From: Pyrodictiaceae archaeon | GTDB lineage: Archaea; Thermoproteota; Thermoprotei_A; Sulfolobales; Pyrodictiaceae | Direction of reading: 5' to 3' | Length of the DNA: 54,070 bases | NCBI GenBank assembly: GCA_027028845.1 | Contig: JALVHV010000144.1 | Location: 1-54,070, forward strand | Shown here: positions 1 through 54,070 of the stretch, in pieces | Position numbering within the stretch: the first letter of the stretch is position 1 | Layout: each line of letters opens with the position of its first letter | Notes under the pieces: generated by a model | Told to the model about the DNA's origin: nothing | Seen by the model: the letters and a program-made list of their open reading frames with translations, nothing else | The model's database searches: none | Made by a program: the position numbers and the translations under genes

Positions 1-952
1 GGTAACGCCCGATAGCGGTCTCCCCCGTAAGCATTATTGCATCAACACCCTGGCTTACCGCGACATAGACATCAGTTACCTCTGCCCTTGTAGGGGTAGG
101 GGAATTAACCATGCTCTCCAGGACCTGGGTGGCAACAACAACGGGCCTTCCACGCCTCCTTGCTTCATCTATTATTCTCTCTTGTAGCAGCGGGACCTCC
201 TCTAGGCCATAGTTCATGCCCAAGTCGCCTCGTGCGACAACAACTAGGTCGGCTTCCTCAACTATTTGTTCAAGGTTCTCGACGGCGCTCCGGGTCTCGA
301 TTTTAGCAGCTATTGCTTGCTCACCGCCCTTATCGCGCACAATTTTCCGGAGTACACGGAGATCCTCGGCATCGCGCACATAGCTTAGCGATATGTAGTC
401 GAAGTCATTGCGTACCGCGAAGTCTATTGCTTCGAGATCCTTCTCAGTTATAGCTGGCAAGCCGAACTCCTTGCCCTGGACAACTATCGCTTTACGAGAA
501 GTTATCCGCGCAGGAGTAAGTGCCTCAACAATTACCTGGTCGCCGGCAACCTCTATGACACGGAGACGGACACGTCCATCATCCATAACAATGATGTCCC
601 CTTCCTCTATCTCTGCAAAGAACCTCCTAAGAGGAAGAGGAATAACAGCTTCCTTACCGCCCTTCGCGTGCTCAGCTAGGACAATACTAGCCTTGTCACC
701 CGGGTTCAACGTAACCGGTTCTTCTAGGACGCCTAGACGGATACTTGGGCCAACAAGGTCGCCCATAATAGCTACGGGTCGACCTATTCTCTCCTCAGCT
801 CTTCTAACAGCCCTGACAAGCTCTTCCCAGAAACCAGGATCACCGTGGGCAAAGTTTATCCGGAAACCAGTCACACCCAACAGGATTAGTCTCTCAATAA
901 TGCTCTCCTCGCGCGTCGAGGGACCAAGGGAGGCAATAATCTTCACGTGCAT
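1..952 (-). CDS. pyk: Pyruvate kinase (3' end runs off the window)
   Basis: Minus frame read by hand from ATG at 952: MHVKIIASLGPS, FRINFAHG, DLVGPSIR, IAAKIET, VVARGDLG, VATQVLESM, PTRAEVTDV. Not in the ORF track because the stop lies outside the window. Confidence 0.95.
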   Translation of the reverse strand, partial: MHVKIIASLGPSTREESIIERLILLGVTGFRINFAHGDPGFWEELVRAVRRAEERIGRPVAIMGDLVGPSIRLGVLEEPVTLNPGDKASIVLAEHAKGGKEAVIPLPLRRFFAEIEEGDIIVMDDGRVRLRVIEVAGDQVIVEALTPARITSRKAIVVQGKEFGLPAITEKDLEAIDFAVRNDFDYISLSYVRDAEDLRVLRKIVRDKGGEQAIAAKIETRSAVENLEQIVEEADLVVVARGDLGMNYGLEEVPLLQERIIDEARRRGRPVVVATQVLESMVNSPTPTRAEVTDVYVAVSQGVDAIMLTGETAIGRY

Positions 953-1155
953 CGCATAGTCTCCTCGCCTTACCTTGAAGAGGCCTGGCTCATAATATCC
1001 GAATCGGTGATAAGAGGTGCTTCTATTTCCTCCACGCCTACACTATGTAAACGCGGGTTAAACAAATTGGGTTAGTAAATCCCTTTAAAGCAACCACAAA
1101 ACAAAAACTATTTCTACTCACAAATAACTATAGACACTAACACGGTGAACAACCC

Positions 1156-1530
1156 ATGGCTAAGAAATTCGGAGAACTCATATACACAAAGGAGGCTGGA
1201 GGACCAGTAGCAACCAAGGCTGAAAGCCACACACCGAAGCTAGAAGCTCCAGACAAGGTAAAGAAAGGCGAGCCCTTCGAGGTAAAAGTCAAAGTAGGTC
1301 CGCACCCCAACGAGCCCCAGCACTCCATTAGGAGAATAGAGCTATGGTTCTACGAGGAAGGCAGAGTATTCAATCCAATAAGAATAGCTAGCATTGAGCT
1401 CGAACCAGTCTACTCGGAGCCAGAAATAACGATAAAGGTCAAGCTAGAGAAAAGCGGCACAATATACGCACTAGCCTACTGCAACCTCCACGGAGTATGG
1501 GAAGAAAGAAAAGACATAACAGTAGAGTAA
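1156..1530 (+). CDS. Superoxide reductase-like (neelaredoxin / class II SORL) non-haem iron protein
   Basis: Iron ligand pattern HTP...HPNEPQH...YCNLHG; GGTGA RBS; TTTAAA promoter-like element near 1084. Confidence 0.9.
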   Translation: MAKKFGELIYTKEAGGPVATKAESHTPKLEAPDKVKKGEPFEVKVKVGPHPNEPQHSIRRIELWFYEEGRVFNPIRIASIELEPVYSEPEITIKVKLEKSGTIYALAYCNLHGVWEERKDITVE

Positions 1531-1866
1531 GAGACATAATAATCGCTAATACCAAGGTTTAGCTTAATCTTTTAATTCTTTTAATCAATATAAAAGATTT
1601 TAATAAATAACTTCTTCGCTTATCTATTCTTGTATTTAACAAGGACTCGTTAATTGCCCTGAGAGTTGTACTCGAGTATGTTAATACCTGGAGGTCAGCA
1701 CTCAAGACCCTCTTCATCGCGTAGACTAGTTTGCTCTGGAGGCGCGGGGTCATCACGTAAATAGTTATGACGGGCTTTACCTATGTTATATTCTGGCTCG
1801 GCGTTGGGGTTTAATTATCTCTGCTAGCGATGCTGCTGCATAGAGGAAGAGGCGAGGAGACACAAT

Positions 1867-2214
1867 ATGGTGCTAGCCGAGACAGTGCGGAGGCTTCTAA
1901 GGGAGCGCGGTATGTGCTCGAAGATAGGCGTTGTTGAGGAGAAGCCTGGGTGCACGCTACTGTACTGCGACGGGGGTGATGGCGTCCTTATAGCCGTATT
2001 TGAGCATGATGGCTGGGTCTATGGGAAGATGGTTGCTGAGGGTAGTGTTAAGCCATATATGTGGCATTGCGACGAGCTGCTCTACACCCCTTACGGTGTC
2101 TACGTGTTTGCTAGGAGTGTCGACGAGCTTGTTTCCAAGCTAGTTAGTAAGAAGAGGCTTGTGCTTGGCCAGCTACGCCTAGCTCTCGAGCGTCTCGCGG
2201 ATATGGAAGAGTAA
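1867..2214 (+). CDS. Hypothetical protein
   Basis: 115 aa ORF with GAGGAG RBS and normal composition; no recognised motif. Confidence 0.7.
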   Translation: MVLAETVRRLLRERGMCSKIGVVEEKPGCTLLYCDGGDGVLIAVFEHDGWVYGKMVAEGSVKPYMWHCDELLYTPYGVYVFARSVDELVSKLVSKKRLVLGQLRLALERLADMEE

Positions 2215-2264
2215 CCCGTTTTGCCCCTTACCGGGCTTCCCTGGGATAGGGGAATGGTTTCGGG

Positions 2265-2957
2265 ATGAGTGATACACGTAACGATTACCGAGTACTCGTA
2301 GCTGAGCATGCCCTAGGCTTGTTAGAGAATGTTGTCCGGACACGTAGCGTACCCGGGGTTGTTGAGTGGAGAAGTCTAGAGTCCTTATTAGAGGAGGCTA
2401 GGAAGCAGTTCATGAGTATAAAGTATAGCTTTCTCCCTCCACGCATGCTTGCTGAGCACGAATCCGTTAAGCGGCTCCAGGAGCTTAGCAAGGAGATAGC
2501 GAAGCGCCTACTACCCTGGGATAAGATCAAGACTATGAGTCTTGATAGGAAGGCGCGAATGAGCATCGCTAGGGCTAAGTACGCTATAAGGATACTATAC
2601 GGGTTGCCATACCGACTTATTCTCGGCGACGAGAATGACCCCCTCTATGCTATTGATATCGAATGCGTGAGGATTCTTAGTGTGGCCAAGCATCGTGGAG
2701 CAGAGAAACTATACGTAACGAGGGCCCAGGGCGTATTAACATACACTATCATAACGAATATAGAGACGATAAAGAAGGGCGAGATAAGAGCAGCAGCAAT
2801 ACTACCACCAATCGAGTTACGCGGGGAGATTAGCGAGGCAATGTATTGCAGCAAACCCATAAACGATGAAAAGTGTCTCGGAAAAAGGCCTCCTAGAGAT
2901 GTTATTGAGAGAGGTGAGGTTGAGAAAATAATATTCGAGATTACTAGGGCTAAGTAG
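2265..2957 (+). CDS. RNA-binding protein with C-terminal tRNA-binding OB (EMAP/Trbp111-like) domain
   Basis: C-terminal ILSVAKHRGAEKLYV...IITN...LPPIELRGEISEAM matches the tRNA-bind domain pattern; helical N-terminus. Confidence 0.8.
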   Translation: MSDTRNDYRVLVAEHALGLLENVVRTRSVPGVVEWRSLESLLEEARKQFMSIKYSFLPPRMLAEHESVKRLQELSKEIAKRLLPWDKIKTMSLDRKARMSIARAKYAIRILYGLPYRLILGDENDPLYAIDIECVRILSVAKHRGAEKLYVTRAQGVLTYTIITNIETIKKGEIRAAAILPPIELRGEISEAMYCSKPINDEKCLGKRPPRDVIERGEVEKIIFEITRAK

Positions 2958-3741
2958 CGATATGGCTATCACTTATATGGATATGTTTCTCGACCCACAT
3001 TACTGCCTCGCCGTAAACACGCTCAAGTAGCTCCATGTTGAGAACTTCTTCTGGGCGCCCAACCGCCGCTATGCTACGGTTAATCAAGACTATAGTGGAT
3101 GTATAGGGTAGGAGGAGCATTGGATCATGGCTGGTCACTATTACGAGCTTCTCTTTGCTAAGAGAGCCTATGAACTTTGCCAGTGCTGCCCTACCTCTCG
3201 GATCAACTGCTGAGAAGGGCTCATCCATCAACAATACCTCAGGGTCGTGGATAAGCGCTTTTGCTATGAATGCTCTCTGTCTCTGTCCACCACTAAGCTC
3301 TCTTAGCGGCTTATTCCAGGCCTCCGGTGATAAGCCTACAGCCCTTAGCAGGTCTTCGATCTCTGTACGGGTTTTTCTTAGCCCACGCAGACGTAGCTCA
3401 TAGTTTACAAGCTCAATGGGGGTAACAGGGTAATGAGTACTCTGCGCAATAACCTGGGGAACGTAGCCTGTACACTTACCAGCCTCCCTGGGGTTAGCGG
3501 TAACGTCTCTACCACAGATAATTACCCTGCCCTTACTCGGCTTTATGAGTCCAAGCATAGTTCTCAGTAACGTTGTTTTACCGGCTCCGTTTGGCCCAAG
3601 TATTTGTACAAGGGCTGGGCCCTCTAGCCGTAGCTTATCAACTCTAACAGCTACTATGTCTCTGTATCTTACCTCGAGATCCCTTACCTCCACTACCAGG
3701 CCATGAACGTTGGCCCGCGGTTTCAGCAAGTACTCTTGCAT
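2950..3741 (-). CDS. Metal (Zn/Mn-type) ABC transporter ATP-binding subunit
   Basis: Walker A GPNGAGKT, GYVPQ, LSGGQRQR, LLMDEP, SHD switch. Confidence 0.92.
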   Translation of the reverse strand: MQEYLLKPRANVHGLVVEVRDLEVRYRDIVAVRVDKLRLEGPALVQILGPNGAGKTTLLRTMLGLIKPSKGRVIICGRDVTANPREAGKCTGYVPQVIAQSTHYPVTPIELVNYELRLRGLRKTRTEIEDLLRAVGLSPEAWNKPLRELSGGQRQRAFIAKALIHDPEVLLMDEPFSAVDPRGRAALAKFIGSLSKEKLVIVTSHDPMLLLPYTSTIVLINRSIAAVGRPEEVLNMELLERVYGEAVMWVEKHIHISDSHIAT

Positions 3742-3756
3742 ATCTTACAGCCCCTA

Positions 3757-3800
3757 CTGTGCACAACTAATATTAACTCCTATAAATATCTGTGCACAAC
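3757..3800. promoter_or_regulatory. Candidate operator in divergent promoter: two CTGTGCACAAC copies flanking TATA-like boxes
   Basis: Identical 11-mers at 3757-3767 and 3790-3800, each containing the palindrome TGTGCACA; TAATATTA and TATAAATA lie between them. Confidence 0.6.
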
Positions 3801-3841
3801 ACATCCGGGGCTCTAAGGACCCTAGCAAAGGGCGACCAACC

Positions 3842-4759
3842 ATGGACCGCGAACTGATAGCATCACTAGCAATAATTATCGCAGGAGTATTGATAGCCGG
3901 ATACGTTACAGCTACATCACTTAATCAATACAGTACACAGAGCAAGGGTAAGGGCCTCTTATTAGTAGTGACCTTTCCTTCATTAACCAGTGATGTTAAA
4001 CAACTGCTTTGCCCACAGGATAGGGTTATTAGTCTTGTACCGCCCGGCGTTGATCCACATACCTATACTCTCAGCCTAGAGGACATAGAGGAGGCAAAAA
4101 GAGCAGACCTAGTGATATCTACGGGGCATGCACCCTTCGAGATAAAGCTAAGAGGCTACATCAACACTAAAAGGCTAGTAGAGATACCGAGAATACCCGG
4201 CATGAGGATAGAGAACATTATCGGTACTTCTTCTCCCAACCTTCATATGCCCATATATGATCCACATAACTACATAGTATTTGTAAACTATGTTGCGAAG
4301 AGATTAGCAGAGCTACGCCCAGCGTGTAGCTCGCACTACTTGGCGATGGCGAGAAAAGTCTCCAACAAAGTGGTTGAAATAACAGAGTCCAGTCCTAGGC
4401 TCAACGTACAAGGCGTTGGCTCAACACCTCTAGTACAGTACGCTGTTAGCTGGCTAGGCATAAGGCTCAAGGCATTAATGATGACGAGTCCCGAGGCGGG
4501 GATAACTGGCCAGCAATTCGAGAAAGTAAAGGGGCTCCTGGCTAGTCATAGAGCAGAGATAGCGGTAATAGTTAGTTCTAGTCCGGGTAAATGTACTCCT
4601 ATGGGCAAGGCCGATGAAAAGACCCTGGCTCTGGCCAAGCAGTATAAGGTACCGGTTCTTTGCGTTCCATCCCCCTTAGTACAAGAGCCTATACCAGATA
4701 AGCTGGAGGCTATCATAGTACAGGTCAAGGCTCTTTACTCGATACTCTCAACGAGGTGA
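3842..4759 (+). CDS. Metal ABC transporter substrate-binding protein (ZnuA/TroA family)
   Basis: N-terminal TM anchor after Met at 3842; VPPGVDPHTY, ADLVI, NLH motifs. Confidence 0.88.
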   Translation: MDRELIASLAIIIAGVLIAGYVTATSLNQYSTQSKGKGLLLVVTFPSLTSDVKQLLCPQDRVISLVPPGVDPHTYTLSLEDIEEAKRADLVISTGHAPFEIKLRGYINTKRLVEIPRIPGMRIENIIGTSSPNLHMPIYDPHNYIVFVNYVAKRLAELRPACSSHYLAMARKVSNKVVEITESSPRLNVQGVGSTPLVQYAVSWLGIRLKALMMTSPEAGITGQQFEKVKGLLASHRAEIAVIVSSSPGKCTPMGKADEKTLALAKQYKVPVLCVPSPLVQEPIPDKLEAIIVQVKALYSILSTR

Positions 4760-4766
4760 GACATCT

Positions 4767-5642
4767 TTGAGAAAGCTCGCTATCTCTCTGATAATATTCG
4801 ATTTGCTCATAGTTTACTCCTTTGCTATCCGGGTTGAGCTAGCTGCAGCTCTTGCACTACTTATTGCTAGCATTCTCTTCGGCCTAGTTGGCTCGATCAT
4901 AGCGGCTAGGCGCTTGTACTTCCTAGCAGGTGCAAGTCCTCACTCAGCCCTCTTCGCGGCTCTTAGCGCAGTGATAGCCGCGTATTGGCTCGGTATAGGC
5001 TTGTCATCGATGTATGCTCTCTACACATTATCTATTCTCATAGGCGTGATCGTCATCTATCTTGCTGGTTATCTAATATTTAAGGGGATAGATCCGGATC
5101 TGGCTACCTCAATCCTCGTTGCGTTTGCTAGTTCCTTTAGCGTGCTCGCAGCATACTATATCAAGACTAGCCTACCAGTACCTTTTGACGTAATGTCTGT
5201 TGTATTTGGTGACCCTCTCCTAGTAACGACTCGTGAACTCATTATTGCTGCCACAGTTGCCACTATCACTATTATTGGTATAGTGCTAACGTTTGATGCA
5301 CAGGTATACCTCGGTGTTGACCGTGACTCAGTGCTCCTTACTGGTGCGCCTATTTGGCTCTACGACCTGGTATTCTTTACTCTTCTCGGAGCCGTTGTTG
5401 TCTCCCTCATAAGGGTTGTTGGTTTCGTTCTAGAGCATATATTGATTCTCTTACCTGGTGCTCTGGGAGCTAGTTATGGTAAGAGTTCTAGAGAAGCCTT
5501 AATTGTATCGCTAGTTGCCTCCCTAACGGCTGGCTCCCTGGGCATGCTTATTAGTATGGCTGCCCCTGTGTCGCCTTCTGGTGCTGTTGGTGTATCTATG
5601 CTCCTTATTTACGCTGTGGCTAGTCTCTATAGGAAGCAGTAG
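4767..5642 (+). CDS. Metal ABC transporter permease (ABC-3/ZnuB family)
   Basis: Polytopic membrane protein with PHSAL, FGDPL, IRVVG motifs; operonic with the binding protein. Confidence 0.88.
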   Translation: MRKLAISLIIFDLLIVYSFAIRVELAAALALLIASILFGLVGSIIAARRLYFLAGASPHSALFAALSAVIAAYWLGIGLSSMYALYTLSILIGVIVIYLAGYLIFKGIDPDLATSILVAFASSFSVLAAYYIKTSLPVPFDVMSVVFGDPLLVTTRELIIAATVATITIIGIVLTFDAQVYLGVDRDSVLLTGAPIWLYDLVFFTLLGAVVVSLIRVVGFVLEHILILLPGALGASYGKSSREALIVSLVASLTAGSLGMLISMAAPVSPSGAVGVSMLLIYAVASLYRKQ

Positions 5643-5659
5643 CGCGGGGACGAGGAGTA

Positions 5660-6049
5660 ATGAGTAGGAGGAGGTTTGGTATCTCCGTCTCATCTAGCAT
5701 TGCTGAGTGGCTTGATAAGCTTGCTAAGAAGCTGGGTGTTGATAGGTCTAGGCTTGTTGAGAGAGCACTGGAGTCCTTTCTCCACGAGTATGCTCATTAC
5801 TTGTACGAGCACGAGTGTAAGGGAGTAATGATAGCCGTAAAGCGGAATGGAAGCGGGGACACGGCTAAGATAATAGAGAAGTACCGGGACATAGTGCTCA
5901 GCAATATGCATCACCACATAGGGGATCTCTGCGTGGATATTCTAGTAGTCAAGGGCTCTTCTAGGAAGATAGCTGAACTCCACTCAGCTTTAACAAGTAT
6001 CAAGGATTGTATAGTTAGGTATGTGCCCATAATGGAGCAAACAGGGTGA
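5660..6049 (+). CDS. NikR/CopG-family ribbon-helix-helix metal-responsive regulator
   Basis: RRFGIS...DRSRLV RHH N-terminus; C-terminal ACT-like domain with HxH...C (MHHHIGDLC). Confidence 0.85.
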   Translation: MSRRRFGISVSSSIAEWLDKLAKKLGVDRSRLVERALESFLHEYAHYLYEHECKGVMIAVKRNGSGDTAKIIEKYRDIVLSNMHHHIGDLCVDILVVKGSSRKIAELHSALTSIKDCIVRYVPIMEQTG

Positions 6050-6915
6050 AGGCATTGAGTACTATGTGGGCTCCCGGCCTCAAGCCCCGCTGGATCCGTG
6101 AAAAACGGTTAGCAGTATCCCCAATGCCTAAGCTAGGCGAGGAAGAGAAGATAGCCAATATGTTTAACACGGTGGTTTCTCTCTCGCCGCCCAGCGAGCA
6201 CGTGCTTAGTGCTGGCTATGATCCTAGGGCATTGCCCAGGCTTAAACCAGGGATAAAGATTATTTGGCGCCCAATAGGCGAGTATAACGCGCCAACACTA
6301 ATAGATATCGTAAAGATGCTTAAGGAGTTCAAGGAACCCGTATTGGTTCATTGTTTTCGTGGCTGTGGTCGGAGCTCAGTAATAGCGGCTGCTTGGCTCA
6401 TGCTGGCGGAGGGGATGTCGCTGCCAGAAACGCTTGCCGAGATAAGTACGCGAACAGGGTGCGGCCCAGAGACTGCTCCTCAGCTAAGCGTCTTAGAGGC
6501 ATTTGATCTCGCGAGACGAGCTGGCCTCCTAGAGAGGCTTTCCAGGGAGTTTGATGTTGATGACCCTGTGCCTGAGTACTTATTGCTGCTAGCTAGAAAC
6601 CTTTCAGCGATGATAAGAAGTGATCCTGTCAAGGAGGCTAGGAAGGCTTTTTCCCGTGAAAACGAGCTCTGGCTCGTAGCAGAGAAGCTCGCTAATAGCT
6701 TAGACTACAAGGTCTCAAGGATAACGCTGCGCGCGGAGGCATTAGTGATCCAGGTTTGGATACCGCGTAGGTCTCACCCATCCAATGTTAGGAAGAGCGG
6801 CGGGTGGTACGATGAACTCTCTGAGGAGCTGCAATCAATGCTTAGGAAGATTGTTGGAAAAGAAGTGAAAGTGGGTATTGAGTTGAGAGACCCAGAGGAT
6901 GTTCCATGGCTATAG
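6046..6915 (+). CDS. Dual-specificity / protein-tyrosine phosphatase family protein with C-terminal extension
   Basis: Catalytic loop VLVHCFRGCGRS (HCx5R); start overlaps the regulator stop (GTGA). Confidence 0.85.
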   Translation: MKALSTMWAPGLKPRWIREKRLAVSPMPKLGEEEKIANMFNTVVSLSPPSEHVLSAGYDPRALPRLKPGIKIIWRPIGEYNAPTLIDIVKMLKEFKEPVLVHCFRGCGRSSVIAAAWLMLAEGMSLPETLAEISTRTGCGPETAPQLSVLEAFDLARRAGLLERLSREFDVDDPVPEYLLLLARNLSAMIRSDPVKEARKAFSRENELWLVAEKLANSLDYKVSRITLRAEALVIQVWIPRRSHPSNVRKSGGWYDELSEELQSMLRKIVGKEVKVGIELRDPEDVPWL

Positions 6916-8970
6916 GGGCCTTGATCGACCCACTATATAGCCTATTGCAACACCTATGATAACGGCTATAAGTAGGCTTGATATATAGCTAGTCAATGGC
7001 TGCGTCTTTGTAAGGGTCTTTGTCTTCGTCATTGTTATCGTGGTGGGTATGCTCTTCGTGATCGTTTTTACAAGGGTCTTTGTCTGCGTAGTTGTGCTGG
7101 TCTTGGTTCTTGTAACTGTCTTTGTCACCGTCTCGGTGGTTGAGGGAGTGGTTTTTGTTGCTATGACTTGTCCCTGGTGACGGTGCTGTGTGAGTGCGCC
7201 GAGTAGTATTGCGTAGCTAGCAGCTTGCATGTAGAGTGATAGTTGTGTCTCGATGTCTTGCTGTATTGATGCATACTCTGCGTAGAGTGCCGGGAGTATT
7301 GGTGTCGCGTTATTTGCCTCGTCGAGCCCAGTTAGAATTGTTAATGCCTTCCTGCTAGCTCTCAAGGTCTTCTCAGTATTTGTGTTGAATACCTTGTGTA
7401 TCGTAGTTGCGGTATTGGAGAGCGATGTTATGCTTATTGCAAGGACACGGAGTGCAGCAGTCACGTTGTGTTGTAGCGTTCCTCTTGCTAGTATCTTGCT
7501 TGCTTCTGTTAACTGGCTAGGCGGGGAGACTACTAGTCCCGCGCTACTCGCTAAGGCTTGTAAGTATGTCGCAGCAGATGATGCTATATAGTAATAGTTC
7601 TCTGCTAGCCCAGCTATCCTCTTCTTATCGATATTGATGGAGTGCACCGACTTGGCTAGGCTGAGAAGTTCTAGCCACTGCTTAACAGTTATTGCCCTAT
7701 AGTACGCGTATACCGCGCTTTGTACGGCGTTTAGAAGAGCCTCTACTTTGCCGAAACCCGTGGTCTGGTTCGCTACTCTTACATAGTACTTTGCTTCACT
7801 TATAGCTGAGTTAGCAGAATCTATCCTGTTCTCCGTAGCTATAGCGAGTTGTAGCTCAACCACATTCAGGCTCTTACTAAGCACTTTCTTCAGGGAATTC
7901 TTTGCCTCCATAATTATCGAGTTGCTCGCGTTTATGTATCTCTGTGCTTGATTCCTCAAGGAGCCTAGGACATCGTTTGAGCTAAACGAGCTAGCTACAC
8001 TACAAGCAATCGAAGAATCTATGGCAGCTGCAAATGCTCTTGATGCTGCTGAGTAGAATAGTCCCTGTTGTTCAAGTCGCTTCTCTTCCACGAGGTATTC
8101 TTTTGCCTCCTTAATGAGTCTCTGAACAAATCCCTTTATGGCTGGGTCTAGTTGGTCTACGAGCTTCTGTGCGCATGTTAGGTTCGCGTTACCTTGTTTC
8201 TTAAACGTCTTTATTACGCCTAGGAGGTTTTCTTTGAGCAGAGGGAAATCCTTATATATATTTGTCTTCTTGTTCAATAGCTTCTCTATGTGTGTAAGTA
8301 GTTCCTCGTCATGTGTGGCGGCGATATAGGCATCAAGAATAGTATCTGCCTCTATTACTTTCACTCCTAGTGCCTTCCCGAGCGCGGTAACATTCACGTA
8401 GCGCCCAGTGTTTAGGTCAAGGGCTATTGATTGCCCTGCTGGTATAACGAATACCTTGATGCCGTTCCTGGCCATAGCCTCTAGTTTCTCGGGAATGCCT
8501 CCTACAGGACCAAGGGTTATATCTGGGTCAACCATCCCCGTCATGGAGAAGTTACTTGGTATAGTCTTTCCCCTCAGTGCGGCTAGAATAGCTACAGCCA
8601 TTGCTCCACTAGCGCTTGGTCCTCCAACTATTGTCGAGTTTGCCTTCAAGTGTATGAAGTAATCGTATGAGTAGAAATCGGCTCCTGCAAGGATGGATGC
8701 GACTATTGCTGCTATCCTTGCAGCGGCTTGTGTGTCAAGCTGTGTTAACGGCTCTGCCGCGAAATATACTATGCCGTGGCCCGGGTACGCGACCGAGACC
8801 ACGAGCTTTGATGCCACGCCTACATAGCCTTGAGGAGTCTCGGCGACAGCAGGTACTAGCATTGTCACAGTTCTTATCCAGATATATCCTTGCTCGCTAT
8901 GAGCCGTACCAATAATTGGTATCACTAATAGCAAGGATACGATTAGTACAGAAAAGATTCTCGGCTTCAT
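6910..8970 (-). CDS. Secreted, membrane-anchored S16 (Lon-like) serine protease
   Basis: Signal peptide; GGPSASG catalytic Ser and GPVGGIPEK catalytic Lys; Thr-rich linker; C-terminal TM helix. Confidence 0.88.
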   Translation of the reverse strand: MKPRIFSVLIVSLLLVIPIIGTAHSEQGYIWIRTVTMLVPAVAETPQGYVGVASKLVVSVAYPGHGIVYFAAEPLTQLDTQAAARIAAIVASILAGADFYSYDYFIHLKANSTIVGGPSASGAMAVAILAALRGKTIPSNFSMTGMVDPDITLGPVGGIPEKLEAMARNGIKVFVIPAGQSIALDLNTGRYVNVTALGKALGVKVIEADTILDAYIAATHDEELLTHIEKLLNKKTNIYKDFPLLKENLLGVIKTFKKQGNANLTCAQKLVDQLDPAIKGFVQRLIKEAKEYLVEEKRLEQQGLFYSAASRAFAAAIDSSIACSVASSFSSNDVLGSLRNQAQRYINASNSIIMEAKNSLKKVLSKSLNVVELQLAIATENRIDSANSAISEAKYYVRVANQTTGFGKVEALLNAVQSAVYAYYRAITVKQWLELLSLAKSVHSINIDKKRIAGLAENYYYIASSAATYLQALASSAGLVVSPPSQLTEASKILARGTLQHNVTAALRVLAISITSLSNTATTIHKVFNTNTEKTLRASRKALTILTGLDEANNATPILPALYAEYASIQQDIETQLSLYMQAASYAILLGALTQHRHQGQVIATKTTPSTTETVTKTVTRTKTSTTTQTKTLVKTITKSIPTTITMTKTKTLTKTQPLTSYISSLLIAVIIGVAIGYIVGRSRPL

Positions 8971-9037
8971 AGTGGTTCACCCATAGGCTCTAGCCTAGTG
9001 GCTTTTAGTAAAAAACTGTCTTGCACACGGGATAATA

Positions 9038-9103
9038 TCAGCCTCCGCCATAAGTCTTCATCCCATCTAGGGTGACGAGGTCTGCCCTAGCGAACATCAT
9101 CAC
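9038..9103 (-). ncRNA. Candidate box C/D guide sRNA
   Basis: Minus strand: C GTGATGA (overlaps the permease stop), 12-nt guide TGTTCGCTAGGG, D' CAGA, C' ATGAAGA, 13-nt guide CTTATGGCGGAGG, D CTGA. Confidence 0.7.
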
Positions 9104-10731
9104 TCATTACTCTTCTTGCCCCGGTATAGAATCTTATACTTCTTACTATGTCGTAGCCATTTTTCCTTCTCCCTCAGCGTCGACACATGGATATCTAGTG
9201 GGTGATGGTGTTTTAGAATACCTTTTTCCCGAAGCTCGTGCACGAGCCTCTTTACTTCATCCTCGGCTATCTTGGTCTCAGACACAACGAGTATATCAAC
9301 GTCATGGGCGACGTGGAGTTCTCCTCGAGCAACACTACCAACTAGGTAGACCTCTATTGCTTTTAACCTACTGACTATGTGCTTGATAACCCTTGGGAGC
9401 CATTTATCCCAGTTAGCTATTGCCTCTTCTCGTGCCCTCAGGTTTTCATCAATGTATCTTTCGAGCTTTCTGTGCGTAATAGCCCTATAGGTATATTCTA
9501 TTATGAACGACATAGCTACTATTGCTGCGAACAAGGCTACTTGGAAAGGACTAGTTATGATTGTTCTATAGGTCATTATTGTCAAGGCGATAAATGCTAG
9601 AGCAGCTCCTAGGAGCGTTAATACTGGATTGGCCCTTATCTTCTTCCTTAACTTGTACGCGGCTAGGTTTACGAAGCCAAATACTAGGAGGAAGCCCCCG
9701 CTACCAGCGAATGATATTGCCTCGAGCCCCTCTGTGTTAACAAGGATAAGGGATAGTAGAGATATAGCTATAAGACCCTCCGGGGCATTACGCCATATTT
9801 TCTTACCAAGCTCCCTCGGTAGTTGACCATACTTTGCGACAATGTAGCTAATGCCAGCGGTGCCGTACAGCGTAGCGTTGATAGCTGACGCTGTCGAGGC
9901 AAGAGCAGCAGCGACTACTAGGAGGAATCCCGCAGAGCCAAGGCCCTTTGCAGCGACCTCTGCTAACGCATAGTCCCTTACACGTATCACCTCCTCGGGG
10001 CTTAGCACCCCCGCTGAAACCAAAGCTATGATCACATACACGGTGATAACGACGAGCACTGACGCATAGAACGCTTTTGGCAAGACCCTGGGAGACTCGA
10101 CATCGGCTGCCGCGTTCGCTATTAGCTCGAAGCCCTCGTATGCCAGGAATATTATCAAGCCACCAACCAGTATGTTCAGCGACGAGGGCCAGTAACTCGG
10201 CGAGAACTTTGCCCACTCCACAAGTGGCAGTCCTATCGCCACTACTAGTACTAGTACGCTTAGCTTGAAGAAGACAAGAGCGTCCTCAACACTCCCGCTC
10301 ACGTAGGCACCAAAGGCATTAACAATAGTAAATACAAGTATTACTAGGCTCGCGAGAATATGTGATACAACCCAGCCACCATGAACGGTGCTCGCACCAT
10401 AGCTTCCAAAAGCATAAGCATACAACGATATCATTACAACATAGCTGGCAAGTAAGAGCACGTTTAACCCGCCCGAGAGAATCCCCGTGCCGAAACCCTG
10501 CACAAGGAACTCAACAGTACCACCACGACTAGGAAAACGCAAAGAAAGCTTAGCATAAGAATATGCTGTTACTAGAGCTATGATGCCTGCCAAGAGAAAG
10601 GCTACCGGGGCAGCAGCCCCAGCAAGCTCTAGGCTAAGACCTAGAACCGCGAAGATCCCGCCACCAATCATGCCCCCGACTCCAATGCTAAAGGCTTCAC
10701 GAAACCCTATCCTTCTCTCAACCTGCACCAT
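9100..10731 (-). CDS. APC-family amino acid permease fused to a C-terminal minimal nucleotidyltransferase (MNT) domain
   Basis: GGMIGGGIF and FLAYEGFE APC motifs, about 12 TMs; C-terminus VYLVGSVARG...HDVDILVV...LDIHV. Start placed at ATG 10731 behind GAGGGAG. Confidence 0.88.
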   Translation of the reverse strand: MVQVERRIGFREAFSIGVGGMIGGGIFAVLGLSLELAGAAAPVAFLLAGIIALVTAYSYAKLSLRFPSRGGTVEFLVQGFGTGILSGGLNVLLLASYVVMISLYAYAFGSYGASTVHGGWVVSHILASLVILVFTIVNAFGAYVSGSVEDALVFFKLSVLVLVVAIGLPLVEWAKFSPSYWPSSLNILVGGLIIFLAYEGFELIANAAADVESPRVLPKAFYASVLVVITVYVIIALVSAGVLSPEEVIRVRDYALAEVAAKGLGSAGFLLVVAAALASTASAINATLYGTAGISYIVAKYGQLPRELGKKIWRNAPEGLIAISLLSLILVNTEGLEAISFAGSGGFLLVFGFVNLAAYKLRKKIRANPVLTLLGAALAFIALTIMTYRTIITSPFQVALFAAIVAMSFIIEYTYRAITHRKLERYIDENLRAREEAIANWDKWLPRVIKHIVSRLKAIEVYLVGSVARGELHVAHDVDILVVSETKIAEDEVKRLVHELREKGILKHHHPLDIHVSTLREKEKWLRHSKKYKILYRGKKSNE

Positions 10732-10880
10732 GGCTCCCTCAAGAGACTGCAATCATAGAAGAAATCTATGAGAGAGGCTAGCAGTACAGTATACTACTTA
10801 AGCGTTATGAATAGCAGCCAAGAGGAGATATGCACCAGGAGGATTTAAGTTAAATGAGCAAAACGTAGTAATTGAGTTGT

Positions 10881-10968
10881 TGGTGCGGGGGGTGGGATTT
10901 GAACCCACGCAGGCCTACGCCAGCGGGTCCTCAGCCCGCCCCCTTTGACCTGGCTCGGGCACCCCCGC
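10881..10968 (-). tRNA. tRNA-Leu(GAG)
   Basis: GCGGGGG acceptor, GCGGG-CT-GAG-GA-CCCGC anticodon arm, variable arm, GTTCAAATC, encoded CCA. Confidence 0.97.
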
Positions 10969-11030
10969 ACCCGTGCCCATGTATTGTCTTTAGACTAGGG
11001 ATAGGGGAGGAGTTTTTGTAGCTTAAGGTG

Positions 11031-11157
11031 TGGCGCCGGGGGCGGGATTTGAACCCGCGCGCCCCTTGCGGGGCAGTGGGTCTCCCGCTACCAACTGGGG
11101 AGCCGGAAAATACCCTGGTCTCGAGCCCACCGCCTTGGACCGCTCGGCCACCCCGGC
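11031..11157 (-). tRNA. tRNA-Ser(CGA) with 38-nt intron at 37/38 (11082-11119)
   Basis: GTGGG-CT-CGA-G[intron]A-CCCAC; central helix CTCG/CGGG with an AG^A bulge (relaxed BHB); long variable arm; GCCA end. Confidence 0.93.
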
Positions 11158-11260
11158 GCCCAGAGGGTATTTCGCCATTATAGTAACGTGTTGTACTGTT
11201 TTGCTCACTTATTTTTTACTCGGCAAAGAGGGATGGTGGTTATTCGTGTTTACAGGTAGG

Positions 11261-12181
11261 CTAGACGGGGACATATACGGGGTTCTCATCTGTAGCGTGA
11301 TCCTTTATCGTTTCTAGTAACTCCCTTATTGGTTTTGGCAGACTGAACATCCATGTATGGGTTTCCTCGTCGTAGAAGCGTAGACTAGTTCCTATTCTCT
11401 CTCTTAGCCGCTTGGCAACCTCCTCTCTGCTAAGATCCTTAGGGCTTAGCTTATCCGAGCCCGTAACGAACCCCCAGAGCCCATTATAGCTTCTAACGTA
11501 TGTTACGTACGGTGTGGCTATCTTGAATACCCTGGCTATACTATTTCTTACGACAGCGTAGACGCGGGGCGTTAGTGTAGGCGAGGTTGCCTGAGTAACC
11601 ATGATACCCTCTCCCCTCAGCACCTCTCTTACTTTCTCATAGAACTCAACTGTATAGAGTTTGGTAGCAGGGCCACCTTCAGTGGGATCCACTAGATCCA
11701 GGATTACCACGTCAAAGTACTCGCCACGCCTAGCAGCATTAGTTATGTATTCCCGGCCATCCCCTATTACGAGCCTAACCCGCTCATCATTGAAGGAGCC
11801 CTGGTGCCATTCTCCTAGATGCTTCTTAGCGAACTCGATAACATCCTTATCTATATCAACCATGACTACTTCTTCAACACTCCTATGTCTTAACACCTCG
11901 CGTATCGTAGCCCCCTCACCGCCTCCCAGTACAAGTACTCTCCGTGGCCTTGGATGCGTTATCATAACTGGGTGAACAAGGGCCTCATGATACCAGTGCT
12001 CGTCGAGGAGACTACTCTGAACCTTACCATCAATTACAAGTGACTTACCAAGACCACTAAGCTCCGCGACCATAACCTCCTGGAACCTAGTACGCTTCTC
12101 TGCTAAAACGCTCACTATTTCGCGGAAACAGCCCTCTCCCTCACTAATCCACTCAACTACAAGCTTCCAAGGCAGCTTCAT
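11261..12181 (-). CDS. speE: Polyamine aminopropyltransferase (spermidine synthase)
   Basis: IDGKVQ, YHEALVHP, VLVLGGGEG, VDID, FDVVILDLVDP; start at ATG 12181 behind GGAGAGG. Confidence 0.93.
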   Translation of the reverse strand: MKLPWKLVVEWISEGEGCFREIVSVLAEKRTRFQEVMVAELSGLGKSLVIDGKVQSSLLDEHWYHEALVHPVMITHPRPRRVLVLGGGEGATIREVLRHRSVEEVVMVDIDKDVIEFAKKHLGEWHQGSFNDERVRLVIGDGREYITNAARRGEYFDVVILDLVDPTEGGPATKLYTVEFYEKVREVLRGEGIMVTQATSPTLTPRVYAVVRNSIARVFKIATPYVTYVRSYNGLWGFVTGSDKLSPKDLSREEVAKRLRERIGTSLRFYDEETHTWMFSLPKPIRELLETIKDHATDENPVYVPV

Positions 12182-12265
12182 TGCCAATAACGACCTCTCC
12201 ACAAAAACTACGAAAACCCAAAGAAGGGGGTTAAAATGAGCCAAGCCCCGTCACTGATAACGAGA

Positions 12266-12329
12266 GTGGCTCGGACGCGCGGGTTCTCTTCATCCTTTAT
12301 CAGACGGTGGATCACTCCGCACAGCCCAC
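12266..12329 (-). ncRNA. Candidate box C/D guide sRNA with variant C box (tRNA-Ser-complementary guides)
   Basis: Minus strand: GTGCGGA (variant C), guide GTGATCCACCGT, D' CTGA, C' ATGAAGA, guide GAACCCGCGCGT, D CCGA, short terminal stem; upstream TTTATAA near 12380. Confidence 0.5.
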
Positions 12330-12482
12330 ATACTCCATACAATAACTCCAAGAACAATTATACGAAGGAGATATATGTTATAAAGAAGCAAGAGGAAGTG
12401 ATGAATTCGACATAACTTCTTGACCGTAAAGGATTTACTCTAGTAAGCTAGAGAACCTAAGCACTATATCATGGAGAGTGCT

Positions 12483-12560
12483 GGGCCCGTCGTCTAGCCT
12501 GGTTAGGACGCCGCCCTCACACGGCGGAGGTCCGGGGTTCAAATCCCCGCGGGCCCACCA
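12483..12560 (+). tRNA. tRNA-Val(CAC)
   Basis: GGGCCCG acceptor, CCGCC-CT-CAC-AC-GGCGG, GTTCAAATC, CCA. Confidence 0.97.
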
Positions 12561-12700
12561 TTCCTTTCTAAGTAATTCCTACATGCCTCGTCCTTGGAGG
12601 AAATGTTCTGGGCACAAAGCATATATAGGGTCTTCGCGGCAAAAGCGCCTCTGGCCGAATCCTTGCCTAGAAGGAGGCCAAGAAGAGAATCGGGGGAACA

Positions 12701-13000
12701 GTGTTGAAGTTCTGCCCGCGATGCGGCGGTTTAATGATACCAGTAGGCAAGCAAGGGGACAAGATTATACTCAAGTGTACACGGTGCGGCTACGTGGAAG
12801 TTGTTGATGGTAAACAGCTTAAGGATTATACGCTAAAGGAGGAGACTCCTGCCGAGGAGCGGACAATAACAACGCTGAAAGTTAGTGAAGCTAAGAAGAA
12901 GCCGCCTAAGTCGCTCGAGGAGTGGGAGCAGGAGCGAGAAGAGTACCGAGAAGTATTGCAGGAACTGCTACAAGAAGAGCTCGAAGGCGGCGAGGAATAA
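12701..13000 (+). CDS. TFS/RpoM-like zinc-ribbon protein lacking the C-terminal catalytic ribbon
   Basis: FCPRCGGLM...LKCTRCGY N-terminal ribbon; acidic helical tail instead of a second CxxC ribbon. Confidence 0.8.
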   Translation: MLKFCPRCGGLMIPVGKQGDKIILKCTRCGYVEVVDGKQLKDYTLKEETPAEERTITTLKVSEAKKKPPKSLEEWEQEREEYREVLQELLQEELEGGEE

Positions 13001-13130
13001 CATAATGACAATGTAGTAGATGCGTGCACGCAGTTACTCATGTTACTAGCTAGGTAGTACTCGGCTTTCTGCCTATTTTGATAAAGACTTTAGACCCGTA
13101 TTCCTAGTAGTAATAGTTAATGGTGTTGGT

Positions 13131-13218
13131 GCGGGGGTGCCCGAGCCAGGTCGAAGGGGGCGGGCTTAAGACCCGCTGGCGTAGGCCGGCGTGGGTTCAA
13201 ATCCCACCCCCCGCACCA
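13131..13218 (+). tRNA. tRNA-Leu(TAA)
   Basis: GCGGG-CT-TAA-GA-CCCGC, variable arm, CCA. Confidence 0.97.
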
Positions 13219-13400
13219 TCCTCTTCCCTGTAGTTCTCGCATCTTGGGCTGGAGAGGCTTGCGTTAAGAACGCTGAATGTAGACTTGTCGATAACTGCTT
13301 AACACAAGAATATCATCAATACTGGTGCTGGGATAAAATTACTAAAAAAGTCTGTTATGTTGTTTTAGGTACTGGTTTATCATTGTACTTTTGTACTTTC

Positions 13401-13955
13401 CTAGTCTAGGTGTTCTCTTAGTATTTTCGTGGCTTCGTCGTAGAGTTGTGGTGGTTCTAAGCCTTTTAGCTCCTCTAGTTTCTTTGCTAGCTCCTCTTCT
13501 CTCAACGCGGTTCTTAGCCATGTTGTGAGGTACCCTGTTCGCAGAACGTAGCTAAGTTCTTCTGGCTCTACGAGGCCATAGACTACTGTGGCTGCTAGTT
13601 GGCGCTTGTTCTTAATCCTTAGTGGTACTACTGAGCCCTTGACTAGGAAGTAGAAGGGCTCTATGAGCTGCTCGCTGGGCTTAGGTGTCACCACCTCCTC
13701 TACTGGTTGTTCCTCGCTTGGCTTCTCCGCCTCAGCTGCCTCTGTTCCAAGGAGTTGTAGTGCTTTCTCAGTTATCTTTGCAACCGAGCCTACTCGCTCT
13801 ACGAGGCCGCTGCGCTCTAGCTCTGCTAAGTACTTCCTAACAGTTGATGAGCGAAGCCCCACGGTGGTTGCTATTGTCTGTATATCTGCTTCTTTTTTCT
13901 CGGCCAGGAGCTCCAGGATCCGCTTCTTTGACTCGGTTAGGTTCTCTAGGCTCAA
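13401..13955 (-). CDS. Winged-helix DNA-binding protein with DUF5752-like C-terminal domain
   Basis: wHTH (ILELL...IATTVGLRSSTVRKYLAELERSGLV), acidic linker, then PFYF...WLRTALREEELAKKL. Confidence 0.75.
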   Translation of the reverse strand: MSLENLTESKKRILELLAEKKEADIQTIATTVGLRSSTVRKYLAELERSGLVERVGSVAKITEKALQLLGTEAAEAEKPSEEQPVEEVVTPKPSEQLIEPFYFLVKGSVVPLRIKNKRQLAATVVYGLVEPEELSYVLRTGYLTTWLRTALREEELAKKLEELKGLEPPQLYDEATKILREHLD

Positions 13956-14035
13956 GGGAGGATACCCACTCTCTTTCCTTCCACTTACTCTCTCTAGCAG
14001 CAGAGATCTAGTTTAAAGATAATACGCCTCGAGCA

Positions 14036-15451
14036 CTATGCGCACTCGGCGTCTAGCCTTATCGTGGCTACTACGGGGCCTTGCCTAGTAAAGACTATTG
14101 CCTCGCCAGGTCTTAGGGACGAGGCTATTTCACTTAGCTCTCTAACACCTATAATGTGGCTAAGGAATTCCTTGTCCTTCTCTCCTATCATTCTATGGAT
14201 TATCAGCGTGTTTAGATTAGTTTGTGCAACCACTGGTAGGAGAGATGGTGTATGAGTTACTATTATTAGTCCTAGTTTATACTTCCTGGCCTCCTGCAAC
14301 ATTACAGGAACAATATCCAGGTCGAGAAGGTTATGGGCCTCCTCAATAACGACTACAAGTCCCGGCGAAGCAGCGTGTCCTAGCTTTGAGAAATAGAGCC
14401 CGTAGAGGAGGAAGTATGCGTAAAGCCTCCTAGCTCTAAGGGAACGAATAGACGATAAGTCAACAACTACTACTCCTCCCGGATCCCTTATCGTGTCCGG
14501 GAATGAGTCATAGACTTTGAAAAGATCCTCGTACCCACTCGTTATGAATATCTGTATTCTACGGATAAGCGCGGACCAAATCTCCCTCTCAGAACGCGTT
14601 ATCTGTGCCGAGACCTCCTCATAGGCGCTGAGAAGTAGTGTGTAGAGATCGCGGAGGCTACTTCCCAGGCCAAGAGGGTTTCGCTCAAAGAGCTTGCTAA
14701 GGGTATTAAACATAGTTGAGCCGAGCGCATTCTCGGTACGTTTAAGCTCCTCGGGCGTTAGTACACCTGAGACTAGCGCTAGCAAAAGAGAGAGTATCGA
14801 TGTCTGAAATGGGCTGAGATTAAGCACATGCTCAAGAATATCTATTGAGACCTCTAAGGGCATATTAGTATTCACTAAAGGCAGACTTGGTGCTGAGGGA
14901 TAGCTTAGTAGCTTATACTCAACGCCTATCTCTCTGAGCAACCGTGCATATTCCCCGTGCCAGTCTAGAACTAGGATACCTAGTCCTTTACTCGATAAGC
15001 AGCGAGCTAGTCTAGCGGCTGTATGAGTCTTACCGGAACCCGTTGATCCAAGAACCCATATATGTCGCCAGACATCATCAATCTCTATGCAAAGCCTCTT
15101 CGATCCAACAAAGCCAAGCACAAAACACTCGCCACCCGGGGGCTCAACTAGACCCGTATCAAGAAACCCGGCCTCGGATAGCGGTAACGGCATCACGTTA
15201 TCCGATACACAGTCCTGCGGTTTCTTCGCCTCTTCTATGACAAGCCCCGGGGCTTCGAGAAGAGCCACCGAGGAGTCATTGTTCACAACTATGTAGGAGT
15301 AGCATACTCCCCTCCTACATTCATAAACATATCTAGCACCAAGCTTATCCAGTAGTTTGTAATAGCTATCTACTACGCTATAGAAGCTACGCGAGTACTG
15401 CCTTACGCAAAGAACTCTCCGACGACGCAGCTGATGCTGTATTAGCCTCAC
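14036..15451 (-). CDS. HerA/FtsK-superfamily (DUF87) ATPase
   Basis: RHIWVLGSTGSGKT, LDWHGEY, VVVIEEAH, EARKYKLGLIIVTH. Confidence 0.85.
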   Translation of the reverse strand: MRLIQHQLRRRRVLCVRQYSRSFYSVVDSYYKLLDKLGARYVYECRRGVCYSYIVVNNDSSVALLEAPGLVIEEAKKPQDCVSDNVMPLPLSEAGFLDTGLVEPPGGECFVLGFVGSKRLCIEIDDVWRHIWVLGSTGSGKTHTAARLARCLSSKGLGILVLDWHGEYARLLREIGVEYKLLSYPSAPSLPLVNTNMPLEVSIDILEHVLNLSPFQTSILSLLLALVSGVLTPEELKRTENALGSTMFNTLSKLFERNPLGLGSSLRDLYTLLLSAYEEVSAQITRSEREIWSALIRRIQIFITSGYEDLFKVYDSFPDTIRDPGGVVVVDLSSIRSLRARRLYAYFLLYGLYFSKLGHAASPGLVVVIEEAHNLLDLDIVPVMLQEARKYKLGLIIVTHTPSLLPVVAQTNLNTLIIHRMIGEKDKEFLSHIIGVRELSEIASSLRPGEAIVFTRQGPVVATIRLDAECA

Positions 15452-15584
15452 TAGGTACCCCGGCTAAGGAATCGCCCTTGATAATGATAGAGAGATAGGA
15501 GTAACTAAGCCGAGAACTCAGCACCGATAATTGAAGCTAGCTCTAGATAAATCTCAGCGTGTGAGGCGGTAAGGGAAGAAGGTT

Positions 15585-15663
15585 TGGTGCGGCGGCCGGG
15601 ATTTGAACCCGGGATCACCGGCTTGGAAGGCCGGCGTCCTAGTCCAGGCTAGACGACCGCCGC
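15585..15663 (-). tRNA. tRNA-Gly(TCC)
   Basis: GCGGCGG acceptor, CCGGC-CT-TCC-AA-GCCGG, CCA. Confidence 0.97.
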
Positions 15664-15720
15664 TCCTCAAGCCCAATTACGAAGTCTTATACTCCCCTCC
15701 CAGGGGTATATTTGCCTTGG

Positions 15721-15787
15721 TGGTGCTGAGAAGAGGGTCTCTTGACCATCCCGGACGGGATGAAGATAGCCGGAAAAGCTGAGACCA
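15721..15787 (+). ncRNA. Candidate box C/D guide sRNA with variant C box (guide complementary to tRNA-Ser intron)
   Basis: C GTGCTGA 15723, 12-nt guide, D' TTGA 15742, hairpin CATCCC/GGGATG, C' ATGAAGA 15760, guide TAGCCGGAAAAG, D CTGA 15779, TGGT/ACCA ends. Confidence 0.55.
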
Positions 15788-15850
15788 GTATGGTCTTGTA
15801 AGCGGCAAGTCTTAAGAAGGGGAACCTATATCGCTGTAATCTTCACGGGT

Positions 15851-15925
15851 GCCGCCGTAGCTCAGCGGGAGAGCGCCCGGCTGAAGACCGGGCGGTCCGG
15901 GGTTCGAATCCCCGCGGCGGCACCA
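15851..15925 (+). tRNA. tRNA-Phe(GAA)
   Basis: GCCGCCG acceptor, CCCGG-CT-GAA-GA-CCGGG, GTTCGAATC, CCA. Confidence 0.97.
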
Positions 15926-16040
15926 AAGCATGCATATATCAAACTCGTTCTTCTCATATTCATAGTCTCATTCGGAGAGGATACAATGTAAGAAGAGTAT
16001 ATCTAGGAATGGCAGGGAAACGCTATTATAGGTAGGAATA

Positions 16041-16115
16041 AAGCTGCTGTGATGAGGACTTGCCCATTCGAGCCCCTAGGGGGCATTGACGCCTACCGTG
16101 GCGGCTGAGCAGCTT
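16041..16115 (+). ncRNA. Box C/D guide sRNA, predicted to target 16S rRNA helix 18
   Basis: 7-bp terminal stem AAGCTGC/GCAGCTT, C GTGATGA 16049, D CTGA 16105, internal GCCCC/GGGGC hairpin; TACCGTGGCGG is complementary (one G-U) to the conserved 16S CCGCCGCGGTA. Confidence 0.82.
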
Positions 16116-16176
16116 CACTTATAGAGGGGGTCTGCATAGGCTTCTCCGCGGGATGTGGGTAGCGAGGTGGTATGGG

Positions 16177-16626
16177 CTGAGCGAGCAACAATATAGATAC
16201 ATTGTTAGGATTGCGGGTACAGATATACCCGGTGATTTAAAGGTTCCATATGGCCTGGCCTTAATCAAGGGTGTTGGGGTAAACCTAGCCCTCACTCTCT
16301 GCCGCTTACTAGGAATAGACCCGAACAAGCGCATAGGATTCCTAACAGATGCCGAGGTAGAGAAGATAGAGAGTGCTCTCTCAAACCCTCTCGCTGTCGG
16401 CGTTCCTACGTGGATGCTCAATAGGAGGAAGGACTACGAGACTGGCAAGGACCTACACCTAATAGGAGCCGATCTCATATACTATGTGCGCCGCGACATA
16501 GAGAGGGAGAAGAGGATAAAGAGCTGGAGAGGTATACGCCACGCACTAGGCCTCAAGGTACGTGGGCAGAGAACAGCCACAACTGGTCGCCTGGGTATGA
16601 CGATAGGAGTGAAGAGAAGGAGGTAA
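16177..16626 (+). CDS. rps13: 30S ribosomal protein S13 (uS13); probable CTG start
   Basis: YIVRIAGTDI...SWRGIRHALGLKVRGQRT; GAGGTG RBS precedes CTG-AGC-GAG at 16177. The track start at 16153 has no clear RBS. Confidence 0.95.
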   Translation: MSEQQYRYIVRIAGTDIPGDLKVPYGLALIKGVGVNLALTLCRLLGIDPNKRIGFLTDAEVEKIESALSNPLAVGVPTWMLNRRKDYETGKDLHLIGADLIYYVRRDIEREKRIKSWRGIRHALGLKVRGQRTATTGRLGMTIGVKRRR

Positions 16627-16645
16627 GAAGGGTAGGTGATAAGCT

Positions 16646-17188
16646 GTGGGTGATCCTAAGAAGCCCCGAAAGACGTGGGTTGGTCCCAAGCATCCATGGA
16701 TAAAGGAGCGCCTAGTAAAAGAAATAGAGCTTGTAGGAAAGTATGGGCTTCGCAACAAGAGGGAGCTCTGGAAACTGGAGACGCTTGCACGCTACTTTAG
16801 GCACCGTGCCCGCCGCCTACTAGCCCTCTCACCCGAGGCTAGGGAGAAACAGGCAAAATTCCTCCTAGCCAAGCTCCACGAGCTAGGAGTCCTCCCCGAG
16901 AATGCTACCCTAGACGACGTCCTAGGCCTAACAGCTGAGCACTTCCTCGAGAGAAGATTACAAACAATAGTTTACCGCAAAGGACTTGCCCGCTCAATCT
17001 ACGAGGCCCGCCAACTAATAGTCCATGGCCACATAGCGATAGCTGGGAGACGGATACGTAGCCCAGGCTACCTCGTCAAAAGACATGAAGAAGACTTGAT
17101 AGATTATGCACCTACTAGTCCACTAAGAGCGCGTCTCACAGAATCCGAGACAACCACTCCCGAGCAACAAACTCCGGAGCAAGGCTAG
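16646..17188 (+). CDS. rps4: 30S ribosomal protein S4 (uS4)
   Basis: [37 protein letters not shown]. Confidence 0.97.
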
Positions 17189-17209
17189 CTCCATGAGAGG
17201 TGAGCCTGC

Positions 17210-17611
17210 ATGGCGTTCTCAGCTCGCGAGATAAAATGGGGAGTTGCGCACATCTACTCGAGCTATAACAACACAATAATTCACATAACCGACCTAACTG
17301 GTGCAGAGACAGTTGCACGCGCCAGCGGGGGCATGGTGGTAAAAGCCGATAGAGAAAAGCCAAGCCCCTACGCAGCCATGCTCGCAGCAAGCCGTGTCGC
17401 GCAAGAGGCCATGGAGAAAGGCATAGTTGCTCTTCACATAAAGGTTAGAGCACCTGGTGGCCACGGCCCAAAGACACCGGGTCCAGGTGCACAGGCAGCA
17501 ATAAGGGCGCTTGCACGCGCAGGATTCATAATAGGAAGAATAGAGGATGTAACACCGCTGCCACACGATACTACGAGAAGACCAGGCGGTAGAAGAGGAC
17601 GCCGCGTCTAA
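17210..17611 (+). CDS. rps11: 30S ribosomal protein S11 (uS11)
   Basis: [33 protein letters not shown]. Confidence 0.97.
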
Positions 17612-17734
17612 CACAATGAAGCCGTTTTAAGACCCGATTCTCTAAACGAGAACCAGTTTATCACTAAATGTATTTTACATAACCTTATTGCCCTACACGG
17701 GGGGTTCCAGCTCTACGTTATCGAGGTATGTGGT

Positions 17735-18586
17735 ATGGATGAGCAAAGGAGCATGTGCATAGTAGAGAAGGCCACAAATACACTAAGAATACATATCAGA
17801 GGCTATCCTCTCCCCCTTGTAAACGCTGTTAGACGAGCAAGCTACACCGATGTACCGGTCATGGCTATTGACCTCGTAGAGGTATTCGATAATAACACGG
17901 TGCTCTATGACGAGATAATAGCTCATAGACTGGCTATGATACCTCTCACTAGTAAAGAGGCTCTAGAAAAGTATAAGCGGCCAGAAGAATGCGTAAACGC
18001 GAAACTAGGAGATCCTGACTGCTATGTAACTTTCCGACTAGAGATTGAGACAGGGCCACAAGAAGAAAGAATGGTCTATAGCGGAGACCTAGAGACCAGT
18101 GATCCAGACGTAAAACCAGTCTACAATAATATGCCGATAGTCCTAATGGCCCCTGACCAGAGGCTCCGCCTCCAAGCATATGCTCGCCTCGGCTATGGAA
18201 AAGAGCATGCAAAGTGGATGCCTGTGAGCGTTGCTGCACACAAGTATGTCCCAGTTCTAGAATTTGACCTAGATGAGATGAGTAATGAGTGTATTAAATG
18301 CATAGAGATGGGCTACCCCCAGATAGCAGAGAAGATAAAGAACATGCGCAAAGGTACACTAAGGATACTCGACGACGTAAACACCTCTGGCCTTTACTGG
18401 TGTGTTACAAAGAAATGCGAGAAAGGAGCTAAGCTAACCTATGATGATAAGGAATTCCTACTCAAGGTTGAGTCTACAGGTGCATTACCACCCGAGACCA
18501 TCTTGCTAGAGGCAATTAGCGCAGTTGTTAGGAAAGCTGAAAACCTCCTAGCACAGATAAGGGAGCTACGCCGGGGACAAAGTTAG
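17735..18586 (+). CDS. rpoD: DNA-directed RNA polymerase subunit D (Rpo3)
   Basis: NAVRR...VPVMAI, DEIIAHRLAMIPL, GKEHAKW, VESTGALPP. Confidence 0.95.
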   Translation: MDEQRSMCIVEKATNTLRIHIRGYPLPLVNAVRRASYTDVPVMAIDLVEVFDNNTVLYDEIIAHRLAMIPLTSKEALEKYKRPEECVNAKLGDPDCYVTFRLEIETGPQEERMVYSGDLETSDPDVKPVYNNMPIVLMAPDQRLRLQAYARLGYGKEHAKWMPVSVAAHKYVPVLEFDLDEMSNECIKCIEMGYPQIAEKIKNMRKGTLRILDDVNTSGLYWCVTKKCEKGAKLTYDDKEFLLKVESTGALPPETILLEAISAVVRKAENLLAQIRELRRGQS

Positions 18587-18600
18587 GGGTGTGAAGAGAC

Positions 18601-18972
18601 ATGCAGGTAACGAAGAGAACGGGGCCAACAAACATAGTGCTGCGAATGACTATACGCCGGCTAAAAAGCACTGCTAACAAGTACAAGGCACCAATATGGC
18701 GATACGTAGCGGAGCTCCTAGAAAGACCTAGGAGGCTACGAGTAGAGGTTAATGTAAGCAAGATAAACAGATACACAAATGCTGGCGACACCGTAGTAGT
18801 TCCTGGAAAGGTACTAGGAGCAGGTAGCATCGATCACCCAGTGACAGTTGCTGCAATAGCATTTAGCGCCGAGGCCGTTCGCAAAATAACTAGCGCCGGG
18901 GGCCGCGTACTTCACATACTCCAACTAGCGGAAGAGAACCCGCGTGGCAGTAACGTAAAGATCATAATATAA
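18601..18972 (+). CDS. rpl18e: 50S ribosomal protein L18e
   Basis: APIWR, VNVSKINRY, VVPGKVLGAG. Confidence 0.96.
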   Translation: MQVTKRTGPTNIVLRMTIRRLKSTANKYKAPIWRYVAELLERPRRLRVEVNVSKINRYTNAGDTVVVPGKVLGAGSIDHPVTVAAIAFSAEAVRKITSAGGRVLHILQLAEENPRGSNVKIII

Positions 18973-18992
18973 CATGCCCGGGGTGCTTACCC

Positions 18993-19475
18993 ATGACTAC
19001 ACAGGTTGAGGCACCTAAGCCACCAGAGAGAGTACTATACATTGATGCCACAGACCAGATACTTGGAAGAATGGCGGCAGCAGTTGCCAAGAAGCTCCTG
19101 GAAGGCTATAGAGTATACATAGTTAATGCGGAGAAAGCAGTGATAAGTGGTGATCCTCTCAGAGTATTTCATAGCTACCGTATATGGTGGGAACTAAAGG
19201 TACATGTTAACCCCTATAAGTGGGGGCCACATAGGCCACGCTCACCAATATTCATAGTGAAAAAGGCAATAACGGGTATGCTGCCCAAGGAGAAACAGAA
19301 AGGCCGTGAAGCAATGCGAAGACTAAAAGTATACATAGGTGTGCCAAAGGAGCTCCAAAACAAGGAGTTTACACGCTTCAGATTCGCTGATGCCAGCAGG
19401 CTAGGACATAAGTTTATACGTGTAGGAGAACTCGCACAGAAGCTGGGATGGAGGGGGGTGCTTAGTAAGCAATGA
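18993..19475 (+). CDS. rpl13: 50S ribosomal protein L13 (uL13)
   Basis: IDA...ILGR, VNAEKAVISG, GMLP, RLKVYIG. Confidence 0.96.
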   Translation: MTTQVEAPKPPERVLYIDATDQILGRMAAAVAKKLLEGYRVYIVNAEKAVISGDPLRVFHSYRIWWELKVHVNPYKWGPHRPRSPIFIVKKAITGMLPKEKQKGREAMRRLKVYIGVPKELQNKEFTRFRFADASRLGHKFIRVGELAQKLGWRGVLSKQ

Positions 19476-19933
19476 GCAGCGAGGCCGCGAGACCTAGGCT
19501 CCTCGGCGCATACCTGCAAACAGAGAAACCTGTACGGATAGTAGTGGCTGCAGGTAAGAGGAAGACTAGCATCGCGAGAGCAGTGATAAAGCCCGGTAAG
19601 GGACGTGTATGGATAAATGGTATCCCGCTAGAGATATGGCCTATTGAGATGGCGCGCTGGAAGATGATGGAGCCCTTGTTACTCGCTGGCGAGGATATAG
19701 CTAACAGCGTCGACATAAAGGTTAATGTCCACGGCGGAGGCTATATGAGCCAGGCAGATGCAGTGAGGATGGCTATAGCAAGAGGACTAGTCGCCTATAC
19801 CGGTAGCGAGGCCTTGAGAAAGATATACGAGGAGTACGATAGGTCAATGCTATCCGGCGACCCCAGGCAGACTGAGCCAGAGAAGCCGATGCGTAGGAGC
19901 GCTAGAAGGAGATGGCAGAAGAGCTACAGGTGA
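19472..19933 (+). CDS. rps9: 30S ribosomal protein S9 (uS9)
   Basis: [25 protein letters not shown]. Confidence 0.96.
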
Positions 19934-19940
19934 CAAGGAA

Positions 19941-20141
19941 ATGATAGTTCCTATTCGTTGTTTTACTTGCGGCGCACCTCTGGCACAATATTGGGAAGAA
20001 TTCTATCGCAGAGTAAAGAACGGAGAGGATCCAGAAAAAGTACTAGACGATCTCGGCGTCAAAAGGTATTGTTGTAGGAAAACCCTCTTAGCGCATGTAC
20101 CAGCAATATACGAGGTAAGGAAGTTTAAGCGAATACTCTAA
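19941..20141 (+). CDS. rpoN: DNA-directed RNA polymerase subunit N (Rpo10)
   Basis: PIRCFTCG...[12 protein letters not shown]. Confidence 0.96.
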
Positions 20142-20311
20142 TACTCTAAGTCAAGTATTCTCCTCAACCCTCTTCAGTTTATTGTTGGTGTTCTGTGTTT
20201 TTCTCAAGCCCCTTGGGGCTCGGCAGGGGCCTAGAGGCAGACGCGGAGAACGTAGAGCATCATGCATATTTAGACCCGGTATCCATGTCTCCGCAGAGGG
20301 GAAGCAGTACT

Positions 20312-20944
20312 ATGAGCGGCGAGCAGGCTAGGGAAACTATTGAGCTCCTATTACCACTAGAGAGGTACCTATCAGCTGGTATGCACATAGGTACGCACAT
20401 CTGTACAGCATATATGCGTCGCTTCGTATACCGAGTCAGACCCGATGGACTCTACATACTCGATATAAGAAAGACCGATGAACGCCTACGCATAGCTGCG
20501 AAATTCCTTGCAAGATTCGAGCCCCAGAAAATAGTCGCAGTCGCCGTTAGGCAGTACGCGCAGAAACCGGTACAGAAATTCTGCACCTATGTCGGCTGCA
20601 AAACAGTCCTCGGGAGAATAATGCCTGGCACCTTTACAAACCCGAGCCTTGAGTGGTACCTTGAGCCAGATGTGATACTAGTGAGCGATCCCAGAGCAGA
20701 TAGCCAAGCTGTCGACGAGGCAGCCCGCATGGGTATACCAGTCGTAGCCCTAGCAGACACTGATAATAGGATAGACAACCTCGACTTAATCATACCAGTA
20801 AACAACAAGGGCAGACGAAGCCTAGCACTTACATACTGGGTTCTAGCAAGGGAAATCCTAAGAGAACAAGGAAAGCTTAGAGCGGACCAAGACCTCCCAG
20901 AGCCTCCGGAGGCATTCGAGTTCAGGCCACGGAGACGCTGGTAA
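20312..20944 (+). CDS. rps2: 30S ribosomal protein S2 (uS2)
   Basis: [31 protein letters not shown]; start trimmed to ATG 20312. Confidence 0.95.
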
Positions 20945-21073
20945 CACTAAGCCAGGTTTCTAAATAACTTATTCATGAGTGTTTTTCATTACACACTTAA
21001 TCTCTAGTCATCATAGCCTCCTTATTACCCTAAATATAGCTCTGTACACGCAAGTATTAATGGGCGTACATGA

Positions 21074-21940
21074 ATGCTTAAGCGAATTAGACGATTCCCG
21101 TCAGTAGCTGGCATATTCTATGAGCCAGACAAGGACACGCTACGCTCACAGATTGAGTGGTGTTTCCAACACCCTCTTGGCCCAGGAAAATTACCCGAGA
21201 AAAGCGGGAAGACTAAGGAAGGCGACGAGATAAAAGCCCTAATAGTTCCACACGCTGGCGTAATGTATAGCGGGCCTATAGCTGCACATGCTTATTACGA
21301 GCTAGGCCTCAGCGGTGGTGCTGAAACATTTGTTATCATAGGCCCTAATCATACAGGGCTTGGTGCCCCTCTCGCAGTATACCCCGGAGGAGAATGGGTT
21401 ACCCCTCTAGGCACGATTAGTGTTGATGAAGAATTTGTAGAGAAGCTTGCCCAGCTCCTAGGAGAGGAAAGCATCGATGAGAAAGCTCACCTCTTCGAAC
21501 ATAGTATTGAGGTCCAGTTGCCGTTCCTGCAATACTTGTTCGGGAACAGCTTCAGAATAGTTGCCATAACTATGTATGATCAGTCAATAGGGAACGCTAA
21601 GAGGCTTGCCGAGGCAGTATATGAGGCGGAGAAAGAGCTCGACAAGCGTATCGTGGTCATAGCTACGAGTGATCTAAGTCACTATGTTACGCGTGACGAG
21701 GCATACCAGTACGATAAGAGGATTATCAGTGCGATTGAGGAGCTAGATGCAGCTAAGGTGTACGAGACGATAATGGATAATACTCTTCCTGTTTGCGGGC
21801 CCGGGCCCATTGTAGCAGCGATACATTACTCTTTGCTCCGGGGCGCTCAACAAGCAAAGTTACTAGCCTACGCGACTAGCGGCGACATAGCTGGCGGGGA
21901 TACAAGCGTTGTTGGATATGCCTCCATAAAGATCACTTAG
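21074..21940 (+). CDS. MEMO1 family protein (AmmeMemoRadiSam protein B)
   Basis: AGIFY, PHAG.MYSG, GPNH, EHSIEVQLPFLQ, SDLSHY, CG, VVGY. Confidence 0.92.
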   Translation: MLKRIRRFPSVAGIFYEPDKDTLRSQIEWCFQHPLGPGKLPEKSGKTKEGDEIKALIVPHAGVMYSGPIAAHAYYELGLSGGAETFVIIGPNHTGLGAPLAVYPGGEWVTPLGTISVDEEFVEKLAQLLGEESIDEKAHLFEHSIEVQLPFLQYLFGNSFRIVAITMYDQSIGNAKRLAEAVYEAEKELDKRIVVIATSDLSHYVTRDEAYQYDKRIISAIEELDAAKVYETIMDNTLPVCGPGPIVAAIHYSLLRGAQQAKLLAYATSGDIAGGDTSVVGYASIKIT

Positions 21941-21956
21941 CTAGGGCAGGTGAACT

Positions 21957-22817
21957 ATGTTGGGCAATAATGGGTTTAACAAGGAAGAGACACGATATAG
22001 TATGCCCCTAGTAATAGTCTATTATGGCGTGCCTCTTCCCGGGAAGTCTAATCCATACATAGTTCTGCGCAGCAAGGATCCAAGCCTTGTTTCTATAGCA
22101 GTTGGAATAGATGAGGCAGAGAAGGCATCATCTGTTAGTACTAGCGGCGTATCTCTGGGATGGAGATACGAGCTAGCAATAAAGTCATTCGTTGACGAGG
22201 TCTCGGCTAGGCTGGAGCAACCATTACACGTGGTACTAGATATATCTGTAAAAGGCGTCTCATTTCCCCCCGCTTCCTCGATATACGCTGCTGCGAGCCT
22301 TGCAATAGTTCGGGCAGTCTCGGAGCTTGGTGGCTATGAGTTGGCCGTGGATGAGGTGCTACAAGCAGCTAATGATATAGATAGAGAGAGTGGAGTAGGT
22401 CTCGATTATCTAGAGGCTATGCGTGCAGCAATAATTCGTGGAAAAAGCCTAATATATAGGAGAGGGGAAGAACCCGTAGATTTGCCAAGTAATAGGGAGA
22501 TAATCCTAGAGCTTGTAGGCGAAGAAGACATAGGCGACGACATAACAGGGAGGCTGGAGGACCCTATCTATTCCGAGATAACTAGGCTCCTAGGCCTTAA
22601 CGTTATCGAGGTAGCAGCTAAGCTTAGGGAGAATAGCCAAGACAATATAGTAACCGACCTTTCAATATATGAGCGCATAGAGAACGCTGCATACTACATG
22701 CTCTATGGTGCAGGTATCCCCGATTCAGGGTGTAAATGGACTCCATCTCTCCAGAGGGTATATGGGGTATGCAGGCCGGGGACAAAGCTAGGAGACGAAG
22801 TAGTGTTTTTGTTATAA
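21957..22817 (+). CDS. Degenerate GHMP-kinase / mevalonate kinase-like protein
   Basis: Occupies the mvk slot between MEMO1 and ipk; similar length and layout to MVK but lacks the GEH and PxGxGLGSS motifs. Confidence 0.5.
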   Translation: MLGNNGFNKEETRYSMPLVIVYYGVPLPGKSNPYIVLRSKDPSLVSIAVGIDEAEKASSVSTSGVSLGWRYELAIKSFVDEVSARLEQPLHVVLDISVKGVSFPPASSIYAAASLAIVRAVSELGGYELAVDEVLQAANDIDRESGVGLDYLEAMRAAIIRGKSLIYRRGEEPVDLPSNREIILELVGEEDIGDDITGRLEDPIYSEITRLLGLNVIEVAAKLRENSQDNIVTDLSIYERIENAAYYMLYGAGIPDSGCKWTPSLQRVYGVCRPGTKLGDEVVFLL

Positions 22818-23560
22818 AGCTAGGGGGAAGCATTATAACGCGTAAGGATGAGGCATTCACGCCGAGCCTCGATACGATGAACAAGGTTGCGAAGGAGCTA
22901 GCAGAGGTATATGCGGATGCAAAGCTAGCAATAGTTCTCGGAGGAGGAAGCTACGGGCACTATGCAGCCGCGCAGCAACGAGAGCATGACTCGGTAGCAG
23001 CACATGCGTTATACGCCGTAGCGGCGGCAATGAACGAGCTTGCTCTATTAGTGGCAGACGTACTTGCGCTCAACGGGGTTCCTTCACTCATATACCCGCC
23101 GCACGCGATGTGCTCGCCAAGAGGGCTTCAACCTAATTGTAGCTGGCAGCAAGCCCTAAAAGCTCTCAGCAAGGGCGTTGTCCCCCTAACTTATGGCGAC
23201 ATATACCCGTGTGAGAGTCGTGAGGGATGGTGCATTGTGTCGGGAGACGAGCTAGCTATGGAGATTGGGTGCCACATTGGTGCGACAAAAGTAATCTATG
23301 TAAGCGACGTTGACGGTATTCTCACAAGTAGCGGCGAGCCCATCCCCGAGCTGAGACTACATGAACTTGAGCTAGCCACTAAGCATGCTGGTAGAAGCAG
23401 CCACGTAGACGTGACCGGGGGTATTAAGCGGAAACTAGACGCGATAAGAGAAAACTGGTGTAGTAGCATTAGAGAAGTCTGGATAGTCAATGGCCTCAAA
23501 GAGGGAAGAATTATAGGGGCAATAAAGGGAGTAGGGCCCGGGACAGTAATAAGGCCTTAG
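22769..23560 (+). CDS. ipk: Isopentenyl phosphate kinase
   Basis: IKLGGSIIT, GGGSYGH, SGD, SDVDG, DVTGG; lies upstream of fni. Start uncertain. Confidence 0.88.
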   Translation: MQAGDKARRRSSVFVIKLGGSIITRKDEAFTPSLDTMNKVAKELAEVYADAKLAIVLGGGSYGHYAAAQQREHDSVAAHALYAVAAAMNELALLVADVLALNGVPSLIYPPHAMCSPRGLQPNCSWQQALKALSKGVVPLTYGDIYPCESREGWCIVSGDELAMEIGCHIGATKVIYVSDVDGILTSSGEPIPELRLHELELATKHAGRSSHVDVTGGIKRKLDAIRENWCSSIREVWIVNGLKEGRIIGAIKGVGPGTVIRP

Positions 23561-23573
23561 AGGAAACGGTGCT

Positions 23574-24710
23574 ATGAGCCACACGCCTTTACGAAAGCTA
23601 GACCATATACGCATCGTGCTTGACAGCGATGTGGAGCATACTTGGAAAACAACGCTCTTCGAGCACGTAGAGCTCCGGCACGCAGCGTTACCTGAGACCA
23701 ATCTAGGGAACGTAGATACATCCATACGCTTTCTTGGTAAGAGGCTAGAAGCACCGATAATGATAACTGGTATGACGGGGGGCCACGAGGTAGCCGCTGA
23801 GATAAATTGCGCGATAGCCAAAGCGGCTCAAGAGCTAGGCCTAGCAATGGGTGTTGGCAGTCAGCGAGCAGCAATAGAGAGACCAGAGCTTGCATCAACC
23901 TTTAGTATTGCCCGTAAGTGCGGTCCAGAAATCCCCTTGGTGGCTAATATTGGTGCACCTCAGCTTGTTAAGGGCTATAGCGTTGCAGAGGTTAGGAAGG
24001 CCATAGAAATGATTGATGCCGATGCAGTCGCGATACACCTCAATGCTGGGCAGGAGGCGTTTCAGCCGGAAGGTGACACCGAGTATCGGGGGGTGTTAGA
24101 GAAAATAGCTAATATTGTAGCTGAGCTAGATAGGCCCGTTATTGTGAAGGAGACGGGGCAAGGGCTTAGCTATGAAGTCGCGCTCGCCCTGCGTAGTAGA
24201 GGAGTAAGATTCTTCGATATCTCGGGAGCGGGTGGGACAAGCTGGATCAAGGTCGAGATGTATAGGGCGAAGGCCAGGGGCATGGATAAGCTAGCCCGGG
24301 GGGCCCGAGTCTTCTCTGACTGGGGAATCCCGACCCTACAGGCACTGATGGAGGTGCGCTGGGCCTCTCCAGACTCCTGCATAATAGCCAGTGGCGGTAT
24401 AAGGACAGGGCTTGACGTTGCCAAGGCAATAGCTCTCGGAGCGGATATCGCCGGGGTAGCCCTGCCCGTGATAAGGGCTTATGGAGAACGATTAGAAAAA
24501 GGGGTCAAGGATTTCCTTGAGCAGCTTGTCTTTGAGCTACGGGTAGCGTTGTTCCTCACGGGTTCCAGTACGCTAGCCGAGTTGAGGAAAACAGAGCTAG
24601 ATATAGACCCTATTCTTAGGCAGCGTCTTGAGGCTAGAGGCATAGATACAGAATTATATCTTAGGGGTACAAGACTACTAGTTGAGCCTGGTAGAAGCTG
24701 CTCCTCTTAA
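23574..24710 (+). CDS. fni: Type 2 isopentenyl-diphosphate delta-isomerase
   Basis: RKLDHI, MTGG, GVGSQR, QEAFQPEGD, VKETG, GAGGTSW, SGGIR. Confidence 0.95.
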   Translation: MSHTPLRKLDHIRIVLDSDVEHTWKTTLFEHVELRHAALPETNLGNVDTSIRFLGKRLEAPIMITGMTGGHEVAAEINCAIAKAAQELGLAMGVGSQRAAIERPELASTFSIARKCGPEIPLVANIGAPQLVKGYSVAEVRKAIEMIDADAVAIHLNAGQEAFQPEGDTEYRGVLEKIANIVAELDRPVIVKETGQGLSYEVALALRSRGVRFFDISGAGGTSWIKVEMYRAKARGMDKLARGARVFSDWGIPTLQALMEVRWASPDSCIIASGGIRTGLDVAKAIALGADIAGVALPVIRAYGERLEKGVKDFLEQLVFELRVALFLTGSSTLAELRKTELDIDPILRQRLEARGIDTELYLRGTRLLVEPGRSCSS

Positions 24711-24746
24711 TCAATGCCTATCTATTCGGATATAGAGGTGTACTGG

Positions 24747-25748
24747 ATGAAACTCCCCGAGCACATAGTAAAGTACCTTGAGAGGGTAGCAGGGCTCGTA
24801 AATGGCTATATCTATGCCCGTGTACAAGGCAAGCCCGACGACCTATACAACGCTGCTCTCCACCTTATACGTGCGGGCGGGAAGAGGCTCAGACCAGCAA
24901 TAGTCATAGCGGTCACCGAGGCCCTGGGGGAGGTCGCCGAGAAAGCACTCCCCTTTGCAGCAGCAGTCGAGCTAGTGCACAACTTTACGCTTATACACGA
25001 TGATATAATGGATAGGGATGAATTCCGCAGAGGAGTACCAACAGTGCACAAGCTATGGGGAGAAGCAATGGCTATAACAGCCGGCGACCTATTGTTCGCT
25101 AAAGCGTTCGAGGTTCTAGGCGATGCAGAAGCAAAAGGCATACCTCATAACAGGATTACACGGGCACTAAAGACACTTGCACACGCATCAGCAGTCATAG
25201 CCGAGGGCCAGGCCCTCGACATGATGTTCGAGCAACTAGAGGATGTCGATATAGATGACTACTTCCAAATGATATACAAGAAGACTGGTGCCCTCTTCGA
25301 GGCATCTGCCATACTAGGCGGACTTGTAGCCACCGGGGATGAGTCAATACTCTCAAGCCTAGCCCTCTATGGCCGCAATCTCGGGATAGCTTTCCAGATC
25401 AGAGACGATATACTAGGCGTTGCTGGCAAGGAGGAAGAGATAGGAAAGCCCGTGTACAGCGATATTAGGGAGGGCAAAAAAACACTAGTAATAATATATG
25501 CGCTAAACCAGCTTGAAGGTGACGAGAAGGAGAAACTCGTGTCAATTCTCGGCAATAAGCAAGCTAGCCGAGAAGAACTCGAGGAAGCAGCAAGCCTGAT
25601 CAAGAAGAGTGGGGCCATAGACTATGCGGAGAAGCTGGCGAGAGAATACGCGGACAAAGCTATAGCAGCTCTAAGCGTGCTACCTGATAACGAGGCAAAG
25701 AAAATACTAGTTGACCTAGCAGAGTTCGCCGCTACTAGGACAAAGTAG
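24747..25748 (+). CDS. Geranylgeranyl diphosphate synthase (polyprenyl synthetase)
   Basis: GGKRLRP, LIHDDIMD..RRG, GQALD, KTGALF, FQIRDD; GAGGTG RBS before ATG 24747. Confidence 0.93.
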   Translation: MKLPEHIVKYLERVAGLVNGYIYARVQGKPDDLYNAALHLIRAGGKRLRPAIVIAVTEALGEVAEKALPFAAAVELVHNFTLIHDDIMDRDEFRRGVPTVHKLWGEAMAITAGDLLFAKAFEVLGDAEAKGIPHNRITRALKTLAHASAVIAEGQALDMMFEQLEDVDIDDYFQMIYKKTGALFEASAILGGLVATGDESILSSLALYGRNLGIAFQIRDDILGVAGKEEEIGKPVYSDIREGKKTLVIIYALNQLEGDEKEKLVSILGNKQASREELEEAASLIKKSGAIDYAEKLAREYADKAIAALSVLPDNEAKKILVDLAEFAATRTK

Positions 25749-25834
25749 CTAGTCCCTAGTAAGCCTAGTCAATGCCTTTTCTCTACGCATATGAGTATAA
25801 TTAAGCGGACATTGATTCTTAGTGGGCATCAGCC

Positions 25835-26350
25835 TTGGTTGAAGAAAATTGTGTGAAATCACCCTATGCAATCCCCCAGCTCTATGTAGAAGATGTAGTC
25901 TCCGACATTTTCCTGGAAATAAGGGACGGTGTAGGGGAAGTAACCAGTAGGTGTAGCAATGAGAAGGACGCTATCTGTCTCGGAAAACAAGTATACGGAT
26001 CCACAATAGACTTCATAGACCTTATTGAGAAGCGTGTCACTAAGAGTTTCGTAGTAGTGCTTCCCCCCGAGTACAATACGGGTCTATTTGTTCAACGCGG
26101 TTCAGCTGTGGAACCTATACCAGTTGAGGGCATAAGGGTGGCGTTGGAGGTCTGTGAAGGAGTAAAGGTGAAGAAGTGGGACACGCTTGGAGTCGTGCTT
26201 ACACGGAAAAGAGAGATGAGGCGAATAAAGACCCACGTAGCAGGCATCGTGGTTTACATATATTCGTCGCCTATAGGCGAGAGAGAAGAGGATATAGTAA
26301 TTATAGCTCCCGAGGAGGTGGTCAAGTATATCAGGATTCAGCGTAGATGA
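25835..26350 (+). CDS. DUF2118-like hypothetical protein (barrel-sandwich hybrid-like)
   Basis: PQLYVE...VEG...EGVKVKKWD.LG...TRKREMRRI...VAGIVVYI pattern; located between GGPPS and gltX. Confidence 0.65.
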   Translation: MVEENCVKSPYAIPQLYVEDVVSDIFLEIRDGVGEVTSRCSNEKDAICLGKQVYGSTIDFIDLIEKRVTKSFVVVLPPEYNTGLFVQRGSAVEPIPVEGIRVALEVCEGVKVKKWDTLGVVLTRKREMRRIKTHVAGIVVYIYSSPIGEREEDIVIIAPEEVVKYIRIQRR

Positions 26351-28109
26351 AGTAAAGAAGCTGGCAAGGGCCTATGCCCTGCTAAATGCCGTTGAGCACG
26401 GCGGACGAGCAGCAACAGGGCCCGTTATGGGCAAGATAATGGCTGCTCGTCCTGATCTCAGACCCTATGCGCGCGAAGTAGCAAGAATAGTTGCGGAAAT
26501 AGTCAAGGAGGTAAATAGCCTCTCCTCGGAGGAGCAGAAACGGCTACTGGAGAAAGAGTATAGCTGGGTAATCGAGGCGAGGAAGCAGAAAGAAGAGAAG
26601 GAGAAAACACTACCACCGCTACCAGGTGCCGAAGAGGGTAGAGTAGTTACGCGCTTTGCGCCTAACCCTGACTTTGCAATACACCTGGGTAATGCACGGC
26701 CAGCAATACTCAGCCACGAGTACAAGGTTATGTATAAGGGCAAGCTCATACTACGATTCGAGGACACAGACCCAAGAACCAAGACGCCGCTACCAGAGGC
26801 TTACGAGCTTATACGCCGGGACCTAAAATGGCTCGGCATAGAGTGGGATGAGGAATACATACAGAGCCTGAGAATGAAAATCTACTACGACATAGCGAGG
26901 AAGCTATTAGAGAAAGGCTGTGCCTACATAGATGACTTGCCAAGCCAAGAGTATAGGAAGTACAGAGACAAAGGACTACTCGGGAAATATCCTCCAAGAC
27001 TACGAAGCATCGAAGAAAACCTAGAACTATGGGATAAGATGCTTGAGGGCCATTTCGCAGAAGGCGAGGCAGTCCTAAGAGTCAAGACCGATCCAAATCA
27101 CCCAGATCCAAGTATACGTGACTGGGTAGCCTTCAGAATAATCGATACAGGTAAGCATCCACACCCCCTCGTAGGCGATAAGTACGTTGTATGGCCAACC
27201 TATAACCTGGCAGCAGGCGTTGATGATCACCTCATGGGTGTAACCCATATACTTAGGGCTAAGGAGCATATGCAGAATACTGAGAAGCAGAAATACGTAT
27301 ACAAGTGCCTTGGCTGGAAATACCCCGAGGTCATACACTTTGGGAGACTAAAACTAGAAGGATTCATAATGAGCAAGTCAGCTCTCAAAAAACTCTATGA
27401 AGCAGGCACAGCCAGCGGGATAGATGATCCCCGATTCGCTACAATAGCTGGGCTCCGTCGAAGAGGATTCACACCAGAGGCCATACGAAGACTAATACTA
27501 GAAGTAGGCGTCAAATACACAGATGCTAGCATAAGCTTTGCCAACCTAGCAGCAATTAACCGCTCAATAATAGACCCCAAAGCGAAGAGAATCATGGCTG
27601 TCATTGACCCTGTCCCGGTACTCATTGAAGCAATTCCCTGGAAAGAGGAGGTATTTGAGATACCATATCACCCCAACGGCAAGCTAGGCTCGAGGAAAAT
27701 AACGGTGAGAGGACCCCAGGCCACGATCTATGTCTCTAGTAGCGACTTAGAAACAATGGAGAGAAACAAGGTAATTAGGCTCATGGAGGCATTCAATATA
27801 GAGATAATAGACACAGACAAGAAACCAATAAAGGCTAAATACCATAGCAGGAGCCTCGATGAGGCAAGGAAACATAATGCCCCCATAATACAGTGGGTCG
27901 TAGCAGAACATGCTACTCCACTCGAACTAGTTGTTCCGGAAGGGCTCGAGCTTCGCCGCGAACACGGCTTCGCAGAGGAGGCTGCAAAGAGCCTTAGAAG
28001 AGACGAAGTAGTACAATTCGTTAGAATAGGATTCGCGAGAATAGACGCAGTGGAAAGCGACGAGGAAGGCAATGTAAGGAACATAGTGGCGATATTCTCC
28101 CACGAATAA
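26328..28109 (+). CDS. gltX: Glutamyl-tRNA synthetase; probable ATA start
   Basis: TRFAPNPD..HLGN, LRFEDTDP, MSKS. The conserved N-terminal YALLNAVEHGGRA..GPVMG lies upstream of the track ATG at 26427. Confidence 0.95.
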   Translation: MSGFSVDEVKKLARAYALLNAVEHGGRAATGPVMGKIMAARPDLRPYAREVARIVAEIVKEVNSLSSEEQKRLLEKEYSWVIEARKQKEEKEKTLPPLPGAEEGRVVTRFAPNPDFAIHLGNARPAILSHEYKVMYKGKLILRFEDTDPRTKTPLPEAYELIRRDLKWLGIEWDEEYIQSLRMKIYYDIARKLLEKGCAYIDDLPSQEYRKYRDKGLLGKYPPRLRSIEENLELWDKMLEGHFAEGEAVLRVKTDPNHPDPSIRDWVAFRIIDTGKHPHPLVGDKYVVWPTYNLAAGVDDHLMGVTHILRAKEHMQNTEKQKYVYKCLGWKYPEVIHFGRLKLEGFIMSKSALKKLYEAGTASGIDDPRFATIAGLRRRGFTPEAIRRLILEVGVKYTDASISFANLAAINRSIIDPKAKRIMAVIDPVPVLIEAIPWKEEVFEIPYHPNGKLGSRKITVRGPQATIYVSSSDLETMERNKVIRLMEAFNIEIIDTDKKPIKAKYHSRSLDEARKHNAPIIQWVVAEHATPLELVVPEGLELRREHGFAEEAAKSLRRDEVVQFVRIGFARIDAVESDEEGNVRNIVAIFSHE

Positions 28110-28208
28110 GCCTCTTCCCTTGTTTTGCGCTAGTTTTCTATACCCCTAGCAGCGCTGTTGCCTTCACTAGAGGAGGGGCGACGACCGGCCCCGGGAGGAG
28201 GATGAGCC

Positions 28209-28595
28209 ATGAGCAAGCCCTTCTATGTTAGGTTTGAGGTACCCGAGGAACTAGCTGAGAAGGCCTATAAGGCGCTCGAAATAGCTAGGAAGACTGGTAA
28301 GATAAAGAAGGGAACAAACGAGACAACCAAGTGCGTTGAGAGAGGCTTAGCAAAGCTGGTACTAATAGCCGAGGATGTTGACCCACCAGAGATAGTGGCT
28401 CACTTACCACTCCTATGTGAGGAGAAGAAGGTACCATACGTCTATGTGCCGAGCAAGAAGAGACTAGGTGAGGCCGCAGGAATAGAGGTTGCAGCAGCCA
28501 GCGCATGCATAATTGACCCCGGCGAGGCAAAGGACCTAGTAGACGAGATAATTAAGGCAGTTAACGAGCTAAAGACTAAGGCAGCTACTAGCTAA
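28209..28595 (+). CDS. rpl7ae: 50S ribosomal protein L7Ae
   Basis: [29 protein letters not shown]. Confidence 0.97.
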
Positions 28596-28676
28596 GACCA
28601 AGCCCTAAAGGGGTATAATAGAATTATTTCTTTTTAAACCATGCCTAGCCGGATCTTGTCCTCTCGTAATCCCTTG

Positions 28677-29405
28677 TCAACGTGTTCTCGTAGACTCTGG
28701 TATGCATAACTCATACTCTATTGTACCGAGTGCGCACTCGTAGTTTAGTCGGTACAATATACAGTTGTTAGTAGGCTTAACGGATGCAAGCTTTGAGACA
28801 CGTGAGCCTAGGCACTCATGTATATCGATGTAGGCTACTAGGCCTCCAGCTGTCCTCTCAGCTTTTATTGATGCACTTATCCCCAATGATGACAGCTCCT
28901 CTATAGCCCACTTAGCCATAGCTATTGTATGGGGCTTGAGTACCTGGATAAGGCTCTTCGCGGGCTTCGTGTACACTATATAGTCGGATGCATAGGCGTA
29001 GCTAAGGGCCTCGGCAAACAACGCAAAGAAATCCCTAAGCCTCGTGACAGATCCCCTGCTGAGTAGCGAGATAGCGCCCATCCTGGCAAGTAAGTCCGCG
29101 TCAAGGCCTATCTGTGCGTAAAGCGAGGTAGGTGCTCGTAGCGCAGCGTCCTCTACCTCGCTTAGTGCTCTCTCGATATGCACACGGATATGGCTTGGAA
29201 GCCTGCTAGTATCAAGCCGCTCTCCTTCAATCAACGCTTCTATGTAAAGACCGGCTATAGCTCCCGTGGCAGAGGAGCAATCGCTTAGTCTATTGCATAT
29301 CGAGAACGCGTATAGTGTTGCTAGGATCCTCCTAGGCGATATTAATAGTCTCTGAGCATCGCGTAGCCCCGCCTTTGACAAAATCGTCTCTGCTAGCTCG
29401 CGCAC
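28677..29405 (-). CDS. Hypothetical protein, possibly a degenerate HD-domain fold
   Basis: AQIGLDADLLARMGAI resembles the HD-family DADxLDxxGA motif, but no HD dyad is present. Confidence 0.6.
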   Translation of the reverse strand: MRELAETILSKAGLRDAQRLLISPRRILATLYAFSICNRLSDCSSATGAIAGLYIEALIEGERLDTSRLPSHIRVHIERALSEVEDAALRAPTSLYAQIGLDADLLARMGAISLLSRGSVTRLRDFFALFAEALSYAYASDYIVYTKPAKSLIQVLKPHTIAMAKWAIEELSSLGISASIKAERTAGGLVAYIDIHECLGSRVSKLASVKPTNNCILYRLNYECALGTIEYELCIPESTRTR

Positions 29406-29490
29406 CTTTCTCAGCCCCCGGGTGCTTGGCGAGAGACTAGGGCGAGCTTCTTAAAGGCCCCACTAGTTACTCGTGTCGCTGGGGTACGCT

Positions 29491-29742
29491 TTGAGCCAGA
29501 AGAGCGGCGAGCGAAAAGACTTCAACATAATAGAGGAGATAGGGTTCCCTGCAGAAGTCATACAGATCATAGGGCGTACTGGTGTACATGGCGAGGTCAT
29601 ACAGGTACGCGTAAGAGTACTTGAGGGCAGGGATAAGGGTAGAGTACTTACGCGTAACGTCCTAGGCCCGGTCAGACTAGGAGACATAGTTATACTACGT
29701 GAGACTGAGCGTGAGGCACGTAAACTAGGTAGGAGGAGGTAA
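29491..29742 (+). CDS. rps28e: 30S ribosomal protein S28e
   Basis: [11 protein letters not shown]...[11 protein letters not shown]...ETEREAR; TTG start at 29491 inferred. Confidence 0.96.
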
Positions 29743-29748
29743 TAAGCC

Positions 29749-29934
29749 ATGCCCATAGTACATACGTGTGCATATTGTGGCCGCGAGATAGAGCCCGGCA
29801 CAGGGCTCATGTACGTTAGGAATGATGGTACAGTGCTCTGGTTCTGTAGCAGTAAGTGCTTCAAGCTATGGAAGATGAAGAGAGACCCGAGGAAGCTCAA
29901 GTGGACAAAGAAGTATACACCACTCCGGCACTAA
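29749..29934 (+). CDS. rpl24e: 50S ribosomal protein L24e
   Basis: CAYCG.EIEPGTG...FCSSKC...PRKLKWT. Confidence 0.96.
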
Positions 29935-30010
29935 GCAGTCACCATAAAGGATTTTGTTCCATACCTGGCCAACATCCTAGCTATAGTAATGCCCTCAGCC
30001 TTGTTCTCCG

Positions 30011-30883
30011 CTAATGGGTCCCTGTAAGCGCTATCGCTACGCCTAGCAGCAGTCCACCTATTATCGTTGTGAGGCCAGGTTTCTCGCGGGCCAGCGGAAT
30101 AGATAATAGCTGAGTAACAAAGGGCGTCAGGGCTATGCCAATCCCAACTATACTCGCAGGCAGCAGTCCTAGGGCTACTAGGAACGTAATTGTCCCAAAG
30201 AAGTAGCCAAAGAACGAGCTGAGAAAAGCATCAAGCAATACACCTCTAAGCTCTCTTATTCTAGCCACATACGGTGACAAGACCAGCACAGTTGCTATCG
30301 AACGCGCAGCGGCTACAGAGTACTCGCCGCTAACACTCATGGCTAGCTTATAGGCATACATGCTAACAGCCCATACGAGTGAGGTGCCAATAGCAGCAAG
30401 TATGGCTCTAGGAACAATTCCCGGTCCTTTGTCCTTGCTAGTACTGTCTCGGGCTACAAGCCACACACCTAGGAATGCGAGACCAGCAGCTACTAGGACT
30501 CGGCTACCAATAGACCCGGTTAGGTAGTCATAGAGAGCGCTCCATATTATGAAAAGGTAGGAGACCGGTAGAGCTATACTTGCACCAACAACGCTAACGC
30601 TGTAGACGAAGAGAGTGTCCCCGACAACAGTGCTAAAGACACCGCCAATCCATACACCGGCCTCGAACGCTGGGCTAAGCCACGGAGTCTTATAGGGGAA
30701 TCCCTCAGCTAGGTACGCGAGAGGAACCAGTATCAGCATTGCGAAGAGCATTCGAGCAGCATTAAACACTACTGGGTCTAGTCTCCTCCGGCTAGAAGCC
30801 CTGCTAATAAAGACCGGGGCCAGGCTCCATGAGAGAGTAGTAGCTATAATAGCGGCTAAGCCCAGTAGGCTTGTATTATTCAT
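30011..30883 (-). CDS. DMT/EamA family transporter
   Basis: About 10 TMs in two repeats; C-terminal PFVTQLLS..LAREK. Confidence 0.85.
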   Translation of the reverse strand: MNNTSLLGLAAIIATTLSWSLAPVFISRASSRRRLDPVVFNAARMLFAMLILVPLAYLAEGFPYKTPWLSPAFEAGVWIGGVFSTVVGDTLFVYSVSVVGASIALPVSYLFIIWSALYDYLTGSIGSRVLVAAGLAFLGVWLVARDSTSKDKGPGIVPRAILAAIGTSLVWAVSMYAYKLAMSVSGEYSVAAARSIATVLVLSPYVARIRELRGVLLDAFLSSFFGYFFGTITFLVALGLLPASIVGIGIALTPFVTQLLSIPLAREKPGLTTIIGGLLLGVAIALTGTH

Positions 30884-30929
30884 TCGCTCGGTGCACCCAT
30901 TGCCCGACGAGAATGGTGCATCGTGGGTA

Positions 30930-31817
30930 CTAGTTCTTTGCCTTGCCCTCCCTCAGCTTACGGCCAAGCATGGCGAAGAACCCTGCCACTGATGGGTAGT
31001 CAGCATCGCCGTAGCCCTCCCTAATCATTGCTGCATAGTGATTAGTTATTGCGGCTGCTAGGCTTGCATCGAGTCCTAGTTCTGCAAGCGCCTCAGCAAC
31101 GTATCGTGCATCCTTAGCTGCTAGCTTGGCAGCAAAACTGGTCTTTCCCCCTAGCCGTAGCCTATCACCGTAGCGCGCAACTATGCCACTGAGCCAGGTC
31201 TTCGATAGAACTAGGTTAACGTAGTTCTCCCACTCAATACCATAGGCCTCTACCAATGCGAATGCATCGGCAAGAGCACTAACTATCCCCAAGAACACGT
31301 GGTTAAAGCCAAGCTTCGCTGCAAGAGCCTTGGGTGGACGACCAAGATAAACCACAGAGCCAAGAGCAAGTAGGCTCTCTGCGCCACAAGCCTCCTCGTC
31401 ATCACTACTACAAGGTATGATAGCCTCGCCCCGCTCAACGGTTCTAGGTCCACCAATTATAGGAGCCTCTACGTACCCGAATCCCTTGCTAGAGGCTACC
31501 CCGGCGATACTCGTTGATGCCTTGATGGTACATGTTACCTGGTTAATTATCGTTGTTGGCTCCTGGGCGCTAAGAACCCCCTCTGGGCCAATGGTTACCC
31601 CGTAGAGTGCATGATCATCACTAACCACTATGTGAATATAATCCGCTTTCTCGGCAACTTCTCGGGGAGAAGAAGCAGCCTCGGCGCCAAGCTCCTTTGC
31701 CACTTTCCCTAGTTTCTCCCTGTCCCGCGTCCACAGAACTAGCTCAAAGCCCTTCTCGGCTAAGCGCCGAGCAACAGCTGAGCCCATCCGCCCCAGACCT
31801 ATAACGCCCACGGTCAT
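30930..31817 (-). CDS. NAD(P)-dependent oxidoreductase, 3-hydroxyisobutyrate dehydrogenase family
   Basis: VGVIGLGRMG, EAPIIGG, KLGFN, AKD. Confidence 0.85.
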   Translation of the reverse strand: MTVGVIGLGRMGSAVARRLAEKGFELVLWTRDREKLGKVAKELGAEAASSPREVAEKADYIHIVVSDDHALYGVTIGPEGVLSAQEPTTIINQVTCTIKASTSIAGVASSKGFGYVEAPIIGGPRTVERGEAIIPCSSDDEEACGAESLLALGSVVYLGRPPKALAAKLGFNHVFLGIVSALADAFALVEAYGIEWENYVNLVLSKTWLSGIVARYGDRLRLGGKTSFAAKLAAKDARYVAEALAELGLDASLAAAITNHYAAMIREGYGDADYPSVAGFFAMLGRKLREGKAKN

Positions 31818-31952
31818 TGCTTGCTGCCCGATAAGACTAGCAATAAGGCCCTAGATATTCAGCTTTCGCGCCTGCCTGGTCCCGTGGAGCGGCATAAGAG
31901 TTTACAAGTCCTAGGGCAATAACCAGGCTCCTCGGCAGGAGGAGGATAAGGC

Positions 31953-32381
31953 GTGGCGGTTGAGAAGACCTTTGTCATGATAAAACCAGATGGTGTTAAG
32001 AGGGGCCTCGTTGGCGAAATAATAGCCCGTTTCGAGAGAAAAGGCCTGAAGATAAAAGCGCTCAAGATGAAGTGGCTGAGTAGAGAAGAAGCCGAGAAAC
32101 TCTACGAGGTTCACAAGGGGAAGCCCTTCTTCGAGGAACTTGTCAACTTTGTTACAAGCGGCCCCGTGGTCGCAATGATACTAGAGGGTGACAGCGCTAT
32201 AAACGTGGTAAGGCTAATGATAGGCCCGACTGACGGCAGGCAGGCACCACCAGGCACTATTCGCGGCGACTTCGCACTAGACATAGGGGCCAACGTGATA
32301 CACGCGAGTGACAGCAAGGAATCGTTCGAGAGAGAATACAGGGTCTTCTTTAGCGACGAAGAAATAGTAGGCGATTACTAA
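31953..32381 (+). CDS. ndk: Nucleoside diphosphate kinase
   Basis: [28 protein letters not shown]. Confidence 0.97.
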
Positions 32382-32564
32382 CTCTACCTTGTCCACTGCT
32401 TTGATACATTTACGGCTTTTTTACGATCCACAACCCTGCGCTAGCGAGGGCAGCTTCTCCAAGCAACGTTGATGAGGCGTTACCTCTATGTAGCAGAGTG
32501 GGCACAAGATACTATTTTTGTTGACCCGGGCCTCGCTCTAGAAGATGGTATAGGTGGGAAGTCC

Positions 32565-33791
32565 TTGCCTCCGCCAGAAAGGCTAGCAGGGCTAGTAGGT
32601 AAGACAAACGTTGGTAAATCAACGTTCTTCGCTGCAGCGACACTTGCCTCTGTTGAGCTAGGCAATAGGCCGTTCGTTACGCTCGAGCCTAATACTGGTG
32701 TAGGGTATGTACGTAAGCGCTGTGTACACGTGGAGCTTGGTCTTCCTCGCTGCGACCCGGCCTCGGGATACTGTATTAATGGGTGGAGATTCATCCCCGT
32801 GAAGATCATTGATACTCCCGGCCTCATACCCGGTGCTCACGAGGGTAAAGGACTGGGTAACAAGTTCCTGGACTCTATTCGTAGAGCAGACGCTATTATA
32901 TTGATAGTCGATGCGTCTGGCTCAACGGATGCACAGGGCAACCCCGTGCCACCGGGCACTTATGACCCGGTAGAGGAGGTTAGGTGGCTAGAGAACGAGA
33001 TAGAGGAATGGATCTACAGCATAATACTCAATGACTGGGATCGCTTCGCCATGAAGGTTTCGACAACCGGGCAGAACGTTGTCGAGGCCTTAACTCAGAG
33101 GCTTAGCGGGCTAAGCATTCGACGATATCACGTCGAGAAGGCACTGGAGTACGCTGATTTATCGAGGAAGCCTATAACTAGCTGGAGCCGCGAAGACTTA
33201 AGGAACCTTGCCAGGGGATTGCGCCTCGCAAAGCCAATGATAATAGCTGCTAACAAGGCTGATCTACCGGGCGCAGAGGAGGGCATTAAGCGGCTCAGGA
33301 AAGAGCTTAGTTACCCGGTCGTGCCTACAAGTGCTGCTGCTGAGCTAGCTCTTCGAAGAGCGGCAAGAGCTGGGCTTATAAGATACCTTCCCGGCGACCC
33401 TGACTTTGAGATAATCGACGAGAACAAGCTGAGTAGGAAGCAGTTGCAGGCACTAGAGTATATACGTGAGCATGTGCTACGGAAATGGGGCTCAACGGGC
33501 GTCCAGGAAGTAATCAACAAGACCTTCTTCGAGCTACTAGAAATGATAGTGGTTTACCCCGTTGAGGATATACACAGGTTCACCGATAGCAAGGGCAGAA
33601 TTCTACCCGATGCATACCTCGTGCCCAAGGGGACAACGGCAAGGCAGCTAGCATACATGGTGCACACGGACCTAGGGAAAACATTCCTATACGCTATCAA
33701 TGCTAAGACAAAGACGCGTGTAGGCGAGGACTACGAGCTACAGGACAATGACGTGATAAAAATAGTTGCAGCAGCGGCTCATAAAGGCTGA
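32565..33791 (+). CDS. ychF: Archaeal YchF/OLA1-like Obg-family NTPase with TGS domain
   Basis: GKTNVGKS, PFVT.EPN, DTPGL, GLGNKFL, ANKAD, C-terminal TGS; TTG start behind AGGTG. Confidence 0.9.
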   Translation: MPPPERLAGLVGKTNVGKSTFFAAATLASVELGNRPFVTLEPNTGVGYVRKRCVHVELGLPRCDPASGYCINGWRFIPVKIIDTPGLIPGAHEGKGLGNKFLDSIRRADAIILIVDASGSTDAQGNPVPPGTYDPVEEVRWLENEIEEWIYSIILNDWDRFAMKVSTTGQNVVEALTQRLSGLSIRRYHVEKALEYADLSRKPITSWSREDLRNLARGLRLAKPMIIAANKADLPGAEEGIKRLRKELSYPVVPTSAAAELALRRAARAGLIRYLPGDPDFEIIDENKLSRKQLQALEYIREHVLRKWGSTGVQEVINKTFFELLEMIVVYPVEDIHRFTDSKGRILPDAYLVPKGTTARQLAYMVHTDLGKTFLYAINAKTKTRVGEDYELQDNDVIKIVAAAAHKG

Positions 33792-33798
33792 GCTGGAA

Positions 33799-33873
33799 GA
33801 GAGGTCAGCCGGGGCGCACACCTCCCCATAGAGAGCTGCTCGTCGGATATGCGGGCAAATCATCACTCCTCTC
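33799..33873 (-). ncRNA. Candidate box C/D guide sRNA
   Basis: Minus strand: stem GAGAGG/CCTCTC, C GTGATGA, guide TTTGCCCGCATAT, D' CCGA, C'-like ATGGGGA, guide GGTGTGCGCCCCGG, D CTGA. Confidence 0.75.
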
Positions 33874-33981
33874 CACTCTCTGAGGGGCTATGCGGCTTCT
33901 TAGTCTATAGTGTTTTAAAGGGGTGTGTGAGCCCTAGCACTGGGATACAACCACAATAGCAAAGGAGCGGGGAGAAGCTTA

Positions 33982-34662
33982 ATGGCTCATGGCCTCTACC
34001 ACTATCTCCGTGAGACTTGGAAGCAGCGATACGAGGTACCGGAACTAGCTCAGCTCTGGAAAAAGAGACTAATGGAGTGGCGCAGACAGCCAAGTGTAGT
34101 CCGGGTAGAGAAGCCAACAAGGATAGACCGGGCTAGGACTCTCGGCTATAAGGCGAAGCCAGGAATCATAGTAGTAAGGGTACGAGTGCGCAAGGGAGGA
34201 CTAAACAGGCCTAGGCCAAACAAGGGTAGGAGACCGAAGCGGATGGGTGTCTATGGCTACGCACCTGCCAAGTCAACCCGCTTAATAGCAGAGGAGAGAG
34301 CGGCTCGGAAGTACCCTAACATGGAGGTTCTCAACAGCTACTACGTAGCCGAGGATGGAGAGTACAAGTGGTACGAGGTAATACTAGTTGATAGGAACCA
34401 CCCGGCAATATGCAAGGACAAGGAACTGAAATGGATATGTGAGAAGCAGAACCGCGGCAGAGTATTCAGAGGACTAACCAGTGCTGGCAAGAAGATGAGA
34501 GGACTACGCAAGTCCAGAGGCCTTAGGGGAACACACAAGTACAAGTGGAAGAAGAAGCAGAAGGAAAGAGAGCTCAAGAAGCGCCACGAGGCCCATCGCG
34601 GCGCACGCCTCATAGCACCCGACGAGATCAGAGAGAAGTACCACAAAGAAGACCTACAGTAA
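33982..34662 (+). CDS. rpl15e: 50S ribosomal protein L15e
   Basis: [39 protein letters not shown]. Confidence 0.97.
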
Positions 34663-34890
34663 AACCCTTCACCGCGCAAAGGCTCGAGTGAAAGGAATTC
34701 CTCGTTCCCTATCCACGAAGGCTTTTATCACACCAATACATTATGGATCTTGTATGCTCCAGGACCAGTACAAGAAGACTCCAGGGTCCATGGTAATTCC
34801 TAGTCAGCTCATCTGCATGACGGGAGCCTATTATTCGTGTTATTAATCTCCTTTAGGCAAGATAGCTAATACCTGGGAGGAGCAAAAGAC

Positions 34891-35343
34891 ATGGCCTATA
34901 CCAGGGTTGTCCGAGTAGAGCTAGCAGCGCATGCACATGCAACTGAGGATCCCGAGAAGGTTGAGAAAGCCCTAATGAACGTAGTCCCAGAGGCACTTAG
35001 AAACAAGGTTAGGATCGAGAGAGCTACTGTTGAGGGGCACTATAATAACCCGATTACACGTATCGTTGCACGCATCGAGGGCAGGGACGCGGAGGAATTC
35101 GTTAAGAGGCTAGGCGAGATGCTTAATGAGCAGGACAAGAAGATCTTGACCGCGCTCTTTGACTCACGCTACGACGAGCGAAGTGGACGCCTATTTATCA
35201 GGTTTAGTAAGCAGGATGCCTATATGGGCGAGCTAAGGCTCTACGACGGAGACGACGTGGTTCACGTAGTTATACAGCTTCGTGGTGCGCCTCGGCTAAA
35301 GAGAGCCGAGGAAATCCTTAGGGAGCTGGGGCTCCTAGCTTGA
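34891..35343 (+). CDS. Exosome-superoperon RNA-binding protein (DUF54/COG1325-like)
   Basis: HATED.EKV, EGHYNNPI, RFSKQDAY.GE; lies between L15e and Rpp30. Confidence 0.85.
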   Translation: MAYTRVVRVELAAHAHATEDPEKVEKALMNVVPEALRNKVRIERATVEGHYNNPITRIVARIEGRDAEEFVKRLGEMLNEQDKKILTALFDSRYDERSGRLFIRFSKQDAYMGELRLYDGDDVVHVVIQLRGAPRLKRAEEILRELGLLA

Positions 35344-35987
35344 AGATATGTGATCTCCATGTAGCGCCTAGGAGCTTAGAGGACGCGCATGGAATTGCAT
35401 CCCTACTCGCGGGTATGGGTGTAAGATGTGTTGCTATAGATAATCCTAATCCACGAGAGGCAAGAGCCTATACCAAGCCATTTATCGAGGCAGGCCTCGA
35501 GGCATATACTAGAGTAACTATAGAAGCTGATACCTGGGGCAAAGCACTCAAAGCATTGAGGAGAATAAGCCCTTACTATGACCTAGTAGTAGTAAAGCCC
35601 AAGAGCGCTGAGGTAGCGAGACACGCTGCAAAGGATCCCCGGGTTGCTCTTGTGCAACTCCCGCCTGGAATGGCTAGGTATATGGATAAGAGCCAGGCAC
35701 GTCTCCTCCGCGAAGGTGGAGCAGGAGTAGAGGTATCTCTTCTACCACTGCTTCATAGCGATGATCCGCGCCGGAGCCTCCGAGGCATAATGATAATTGC
35801 AAGGCGTGCGGCAGCATACGAGGCGATGCTGGTAATCACTAGTGGTGCCCGGGGTAAATGGGAGCTTTGGAGCCCAGCAGCGATGAAAGCACTGCTTGTC
35901 TCGTTCGGGGTTCCGGAGAACATTGCCTCGCTCTCCGTGACTGGTTATCCCTTGTCAATACTTTACTCGAAGAGGCTAAGGGGATAA
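35340..35987 (+). CDS. rnp3: Ribonuclease P protein Rpp30
   Basis: DLHV N-terminus, VITSGA...ELWSP pattern; conserved position before Pop5. Confidence 0.82.
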   Translation: MKICDLHVAPRSLEDAHGIASLLAGMGVRCVAIDNPNPREARAYTKPFIEAGLEAYTRVTIEADTWGKALKALRRISPYYDLVVVKPKSAEVARHAAKDPRVALVQLPPGMARYMDKSQARLLREGGAGVEVSLLPLLHSDDPRRSLRGIMIIARRAAAYEAMLVITSGARGKWELWSPAAMKALLVSFGVPENIASLSVTGYPLSILYSKRLRG

Positions 35988-35990
35988 TGC

Positions 35991-36536
35991 GTGATGGGTA
36001 CTGAGTACTTGTTATCGGCTCTGGTTCTCTTAGTGGGTATTGCAGCTAGTCTTTACTCTTACTTGGTGACAAAGAGAACAAGAATTATCGAGGAAAGAAT
36101 TAGTTCCCTCGAGAAAGCATTGGAGAAAGTGGTTAGGCAGAACAAGCTGGTTGCCAGGGCGGCGCTGGCAGCACTACGGAGTAGTGAAGCAGAGGACTTC
36201 CTCGCAAAGCTGAGGGCTAAGCGTAGGAGGAGATACATTGCATTCTACATAGTGTATGAGGGAGAGGAGCCACCCTCCCCCCAGGAGGTAGAGAAGGCCA
36301 TACTCAGGGCTGTTGAGAGGCTCGGCGGCCAGCTCTCAGTAGCCCTTGGTAGGGTTCAGCTAGTCTACTATGACCCGGAGAGAGCGGCAGGGATAATACG
36401 CTGCACGCACGATACCAAGTACGTTGTCCTTGCAGCCATGGGTCTCGTGCGCAGAATTGGGCGAAGAAGGGCGGTTATAGTCCCTGTGCGGACCAGTGGC
36501 ACTATTAAGAGAGCGAAAAGAGCCCTCCCAAGCTAG
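35991..36536 (+). CDS. rnp2: Ribonuclease P protein Pop5/Rpp14 with N-terminal hydrophobic helix
   Basis: RRRYIAF, GIIRC, RTSGTIKRAK; N-terminal LLSALVLLVGIAASLYSYLV. Confidence 0.88.
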   Translation: MMGTEYLLSALVLLVGIAASLYSYLVTKRTRIIEERISSLEKALEKVVRQNKLVARAALAALRSSEAEDFLAKLRAKRRRRYIAFYIVYEGEEPPSPQEVEKAILRAVERLGGQLSVALGRVQLVYYDPERAAGIIRCTHDTKYVVLAAMGLVRRIGRRRAVIVPVRTSGTIKRAKRALPS

Positions 36537-36547
36537 GGGCGACGACG

Positions 36548-37303
36548 ATGAACCAGCGCCCCTATGTCACGATATTCTCGACCATGACTATTGATGGACG
36601 CATAGCCTCCTCCACGAGATTTAGCGAGCTAAGCTGTAACTACGACCTGGCTAGGCTCCGGCTCCTAAGGGGCGCCCACGAAGCAGTAATGGTCGGAGCA
36701 AACACGATTATAATCGATGATCCTACGCTGCGTAAGCGACTAGAGCCCAGGACAACGAAGTACTACCGAGTAATCGTTGACGGAAAACTAAGAGTTAGCC
36801 TAAATCAACGCATTTTTCGCGAACCAGGGCCAAAGGTAATAGTAATAACAGCTAGTAATGACAAGGAGAAGATCAAGAAGATAAGAGAGCTCGGAGCAGA
36901 CGTCGTGAAAGTAGATACTCTTGGTGATAAAGGTGAAGTAGACCTAAGGGAAGCATTACAAATACTTGCAGAAAACTATGATATTAATAGCGTCCTCGTC
37001 GAAGGGGGAGGTGCACTGAACTACAGCCTTCTACGACAACGCGTCGTCGATGAACTAAGAGCAACAATAACGCCCTATGTATTTGGAGCCGGGGTAAGCA
37101 TTGTTAATGACTATCTGGGGACGGGGTTCCGTGATCGCTCCGAGTCCCCGAGGCTAAGGCTTAGTTGCGTAGAGCTCTGCCCTTGTGGACAATGCGTACA
37201 CGTCGCATATACATTGCTTAGTAAGTGCTGTGAGCCGCGGCTAAGGGAGCCGCCCATCGAGTTTTGCCTCTCGGAGAGACTAAGACGATTAGTGCAGAGC
37301 TAA
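36548..37303 (+). CDS. 2,5-diamino-6-ribosylamino-4(3H)-pyrimidinone 5'-phosphate reductase (RibD C-terminal / Rib7 type)
   Basis: MTIDGRIA, AVMVGANT..DDP.L, VLVEGGG. Confidence 0.88.
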   Translation: MNQRPYVTIFSTMTIDGRIASSTRFSELSCNYDLARLRLLRGAHEAVMVGANTIIIDDPTLRKRLEPRTTKYYRVIVDGKLRVSLNQRIFREPGPKVIVITASNDKEKIKKIRELGADVVKVDTLGDKGEVDLREALQILAENYDINSVLVEGGGALNYSLLRQRVVDELRATITPYVFGAGVSIVNDYLGTGFRDRSESPRLRLSCVELCPCGQCVHVAYTLLSKCCEPRLREPPIEFCLSERLRRLVQS

Positions 37304-37411
37304 AGCGTTTAGGGGAGCCTGGGCTGGAGTAGGGACTCGTAGATAATCCCTGGCCTCGCCGTGGTGCAGGGCACGTATTTGAAGCGGTTACCGAGGAGGC
37401 GCTTAGTAGCC

Positions 37412-38119
37412 ATGGACTCTGTACTAGAGAAGGCTATTCGGGCTCTCCGTCTAGGCAAGCCCGTCCTAATACACGATGATTATAGAAGGGAGAACGAAGT
37501 AGACTATGTTATTCACGCTTCGTTCGTCACGCCCGAGACCATCTATGAAATGAGGACGCTTGCAGGAGGCCTGATATGTTACTCTATGCCACTACTTGCT
37601 GGGAGAAAGCTGGGTCTCACATATGCCCACGAGATATATGCCTCAATACCAGAACTGGCTCCGCTAACGAGGCGCACACTAGGCTACGGCGACAAGCCAG
37701 CCTTCTCCATATGGGTGAACAGCGCCAGAGCCGAGACAGGCATAAGGGATAATGATAGAGCACTAACAATAAGAGAGCTAGACAGAGTCCTCGGCATGAT
37801 AATAAACGGTAGCATCGATGAAGCCAAGCGCTATTTCTACGAGAACTTCGTGGCCCCGGGCCACGTACCGATACTTCTGGGGAGAAAGCTAAGCGAGCGA
37901 AGAGGACACACCGAGCTATCTCTGCACCTAGCAATGCTTGCAGGACTAACACCATCAACTGTTATAGTTGAGATGCTTGACAAGGGAACAGCACTAAGCG
38001 TAGAGAAGGCTAGGAAAATCGCAGAGGAAAGAGGCCTTGTACTCCTCGAGGGAAGCCGGATAATAAGGGAGGCCGAGAACCTTGGCGAAGATCTGTATTG
38101 TAGATACAACCTTTGCTAG
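37412..38119 (+). CDS. ribB: 3,4-dihydroxy-2-butanone-4-phosphate synthase
   Basis: RENE.D, GGLIC, TGI.D.DR, FVAPGHV, RRGHTE, VEML; GAGGAGG RBS before ATG 37412. Confidence 0.92.
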   Translation: MDSVLEKAIRALRLGKPVLIHDDYRRENEVDYVIHASFVTPETIYEMRTLAGGLICYSMPLLAGRKLGLTYAHEIYASIPELAPLTRRTLGYGDKPAFSIWVNSARAETGIRDNDRALTIRELDRVLGMIINGSIDEAKRYFYENFVAPGHVPILLGRKLSERRGHTELSLHLAMLAGLTPSTVIVEMLDKGTALSVEKARKIAEERGLVLLEGSRIIREAENLGEDLYCRYNLC

Positions 38120-38549
38120 AGTAGACATGGCTAAGCACGCGATCGAGACTCTTCAGCTACTTATGCCGGACGCGGTAATAGTGCGAAGAACGGTACCCGG
38201 GATCAAGGACATACCTGTGGCGATAAAGCGGCTCATGAAGGAACAGGAATGCGAGGCAGGCATCGTCTTCGGCTGGGTGGGGAAAAGCCTCACCGACAAA
38301 ATCAGCTACGCAGTCTACTCCCTCGCAATACAGCTAGTCGAGCTAGAGCTAGAGAAGCCAATAATGGATGTAACAGTGCACGAGGACGAAACCAGCGACG
38401 AAAAAGAATTGTACAGGATAGCCGTGGATAGGGCAAAGAAGCACGCCGAGAACCTCTACTTATTGCTAAGAAACCCCGAGGAACTAACACGACGAGCAGG
38501 CACAGGGCGAAGACAAGGCTATCCTGACGCAGGCCCGATAATTCCTTAA
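38082..38549 (+). CDS. ribC: Archaeal riboflavin synthase
   Basis: IVDTTFARVDM, TVPGIKD, VHEDE, AGTGRRQG. Confidence 0.93.
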   Translation: MAKICIVDTTFARVDMAKHAIETLQLLMPDAVIVRRTVPGIKDIPVAIKRLMKEQECEAGIVFGWVGKSLTDKISYAVYSLAIQLVELELEKPIMDVTVHEDETSDEKELYRIAVDRAKKHAENLYLLLRNPEELTRRAGTGRRQGYPDAGPIIP

Positions 38550-38684
38550 GATTATGCTTTAGTTATTTTCCCCGCGCACTAAAGTAACAGTGAATAAGTT
38601 TTATCATGTACGTACGGTAGGCGGCTACCATTCTTGGTGTGAACGGTGTAATAAATAAATAGAACGTAATGAACCCCATTAATA

Positions 38685-39023
38685 ATGGGAAAGGGCTTGG
38701 CCCAGCAACTTTACTATCTCGCTGCTTTTATGCTAATATTGATAGCGTCCACTGCGTACTACATAGCAGCATCAATACTAGCCCCTAGACCTAGGAGACA
38801 AGGAGAAGCTACACTACCTTATGCATGTGGTGAAAAGGGCCGGGAAGCTAAGAGCCTTGACCCACCGTACCCCTTAGTATTAATAGTATTTACTATAGCA
38901 GAGTCGGTGCCCATAGCATCGTTCTTCTGTGTTACCCAGGATAGGCTCGCTTTGCTCCCATTGCTTGTAGCGGCTTTTGCCCCTCCCTTGTTAGTCACGG
39001 GGAGGAGGCATGAACGTTCTTGA
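38685..39023 (+). CDS. Hydrogenase membrane subunit, NuoA-like
   Basis: Three TMs, loop PYACGE, acidic residue in TM2. Confidence 0.7.
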   Translation: MGKGLAQQLYYLAAFMLILIASTAYYIAASILAPRPRRQGEATLPYACGEKGREAKSLDPPYPLVLIVFTIAESVPIASFFCVTQDRLALLPLLVAAFAPPLLVTGRRHERS

Positions 39024-39978
39024 GCTATTTGTGACTGCATTGATATATCCGGGCTTGTTGACAGCTGTTTCTCTTGCTCTAAGCTTTGAGGCTTTGAAGC
39101 GTAAAATTGAGGCACGTATGCAGAATAGAATGGGTCCTACCTACACGGGGCTCCGAGGACTGGCCCAGCCTCTCATAGACTTAGTAAAGCTCCTTGGAAA
39201 GGAAGACATAACTCCACTTACAATGCATGAAGCAGTTGCTGCTGCAGCACTTGTTTGGAGCATAAGTCTTGCTGTCTTTGCATGTCTCCTTCTGCCTTGG
39301 GGGCTTGGTGGCCTAGAAGATATGGGCTATAACGCTTTATTGGTACCCGTTTGTCTCTCTTTGGCAGCAGCACTTCTCGGCCTCGCATCACTATCTACTA
39401 GGAGCCCGTATAGCGTCATTGGCGGGCTTAGGTTCATAGGACTTCTTATGAGCTATGATATAGGCTTGATAAGCCTTGTAGGCGTCGCGTATGCTGCAAC
39501 GGGTTCCCTAAACATGGATGTTATTAGGGCTAAGCTTTGGGAAGGATTAGTGCATAAGCCTTTCCTCTTCCCCCTCTGGCTCCTCGCCCTTTTAGTAGGT
39601 TTTATTCTAGTTCAAGCGGATTTGGGAGAAGATCCCTTCACAATAGCTGAAGCCGAAACCGAGGTAGCTGGTGGATTTGAAGCCGAATTTTCCGGGAGAA
39701 AACTAGCATTCATGAGACTAGGTCACGAGGTACATGGTGTAACGGCTCTTCTCTTCTACGTATCCCTATTGCTAGCTCCACAGCCCTCTCGAGGAGTCTT
39801 TGCCATCATAAGTTTACTCGCTGTAGGCTTAGTTATAGCATTTTTATCGATAATTGTTGACGCATCAACACCCCGTATAAGACTCAAGGACATGATTAAG
39901 CTCTCCTGGGGCTACCTAGTACCCCTATCGATCCTCATCGCCTTCTTATCACTAATGTTAGGAGGTGCTGCCTCGTGA
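39010..39978 (+). CDS. Hydrogenase membrane subunit, NuoH-like
   Basis: RKIEARMQNRMGP, QPLIDLVKLLGKE, PF.IAEAETE..GG..AEFSG, PRIR. Confidence 0.92.
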   Translation: MNVLELFVTALIYPGLLTAVSLALSFEALKRKIEARMQNRMGPTYTGLRGLAQPLIDLVKLLGKEDITPLTMHEAVAAAALVWSISLAVFACLLLPWGLGGLEDMGYNALLVPVCLSLAAALLGLASLSTRSPYSVIGGLRFIGLLMSYDIGLISLVGVAYAATGSLNMDVIRAKLWEGLVHKPFLFPLWLLALLVGFILVQADLGEDPFTIAEAETEVAGGFEAEFSGRKLAFMRLGHEVHGVTALLFYVSLLLAPQPSRGVFAIISLLAVGLVIAFLSIIVDASTPRIRLKDMIKLSWGYLVPLSILIAFLSLMLGGAAS

Positions 39979-40406
39979 GCACAGCTGGCTTGCTCATAGG
40001 CTTTGTAGCAATTATATCGGCTATCTATGCCTCCTTGGCTAAGCGCGATGAAGCAGCTATAATAGCTACTAGTGTTGCGTTAATCTCTCTAGCACTGCTC
40101 ATGCTCGACATAGGAGCCTATGTGGCAGCTATCATGCAGATATCATTAGTAGCTGGTTTTACCGCTGCAATGATGTTCCTAGCCCCCAGGCTTGGTGGCA
40201 GAGAGCCAGGTGCTATGCCGATTGCCGGCATCTTTGCAGCAATTGTAATTACTCTAACCTTCGCTATAATCTCGTTACGCTTCACGTGTAGTATGCCCAG
40301 CCCCATTACTAGGTTAGGCGCCGTCCTTGTCGGGTTATCATCGATAATTGTTCTCGCCGCGTTTCTCCTAGTAAGAGTGCTTTTACAACGAGGTGACTTA
40401 GCGTGA
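39975..40406 (+). CDS. Hydrogenase membrane subunit, NuoJ-like
   Basis: Five TMs, GAYVAAIMQI; position between the H- and K-like genes. Confidence 0.65.
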   Translation: MSTAGLLIGFVAIISAIYASLAKRDEAAIIATSVALISLALLMLDIGAYVAAIMQISLVAGFTAAMMFLAPRLGGREPGAMPIAGIFAAIVITLTFAIISLRFTCSMPSPITRLGAVLVGLSSIIVLAAFLLVRVLLQRGDLA

Positions 40407-40708
40407 CCGGGGCTTGTCCGCTCTATGCCACAGTAATAGGTGTATTAATAGGAGCTGGCTTAGTCACGCTTACACGCTATAGTTCATTTCTTAGGGTACT
40501 TATCGGTATCGAACTCGTATCGGGAGCAGCCACAGCATCCATAGTCCTTGTAGGCGGTGATACAGGGCTCTATGTGTTCCTAGCCCTCATCGAAACCGTA
40601 ATGGCAGGCATTGCGGCTGCCGTCGCTTTCTCTGCTTCGCGGAGGAGAGATGTCACGACCATAGATGCTTTCTCCGAGGAGGTGAGAAGCCGTGATGAGT
40701 CCAGCTGA
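40403..40708 (+). CDS. Hydrogenase membrane subunit, NuoK/MrpC-like
   Basis: Three TMs with LIGIEL and IE acidic residues. Confidence 0.75.
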   Translation: MTGACPLYATVIGVLIGAGLVTLTRYSSFLRVLIGIELVSGAATASIVLVGGDTGLYVFLALIETVMAGIAAAVAFSASRRRDVTTIDAFSEEVRSRDESS

Positions 40709-42512
40709 TTACCTGGGATTACTCATCTTCCTACCATTATTGGCGTCGCCTTTAGCACTAGTACTTGGTAGAGCGATAGGGCGTCGCGCATCTGAGCTAG
40801 TAGCGCTTAGCGCATCCTTTGTCGTACTTATAGCATCAATACTGCTCTATCTAAGCAGCCTTGAAGGAGTCTATAATGTAGCCTCGATATACACCCCCTT
40901 TATCCCAGCCAAGGCCGTCTTCAGCGTAGTAGTTGATGACCTCTCAAAAACCTTTAGCATAATTATCGGCCTAATAGGGTTCCTAGTCATACTTTACTCA
41001 ATAAGCTACATGGAAAGAGACCCTGGTTATGCAAGGTACTATGCCTTCATGCTCTTATTCATAGCATCGATGCAGGGCCTCGTACTGACCAACAACATAG
41101 CCGCACTCTATGCATTCTGGGAGGGAGTAGGGCTATGCAGCTTCGCCTTAATAGGCCATTACTACGAGCGCCCAAGAGCTGGCATAGCAGGGGTAAAGGC
41201 CTTTGTCACAACTAGGCTAGGTGACGTAGTTTTCCTTGCAGGAATAGCATATACTTATATACATACACATACATTAAGCCTTGTAGCCCTCAAGGAGACA
41301 TCGCCTCATGTAGCCTCGGTATTCTTCGCCTCAGCCCTCATAGGGGCTATCGCGAAAAGTGCACAGCTTCCGCTTCATGTATGGCTACCAGACGCAATGG
41401 AGGGTCCAACACCAGTATCAGCATTAATACACGCAGCCACAATGGTTAAAGCAGGTGTCTATCTTGTAGCAAGACTCGTTTTATTACTCTCATCGCTTAT
41501 TGCATCAACGTACCTACCCAGCATCGTTATGTGGGTTGGTGCAATAACGGCTCTCTATGCTGCTCTATCAGCACTAGCTCAATATGATGCTAAGAGACTG
41601 CTAGCATACTCGACTATAAGCCAACTAGGCTACATATTTACCGCGCTAGGAGCAGCACTCGCGATTATAGGTAGCGTTGATACCGCGCTGGGCCACGTTA
41701 TAAGCCACGCAGTCTTCAAGGCCCTACTATTCCTCTGCGTAGGAGTAGTAATACATGAGCTAGAGCCCCTACTTGGCCCCGAGACAGCAAGGGATCTTAG
41801 GCGTACTGCAGGAGTTGCACGTAGATCACCTATTCTTGTCCTCAGCTTGTTCTGCGGTACTATGGCACTTGCAGGCATCCCACCGTTCAATGGCTTCTGG
41901 ACAAAGGACGAACTCATAATATTTGTAAGCAAAGCCTCTCTTTCTGCCTCCATAGTATTACTAATAACTTCGCTCATTACTGCCGCCTATAGCTTCAAAC
42001 TATTCTACTACCTGGTATTGGCCAGGCCCGAAAAAGAAGGCATTGAGGCTATAACGAGAGTACCAGTACCTATGGCAACCGCTCTCTTAGTTCTCTCATT
42101 CTTGACACTTGTATCCCCAATTCTAATAGGGCCGGGGCTTCATTTAAGCACGAATATAGCCTTCATGGGCATAGCCTTAGCGCTGGCAATAACCGGTATA
42201 GTACTAGTAGCCGAAGCTTATAGGAGAAGGCTCCTGGCGCCAAGATATATCTACTCAATGCTTCTAGAAGGCTTCTATATTGACAGGTTCTATGTAGATT
42301 ACCTTGTACCATCACTGCGCTTTGTCTTCACTTTACTCGGGATAGGCATGCTACGCGTAGTTGATGCGGGACTAGATACCTCCATTAAAATAATCGTTAG
42401 TGAACTTGAAGCCACGGTACCGAGAAGAAGCGGGAGAATGAGCACATATTATGCGCTTTATGCTCTTGGCATGGTTCTCCTCGTAATAGCGGCCTTTACG
42501 CTCCTGAGGTGA
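40695..42512 (+). CDS. Antiporter-like subunit, NuoL/MrpA type
   Basis: FWEGVG, AKSAQLPLHVWLPDAMEGPTPVSALIHAATMV, LAYSTISQLG, HAVFKA, lateral helix and final TM. Confidence 0.93.
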   Translation: MSPADYLGLLIFLPLLASPLALVLGRAIGRRASELVALSASFVVLIASILLYLSSLEGVYNVASIYTPFIPAKAVFSVVVDDLSKTFSIIIGLIGFLVILYSISYMERDPGYARYYAFMLLFIASMQGLVLTNNIAALYAFWEGVGLCSFALIGHYYERPRAGIAGVKAFVTTRLGDVVFLAGIAYTYIHTHTLSLVALKETSPHVASVFFASALIGAIAKSAQLPLHVWLPDAMEGPTPVSALIHAATMVKAGVYLVARLVLLLSSLIASTYLPSIVMWVGAITALYAALSALAQYDAKRLLAYSTISQLGYIFTALGAALAIIGSVDTALGHVISHAVFKALLFLCVGVVIHELEPLLGPETARDLRRTAGVARRSPILVLSLFCGTMALAGIPPFNGFWTKDELIIFVSKASLSASIVLLITSLITAAYSFKLFYYLVLARPEKEGIEAITRVPVPMATALLVLSFLTLVSPILIGPGLHLSTNIAFMGIALALAITGIVLVAEAYRRRLLAPRYIYSMLLEGFYIDRFYVDYLVPSLRFVFTLLGIGMLRVVDAGLDTSIKIIVSELEATVPRRSGRMSTYYALYALGMVLLVIAAFTLLR

Positions 42513-42516
42513 GAAC

Positions 42517-43788
42517 ATGTTGCTTGAACCAGAGCTTTCCCTAATCACGCTTACACTCATAGTACTAGTGTGCTCGCTTGTATCGGCGCTGCTACGAAGC
42601 AGGAAGCTCGTAGCAGCCTTATCATCGCTTGTTGCACTAATGCTAACAGCAGTACTTTTAATTACACAAAAAGGTAAAACTATTACTGTCGATGGTTTAC
42701 CTCTTCTCAGCTTCGATAAGCATAGTATTGCGATGCTTGTGCTTCTCCTAATATCATCTAGCCTTATCATAGCATTACTCTGGCGCGAAATAGATAATGT
42801 GGTTACCCCCCTCATACCTTGGACAATGTACGCGAGTATAATGATAGCCTTATCCATTAACCCGGCAATACTGATCCTAGGGTTAGAGCTTGGAGCATTA
42901 TCGATTACGGGCACATATCTCAGCCATAAGGGCTCTGAAGAATCTGCCGTGAAGTACTTCTTCACATCGATACTTGCAGGAGCACTAATAATAGCTGGAA
43001 CAGCCTTACTCATTTCAAACCATGTCTATAGCTTTACAGGTATCAGTACAGCAACTCCAAGCCTTATATTCGGGCTCACCTTCCTAATAACAGGTCTCGC
43101 ATTAGAAGTAGGCCTTGCACCATTCCACCCATGGCTACCCGACGTAGCTGCCAACGCACCCGTACTCGGAATAACGCTGGCTATACTCCTTGTCGATGCT
43201 CCCACCCTTTACGTGTTCTTTAGATTAATAAGCGCGGCTAAGGCAATGGGGCAAATACTTGCCTGGATTCTCGCCATACTAGCTGCGGCTAGTATGGCTA
43301 TTGGCGAGTTCTCAGCATTAGTACAGACAAGCATACGAAGAATGCTTGGCTTTAGCATGGTAAGCGATGCTGGTTACACCTTACTTCTTGGAGTTGCTTG
43401 TGCGCTTAGCGGAATAGTATCTTTTAATGTCGTGATATATTTCATAACATCAAGTAACATGGCATTAGCGCTGGCGCTGGCTTCTGCGAGAGATAAAGAA
43501 ACTATTGGCCCGATTGTGCCAGCTTTGCTTAGCCTAATGGGGCTTCCACCGTTTTACGGGTTTACAGCGAAGCTTTCAGTAATAACGTTCTTTGCTAGAA
43601 TAGGGTATCCGTGGATGGCAGTTATTGCTAGCTTCTTCTTCCTAGTAGCAGCGGCTTATGTAATGAGGTACTTGATGACCCTTAGCCGTGACTCTGTACT
43701 AAAAGGATATAATATTTTCTCCCTTATATATGTCACGATTCTTCTCCTTCTAGGCCTCTATCCAGGGATAATTAATCTCGTAGGGTGA
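42517..43788 (+). CDS. Antiporter-like subunit, NuoN type
   Basis: GLEL, ESAVKYF, GLAPFHPWLPDV, RRMLGFS, LSLMGLPPF.GF.AK. Confidence 0.85.
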   Translation: MLLEPELSLITLTLIVLVCSLVSALLRSRKLVAALSSLVALMLTAVLLITQKGKTITVDGLPLLSFDKHSIAMLVLLLISSSLIIALLWREIDNVVTPLIPWTMYASIMIALSINPAILILGLELGALSITGTYLSHKGSEESAVKYFFTSILAGALIIAGTALLISNHVYSFTGISTATPSLIFGLTFLITGLALEVGLAPFHPWLPDVAANAPVLGITLAILLVDAPTLYVFFRLISAAKAMGQILAWILAILAAASMAIGEFSALVQTSIRRMLGFSMVSDAGYTLLLGVACALSGIVSFNVVIYFITSSNMALALALASARDKETIGPIVPALLSLMGLPPFYGFTAKLSVITFFARIGYPWMAVIASFFFLVAAAYVMRYLMTLSRDSVLKGYNIFSLIYVTILLLLGLYPGIINLVG

Positions 43789-45173
43789 TGGGGATGTTAA
43801 GCACCTTGATATGGTTCGTAGCCTCTATGATGGCAGCGTTTTCAGCCATAGTAACAAGCATCTACAATAAGCTAAGAGCAACCGTGATACTCATTATTTT
43901 GTCGACTCTACTAGGAATACTAGGCTACAAAGGGGGATCCTACTGCTATTATTGGTTAAAGCAACTAGGCTTACCTATGTGCATAGCAGTTGATGGTGCA
44001 TCTGTTCTCCTAGTACTACTCAGCGGAATTGTCTCTGCAGCTGCTCTCGTAGCTGCCAGGATGCTGAACGAGGAGAGGGAACAGCTCGGACTAGCGATAA
44101 CGTCTATACACTTTACCATGATAGGGCTAGCCTATGCCTATAGCCTACCTTTATTCTACATCTTTTGGGAACTAATGCTACTAGCATCGTCATTCCTAGT
44201 ATACCTCTGGGATAAAAGAATTGCAATACAATTCTTTATATATATGCATGCAGGCTCACTACTACTCCTAGTCGCGATAGGTATACTTGCATCAGAAAAA
44301 GCAACGATCTTCGGCTCATCAGTACTCGTGACAGGTTATGGGCTCGTAGCTTTCTCGCTTATATTGGTAGCTTTTGCAATAAAGCTTGGAGTGTTTCCGT
44401 TTCATACCTGGCTTCCCAGGACATACACCTCTTTACCCGGTTCAAGCGCAGCTGTTATCTCAGGTATAGTAACGAGTGCGGGAGCATACGGCCTCTATAG
44501 ACTGCTGTATGGCATTAAGTGGCTCAACCTGCCCCAAAGCGTTGCGTTTACCGGTTTTTGGCTTGGTGCTACTTCAGCAATCGTAGGAGCGTTAGCGGCA
44601 CTACTAGCACGTCGTCTGGGCTTTATAGCATCTTATAGCAGTATTAGTCATGGCGGCTTCATGTACGCGGGGTTGGTGAGCCTTAGTAGGCTTGCTGCGA
44701 CAGGCGCGCTATACATAATGTTCGCTCACGGAATTGTGAAGCCCTTATTCTTCCTCCTAGCATCGATACTGGCTAAACAAGCGGGAAGCGATGATATACG
44801 GGATATGGGTCTTTATGCGAAAACAATGCCGTTAACAGCATTCATAGGGTTTGTTACAGCCCTAAGCCTAGCAGGTGCACCTGTCTTTGCTTTCTTCCCG
44901 GGAGAAATAACAGTAATAATAGCCCTAGCTGAAGCTGCGTTAAACCCGATAGCTGTAGCAATACTAGTTACCGCGTTATTCCTTGCAGCAGCCTATGCTC
45001 TTAGGTACTGGCTTCGTGTATTCTGGAGACCAGTCGTCATGGTGCCTCGTCGTCTGCCTAGTGAGCCTCCGAGGAGACTTCTACTCGTTCCCCTCACTCT
45101 AGCGATTATAGCCATTGTAGCCGGTGTTCTTCCAGCCCCGATTTTCTCACTTCTGGGGGCGATGCTTCCTTGA
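43785..45173 (+). CDS. Antiporter-like subunit, NuoM/MrpD type
   Basis: FYIFWELM, IKLGVFPFHTWLP, YSSISHGG, FAHG, FPGE. Confidence 0.88.
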   Translation: MMGMLSTLIWFVASMMAAFSAIVTSIYNKLRATVILIILSTLLGILGYKGGSYCYYWLKQLGLPMCIAVDGASVLLVLLSGIVSAAALVAARMLNEEREQLGLAITSIHFTMIGLAYAYSLPLFYIFWELMLLASSFLVYLWDKRIAIQFFIYMHAGSLLLLVAIGILASEKATIFGSSVLVTGYGLVAFSLILVAFAIKLGVFPFHTWLPRTYTSLPGSSAAVISGIVTSAGAYGLYRLLYGIKWLNLPQSVAFTGFWLGATSAIVGALAALLARRLGFIASYSSISHGGFMYAGLVSLSRLAATGALYIMFAHGIVKPLFFLLASILAKQAGSDDIRDMGLYAKTMPLTAFIGFVTALSLAGAPVFAFFPGEITVIIALAEAALNPIAVAILVTALFLAAAYALRYWLRVFWRPVVMVPRRLPSEPPRRLLLVPLTLAIIAIVAGVLPAPIFSLLGAMLP

Positions 45174-45715
45174 CCCGCTCAGAGCCGGGTAACACGTTAT
45201 CAAAAAGAGATAGTAAAAATATTGAAAATGGGGATAGTATGGAGAAAAACAGTAGAGAAAAACCTCCGCACACTGTTAGGCTTATTTCAAGGTCGCCATG
45301 GATACTACACTTCAATACTGGCGCGTGCAATGGTTGCGACATCGAGGTCTTAGCAGCCCTTACTCCTCTCTACGACCCAGAGCGTTTCGGAGTAAAGCTG
45401 GCCCCTAATCCACGCCATGCAGATATCATTATCGTGACGGGTGCCTTGACCAAAAAGGCGGCCGAGAGACTGAAGCGATTATATGAGCAGACCCCTAACC
45501 CTAAGTACGTTATCGCCGTAGGTACTTGCGCGATAAGCGGGCACGCGTTTCGGCATAGCTACAGCGTTATCGGTGGAGCCGACAAGGTGGTTCCAGTAGA
45601 CGTCTATGTACCCGGTTGTCCTCCGAGACCTGATGCCATCATAGAGGCTATCGTAAAGCTCCTCAAACGCGAAAGAATTGAGGCTGAGAGGCTTGAGTCT
45701 GAGGTTGAAATTTAA
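45170..45715 (+). CDS. [NiFe]-hydrogenase small subunit (NuoB-like)
   Basis: GACNGCDIE, PRHAD, GTCAISGH, VPGCPPRP. The start may be ATG 45239. Confidence 0.93.
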   Translation: MTRSEPGNTLSKRDSKNIENGDSMEKNSREKPPHTVRLISRSPWILHFNTGACNGCDIEVLAALTPLYDPERFGVKLAPNPRHADIIIVTGALTKKAAERLKRLYEQTPNPKYVIAVGTCAISGHAFRHSYSVIGGADKVVPVDVYVPGCPPRPDAIIEAIVKLLKRERIEAERLESEVEI

Positions 45716-46139
45716 GGATAAGGAATTAGAGCTTAAACAAGTCGAACCCAGCAGGTATGAGGTGGTGCTAGAGAGACAGAGCGACATCGTAGATTTCGCA
45801 AAAGCTCTCATAGATGGGACTGAGGGAGAGGTTTACCTAATGAGCATTAATGCTATAGATTACCCCGACAAGGGTGTAATAGAGCTACGCTATCTCTTCT
45901 GGTCCCTAAAGCATAAATCAATAATAGATGCGAGAACCCGTGTTCCTAGAGATAAGCCAATTGCCGAGTCTCTTATCGAGGTTGTCCCAGGTGCTAAGCC
46001 TTATGAGCAGGAGATCTACGACCTATTTGGCGTAGTGTTTAGGGGCAATAAGTGGCTTCGCGACGGCTTCTTTAAGCCACCAGACATGGGTGCAACGAAG
46101 CCCCTACTTAAGCAGGCTCCTCCAAGTAGGAAGGGGTGA
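45678..46139 (+). CDS. NuoC-like hydrogenase subunit
   Basis: IELRYLF, SL..VVPGA.PYEQEIYDLFGVVFRG, KPLLK. Confidence 0.85.
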   Translation: MRLRGLSLRLKFKDKELELKQVEPSRYEVVLERQSDIVDFAKALIDGTEGEVYLMSINAIDYPDKGVIELRYLFWSLKHKSIIDARTRVPRDKPIAESLIEVVPGAKPYEQEIYDLFGVVFRGNKWLRDGFFKPPDMGATKPLLKQAPPSRKG

Positions 46140-46145
46140 AAGGCG

Positions 46146-47309
46146 ATGCCTGTAATTGAGATACCAGTAGGTCCTCAACACCCTGCTCTTCATGAACCGA
46201 TACTACTACGCGTCCGTGTTCGCGGCGAGGAGGTTGTAGGAGTAGACATAGTGACTGGATACAACCATAGAGGTATCGAGTGGCTTGCTGAGAGAAATAC
46301 ATGGCTAAAAACACTATATATAGCGACCCGTGTATGCGGCATATGCAACTTGATGCATGCAACATGCTATGTGCAAGCCCTCGAGAAACTAAACAGTATT
46401 AAGCCTCCTGAAAGAGCGCTTGCTCTAAGAACCATAGCTATGGAGCTAGAAAGGCTCCACAGCCACATGTTACTTGCCGCAGTAATGGCCGAAATACTGG
46501 GCTTTGAGAGCCTCTTTATGCTCATAATGAGGGATAGAGAGAAGATAATGTTGCTTAAGGAACTTGTCACTGGTAACCGAGTCTTATCTGACTACGTGTG
46601 GCCGGGCGGTGTTCGAAGAGACATTGATGACAGAATAGTAGAGAAGATAAAACGGACCCTAGACTATATTGAGGAACGAATACTATACTACAAGGACGTC
46701 TACGAGAACGATAAACTCCTAAGACTTAGACTCGAAGACATAGGCGTGATTAAGTACAATGAAGCCCTCTCATACGGCTTAGTTGGACCAACAGCTAGAG
46801 CTTCTGGGGTACAAATCGATGTAAGAAAAGACACGCCCTATGCCTGGTACGACGAGGTAGACTTTAAGATAGTAACTCGCAGAGAAGGGGATTGTTTAGC
46901 TAGAGTACTTGTACGTTTAGAGGAATCACTTGAATCGATAAAGATAATAAGACAAGCAATTGATAAGCTACCTAAAGGCCCCATTACCGCGCTAAAGATT
47001 CCTCCACGTACCTTTAGGCAGGGAGAAGCTATATCTCGAGTCGAGGCTCCCCGAGGCGAGCTCATATATCACGTAGTGAGCAGAGGGGGGAGAAACCCCT
47101 ATAGGGTCAAGATAAGAACACCAAGCTTTACAAATATACTAAATAGCGTGTTTGCTTACCGTGATGCAACGTTATCCGATGTGCCAGTAATACTTGCGAG
47201 CTTTGATCCCTGCATATCGTGCATGGAGAGAATAATGGTTGTAGATGAACGAAGTGGTGAGCAACGATTGGAGCCTGTTCGGAAGATTGTAAGAAGGAAG
47301 AGGAGGTGA
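46146..47309 (+). CDS. Group 4 [NiFe]-hydrogenase large subunit
   Basis: GPQHP, GYNHRGIE, L1 RVCGIC, EAPRGE, L2 DPCISCMER followed by a C-terminal extension. Confidence 0.95.
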   Translation: MPVIEIPVGPQHPALHEPILLRVRVRGEEVVGVDIVTGYNHRGIEWLAERNTWLKTLYIATRVCGICNLMHATCYVQALEKLNSIKPPERALALRTIAMELERLHSHMLLAAVMAEILGFESLFMLIMRDREKIMLLKELVTGNRVLSDYVWPGGVRRDIDDRIVEKIKRTLDYIEERILYYKDVYENDKLLRLRLEDIGVIKYNEALSYGLVGPTARASGVQIDVRKDTPYAWYDEVDFKIVTRREGDCLARVLVRLEESLESIKIIRQAIDKLPKGPITALKIPPRTFRQGEAISRVEAPRGELIYHVVSRGGRNPYRVKIRTPSFTNILNSVFAYRDATLSDVPVILASFDPCISCMERIMVVDERSGEQRLEPVRKIVRRKRR

Positions 47310-47316
47310 AGACGTA

Positions 47317-47700
47317 GTGCTTAAACTGGCTCGTGAGCTCCTCAAAAATCTACTAAGAAGACCCGTTACCATAGAGTATGGGATGAAAGCTAAGCCTAAT
47401 CCAACCGAGAGGTACCGGGGATTACACATAGTTAATCCCGATAAGTGCATAAGTTGTAGCCTATGCGCCATTGAGTGTCCTACTGGAGCTATAAAGATGA
47501 CAGAAATAGTGTATGGGGGAAAGAAGAAGAAAATACCAGTAATAGATTATGGTTTATGTGTATTCTGCTATCATTGCGTCGATATATGCCCGAAGAATGC
47601 CTACAATACATCTAATGAAATCCCGCCGCCAGTATTTGAGAGAACACTGCTAAGAGGAGATCCGCGTGAACCCAGGCCCTGGAGAACAGAAGAAGTGTAA
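47317..47700 (+). CDS. 2x[4Fe-4S] subunit, NuoI-like
   Basis: RYRG, CISCSLCAIECP and CVFCYHCVDICP. Confidence 0.92.
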   Translation: MLKLARELLKNLLRRPVTIEYGMKAKPNPTERYRGLHIVNPDKCISCSLCAIECPTGAIKMTEIVYGGKKKKIPVIDYGLCVFCYHCVDICPKNAYNTSNEIPPPVFERTLLRGDPREPRPWRTEEV

Positions 47701-48118
47701 GATACTCGTAATAGGTGTCGGTTCGCCTCTTCGCAGGGATGATGCAGCTGCTCTCTACTTGGTAGAGAAGCTCGGACGGAGAGGATATAGCTGTGTACTC
47801 GAATGCCCAATGGGGGTTGAGCTATGCGCTCATCGTATAAGAGAAATTAATCCCGAATTGCTGATAATAGTTGATGCAGCTTTAGGCGTAGAGGCAGGTA
47901 ACGTAGCCGTAATTAATAAGCCTCCTTCTCAGGGTCTTTGGACAACTCATAACATAGATCCTGAATTAATGCATAGGTACATATCCTCGTATGCTAATAA
48001 GGTCGTTTACTTGCTACTCGGAGTCAAAGATGTGGGAATAGGCGAGGGCTTATCAGTAGAGGCGCGCCGAGCCGTACAGAAGGCTCTAAAGCTTCTCGAG
48101 AAAATAATCGCTGCCTAA
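47666..48118 (+). CDS. Hydrogenase maturation endopeptidase (HycI-like)
   Basis: VIGVGSPLRRDDA, IIVDAA, TTH, GEGLS. Confidence 0.9.
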   Translation: MNPGPGEQKKCKILVIGVGSPLRRDDAAALYLVEKLGRRGYSCVLECPMGVELCAHRIREINPELLIIVDAALGVEAGNVAVINKPPSQGLWTTHNIDPELMHRYISSYANKVVYLLLGVKDVGIGEGLSVEARRAVQKALKLLEKIIAA

Positions 48119-48177
48119 GGAATCTTAGAGTAAACTTTTTGGGCCTATATCGCGGCGATGCGCTTGGGGTAGGAAGA

Positions 48178-48639
48178 GTGGCAGAGGCAATTAGGCTTGG
48201 CATAGTTGTCTCAGAGTTCAATTATGACGTAACGTACCTTATGCTTCAGCGAGCTATGAATCATGCTAAGTTCCTTGGCGCAGTAGTGGCCTATGTAGTT
48301 AAGGCTCCCGGTGCATATGATATACCATTGCTTGTTGAGAAGCTCTTGCGCAAAGACGATGTAGATGCTGTCGTAGCGCTAGGAGCCATTATCACGGGTG
48401 CTACTAAGCATGACGAGGTCATAGCTCATCAAGTTGCTAGGAAGCTAGTGGATCTAGCTGAGAAGTATGGGAAGCCCGTAACCCTAGGGATCTCCGGGCC
48501 AGGGATGAATAGAATGCAAGCCCTTGAGAGAGTAGATGACTATGCTAGGAGGGCCGTAGAGGCCGCGATCAAGCTAGCTCGCCGCATGAAGGCATTAGAG
48601 GAGGCAAAGTTCAGCGGGGAAACAGTGTTCATTGAGTAA
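48178..48639 (+). CDS. ribH: 6,7-dimethyl-8-ribityllumazine synthase
   Basis: IVVSEFN, PGAYDIP, LGAIITGATKHDE, KPVTLG; GTG start at 48178. Confidence 0.95.
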   Translation: MAEAIRLGIVVSEFNYDVTYLMLQRAMNHAKFLGAVVAYVVKAPGAYDIPLLVEKLLRKDDVDAVVALGAIITGATKHDEVIAHQVARKLVDLAEKYGKPVTLGISGPGMNRMQALERVDDYARRAVEAAIKLARRMKALEEAKFSGETVFIE

Positions 48640-49792
48640 CCGCGTATTTTTCGAAGCACTCTATGCTATAAACCCGGGCGATGAGAGCATAGAGCTAGTC
48701 ACTAGGCCGTGCATAGAGATAAACGAGGGCGTCATAAGTGGTTTTTCACCGGGATGCCCGCCGGGAGCCAAGAAGCTCCCTGTAGCAGTTCTTCCCGGGC
48801 TGTGTAATGCTCATCTCCATTTACTGGACTATGCTATAGCTGAGACTGGCGAGAATAAACGCCTAGAAGACCTAGTGGAGCTACCAAGGGGGCTAAAGTA
48901 TAGGCTCCTATCAAGGCTGAGCCTTGATACCTTGGAAGAAAGGCTCTCTATTGCAGCCACCAATATACGGAACCACGGAACTCTCTTTCTCGGTGTGTAT
49001 GCTGAGCTAGGCCAGATAGGAGCTAGTCTTGTTGCCCGCGTTCTCGACAGGTATAGGCTAAGCTTCCGCGTGCTCGTACAACCAAATAAGAAAGTGTATG
49101 CAGAATACAAGGAGCTCCTAGAAAGATATGGAGGTGTTGGTCTCGACACGGTCTTCGACCTTTCATCGCCGGAGCTAGTAGATCTCGTACAGCTTGCTCG
49201 CCGGGTCCATGGATATGTTCACGTCCACGTATCGGAGACCAGGGAGCTTTACGAGAAAGGGGATTACAAAGTAGCTCTCGAGGCTAAGCCACACGCAGCT
49301 GTGCATCTAACCATGCTTGGCGCCGACGAGTTAATGCAAGTAGCCAGGGAGGGTATAGGTATCATCTTCTGTCCTCGCTCAAACATATATCACACAGGTA
49401 GGCTTCCCCGACTCGATCTCCTCCCTGAGCTAATCGCTGAGACTAATGTGGCTCTCGGAACAGATAACGCGGCATGGATACCGCCATTTGTGGCCGAGGA
49501 GGCATCGTATGCCTACTTGTCCGTGCACCCCGTTTCCCGGAGCAAGGCAAGGGAACTAGCCGAGGCATTGCTGCTGAGCATCACTTCTAGTTGCGTTAGA
49601 CTCCTAGGCCTTTGGAGCAAGGAATACGACTCCCTATCGCTGGGTGCGTCACTGGTTCTTATACCAGAGCTTAGCTGGAGTAACGACCCCGTCACGACGA
49701 TTATTAAGAGAATGCAATCCTACAAGGTACTAGGAGCCCCGCCTGGCGAGGCTACACGTGTAATCCGCGAGCTCCTTGGCGAGGAAATCTAG
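48632..49792 (+). CDS. Metal-dependent amidohydrolase family protein
   Basis: PGLCNAHLH, HVHVSE, VH, CPRSN, LGTDN. Confidence 0.85.
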   Translation: MSNRVFFEALYAINPGDESIELVTRPCIEINEGVISGFSPGCPPGAKKLPVAVLPGLCNAHLHLLDYAIAETGENKRLEDLVELPRGLKYRLLSRLSLDTLEERLSIAATNIRNHGTLFLGVYAELGQIGASLVARVLDRYRLSFRVLVQPNKKVYAEYKELLERYGGVGLDTVFDLSSPELVDLVQLARRVHGYVHVHVSETRELYEKGDYKVALEAKPHAAVHLTMLGADELMQVAREGIGIIFCPRSNIYHTGRLPRLDLLPELIAETNVALGTDNAAWIPPFVAEEASYAYLSVHPVSRSKARELAEALLLSITSSCVRLLGLWSKEYDSLSLGASLVLIPELSWSNDPVTTIIKRMQSYKVLGAPPGEATRVIRELLGEEI

Positions 49793-50449
49793 AAGCTCCT
49801 CCCCGAGCTCTCTCGAGGCAATCACTTCCTCGTCGGGGTAGAGGCCGGGAACATCTCTATGAACCCACGGGGTATGTCTGGGTTCTCGTTGCTTACTCGT
49901 CTTAAGAGCATTGATAACGTCCTCTTTCCCGGCCTCCCTGACCCCTATGCTATAGCCACATGCGAGGAGGAGGCTAGCCTCCACTGGGTCAGCGTGCACT
50001 AATCCTATCCTAATGCCGTAACGCTTCTCTAGGTAACTAATGACCCTATCCCATGAGTTGAAAACAGCTACGCTGAAGCCCTCAGCTCGCAGCATCCTAG
50101 CGGCCACGTAGGCAACTGGATAAACCCCTCCGTGGAAAACGGCGAGTACCAGACCCTTACTCCACTCAAGCAGGCTCCTAGAGACTTCTACTAGGTACCT
50201 GGTGAACGTATCCGGCTTGGCTGTCACGCGGGGAATACTGTGCTCTATTGAGACAGTGTACGGGATAACCGGTGCCACGAGCGCATCGGGGCAGCTGGTG
50301 TCTGGAACAGTTCTCTCCGTGACACAGCTTGCTATGAGCGTATCCGTGCCAAGGGGTAGGACTCCATGGTTTTCGAGAGAACCTAGTGGGAGAATAACTA
50401 CGCGACCAACGGAGTCGCGACCCCGTAGCACTAGTAAATGCTCCTTCAT
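49730..50449 (-). CDS. Creatininase family protein (possible ArfB formamide hydrolase of riboflavin synthesis)
   Basis: LPLGSLENHG.LPLGTD, S.EH, HGG, HA..VE; riboflavin gene context. Confidence 0.8.
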   Translation of the reverse strand: MKEHLLVLRGRDSVGRVVILPLGSLENHGVLPLGTDTLIASCVTERTVPDTSCPDALVAPVIPYTVSIEHSIPRVTAKPDTFTRYLVEVSRSLLEWSKGLVLAVFHGGVYPVAYVAARMLRAEGFSVAVFNSWDRVISYLEKRYGIRIGLVHADPVEASLLLACGYSIGVREAGKEDVINALKTSKQREPRHTPWVHRDVPGLYPDEEVIASRELGEELLDFLAKELADYTCSLARRGS

Positions 50450-50527
50450 ATTTTATTACCATGTTCCTATAAGCCTCGTCACTTGTACTTAAAATGCTAT
50501 AAAGGGCCTCTTGGCCACGGTAGACCC

Positions 50528-50600
50528 TAATAGGGGGATGGCGACGCCGTCCCAGACAGAGCTATGCTGTGAAGACCTCACGACGATCCGACCCCTATTA
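50528..50600 (+). ncRNA. Candidate box C/D guide sRNA
   Basis: 9-bp terminal stem TAATAGGGG/CCCCTATTA, C-like ATGGCGA, 12-nt guide, D' CAGA, C' GTGAAGA, 12-nt guide CCTCACGACGAT, D CCGA; TATAAA upstream. Confidence 0.65.
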
Positions 50601-50720
50601 ATTGCTGCACTAGGCTATGTTTACTATCATGTCTTCCTCTGAAAAGAGGCACGCTTAACGATAATAGGCTCCTCCGAGGAACAAGCATAGCCGAGGAAGG
50701 GGAGTGCTCGGTGATTCTTC

Positions 50721-51449
50721 GTGAGCAGTGGCGGGCTTGCCAGCCACGAGATGAAGAGGTATGCTAGGCAACTACCGATACTTGGTGTTGAGGGGCAGCG
50801 GAAGCTTAAGAACACAAAGGTACTTGTTGCTGGTGTTGGTGGCCTGGGCTCTGTTGAGGCAATTTACCTGGCCGCTGTCGGCGTCGGTAAACTAGTCCTA
50901 GTTGATAATGATATAGTTGAGCTTAGTAACCTTAACCGGCAAATACTTCACTGGACCGACGATATAGGCAAGGCGAAGCCCATCTCGGCAGCTGAGAAGC
51001 TAAGGAAACTAAACCCTAATGTAGAGATAGAGGTCGTGACGGAGGGTATAACTAGGGAAAATGTTGAGGAACTGTTGAAGAAGGTAGACATAGTTATTGA
51101 CGGTCTCGATAACTGGGAGACTCGGTTCCTAATAGACGAGGCTGCTTATCGGCTTGGCAAGCCCTATGTATATGCGGGTATACATGGGTTCCAGGGACAA
51201 GTCACGATAATTGTGCCGGGAGAGACTCCTTGTCTACGATGTGTGCTTCCACCAAAGCTTAGGACGCCTCAACAAATCCCTGTAATAGGCTCGGTTGTCG
51301 GGATTGTGGGCTCTATAGCTGTCACGGAGCTCGTGAAGTATGTAACTGGTGTGGGTGAGGTAGCTAAGGGCAAGATGCTCGTTATAGATGCCTACTCGAT
51401 GGAGATGTTTAAGTTCGAGCTTACTCCTCGCAAGAACTGTACATGCTAA
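50721..51449 (+). CDS. ThiF/MoeB/HesA family E1-like adenylyltransferase
   Basis: RYARQ, GVGGLG, D.VELSNLNRQ, DGLDN, CLRC, C-terminal CTC. Confidence 0.92.
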   Translation: MSSGGLASHEMKRYARQLPILGVEGQRKLKNTKVLVAGVGGLGSVEAIYLAAVGVGKLVLVDNDIVELSNLNRQILHWTDDIGKAKPISAAEKLRKLNPNVEIEVVTEGITRENVEELLKKVDIVIDGLDNWETRFLIDEAAYRLGKPYVYAGIHGFQGQVTIIVPGETPCLRCVLPPKLRTPQQIPVIGSVVGIVGSIAVTELVKYVTGVGEVAKGKMLVIDAYSMEMFKFELTPRKNCTC

Positions 51450-51585
51450 ATAACTTCAGTAAGAATATTTCGAAGCCTGTGTAGAGCTGTACAAGCCCTA
51501 ATAAAGATATAGATGCTTGTTTCCTAGTGAAAATAGCTAAGAGAACAACTACTAGCACACCAGTCAATAATAGGGATGCAGGGCC

Positions 51586-52257
51586 TTGGAGTTCTCTAAG
51601 GCACTCAGCCAAGGAGCAATACGTATACCGGGCCCGCTCTTCGAAATCCTCGACGAGGTATTCGGTATAGAGCACCCGCTAGCTAGTGGACTAGCAGTAG
51701 CAAGAAACATGGATAAAGAGGAAATCGAGAAGACGATAAGGTCTAGGAGCTATTTGTTCCATGATACCAGCTACTTGCTAGTAGACTCTAATGACGTGCC
51801 AGAGAAGATTCTATGGATGAACACGGTCTATGTCTACACAGATAATAACGAGGCAGTATTAAAGAATATAGCTGAGCCCAAGATAATTGACCCTATGCCT
51901 TGTAGGAGGCTCTACGGCGACCCAATCGCCCTTGACGAGTTAGTTGTATGTACATCGCTGCGCCCATTAGTAGGGAGAGAGGTCTACTTCAAGACATTTA
52001 TATTCAAGACGAAGAAGAAGATCATTGATGTCGATGTGGAGGGTCTTTGTAGAGGCATAACTAGCTATGCTAGGAGAAGTGGTGGCGTGACAGTATACTT
52101 GCCGGTTCTCCTAAGACGGGAAGTGGATAGCATAGTGAATCTTGTGCAAACTAAGAGCATTGATCCAGAGTTTCTCCGATCCGGTGACATAGAGCCGCTG
52201 AGGGATCTCGTGGAAAAAGTTGTGAGGAAATCCATAGAGCTAGTAGGGCTCCAGTGA
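51586..52257 (+). CDS. Hypothetical protein
   Basis: 223 aa ORF, co-oriented with its neighbours; no recognised motif. Confidence 0.7.
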   Translation: MEFSKALSQGAIRIPGPLFEILDEVFGIEHPLASGLAVARNMDKEEIEKTIRSRSYLFHDTSYLLVDSNDVPEKILWMNTVYVYTDNNEAVLKNIAEPKIIDPMPCRRLYGDPIALDELVVCTSLRPLVGREVYFKTFIFKTKKKIIDVDVEGLCRGITSYARRSGGVTVYLPVLLRREVDSIVNLVQTKSIDPEFLRSGDIEPLRDLVEKVVRKSIELVGLQ

Positions 52258-52308
52258 AGAAACCCCTATTTCCTGCTTAGTGCTACCTCGCCATGCTCGG
52301 AGAAGTTT

Positions 52309-53469
52309 ATGGAGAAGGTTTTCTACGCAGCTCTTGCCGGGGAGATAGTTCTCAAGTCGGATAGGGTTAGGCCTCGTTTCCAGGCAAGACTAGTCGAGAA
52401 CCTAGTAGCTGCTTTCAAGAAATTCGGGGCTAGGTGCGAGAGACCAGCTATAATACAAGCACGGCTAGTTGGTAGGTGTGATAGCGATAATGATCTCGAG
52501 AGAGCCGTTCTCGCTGCAACACATACATTCGGTATCCATGGCTCAACCGTGGCGCATGTAGTAGAGTATCATGACCTCAGAGAGCTAGCCGAGAGAGTTA
52601 GGCTCGTAGCGGCTGAGTGGGTCAGGGGAAGGAAGTTCGCTGTACGAGCCAAGCGCACTGGTGTCGAGGGGTTCACGAGCCTTGATGTTGCCCGGGAGGT
52701 CGGCTCAGCTCTCTACAGCTACTCAGCAGGGGTTGACCTAGAGAATCCGGAGGTAGAAGTCTTTGTCGAGGTAAGAGGAGACAAGGCATACATCCATAAG
52801 GGGTTCCGGCCCGGGCCAGGCGGGTTACCCATAGGGGTGGAAGGAAGGGGCCTAGCCCTGTTCTCCGGAGGGCTTGATTCACCGGTCGCAGCATGGATGG
52901 CTGCTAAGCGCGGCATTGAAGTTGATCTCCTACACTTCATCCTTGCTTCTCCTCGCTCGCTCGAGGATGCTAAGCGTGTTGCCAAGAGGCTCGTAGAGCT
53001 GTGGCTTCATGGCTATAATCCACGGCTCTATGTAGTTGATTTCAGAGCCGTTACGGAGGCTATAAGGACGAGTGTTAGGCGCGACTACGCCCAAGTAGTG
53101 CTAAGGGCTGCGATGTTTAAGGCCGCTGAACTAATTGCTGAGAAACAAGGCTACCAAGCACTATTCACTGGGGAGAGTATTGGCCAGGTCTCTAGCCAGA
53201 CGCTTCACAACCTCTACGCCTTGGCGCGTGTTGTACCCTTACAAGTCCCGTTGATAAGGCCTCTTGCAGGCCTCGATAAAGAGGAAATAATTAGCATCGG
53301 TAGAAGAATAGGTATATATGAAGAGGCGGCGAAGACCAAGGAGTATTGTAGGTTAGGGAGCGGCCCAGTAACAACAAGGGCTAGGCCAGAGACTCTACGA
53401 GTAGAGTACGAGAAAGTACAAGACATGGCTATGAGAGCCGCTGAGGACTACTATGTAGAAGAACTTTGA
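52309..53469 (+). CDS. thiI: tRNA 4-thiouridine synthase ThiI (THUMP + PP-loop, no rhodanese domain)
   Basis: GEIVLKS, FAVRAKR, VDLENP, GPGGLP.G, LFSGGLDSPVA, TGESIGQVSSQT, RPL, EYC. Confidence 0.93.
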   Translation: MEKVFYAALAGEIVLKSDRVRPRFQARLVENLVAAFKKFGARCERPAIIQARLVGRCDSDNDLERAVLAATHTFGIHGSTVAHVVEYHDLRELAERVRLVAAEWVRGRKFAVRAKRTGVEGFTSLDVAREVGSALYSYSAGVDLENPEVEVFVEVRGDKAYIHKGFRPGPGGLPIGVEGRGLALFSGGLDSPVAAWMAAKRGIEVDLLHFILASPRSLEDAKRVAKRLVELWLHGYNPRLYVVDFRAVTEAIRTSVRRDYAQVVLRAAMFKAAELIAEKQGYQALFTGESIGQVSSQTLHNLYALARVVPLQVPLIRPLAGLDKEEIISIGRRIGIYEEAAKTKEYCRLGSGPVTTRARPETLRVEYEKVQDMAMRAAEDYYVEEL

Positions 53470-54070
53470 TAAACTCTATAGACTCGGGTAAGTGGATGAT
53501 TTATCTCGGGCCAAGGGTTAAGCACAAGCTCAAAAAGCTTCTCAGCAGGCTTAAAGACTACGCCCTCGATTATCCTCGGGGCCCCGTGCTCACTCACTAA
53601 CACTGGTACGATGATTCGTGGGGCTAAACGCCCTATCGGTAACTCCTCCTTGCCCTCCGCGACACGTCTAGCTACCTTGGCTAGCTTCCTCGCAATAGCT
53701 ACTAGGCGCTCGGGCGGCTCCCGCTTCACTAGGCGCACGAGGAAGATGATGCCGTCACGTCTAGCGATAACAATATCGGCGAATGGTACAGATCCCCTAA
53801 CCGCCTCAGCGCTATGGATTACGTCGCGCCTAGAGCGAATACGCTCCAATACACGGCTAATAAGAGGGCCTAGGAATATCTCCTCGACGCGGTCAAGAGC
53901 GCCAGTATAGCAAACACGGTCACCACTTATCCGGACAAGGCCCCTGGCCTCAAGCTCCTCCACGACTGCCCATGTCTCGGAGGGTGTTAGGCGTGCTAGG
54001 CCAGCAATAACAGCTATGCCGAGGCAAGGGCGACCCTTTTTCGCGCTCTCTCTTAGAGCGCGGAGCACCC
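53451..54070 (-). CDS. Hypothetical protein with N-terminal wHTH-like segment (5' end outside the window)
   Basis: Open frame to the window edge; IAGLARLTPSETWAVVEELEARGLV is wHTH-like, followed by an alpha/beta domain. Confidence 0.6.
   Translation of the reverse strand, partial: VLRALRESAKKGRPCLGIAVIAGLARLTPSETWAVVEELEARGLVRISGDRVCYTGALDRVEEIFLGPLISRVLERIRSRRDVIHSAEAVRGSVPFADIVIARRDGIIFLVRLVKREPPERLVAIARKLAKVARRVAEGKEELPIGRLAPRIIVPVLVSEHGAPRIIEGVVFKPAEKLFELVLNPWPEINHPLTRVYRVYQSSST

Follow-up and report, generated by a model that had tools for sequence, protein, structure and literature searches.

Several archaeal box C/D guides are known to depend on an intron-containing tRNA precursor. 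The intron of euryarchaeal pre-tRNA-Trp encodes a box C/D RNA for Cm34 and Um39 (PMC7994747, PMC11408192, PMC2584109), and part of the pairing of the pre-tRNA-Trp and pre-tRNA-Met guides is with the intron, these guides having to do their work ahead of splicing (PMC2584109). Pyrococcus sR49 and the haloarchaeal guide for Cm34 of pre-tRNA-Met are free-standing, act in trans and need the intron-containing precursor, part of the intron pairing for C34 of one tRNA (PMC2584109). In archaeal double-guide sRNAs, two guides bind one RNA at sites less than 100 nt apart, one propping up its weaker partner (PMC4644070, PMC6009581); the scan of Lui et al. was confined to mature tRNA and rRNA, and they called dual guides on tRNA uncommon (PMC6009581). 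Sac-sR20 of Sulfolobus acidocaldarius was catalogued by Dennis et al. (2015, PMC4644070), where it is listed as an expressed RNA, with the value 7230, in an RNA-seq-derived table and has computationally predicted targets at 23S U2222 and C2186 (alignment numbering, 36 nt apart); a second table row labelled 'Sac sR20' gives 23S A971/G1011. That paper gives rRNA targets only, states that tRNA targets were not compiled and, in its accessible text, gives no intron tag or pre-tRNA target. The other papers, too, are cited here for their accessible text.

In this study, we describe a member of the same family in a 54,070-nt stretch of DNA from a Pyrodictiaceae archaeon (the window: contig C144 of genome G000, an assembly 87% complete and 1.39 Mb in size), together with a short element, the tag, in the intron of pre-tRNA-Ser(CGA). 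Sequence comparison suggests, with moderate confidence, that this is a dual-guide sRNA with two substrates, 23S rRNA helices 69/71 and intron-containing pre-tRNAs: on the latter, docking of the D guide on the tag would let the D' guide bridge the 3' splice junction and specify C39 for 2'-O-methylation ahead of splicing. As with the pre-tRNA-Trp guide, the site would be position 39 of a precursor, the pairing includes the intron and the action would precede splicing. In pre-tRNA-Trp, however, the intron itself does the guiding. Here the guiding RNA has a gene of its own, the intron contributes no more than a target tag, and one guide would be common to several tRNAs and rRNA. An intron-encoded guide is excluded here, the sRNA locus lying 4.6 kb away and the 38-nt intron being shorter than the 60-nt box span of the sRNA. 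Like the sR49 type, the sRNA is free-standing and would act in trans on an intron-containing precursor, but it differs in having an entire second guide whose pairing lies wholly within the intron, position 39 at the 3' junction as its site, and a tag that is found in four tRNA species. The wobble base C34 is not the target, as in all 73 of 73 rows N+5 of the D' guide is G-C paired with C39. The arrangement also resembles that of the double-guide sRNAs; in contrast to those scanned by Lui et al., splicing removes the second site, which lies in the intron. A wholly intronic tag common to several tRNAs and read by an rRNA guide has no account in the accessible text of PMC7994747, PMC11408192, PMC6009581, PMC4644070, PMC7668247 and PMC2584109 or in wider searches of the literature outside subscription journals, which do not establish absence from print. 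Precursor-specific C/D guides and Sac-sR20 were already known; within the literature searched, the intron tag in Ser, Leu and Cys tRNAs is new here.

Locus and family of the sRNA

The sRNA gene (Table 1) sits between tRNA-Gly on the minus strand and tRNA-Phe on the plus strand. A six-tRNA-gene cluster occupies positions 10881-15925 of the window, just upstream of a ribosomal protein run starting at 16153, which we take from the translations to be S13-S4-S11-RpoD-like. The locus is a canonical archaeal box C/D sRNA with two 12-nt guides and the boxes C, D', C' and D in order, and would assemble with L7Ae, Nop5 and fibrillarin. Most homologues have GUGAUGA or AUGAUGA as the C box, and their D'-C' hairpins differ in sequence and length. 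The fold of the sRNA is not significant (z-score -1.46), no Rfam sR family matched above its gathering threshold (best sR scores 9.8-10.8 bits, thresholds 36-50), and reads of X1, the single RNA run found for this genome, cover only the tRNAs that flank 15721-15787.

Table 1. Positions in the window of the sRNA, the precursor and their paired elements
Feature	Position	Strand	Basis or remark
Box C/D sRNA, Sac-sR20 homologue	15721..15787	+	Box layout, homologues, model R1
C box variant GUGCUGA	15723..15729	+	Sequence; one change from RUGAUGA
D' guide	15730..15741	+	Pairs with pre-tRNA 3' splice junction (N+5 = C39) and 23S helix 69 (N+5 = E. coli C1920 equivalent)
D' box UUGA	15742..15745	+	Sequence
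Variable D'-C' hairpin	15747..15762	+	Fold prediction; 3' arm runs into C'
C' box AUGAAGA	15760..15766	+	Sequence
D guide	15767..15778	+	10 bp with intron tag, 7 bp with 23S helix 71 (N+5 = E. coli U1956 equivalent)
D box CUGA	15779..15782	+	Sequence
Pre-tRNA-Ser(CGA) gene, intron at 37/38	11031..11157	-	Rfam tRNA match; ARAGORN with intron option
38-nt intron	11082..11119	-	5' exon end CUCGAG, 3' exon start ACCCAC
Intron docking tag (putative) UUUUCCGGCU	11101..11110	-	D guide N+5 nucleotide = U at 11107
3' splice-junction target GAG/ACCC of D' guide	11078..11084	-	Predicted methyl site C39 at 11080

All 30 of the 30 BLAST loci fetched have the identical box layout, with near-invariant guides. 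Model R1, a sequence-only model built from 29 close homologues, matches 137 of 151 genomes of the order (E<=0.05, weak matches included); outside the order, families f15-f17 were positive and no match was obtained in f14 (0/7) or f18 (0/9). When 40 further R1 matches were fetched, 39 proved to be true homologues and one (G066) false. The D box is intact in 79 of 85 parsed homologues, and all six with a degenerate box belong to f8; f9 gave no clear member of the sR20 family. Named contigs with homologues, among the matches listed, are those of Pyrolobus, Ignisphaera and Desulfurococcales; together with the Sulfolobus homologue they suggest a crenarchaeal host of the Sulfolobales/Desulfurococcales group. 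A scan of the collection with an 18-base gapped pattern gave, among the matches listed, mostly chance bacterial ones, few archaeal rows being useful.

One homologue (L262 of G060; R1 E 4.6e-8) is letter-identical to the printed Sac-sR20, both guides being homologous and in the same order. On the alignment of Dennis et al., U2222 and C2186 lie in helices 71 and 69 and are, by our own counting, the equivalents of E. coli U1956 and C1920, the same predicted sites as those of the window's sRNA. The family is therefore already known, with a published computational rRNA assignment. G004 has two near-identical copies of the sRNA region (C13:1114-1254 and C16:188721-188861), a real duplication or a strain mixture. 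A second C/D sRNA of G000 (C77:25082-25152, minus strand; also matched at G004:C7:405754-405823) has a D' guide almost identical to that of the first but displaced by one base, and its D guide forms 8 bp with helix 71 and has U-U at N+5; it is probably a diverged duplicate, and no intron tag matching it was found in five relatives.

Pairing with the precursor and with 23S rRNA

The sequence-only reading had proposed that the D guide matches 10 nt of the intron of a nearby pre-tRNA-Ser(CGA) and that the D' guide is complementary to its 3' splice junction. Both matches are exact: the D guide at 15768-15777 equals plus-strand 11101-11110 and forms 10 contiguous Watson-Crick bp with the intron, and the D' guide end GGGTCTC forms 7 contiguous bp with GAG/ACCC across the junction. 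(The intron boundary given by ARAGORN, i(39,46), differs from that in Table 1 and was not used.) Chance, which that reading had put at roughly 1 in 10^4, has to be restated as about 0.007 expected 10-mer matches in a stable-RNA target space of 7,253 nt, made up of the 29 tRNA genes of G000 and the 16S and 23S of the near-identical G004; the rRNA of G000 itself is unassembled (0/1 for 16S and 23S), and that of relatives was used. A longer match in rRNA, named by that reading as a refutation, was not found for the D guide, and within the target space the intron is its best site (10 bp), followed by 7 bp in 23S. The 7-bp D' match is by itself unspecific, tying with sites in 23S, 16S and tRNA-Cys. 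The case against chance rests on conservation and covariation. As to 'nearby', the sRNA and the tRNA-Ser gene are about 4.6 kb apart here and in G003, but the distance is not conserved (137 kb in G012, about 670 kb in G009), and the proximity is incidental. Two kinds of candidate site were set aside. Perfect 12-nt D' matches elsewhere in G000 (C129, C160) lie outside called tRNAs, in flanks that resemble ordinary coding sequence, and were treated as chance; candidate 16S sites of 7-8 bp were no better than the alternatives.

By the measure of about 9 bp or more with a Watson-Crick pair at N+5, the D guide reaches 10 bp on the intron. The D' guide forms 9 bp on helix 69, one G-U included, in the window's family, against the 7 contiguous bp on the tRNA junction; its 6-7 bp on tRNA fall below the 9 bp that the field uses as the criterion for a guide duplex (PMC4644070). 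Computed duplex energies in G000 are -15.8 kcal/mol for D:intron, -13.3 for D:helix 71, -13.4 for D':junction and -13.4 for D':helix 69. Opening both target segments of the pre-tRNA costs about 10.7 kcal/mol in a 37 C model, which counts against docking.

Several guide positions speak for rRNA. In all 62 of 62 genomes, position -8 of the D' guide has a pairing partner in helix 69 and none in tRNA, where the duplex keeps a fixed mismatch; D' -11 pairs with helix 69 in 55 of these genomes and with tRNA in one, and D -4 with rRNA in 62 and with the intron in 51. A change at guide position -9 in G065 matches a helix-71 variant of four genomes in its genus, while no intron tag matching this guide variant was found (0/5 genomes). 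In the window's family, helix 69 has a U beside the target, so that the invariant G at D' -6 pairs with U in rRNA and with C40 in tRNA. Since several invariant guide positions fit only rRNA, both targets look real, and the simplest reading looks to be that of one guide under two constraints, 23S rRNA and pre-tRNA. An observation on the rRNA itself is that the 23S of G038 (L031) is about 100 nt longer than the other four, with a break immediately following the helix-69 target that is probably an rRNA intron; a similar break, or simply a lack of assembly, may account for many of the genomes in which our retrieval gave no helix-71 site.

Covariation and distribution of the intron tag

For covariation we took the 62 genomes in which an sRNA with intact boxes and a tagged intron occur together, entered each as one row and excluded any genome lacking either. 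At D -8, the guide is Watson-Crick paired with its own intron in 60/62 rows against 45/62 (plus 17 G-U) at the rRNA site; the pair is C-G or U-A, the latter in f13, f6 and parts of f2 and f10. The same comparison gives 53/62 against 11/62 at D -11, where A-U, C-G, U-A and G-C are all seen, and 43/62 (G-C and C-G included) against 3/62 at D -3. The helix-71 site is UUCCGGCGC in 44 of the 50 genomes in which it was retrieved, the other six being f8, and being fixed it does not explain these guide changes. On the other side of the sRNA, D' -2 is Watson-Crick paired with the penultimate base of the intron in 62/62 and with helix 69 in 0/62 (7 G-U), as U-A, as G-C in seven f13 genomes and as C-G in G078; D' -3 switches to A-U in G050. 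Because the last bases of the intron are absent from the spliced tRNA, the D' covariation points to the precursor. In f13, the 5' junction and the spliced tRNA stay GAG-ACC while the guide tracks the intron 3' end, which argues that the partner is the 3' junction of the precursor. The pairing needs intron nucleotides, the D target being wholly intronic and D' -2/-3 covarying with the intron's last bases. Among 20,000 within-family target shuffles, the observed score was reached by 13 at D -8, 8 at D -11, none at D -2/-3 and 351 at D' -2/-3; these figures overstate significance, as genera remain related, members of one family do not count as independent, and the shuffles were made without a tree. 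The D guide N+5 forms a Watson-Crick pair with the intron U in 61/62, with a mismatch in G058. A mismatch at -8 in G110 counts against docking.

Of 82 Ser(CGA) genes parsed, a non-random sample of the 30 best BLAST matches to this tagged gene and 52 spanning families, 70 have an intron, 14-61 nt long and otherwise unrelated in sequence. The D-guide target UCC(G/A)GC is present in 62 of these 70 introns against 1.31 expected from base-shuffling in this non-random sample; G046 carries the A-variant, and two of the eight untagged introns (G058, G077) are single-base variants. An independent pattern search with a stricter tag placed it upstream of a T-arm in 93 of 151 genomes, some of the matches not being introns, and the reversed-pattern control in the same genomes gave two matches in one genome. 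The tag is also present in Leu(CAA), Leu(UAA) and Cys(GCA) introns, and is absent from six other intron-bearing tRNA calls in G000. Every tagged intron is followed by an exon starting ACC, outside f13 mostly after GAG, and the spacing from the tag's N+5 U to C39 is 16-30 nt. A tRNA-Ser(UGA) gene, L099 (G039:C53:31207-31321), has an untagged intron with a GAG/CCGG-type junction, as would be expected if the tag accompanies only 3' exons that start with ACC.

The sequence-only reading had named guide conservation in species with a different or absent intron as a refutation. Taken literally, such conservation exists. No tagged intron was found in G040 and G159 (f13, both with an intact sRNA) or in G059 (sRNA likewise intact, genome 87% complete), and in G040 and G159 introns are still present though untagged. 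Elsewhere the tag has another home: Ser(CGA) is intron-less in G031, G042, G052 and G062 of f4, where the tag is in a Cys intron instead, and in G043 and G053, where it is in a Leu(CAA) intron. In the latter two, which are one lineage, the anticodon stem of the intron-less Ser(CGA) gives the D' guide a 10-bp run unaided, which is suggestive support for the D' guide acting on tRNA-Ser(CGA); the run was not seen in six other intron-less Ser(CGA) cases. Outside the order, sRNA and tag co-occur in f15-f17, and f14 shows neither. Decay of the D box in five f8 genomes goes with a Ser intron that is untagged (four) or missing (one). G125 has tagged introns and degenerate sRNA boxes, which counts against docking. 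'Tag-like' matches away from the sRNA in f8 were rejected as antisense tRNA-like pieces or unrelated DNA, not introns.

Mechanism and competing explanations

The proposal of a trans-acting guide that engages the intron-containing precursor has thus gained from the guide-intron covariation found across relatives. A guide aimed at the intron holds up as far as complementarity goes; Cm39 on the exon is, however, a likelier useful product than a methyl group on a discarded intron, and the sequence-only reading missed both the 23S assignment and the tag in Leu and Cys introns. In the mechanism that we propose, the strong D:intron duplex (8-12 bp) would tether the sRNP to the precursor, and both guides would bind at once, the intron duplex making up for the weak D' duplex (6-7 bp, a mismatch and 2 bp). 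The latter would form across the 3' bulge and the anticodon-stem strand, and fibrillarin would methylate C39. Cm39 would be the selected product, the intron U possibly being methylated as a by-product. Methylation would precede cleavage because the D' guide would cover the 3' bulge and the strand of the anticodon stem, both of which the splicing endonuclease has to recognise; D'-junction pairing is incompatible with the bulge-helix-bulge, and would have to come before cleavage. The two precursor targets run colinear and antiparallel to the guides, with the D target on the 5' side of the D' target, so that a short linker suffices; the order on rRNA is the opposite. In the accessible text of Wolff et al. 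(2020), no Cm39 is given for Ser(CGA), only 6 of 21 intron-derived S. acidocaldarius tRNAs having been isolated; the tables and supplements of that paper may bear on it.

Some of the same observations would also follow if the sRNP bound the precursor by both guides and the selected effect were on folding or splicing, the bulge-helix-bulge being held open, gated or chaperoned, with C39 methylation weak or absent. Such a role, with no useful methylation, is almost as compatible with the sequence evidence, given that covariation shows pairing and not catalysis, that the D' duplex is short with its conserved mismatch at -8, that the D' guide covers the scissile bulge, and that a D' box shift in G009, G012, G016 and G077 would move N+5 off C39 with the pairing kept. 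Against it stand the invariant G-C pair of N+5 with C39, although rRNA imposes the same base, and the untagged genomes G040 and G159, which still have introns; on balance we regard it as unlikely. Still less probable is that methylation of the intron U is itself functional, marking or stabilising the excised intron, or that the tagged intron or precursor titrates the sRNP off rRNA. The intron duplex is indeed the strongest for the D guide (median -15.8 against -13.3 kcal/mol for helix 71, and stronger in 51/62), with its nearly constant Watson-Crick pair at N+5, but this leaves unexplained why D' -2/-3 tracks the intron 3' end in 62/62 and why an ACC exon start lies 16-30 nt from every tag.

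That the sRNA acts only on 23S rRNA, with the intron likeness due to chance, shared ancestry or an unrelated constraint, is strongly disfavoured and seems to us very improbable. It can draw on the published U2222/C2186 assignment (PMC4644070, accessible text), on the preference of D' -8, D' -11 and D -4 for rRNA, on the sRNA being kept without a tag in G040 and G159, and on the G065 change that follows helix 71 and not a tag. It fails to explain how frequent tagged Ser(CGA) introns are, why four different tRNAs have the tag and why four positions show compensatory changes with the rRNA fixed, and the data support rRNA as a second target, not the sole one.

Beyond the proposed docking and C39 methylation, and with clearly less confidence, the tag could be a portable intron barcode that mimics an rRNA target and so recruits a ribosomal guide; on gaining the tag, a Ser, Leu or Cys tRNA would come under a common sRNP checkpoint, at which its anticodon stem is modified and its splice site held back until that step is complete. 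If so, short introns would gain a selected function, and tRNA maturation would be tied to ribosome biogenesis via one limiting guide. As to why archaea keep short tRNA introns, a covarying tag would give such introns a concrete job, testable in genetically tractable Sulfolobales: an intron element of 6-10 nt is conserved across an order and beyond, has reached four kinds of tRNA and evolves in concert with an sRNA already known to be expressed. It also suggests that rRNA and pre-tRNA can together shape one guide, and that some 'orphan' or weak archaeal guides have been overlooked because published target scans used mature tRNAs only.

A few variants of the system deserve mention. In G016, G012, G009 and G077 (L010, L011, L015, L282), the D' box lies one base further from the guide, which would move N+5 from C39/C1920 to A38/A1919 unless a base bulges. 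In g14 of f4 (L256-L259), D' -11 is C, so that the helix-69 pair is lost and a pair with G45 of the intron-less tRNA-Ser(CGA) gained. The untagged Ser(CGA) introns of f8 (L072, L074, L318 and L320, in G035, G055, G074 and G157) have a common motif, GGTT...CGCCGC...GAG, alongside sR20 homologues whose boxes have decayed, and a different guide may have taken over in these four genomes. In f9 (L371, L377), another C/D sRNA resembling the published IHOsR418 has a D' guide with GCGCUGGAAG, which would pair over 8 bp with the A-variant tag of the G046 Ser intron (L069).

What the first reader, a model, noticed from the sequence alone, without database searches (positions are those of the whole stretch)
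38685..48118. True [NiFe]-hydrogenase carrying a complete 11-subunit complex-I complement (A,H,J,K,L,N,M,B,C,D,I) plus its own protease
Seen: the D-like subunit keeps all four Ni-binding Cys (RVCGIC, DPCISC) and a C-terminal extension, and a HycI-like protease follows. The membrane arm has NuoA-, J- and K-like genes and three distinct antiporter subunits. No formate/CO dehydrogenase, N-module or MrpBEFG-type genes are present in the cluster. Known: group 4 hydrogenases and complex I are homologous; Ech and Mbh have different membrane arms; Fpo-like hydrogenases (group 4g / Hfo-type) are known mainly from genomes. Inference: a ferredoxin-linked, ion-pumping H2 enzyme that looks like a hydrogenase/complex I intermediate in a crenarchaeon.
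Basis: partly seen in the sequence, partly recalled or inferred. Interest (0 to 1): 0.75.

Follow-up and report, generated by a model that had tools for sequence, protein, structure and literature searches.

The report
Hydrogenase built like respiratory complex I
These twelve archaeal genes encode a nickel hydrogenase attached to a full complex-I-type membrane arm; it likely links ferredoxin and hydrogen gas to ion pumping, is a kind already described from genomes but never tested, and appears to be a hybrid of parts from two enzyme lineages.

Summary
Confirmed. Twelve packed + strand genes encode A,H,J,K,L,N,M,B,C,D,I and a hydrogenase protease. D keeps both Ni motifs plus a 25-residue tail; B has the hydrogenase CxxC. 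A and J hit no library profile alone but are NuoA/NuoJ homologues by profile comparison (98.7%, 95.8%). No dehydrogenase, N-module or Mrp gene is in the cluster, and the genome has a separate Ni-less Nuo operon.

The kind is known: Loh et al. 2021 described 11-subunit Hfo hydrogenases, including a near-identical Pyrodictium delaneyi cluster, none assayed. This scan also reported that cluster on other DNA (e1-3075786).

New here:
(1) D nests (100/100) among enzymes that mostly carry an Mbh/Mrp arm, while the arm is Hfo-type. AU tests reject one shared history, so this is likely a module-swapped hybrid rather than a preserved intermediate.
(2) N has an acidic central axis (TM8 Lys to Asp, TM10 His to Asp), conserved in related Hfo arms.
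(3) The cluster sits between ribC and ribH, which are adjacent in 4 of 4 relatives.

Likely function: ferredoxin-to-H2 disposal pumping about 1-2 ions.

The parts
38685..39023 (+). A: NuoA/HfoA-like subunit (112 aa) with a YACGE loop; Glu at the conserved TM2 acid position
   Evidence: No direct library hit; hhalign 98.7% to NuoA; 10 of 16 relatives hit PF00507; profile finds ND3/NuoA in PDB
39010..39978 (+). H: NuoH-like membrane anchor (322 aa)
   Evidence: PF00146 E 1.4e-56; groups with Hfo-type H, not MbhM
39975..40406 (+). J: divergent NuoJ-like subunit (143 aa, five predicted helices)
   Evidence: hhalign 95.8% over the first 75 columns; 3 of 9 relatives hit PF00499; AF2 model has five helices and weak NuoJ top hits
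40403..40708 (+). K: NuoK-like subunit (101 aa) with both membrane Glu motifs (IGIELV, ALIETV)
   Evidence: PF00420 E 7.5e-5, below cut-off; NF004319 NuoK E 0.0055; alignment
40692..42512 (+). L: full-length NuoL-like antiporter subunit (606 aa) with the canonical charged axis
   Evidence: TIGR01974 above cut-off over 9-600; E144, K229 and K399 equivalents kept; H334 and K342 equivalents read from the HVISHAVFK motif
42517..43788 (+). N: NuoN-like subunit (423 aa) with an acidic central axis: E124, E197, D227, D284, K352
   Evidence: TIGR01770 best; AF2 and Foldseek give NuoN, TM 0.86; residue tally
43785..45173 (+). M: NuoM-like subunit (462 aa); TM5 Glu, TM7 Lys and TM12 Glu kept, TM8 Lys replaced by Ser
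   Evidence: TIGR01972 best; NuoM clade
45170..45715 (+). B: hydrogenase small subunit / NuoB-like, CNGC motif (the true start may be downstream)
   Evidence: PF01058; best PDB hit MbhJ, E 1.5e-52
45678..46139 (+). C: NuoC/MbhK-like subunit (153 aa)
   Evidence: PF00329 E 2.4e-20
46146..47309 (+). D: [NiFe] large subunit (387 aa) with GPQHPALHEP, L1 RVCGICNLMH, L2 DPCISCMER and a 25-residue tail
   Evidence: L1/L2 patterns as given in PMC7886697
47317..47700 (+). I: 2x[4Fe-4S] NuoI-like subunit (127 aa), the predicted ferredoxin entry point
   Evidence: Fer4 families and NuoI/FpoI models; two CxxCxxCxxxCP motifs
47666..48118 (+). HycI-type hydrogenase maturation endopeptidase (150 aa)
   Evidence: TIGR00072 above cut-off; TIGR00142 E 3e-12, below cut-off
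38082..38549 (+). Left flank: lumazine-synthase-family gene, read as archaeal riboflavin synthase ribC (name from recall)
   Evidence: PF00885; adjacent to ribH in 4 of 4 relatives
48139..48639 (+). Right flank: lumazine synthase ribH
   Evidence: PF00885 E 7e-37

Best explanation
The cluster encodes an 11-subunit, complex-I-shaped [NiFe]-hydrogenase of the Hfo type with its own maturation protease, which likely oxidises reduced ferredoxin, evolves H2 and pumps a small number of ions across the membrane. Shown: the gene set, the four Ni-binding Cys, the tail and protease, the CxxC small subunit, three distinct L/M/N antiporter subunits, and the absence of any input module. Inferred: electrons pass ferredoxin to I to B to the NiFe site in D, and coupling runs through H/A/J/K into N-M-L as in complex I. 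Only about 1-2 ions per H2 can be moved, because the ferredoxin/H2 span cannot pay for four. Inferred history: an Hfo-type arm and a B-C-D-I cassette of the kind that Desulfurococcales Mbh enzymes use were joined by module exchange, and the operon was later inserted between ribC and ribH in this genus.
For: Architecture and motifs.

D is not needed as complex I here: the genome has a separate Nuo-like operon with a tandem-CC B and a Ni-less D (contigs C64 and C40).

Maturation genes HypA, HypB, HypF and HypD are present.

Ferredoxin producers: 5 AOR-family and 4 POR-family matches. No match to PF11794, the family I used from recall as a 4-hydroxybutyryl-CoA dehydratase marker. This fits a peptide fermenter.

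P. delaneyi proteome tables for H2-respiring cells list one Nuo-labelled run (Pyrde_1472-1481) and no second set under the labels I searched.

Energetics: 12 kJ per 2 electrons for MBH against 81 for complex I (PMC8165549). My estimate is at most 2.6 ions from 1 bar down to 1 Pa H2 at 25 C, and at most 1.9 at 95 C, with assumed potentials.

History: of 37 locus rows with D at 50% identity or more, 22 carry an Mbh arm, 7 a Nuo-type arm and 8 no arm in the stretch. D sits in a 100/100 clade with the Mbh-arm enzymes. AU p is 8e-6 and 1e-8 against grouping D by arm type and 1e-73 against H following one D pairing. One search shows the identity split.
Against: No activity, expression or ion data exist for this or any Hfo.

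The genome also has a second, group-1-sized hydrogenase large subunit (652-aa frame) and a Nuo-like complex, so H2-driven ferredoxin reduction is possible.

HypC and HypE were not found. The genome is 87% complete and hypD and hypF sit at contig ends.

The G033 ortholog has lost the first Ni Cys (RVFGIC), so the cluster can decay.

An AU test holding all H subunits of the D clade together was not rejected (p 0.084). The sister locus L102 has an Hfo arm with a B-C-D-I cassette, so the direction of the swap is not fixed.

Loh et al. place the P. delaneyi D in 4g-6, apart from Mbh-arm 4g-5. I could not see their figure, and their named references are not identified in my trees.

The proteome reading rests on annotation labels only.
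Confidence: 0.6

Rival explanations
1. It is the same enzyme but works mainly in reverse: it spends the ion gradient to reduce ferredoxin with H2 for biosynthesis, and three antiporter modules help push that uphill step.
For: Loh et al. propose this direction for bathyarchaeal Hfo. The genome has a second hydrogenase large subunit and a Nuo-like complex. P. delaneyi is H2-dependent. A multi-ion arm suits the uphill direction.
Against: Many ferredoxin-reducing catabolic enzymes are present and the one autotrophy marker I tested was not found. No second Nuo or hydrogenase-4 labels appear in the H2-grown P. delaneyi proteome tables. The closest catalytic relatives have Mbh-type arms, the arrangement proposed to evolve H2 in the fermenter Thermosphaera.
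Confidence: 0.27
2. It is a preserved ancestral intermediate: arm and catalytic cassette descended together, and the many Mbh-arm relatives are the derived ones that replaced their arm.
For: L102 is sister to the whole D clade (97/96) and to the window-type H clade (100/99), and it has both the B-C-D-I cassette and an A-H-J-K-N-L-M arm. The H test was not rejected.
Against: Nuo-arm D sequences are interleaved with Mbh-arm D sequences, while each arm type is one clade in H. Reading the tree, this needs about five independent gains of a monophyletic Mbh arm against three changes otherwise. Inner supports are only 88-93.
Confidence: 0.3
3. It is a quinone- or sulfur-reducing complex I / MBS-like enzyme whose Ni cysteines are vestigial.
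For: D scores near the NuoD cut-off (355 against 360) and keeps a GPQHP loop. P. delaneyi annotators called such a cluster a second Nuo.
Against: All four Cys, the L1 His, the L2 DPC..C.ER pattern, the tail, the adjacent protease and the CxxC in B are kept. Best PDB hits are MbhL and MbhJ. True Nuo D sequences in the same set lack all of these motifs.
Confidence: 0.05

Closest known systems
Hfo / Hfo-like Fpo-like 11-subunit [NiFe]-hydrogenases of group 4g (Loh et al. 2021, PMC7886697), especially the Pyrodictium delaneyi cluster
   Same: Same 11 subunit types, Ni motifs, and no N-module, FpoFO or Na+ module. P. delaneyi strain Hulk has a second 'Nuo' cluster listed as B-D, L-N and I, which fits the L-N-M-B-C-D-I run here. 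An earlier scan report flags a look-alike P. delaneyi operon.
   Different: Order is A-H-J-K-L-N-M-B-C-D-I, not the A-B-C-D-H-I-J-K-L-M-N order seen in L095, L096 and L111. D is only 44-46% identical to those. This copy sits inside the riboflavin operon and carries an adjacent protease. I did not align it to a named P. delaneyi record.
Mbh-type hydrogenases of Desulfurococcales (Thermosphaera aggregans type, 4g-5 in Loh et al.) and Pyrococcus MBH (6CFW)
   Same: Nearest catalytic cassette: D 53-60% identical, same B-C-D-I order and GPQHPA[LV]HEP loop. MbhL and MbhJ are the best PDB hits.
   Different: Those carry MrpF/G/B/C/E, MbhD and one antiporter. This cluster has none of MrpB/E/F/G but has A, J, K and three antiporters. 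Equating my Mbh-arm loci with 4g-5 is an inference (13 genes, as in Tagg_0624-0636).
11-subunit complex I-like enzymes (archaeal Nuo-like, Fpo, NDH-1)
   Same: Full A,B,C,D,H,I,J,K,L,M,N set; L, M and N group with E. coli NuoL, NuoM and NuoN.
   Different: Those lack the Ni ligands and use a tandem CC in B. Here N has Asp instead of the TM8 Lys that 4 of 4 Nuo N sequences keep.
Heimdallarchaeia complex I-like group 4 hydrogenases (4j/4m/4p/4q; bioRxiv 10.1101/2024.07.04.601786)
   Same: NiFe NuoD on a complex-I-like frame, predicted to reduce protons.
   Different: Described as missing one or more antiporter subunits; this cluster has all three.

Membership tests
Group 4 [NiFe]-hydrogenase | L1 C[GS][ILV]C[AGNS]xxH and L2 [DE][PL]Cx[AGST]Cx[DE][RL] motifs in the large subunit | tested here: met
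   RVCGICNLMH and DPCISCMER; patterns
Group 4 [NiFe]-hydrogenase | Small subunit with CxxC, plus H-, C- and I-like partners and at least one antiporter subunit | tested here: met
Group 4 [NiFe]-hydrogenase | Maturation machinery (Hyp proteins, endopeptidase, cleavable tail) | tested here: inconclusive
   Protease, tail and HypA/B/D/F found; HypC and HypE not found in the 87%-complete genome
Group 4 [NiFe]-hydrogenase | H2 evolution or uptake activity with a NiFe centre | not testable with these tools
   Needs biochemistry
Hfo (Fpo-like hydrogenase) | The 11 subunits A,B,C,D,H,I,J,K,L,M,N with a Ni-binding D | tested here: met
   J is the weakest
Hfo (Fpo-like hydrogenase) | No FpoFO/NuoEFG input module and no Mbh Na+ module | tested here: met
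Hfo (Fpo-like hydrogenase) | Fpo/Nuo gene order, as in strict bathyarchaeal Hfo | tested here: not met
   Order is A H J K L N M B C D I, so it is filed as Hfo-like (Pyrodictium type), not as Bathyarchaeia Hfo
Hfo (Fpo-like hydrogenase) | Large subunit in HydDB 4g, lineage 4g-6 | tested here: inconclusive
   HydDB not available and no named references in my trees; D nests with Mbh-arm enzymes rather than Fpo-order Hfo
Mbh (4d / 4g-5) | Mrp-type Na+ module (MrpB, E, F, G) and a single antiporter subunit | tested here: not met
   Absent from the cluster and not found in the genome
Complex I / Fpo / NDH (quinone or methanophenazine reductase) | D without Ni ligands and B with tandem CC | tested here: not met
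   contrast the genome's own Nuo operon
Formate hydrogenlyase / Coo hydrogenase | Linked formate or CO dehydrogenase, HycB/CooF-type subunit | tested here: not met

The most novel reading that the evidence does not exclude
This is a natural hybrid: an Mbh-lineage [NiFe] catalytic cassette grafted onto a complete three-antiporter complex I arm, whose N subunit has a charge-inverted acidic central axis (Glu/Asp/Asp in place of Lys/Lys/His) conserved across related Hfo arms. That axis would either uncouple N or switch its ion, letting a low-energy ferredoxin/H2 reaction drive a full-length arm. It would be a thermostable natural test of whether the number of antiporter subunits sets pumping stoichiometry in complex I.
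Probability: 0.3. Interest if true: 0.68.

Novelty: new member of a known kind. Interest (0 to 1): 0.42.

Why it matters
Complex I is thought to descend from energy-converting hydrogenases, and Hfo-type enzymes are the closest architectural link, yet none had been assayed as of PMC7886697.

An enzyme with three antiporter modules but energy for only about 1-2 ions makes a long-standing question directly testable: does each antiporter subunit pump, and how is stoichiometry set? Orthologs at 72-73% D identity occur in two complete genomes of the same family.

The split ancestry of cassette and arm also warns that classifying group 4 hydrogenases by the large subunit alone does not predict the membrane arm, and that 'missing link' clusters can be later hybrids.

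Tried and rejected
- Direct Pfam/NCBIfam scans of A and J: no hit; resolved only through relatives.
- Foldseek on the J model: nothing at E 0.001 or better.
- Loss of the TM8 Lys in M and TM7 Lys-to-Glu in N as peculiar to this cluster: rejected, both occur in archaeal Nuo-like subunits too. Only the TM8 and TM10 acids of N were confined to hydrogenase-type arms in my set.
- AU test on H holding the whole D clade together: not rejected.
- Boundary repeats, tRNA or mobile genes marking the insertion: none seen. The promoter/terminator scan was at chance level and is not suited to archaea.
- Sequencing runs: no RNA holder was listed.
- Cluster look-up gave no protein names.
- PF01750 found nothing in the genome, not even the cluster's own protease, so it says nothing about other proteases.
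- Literature: seven searches turned up no listed paper reporting biochemistry of an Hfo, the arm swap or the acidic N axis. The library lacks most subscription journals, and I could not see figures or bioRxiv supplements.
- No complex prediction was run, since textbook pairs would pass by likeness to solved structures.


Full report
Observation. The stretch 38685-48118 holds twelve + strand ORFs that overlap or lie within 7 bp of each other. Library scans assign H, K (weak), L, N, M, B, C, D, I and a hydrogenase endopeptidase. D carries RVCGICNLMH and DPCISCMER, matching the L1/L2 patterns quoted in PMC7886697, followed by 25 more residues. Its best solved relative is MbhL. B has CNGC and is closest to MbhJ.

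The small genes. The first and third ORFs hit nothing directly. An alignment of 16 positional relatives of the first matches NuoA at 98.7%, 10 of 16 members hit PF00507, and its profile finds ND3/NuoA chains far ahead of MbhI. The third matches NuoJ over its first three helices (95.8%) and 3 of 9 relatives hit PF00499. Its model has five helices and ranks NuoJ first, though only at E 0.012; that model's alignment included Nuo J rows. L, M and N fall with E. coli NuoL, NuoM and NuoN in a quick tree, and the N model fits NuoN at TM 0.86.

Genome context. The genome also has a conventional Nuo-like operon with a tandem-CC B and a Ni-less D (C64 and C40) and pieces of a third arm (C110, C27). It has a second hydrogenase large subunit (652-aa frame), HypA/B/F and HypD. 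HypC and HypE were not found (genome 87% complete). There are 5 AOR-family and 4 POR-family matches and no PF11794 match.

Insertion. The cluster is 46.9% GC against about 50-51% for its flanks and lies between ribC and ribH. Those two genes are 53-109 bp apart in 4 of 4 relatives where ribH was found (5 genomes searched). One of them is a complete genome of the same genus whose best D match lacks Ni ligands (G003). G004 shares the insertion, while G015, G019 and G033 hold the same gene order elsewhere. No boundary repeats or tRNA mark the site.

Distribution. The N ortholog was found in 6 of 29 genomes of the family (4 of 12 high-quality ones). Across 227 genomes of the order, 100 have a D relative at E 1e-115 or better. 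Only 7 pass an N profile at 1e-90, of which 6 hold the window-type locus; the other hits look like ordinary NuoN. That profile was built from these genomes, so distant copies could be missed.

What is known. PMC7886697 (section 8 read whole, other passages; figures not seen) defines Hfo as an 11-subunit Fpo-like [NiFe]-hydrogenase. It says P. delaneyi and Ca. Methanomethylicus have almost identical clusters and that no 4g enzyme has been characterised. PMC5556600 (passages) lists a second 'Nuo' cluster in P. delaneyi Hulk with B-D, L-N and I. An earlier report of this scan reached the same reading on P. delaneyi DNA; it is unchecked AI text and not independent evidence. The bioRxiv Asgard paper (passages) describes complex-I-like group 4 hydrogenases with shorter arms. 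PMC13582414 (passages) finds 4g polyphyletic. My own sampling found several Fpo-order clusters with Ni-binding D elsewhere in the phylum (40 loci fetched from 131 genomes with an L hit). The kind is therefore known from genomes.

Split ancestry, by similarity. Of 37 locus rows with D at 50% identity or more, 22 carry an Mbh/Mrp arm, 7 a Nuo-type arm and 8 no arm in the fetched stretch; some rows are the same genome (arm genes verified by Pfam on L007). Three genomes of the last group have an Mbh arm elsewhere. B, C, D and I score higher against Mbh-arm loci than against Fpo-order Hfo loci, while H, L, M and N mostly do the reverse (N against L113 is a tie).

Split ancestry, by trees. In a careful tree of 34 of the 81 D sequences, the window sits in a 15-row clade (100/100) with Mbh-arm enzymes, with L102 as sister (97/96). 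Holding Nuo-arm D sequences together is rejected (p 8e-6; p 1e-8); these groups were set by arm type but named after a first tree was seen. In H, each arm type is one clade, and making H follow the L006/G026 pairing of the D tree is rejected. Holding all H of the D clade together is not rejected (p 0.084). Cassette and arm have thus been exchanged within this group. The shorter reading is that the window-type arm took a cassette from Mbh-type enzymes; G033 holds both types. Because L102 has an Hfo arm, the opposite direction is not excluded. Loh et al. put the P. delaneyi D in 4g-6, and I could not compare with their figure.

Central axis. L keeps the canonical residues. M lacks the TM8 Lys, as many archaeal M subunits do. 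In N, 12 of 12 sequences from window-type and related Hfo arms have Glu at TM5 and TM7, Asp or Glu at TM8 and Lys at TM12, and 10 of 12 have Asp at TM10. In contrast, 4 of 4 Nuo N sequences keep the TM8 Lys. One of the 12 (L108) had no D in the fetched stretch, other Hfo lineages keep a TM8 Lys, and the sequences are kin. Conservation argues against decay, but the function is unknown. Helix numbers are from recalled complex I numbering mapped through E. coli positions.

Mechanism. By analogy with MBH and complex I (established knowledge), ferredoxin would dock at I and electrons would pass through B to the NiFe site, with coupling through H/A/J/K into N-M-L. PMC8165549 (abstract and passages) gives 12 kJ per 2 electrons for MBH against 81 for complex I. 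My estimate, with assumed ferredoxin potentials and a 180 mV gradient, allows at most 2.6 ions. So either few ions are pumped during H2 evolution, or the enzyme runs uphill. I favour H2 evolution for three reasons. The genome looks like a ferredoxin-rich fermenter. The closest cassettes have the Mbh arrangement proposed for H2 evolution in Thermosphaera (PMC3035292 passages). And the H2-grown P. delaneyi proteome tables show only one Nuo-labelled run (PMC8105010 passages and supplement rows found by term search). That last point is weak because it depends on labels.

Verdict. The feature is real and correctly read. It is a new member of the Hfo-like kind already described from genomes and still untested. 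The hybrid ancestry, the acidic N axis and the insertion into the riboflavin operon are added here; I did not find them in seven literature searches of a library that lacks most subscription journals. Interest 0.42.

Noticed in passing
L090:1-11019 (G003); partial counterparts in own genome C110 and C27, and L092 (G001): A co-oriented run cooF-cooS(PF03063)-B-C-D-H-I-J-K-L-N-M whose D lacks the Ni motifs (RVCFMD ... DMCIGGTER, one Cys at each site) and is closest to Nqo4/NuoD in PDB: a candidate CO dehydrogenase-fed complex-I-like quinone or sulfur reductase. In the window's genome the N/M part lies near a CooC-like gene (read from sequence); its B, C, D and cooS were not found.
   Followed up: partly
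L080:1599-2774 (G033): The ortholog of D has RVFGIC, so the first Ni cysteine is replaced, in a genome that also has an intact Mbh-arm copy (L089). Decay or a sequence error.
   Followed up: partly
window 36548-38549 and 48139-50449: Riboflavin operon (RibD_C, DHBP synthase, two lumazine-synthase-family genes, an amidohydrolase and a convergent creatininase-family gene), split by the hydrogenase here but intact in four relatives. Earlier scan notes propose the amidohydrolase as the pyrimidine deaminase.
   Followed up: partly
L102 (G326): An A-H-J-K-N-L-M arm transcribed divergently from a B-C-D-I cassette; sister to the window's lineage in both the D and H trees.
   Followed up: yes
L091, L118 against L113, L122, L131: L and M subunits of crenarchaeal Ni-less Nuo-like complexes nest among L and M of Ni-containing Hfo clusters rather than with bacterial NuoL/M in a quick tree, hinting at further arm exchange between hydrogenases and complex I.
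   Followed up: no
L140-L142 (G030, G040, G026): Mbh-type arm operons separated from their B-C-D-I cassette (about 10 kb in G030, different contigs in the other two).
   Followed up: partly
window 10881-15925: Five tRNA genes (Leu, Val, Leu, Gly, Phe), far from the cluster.
   Followed up: no
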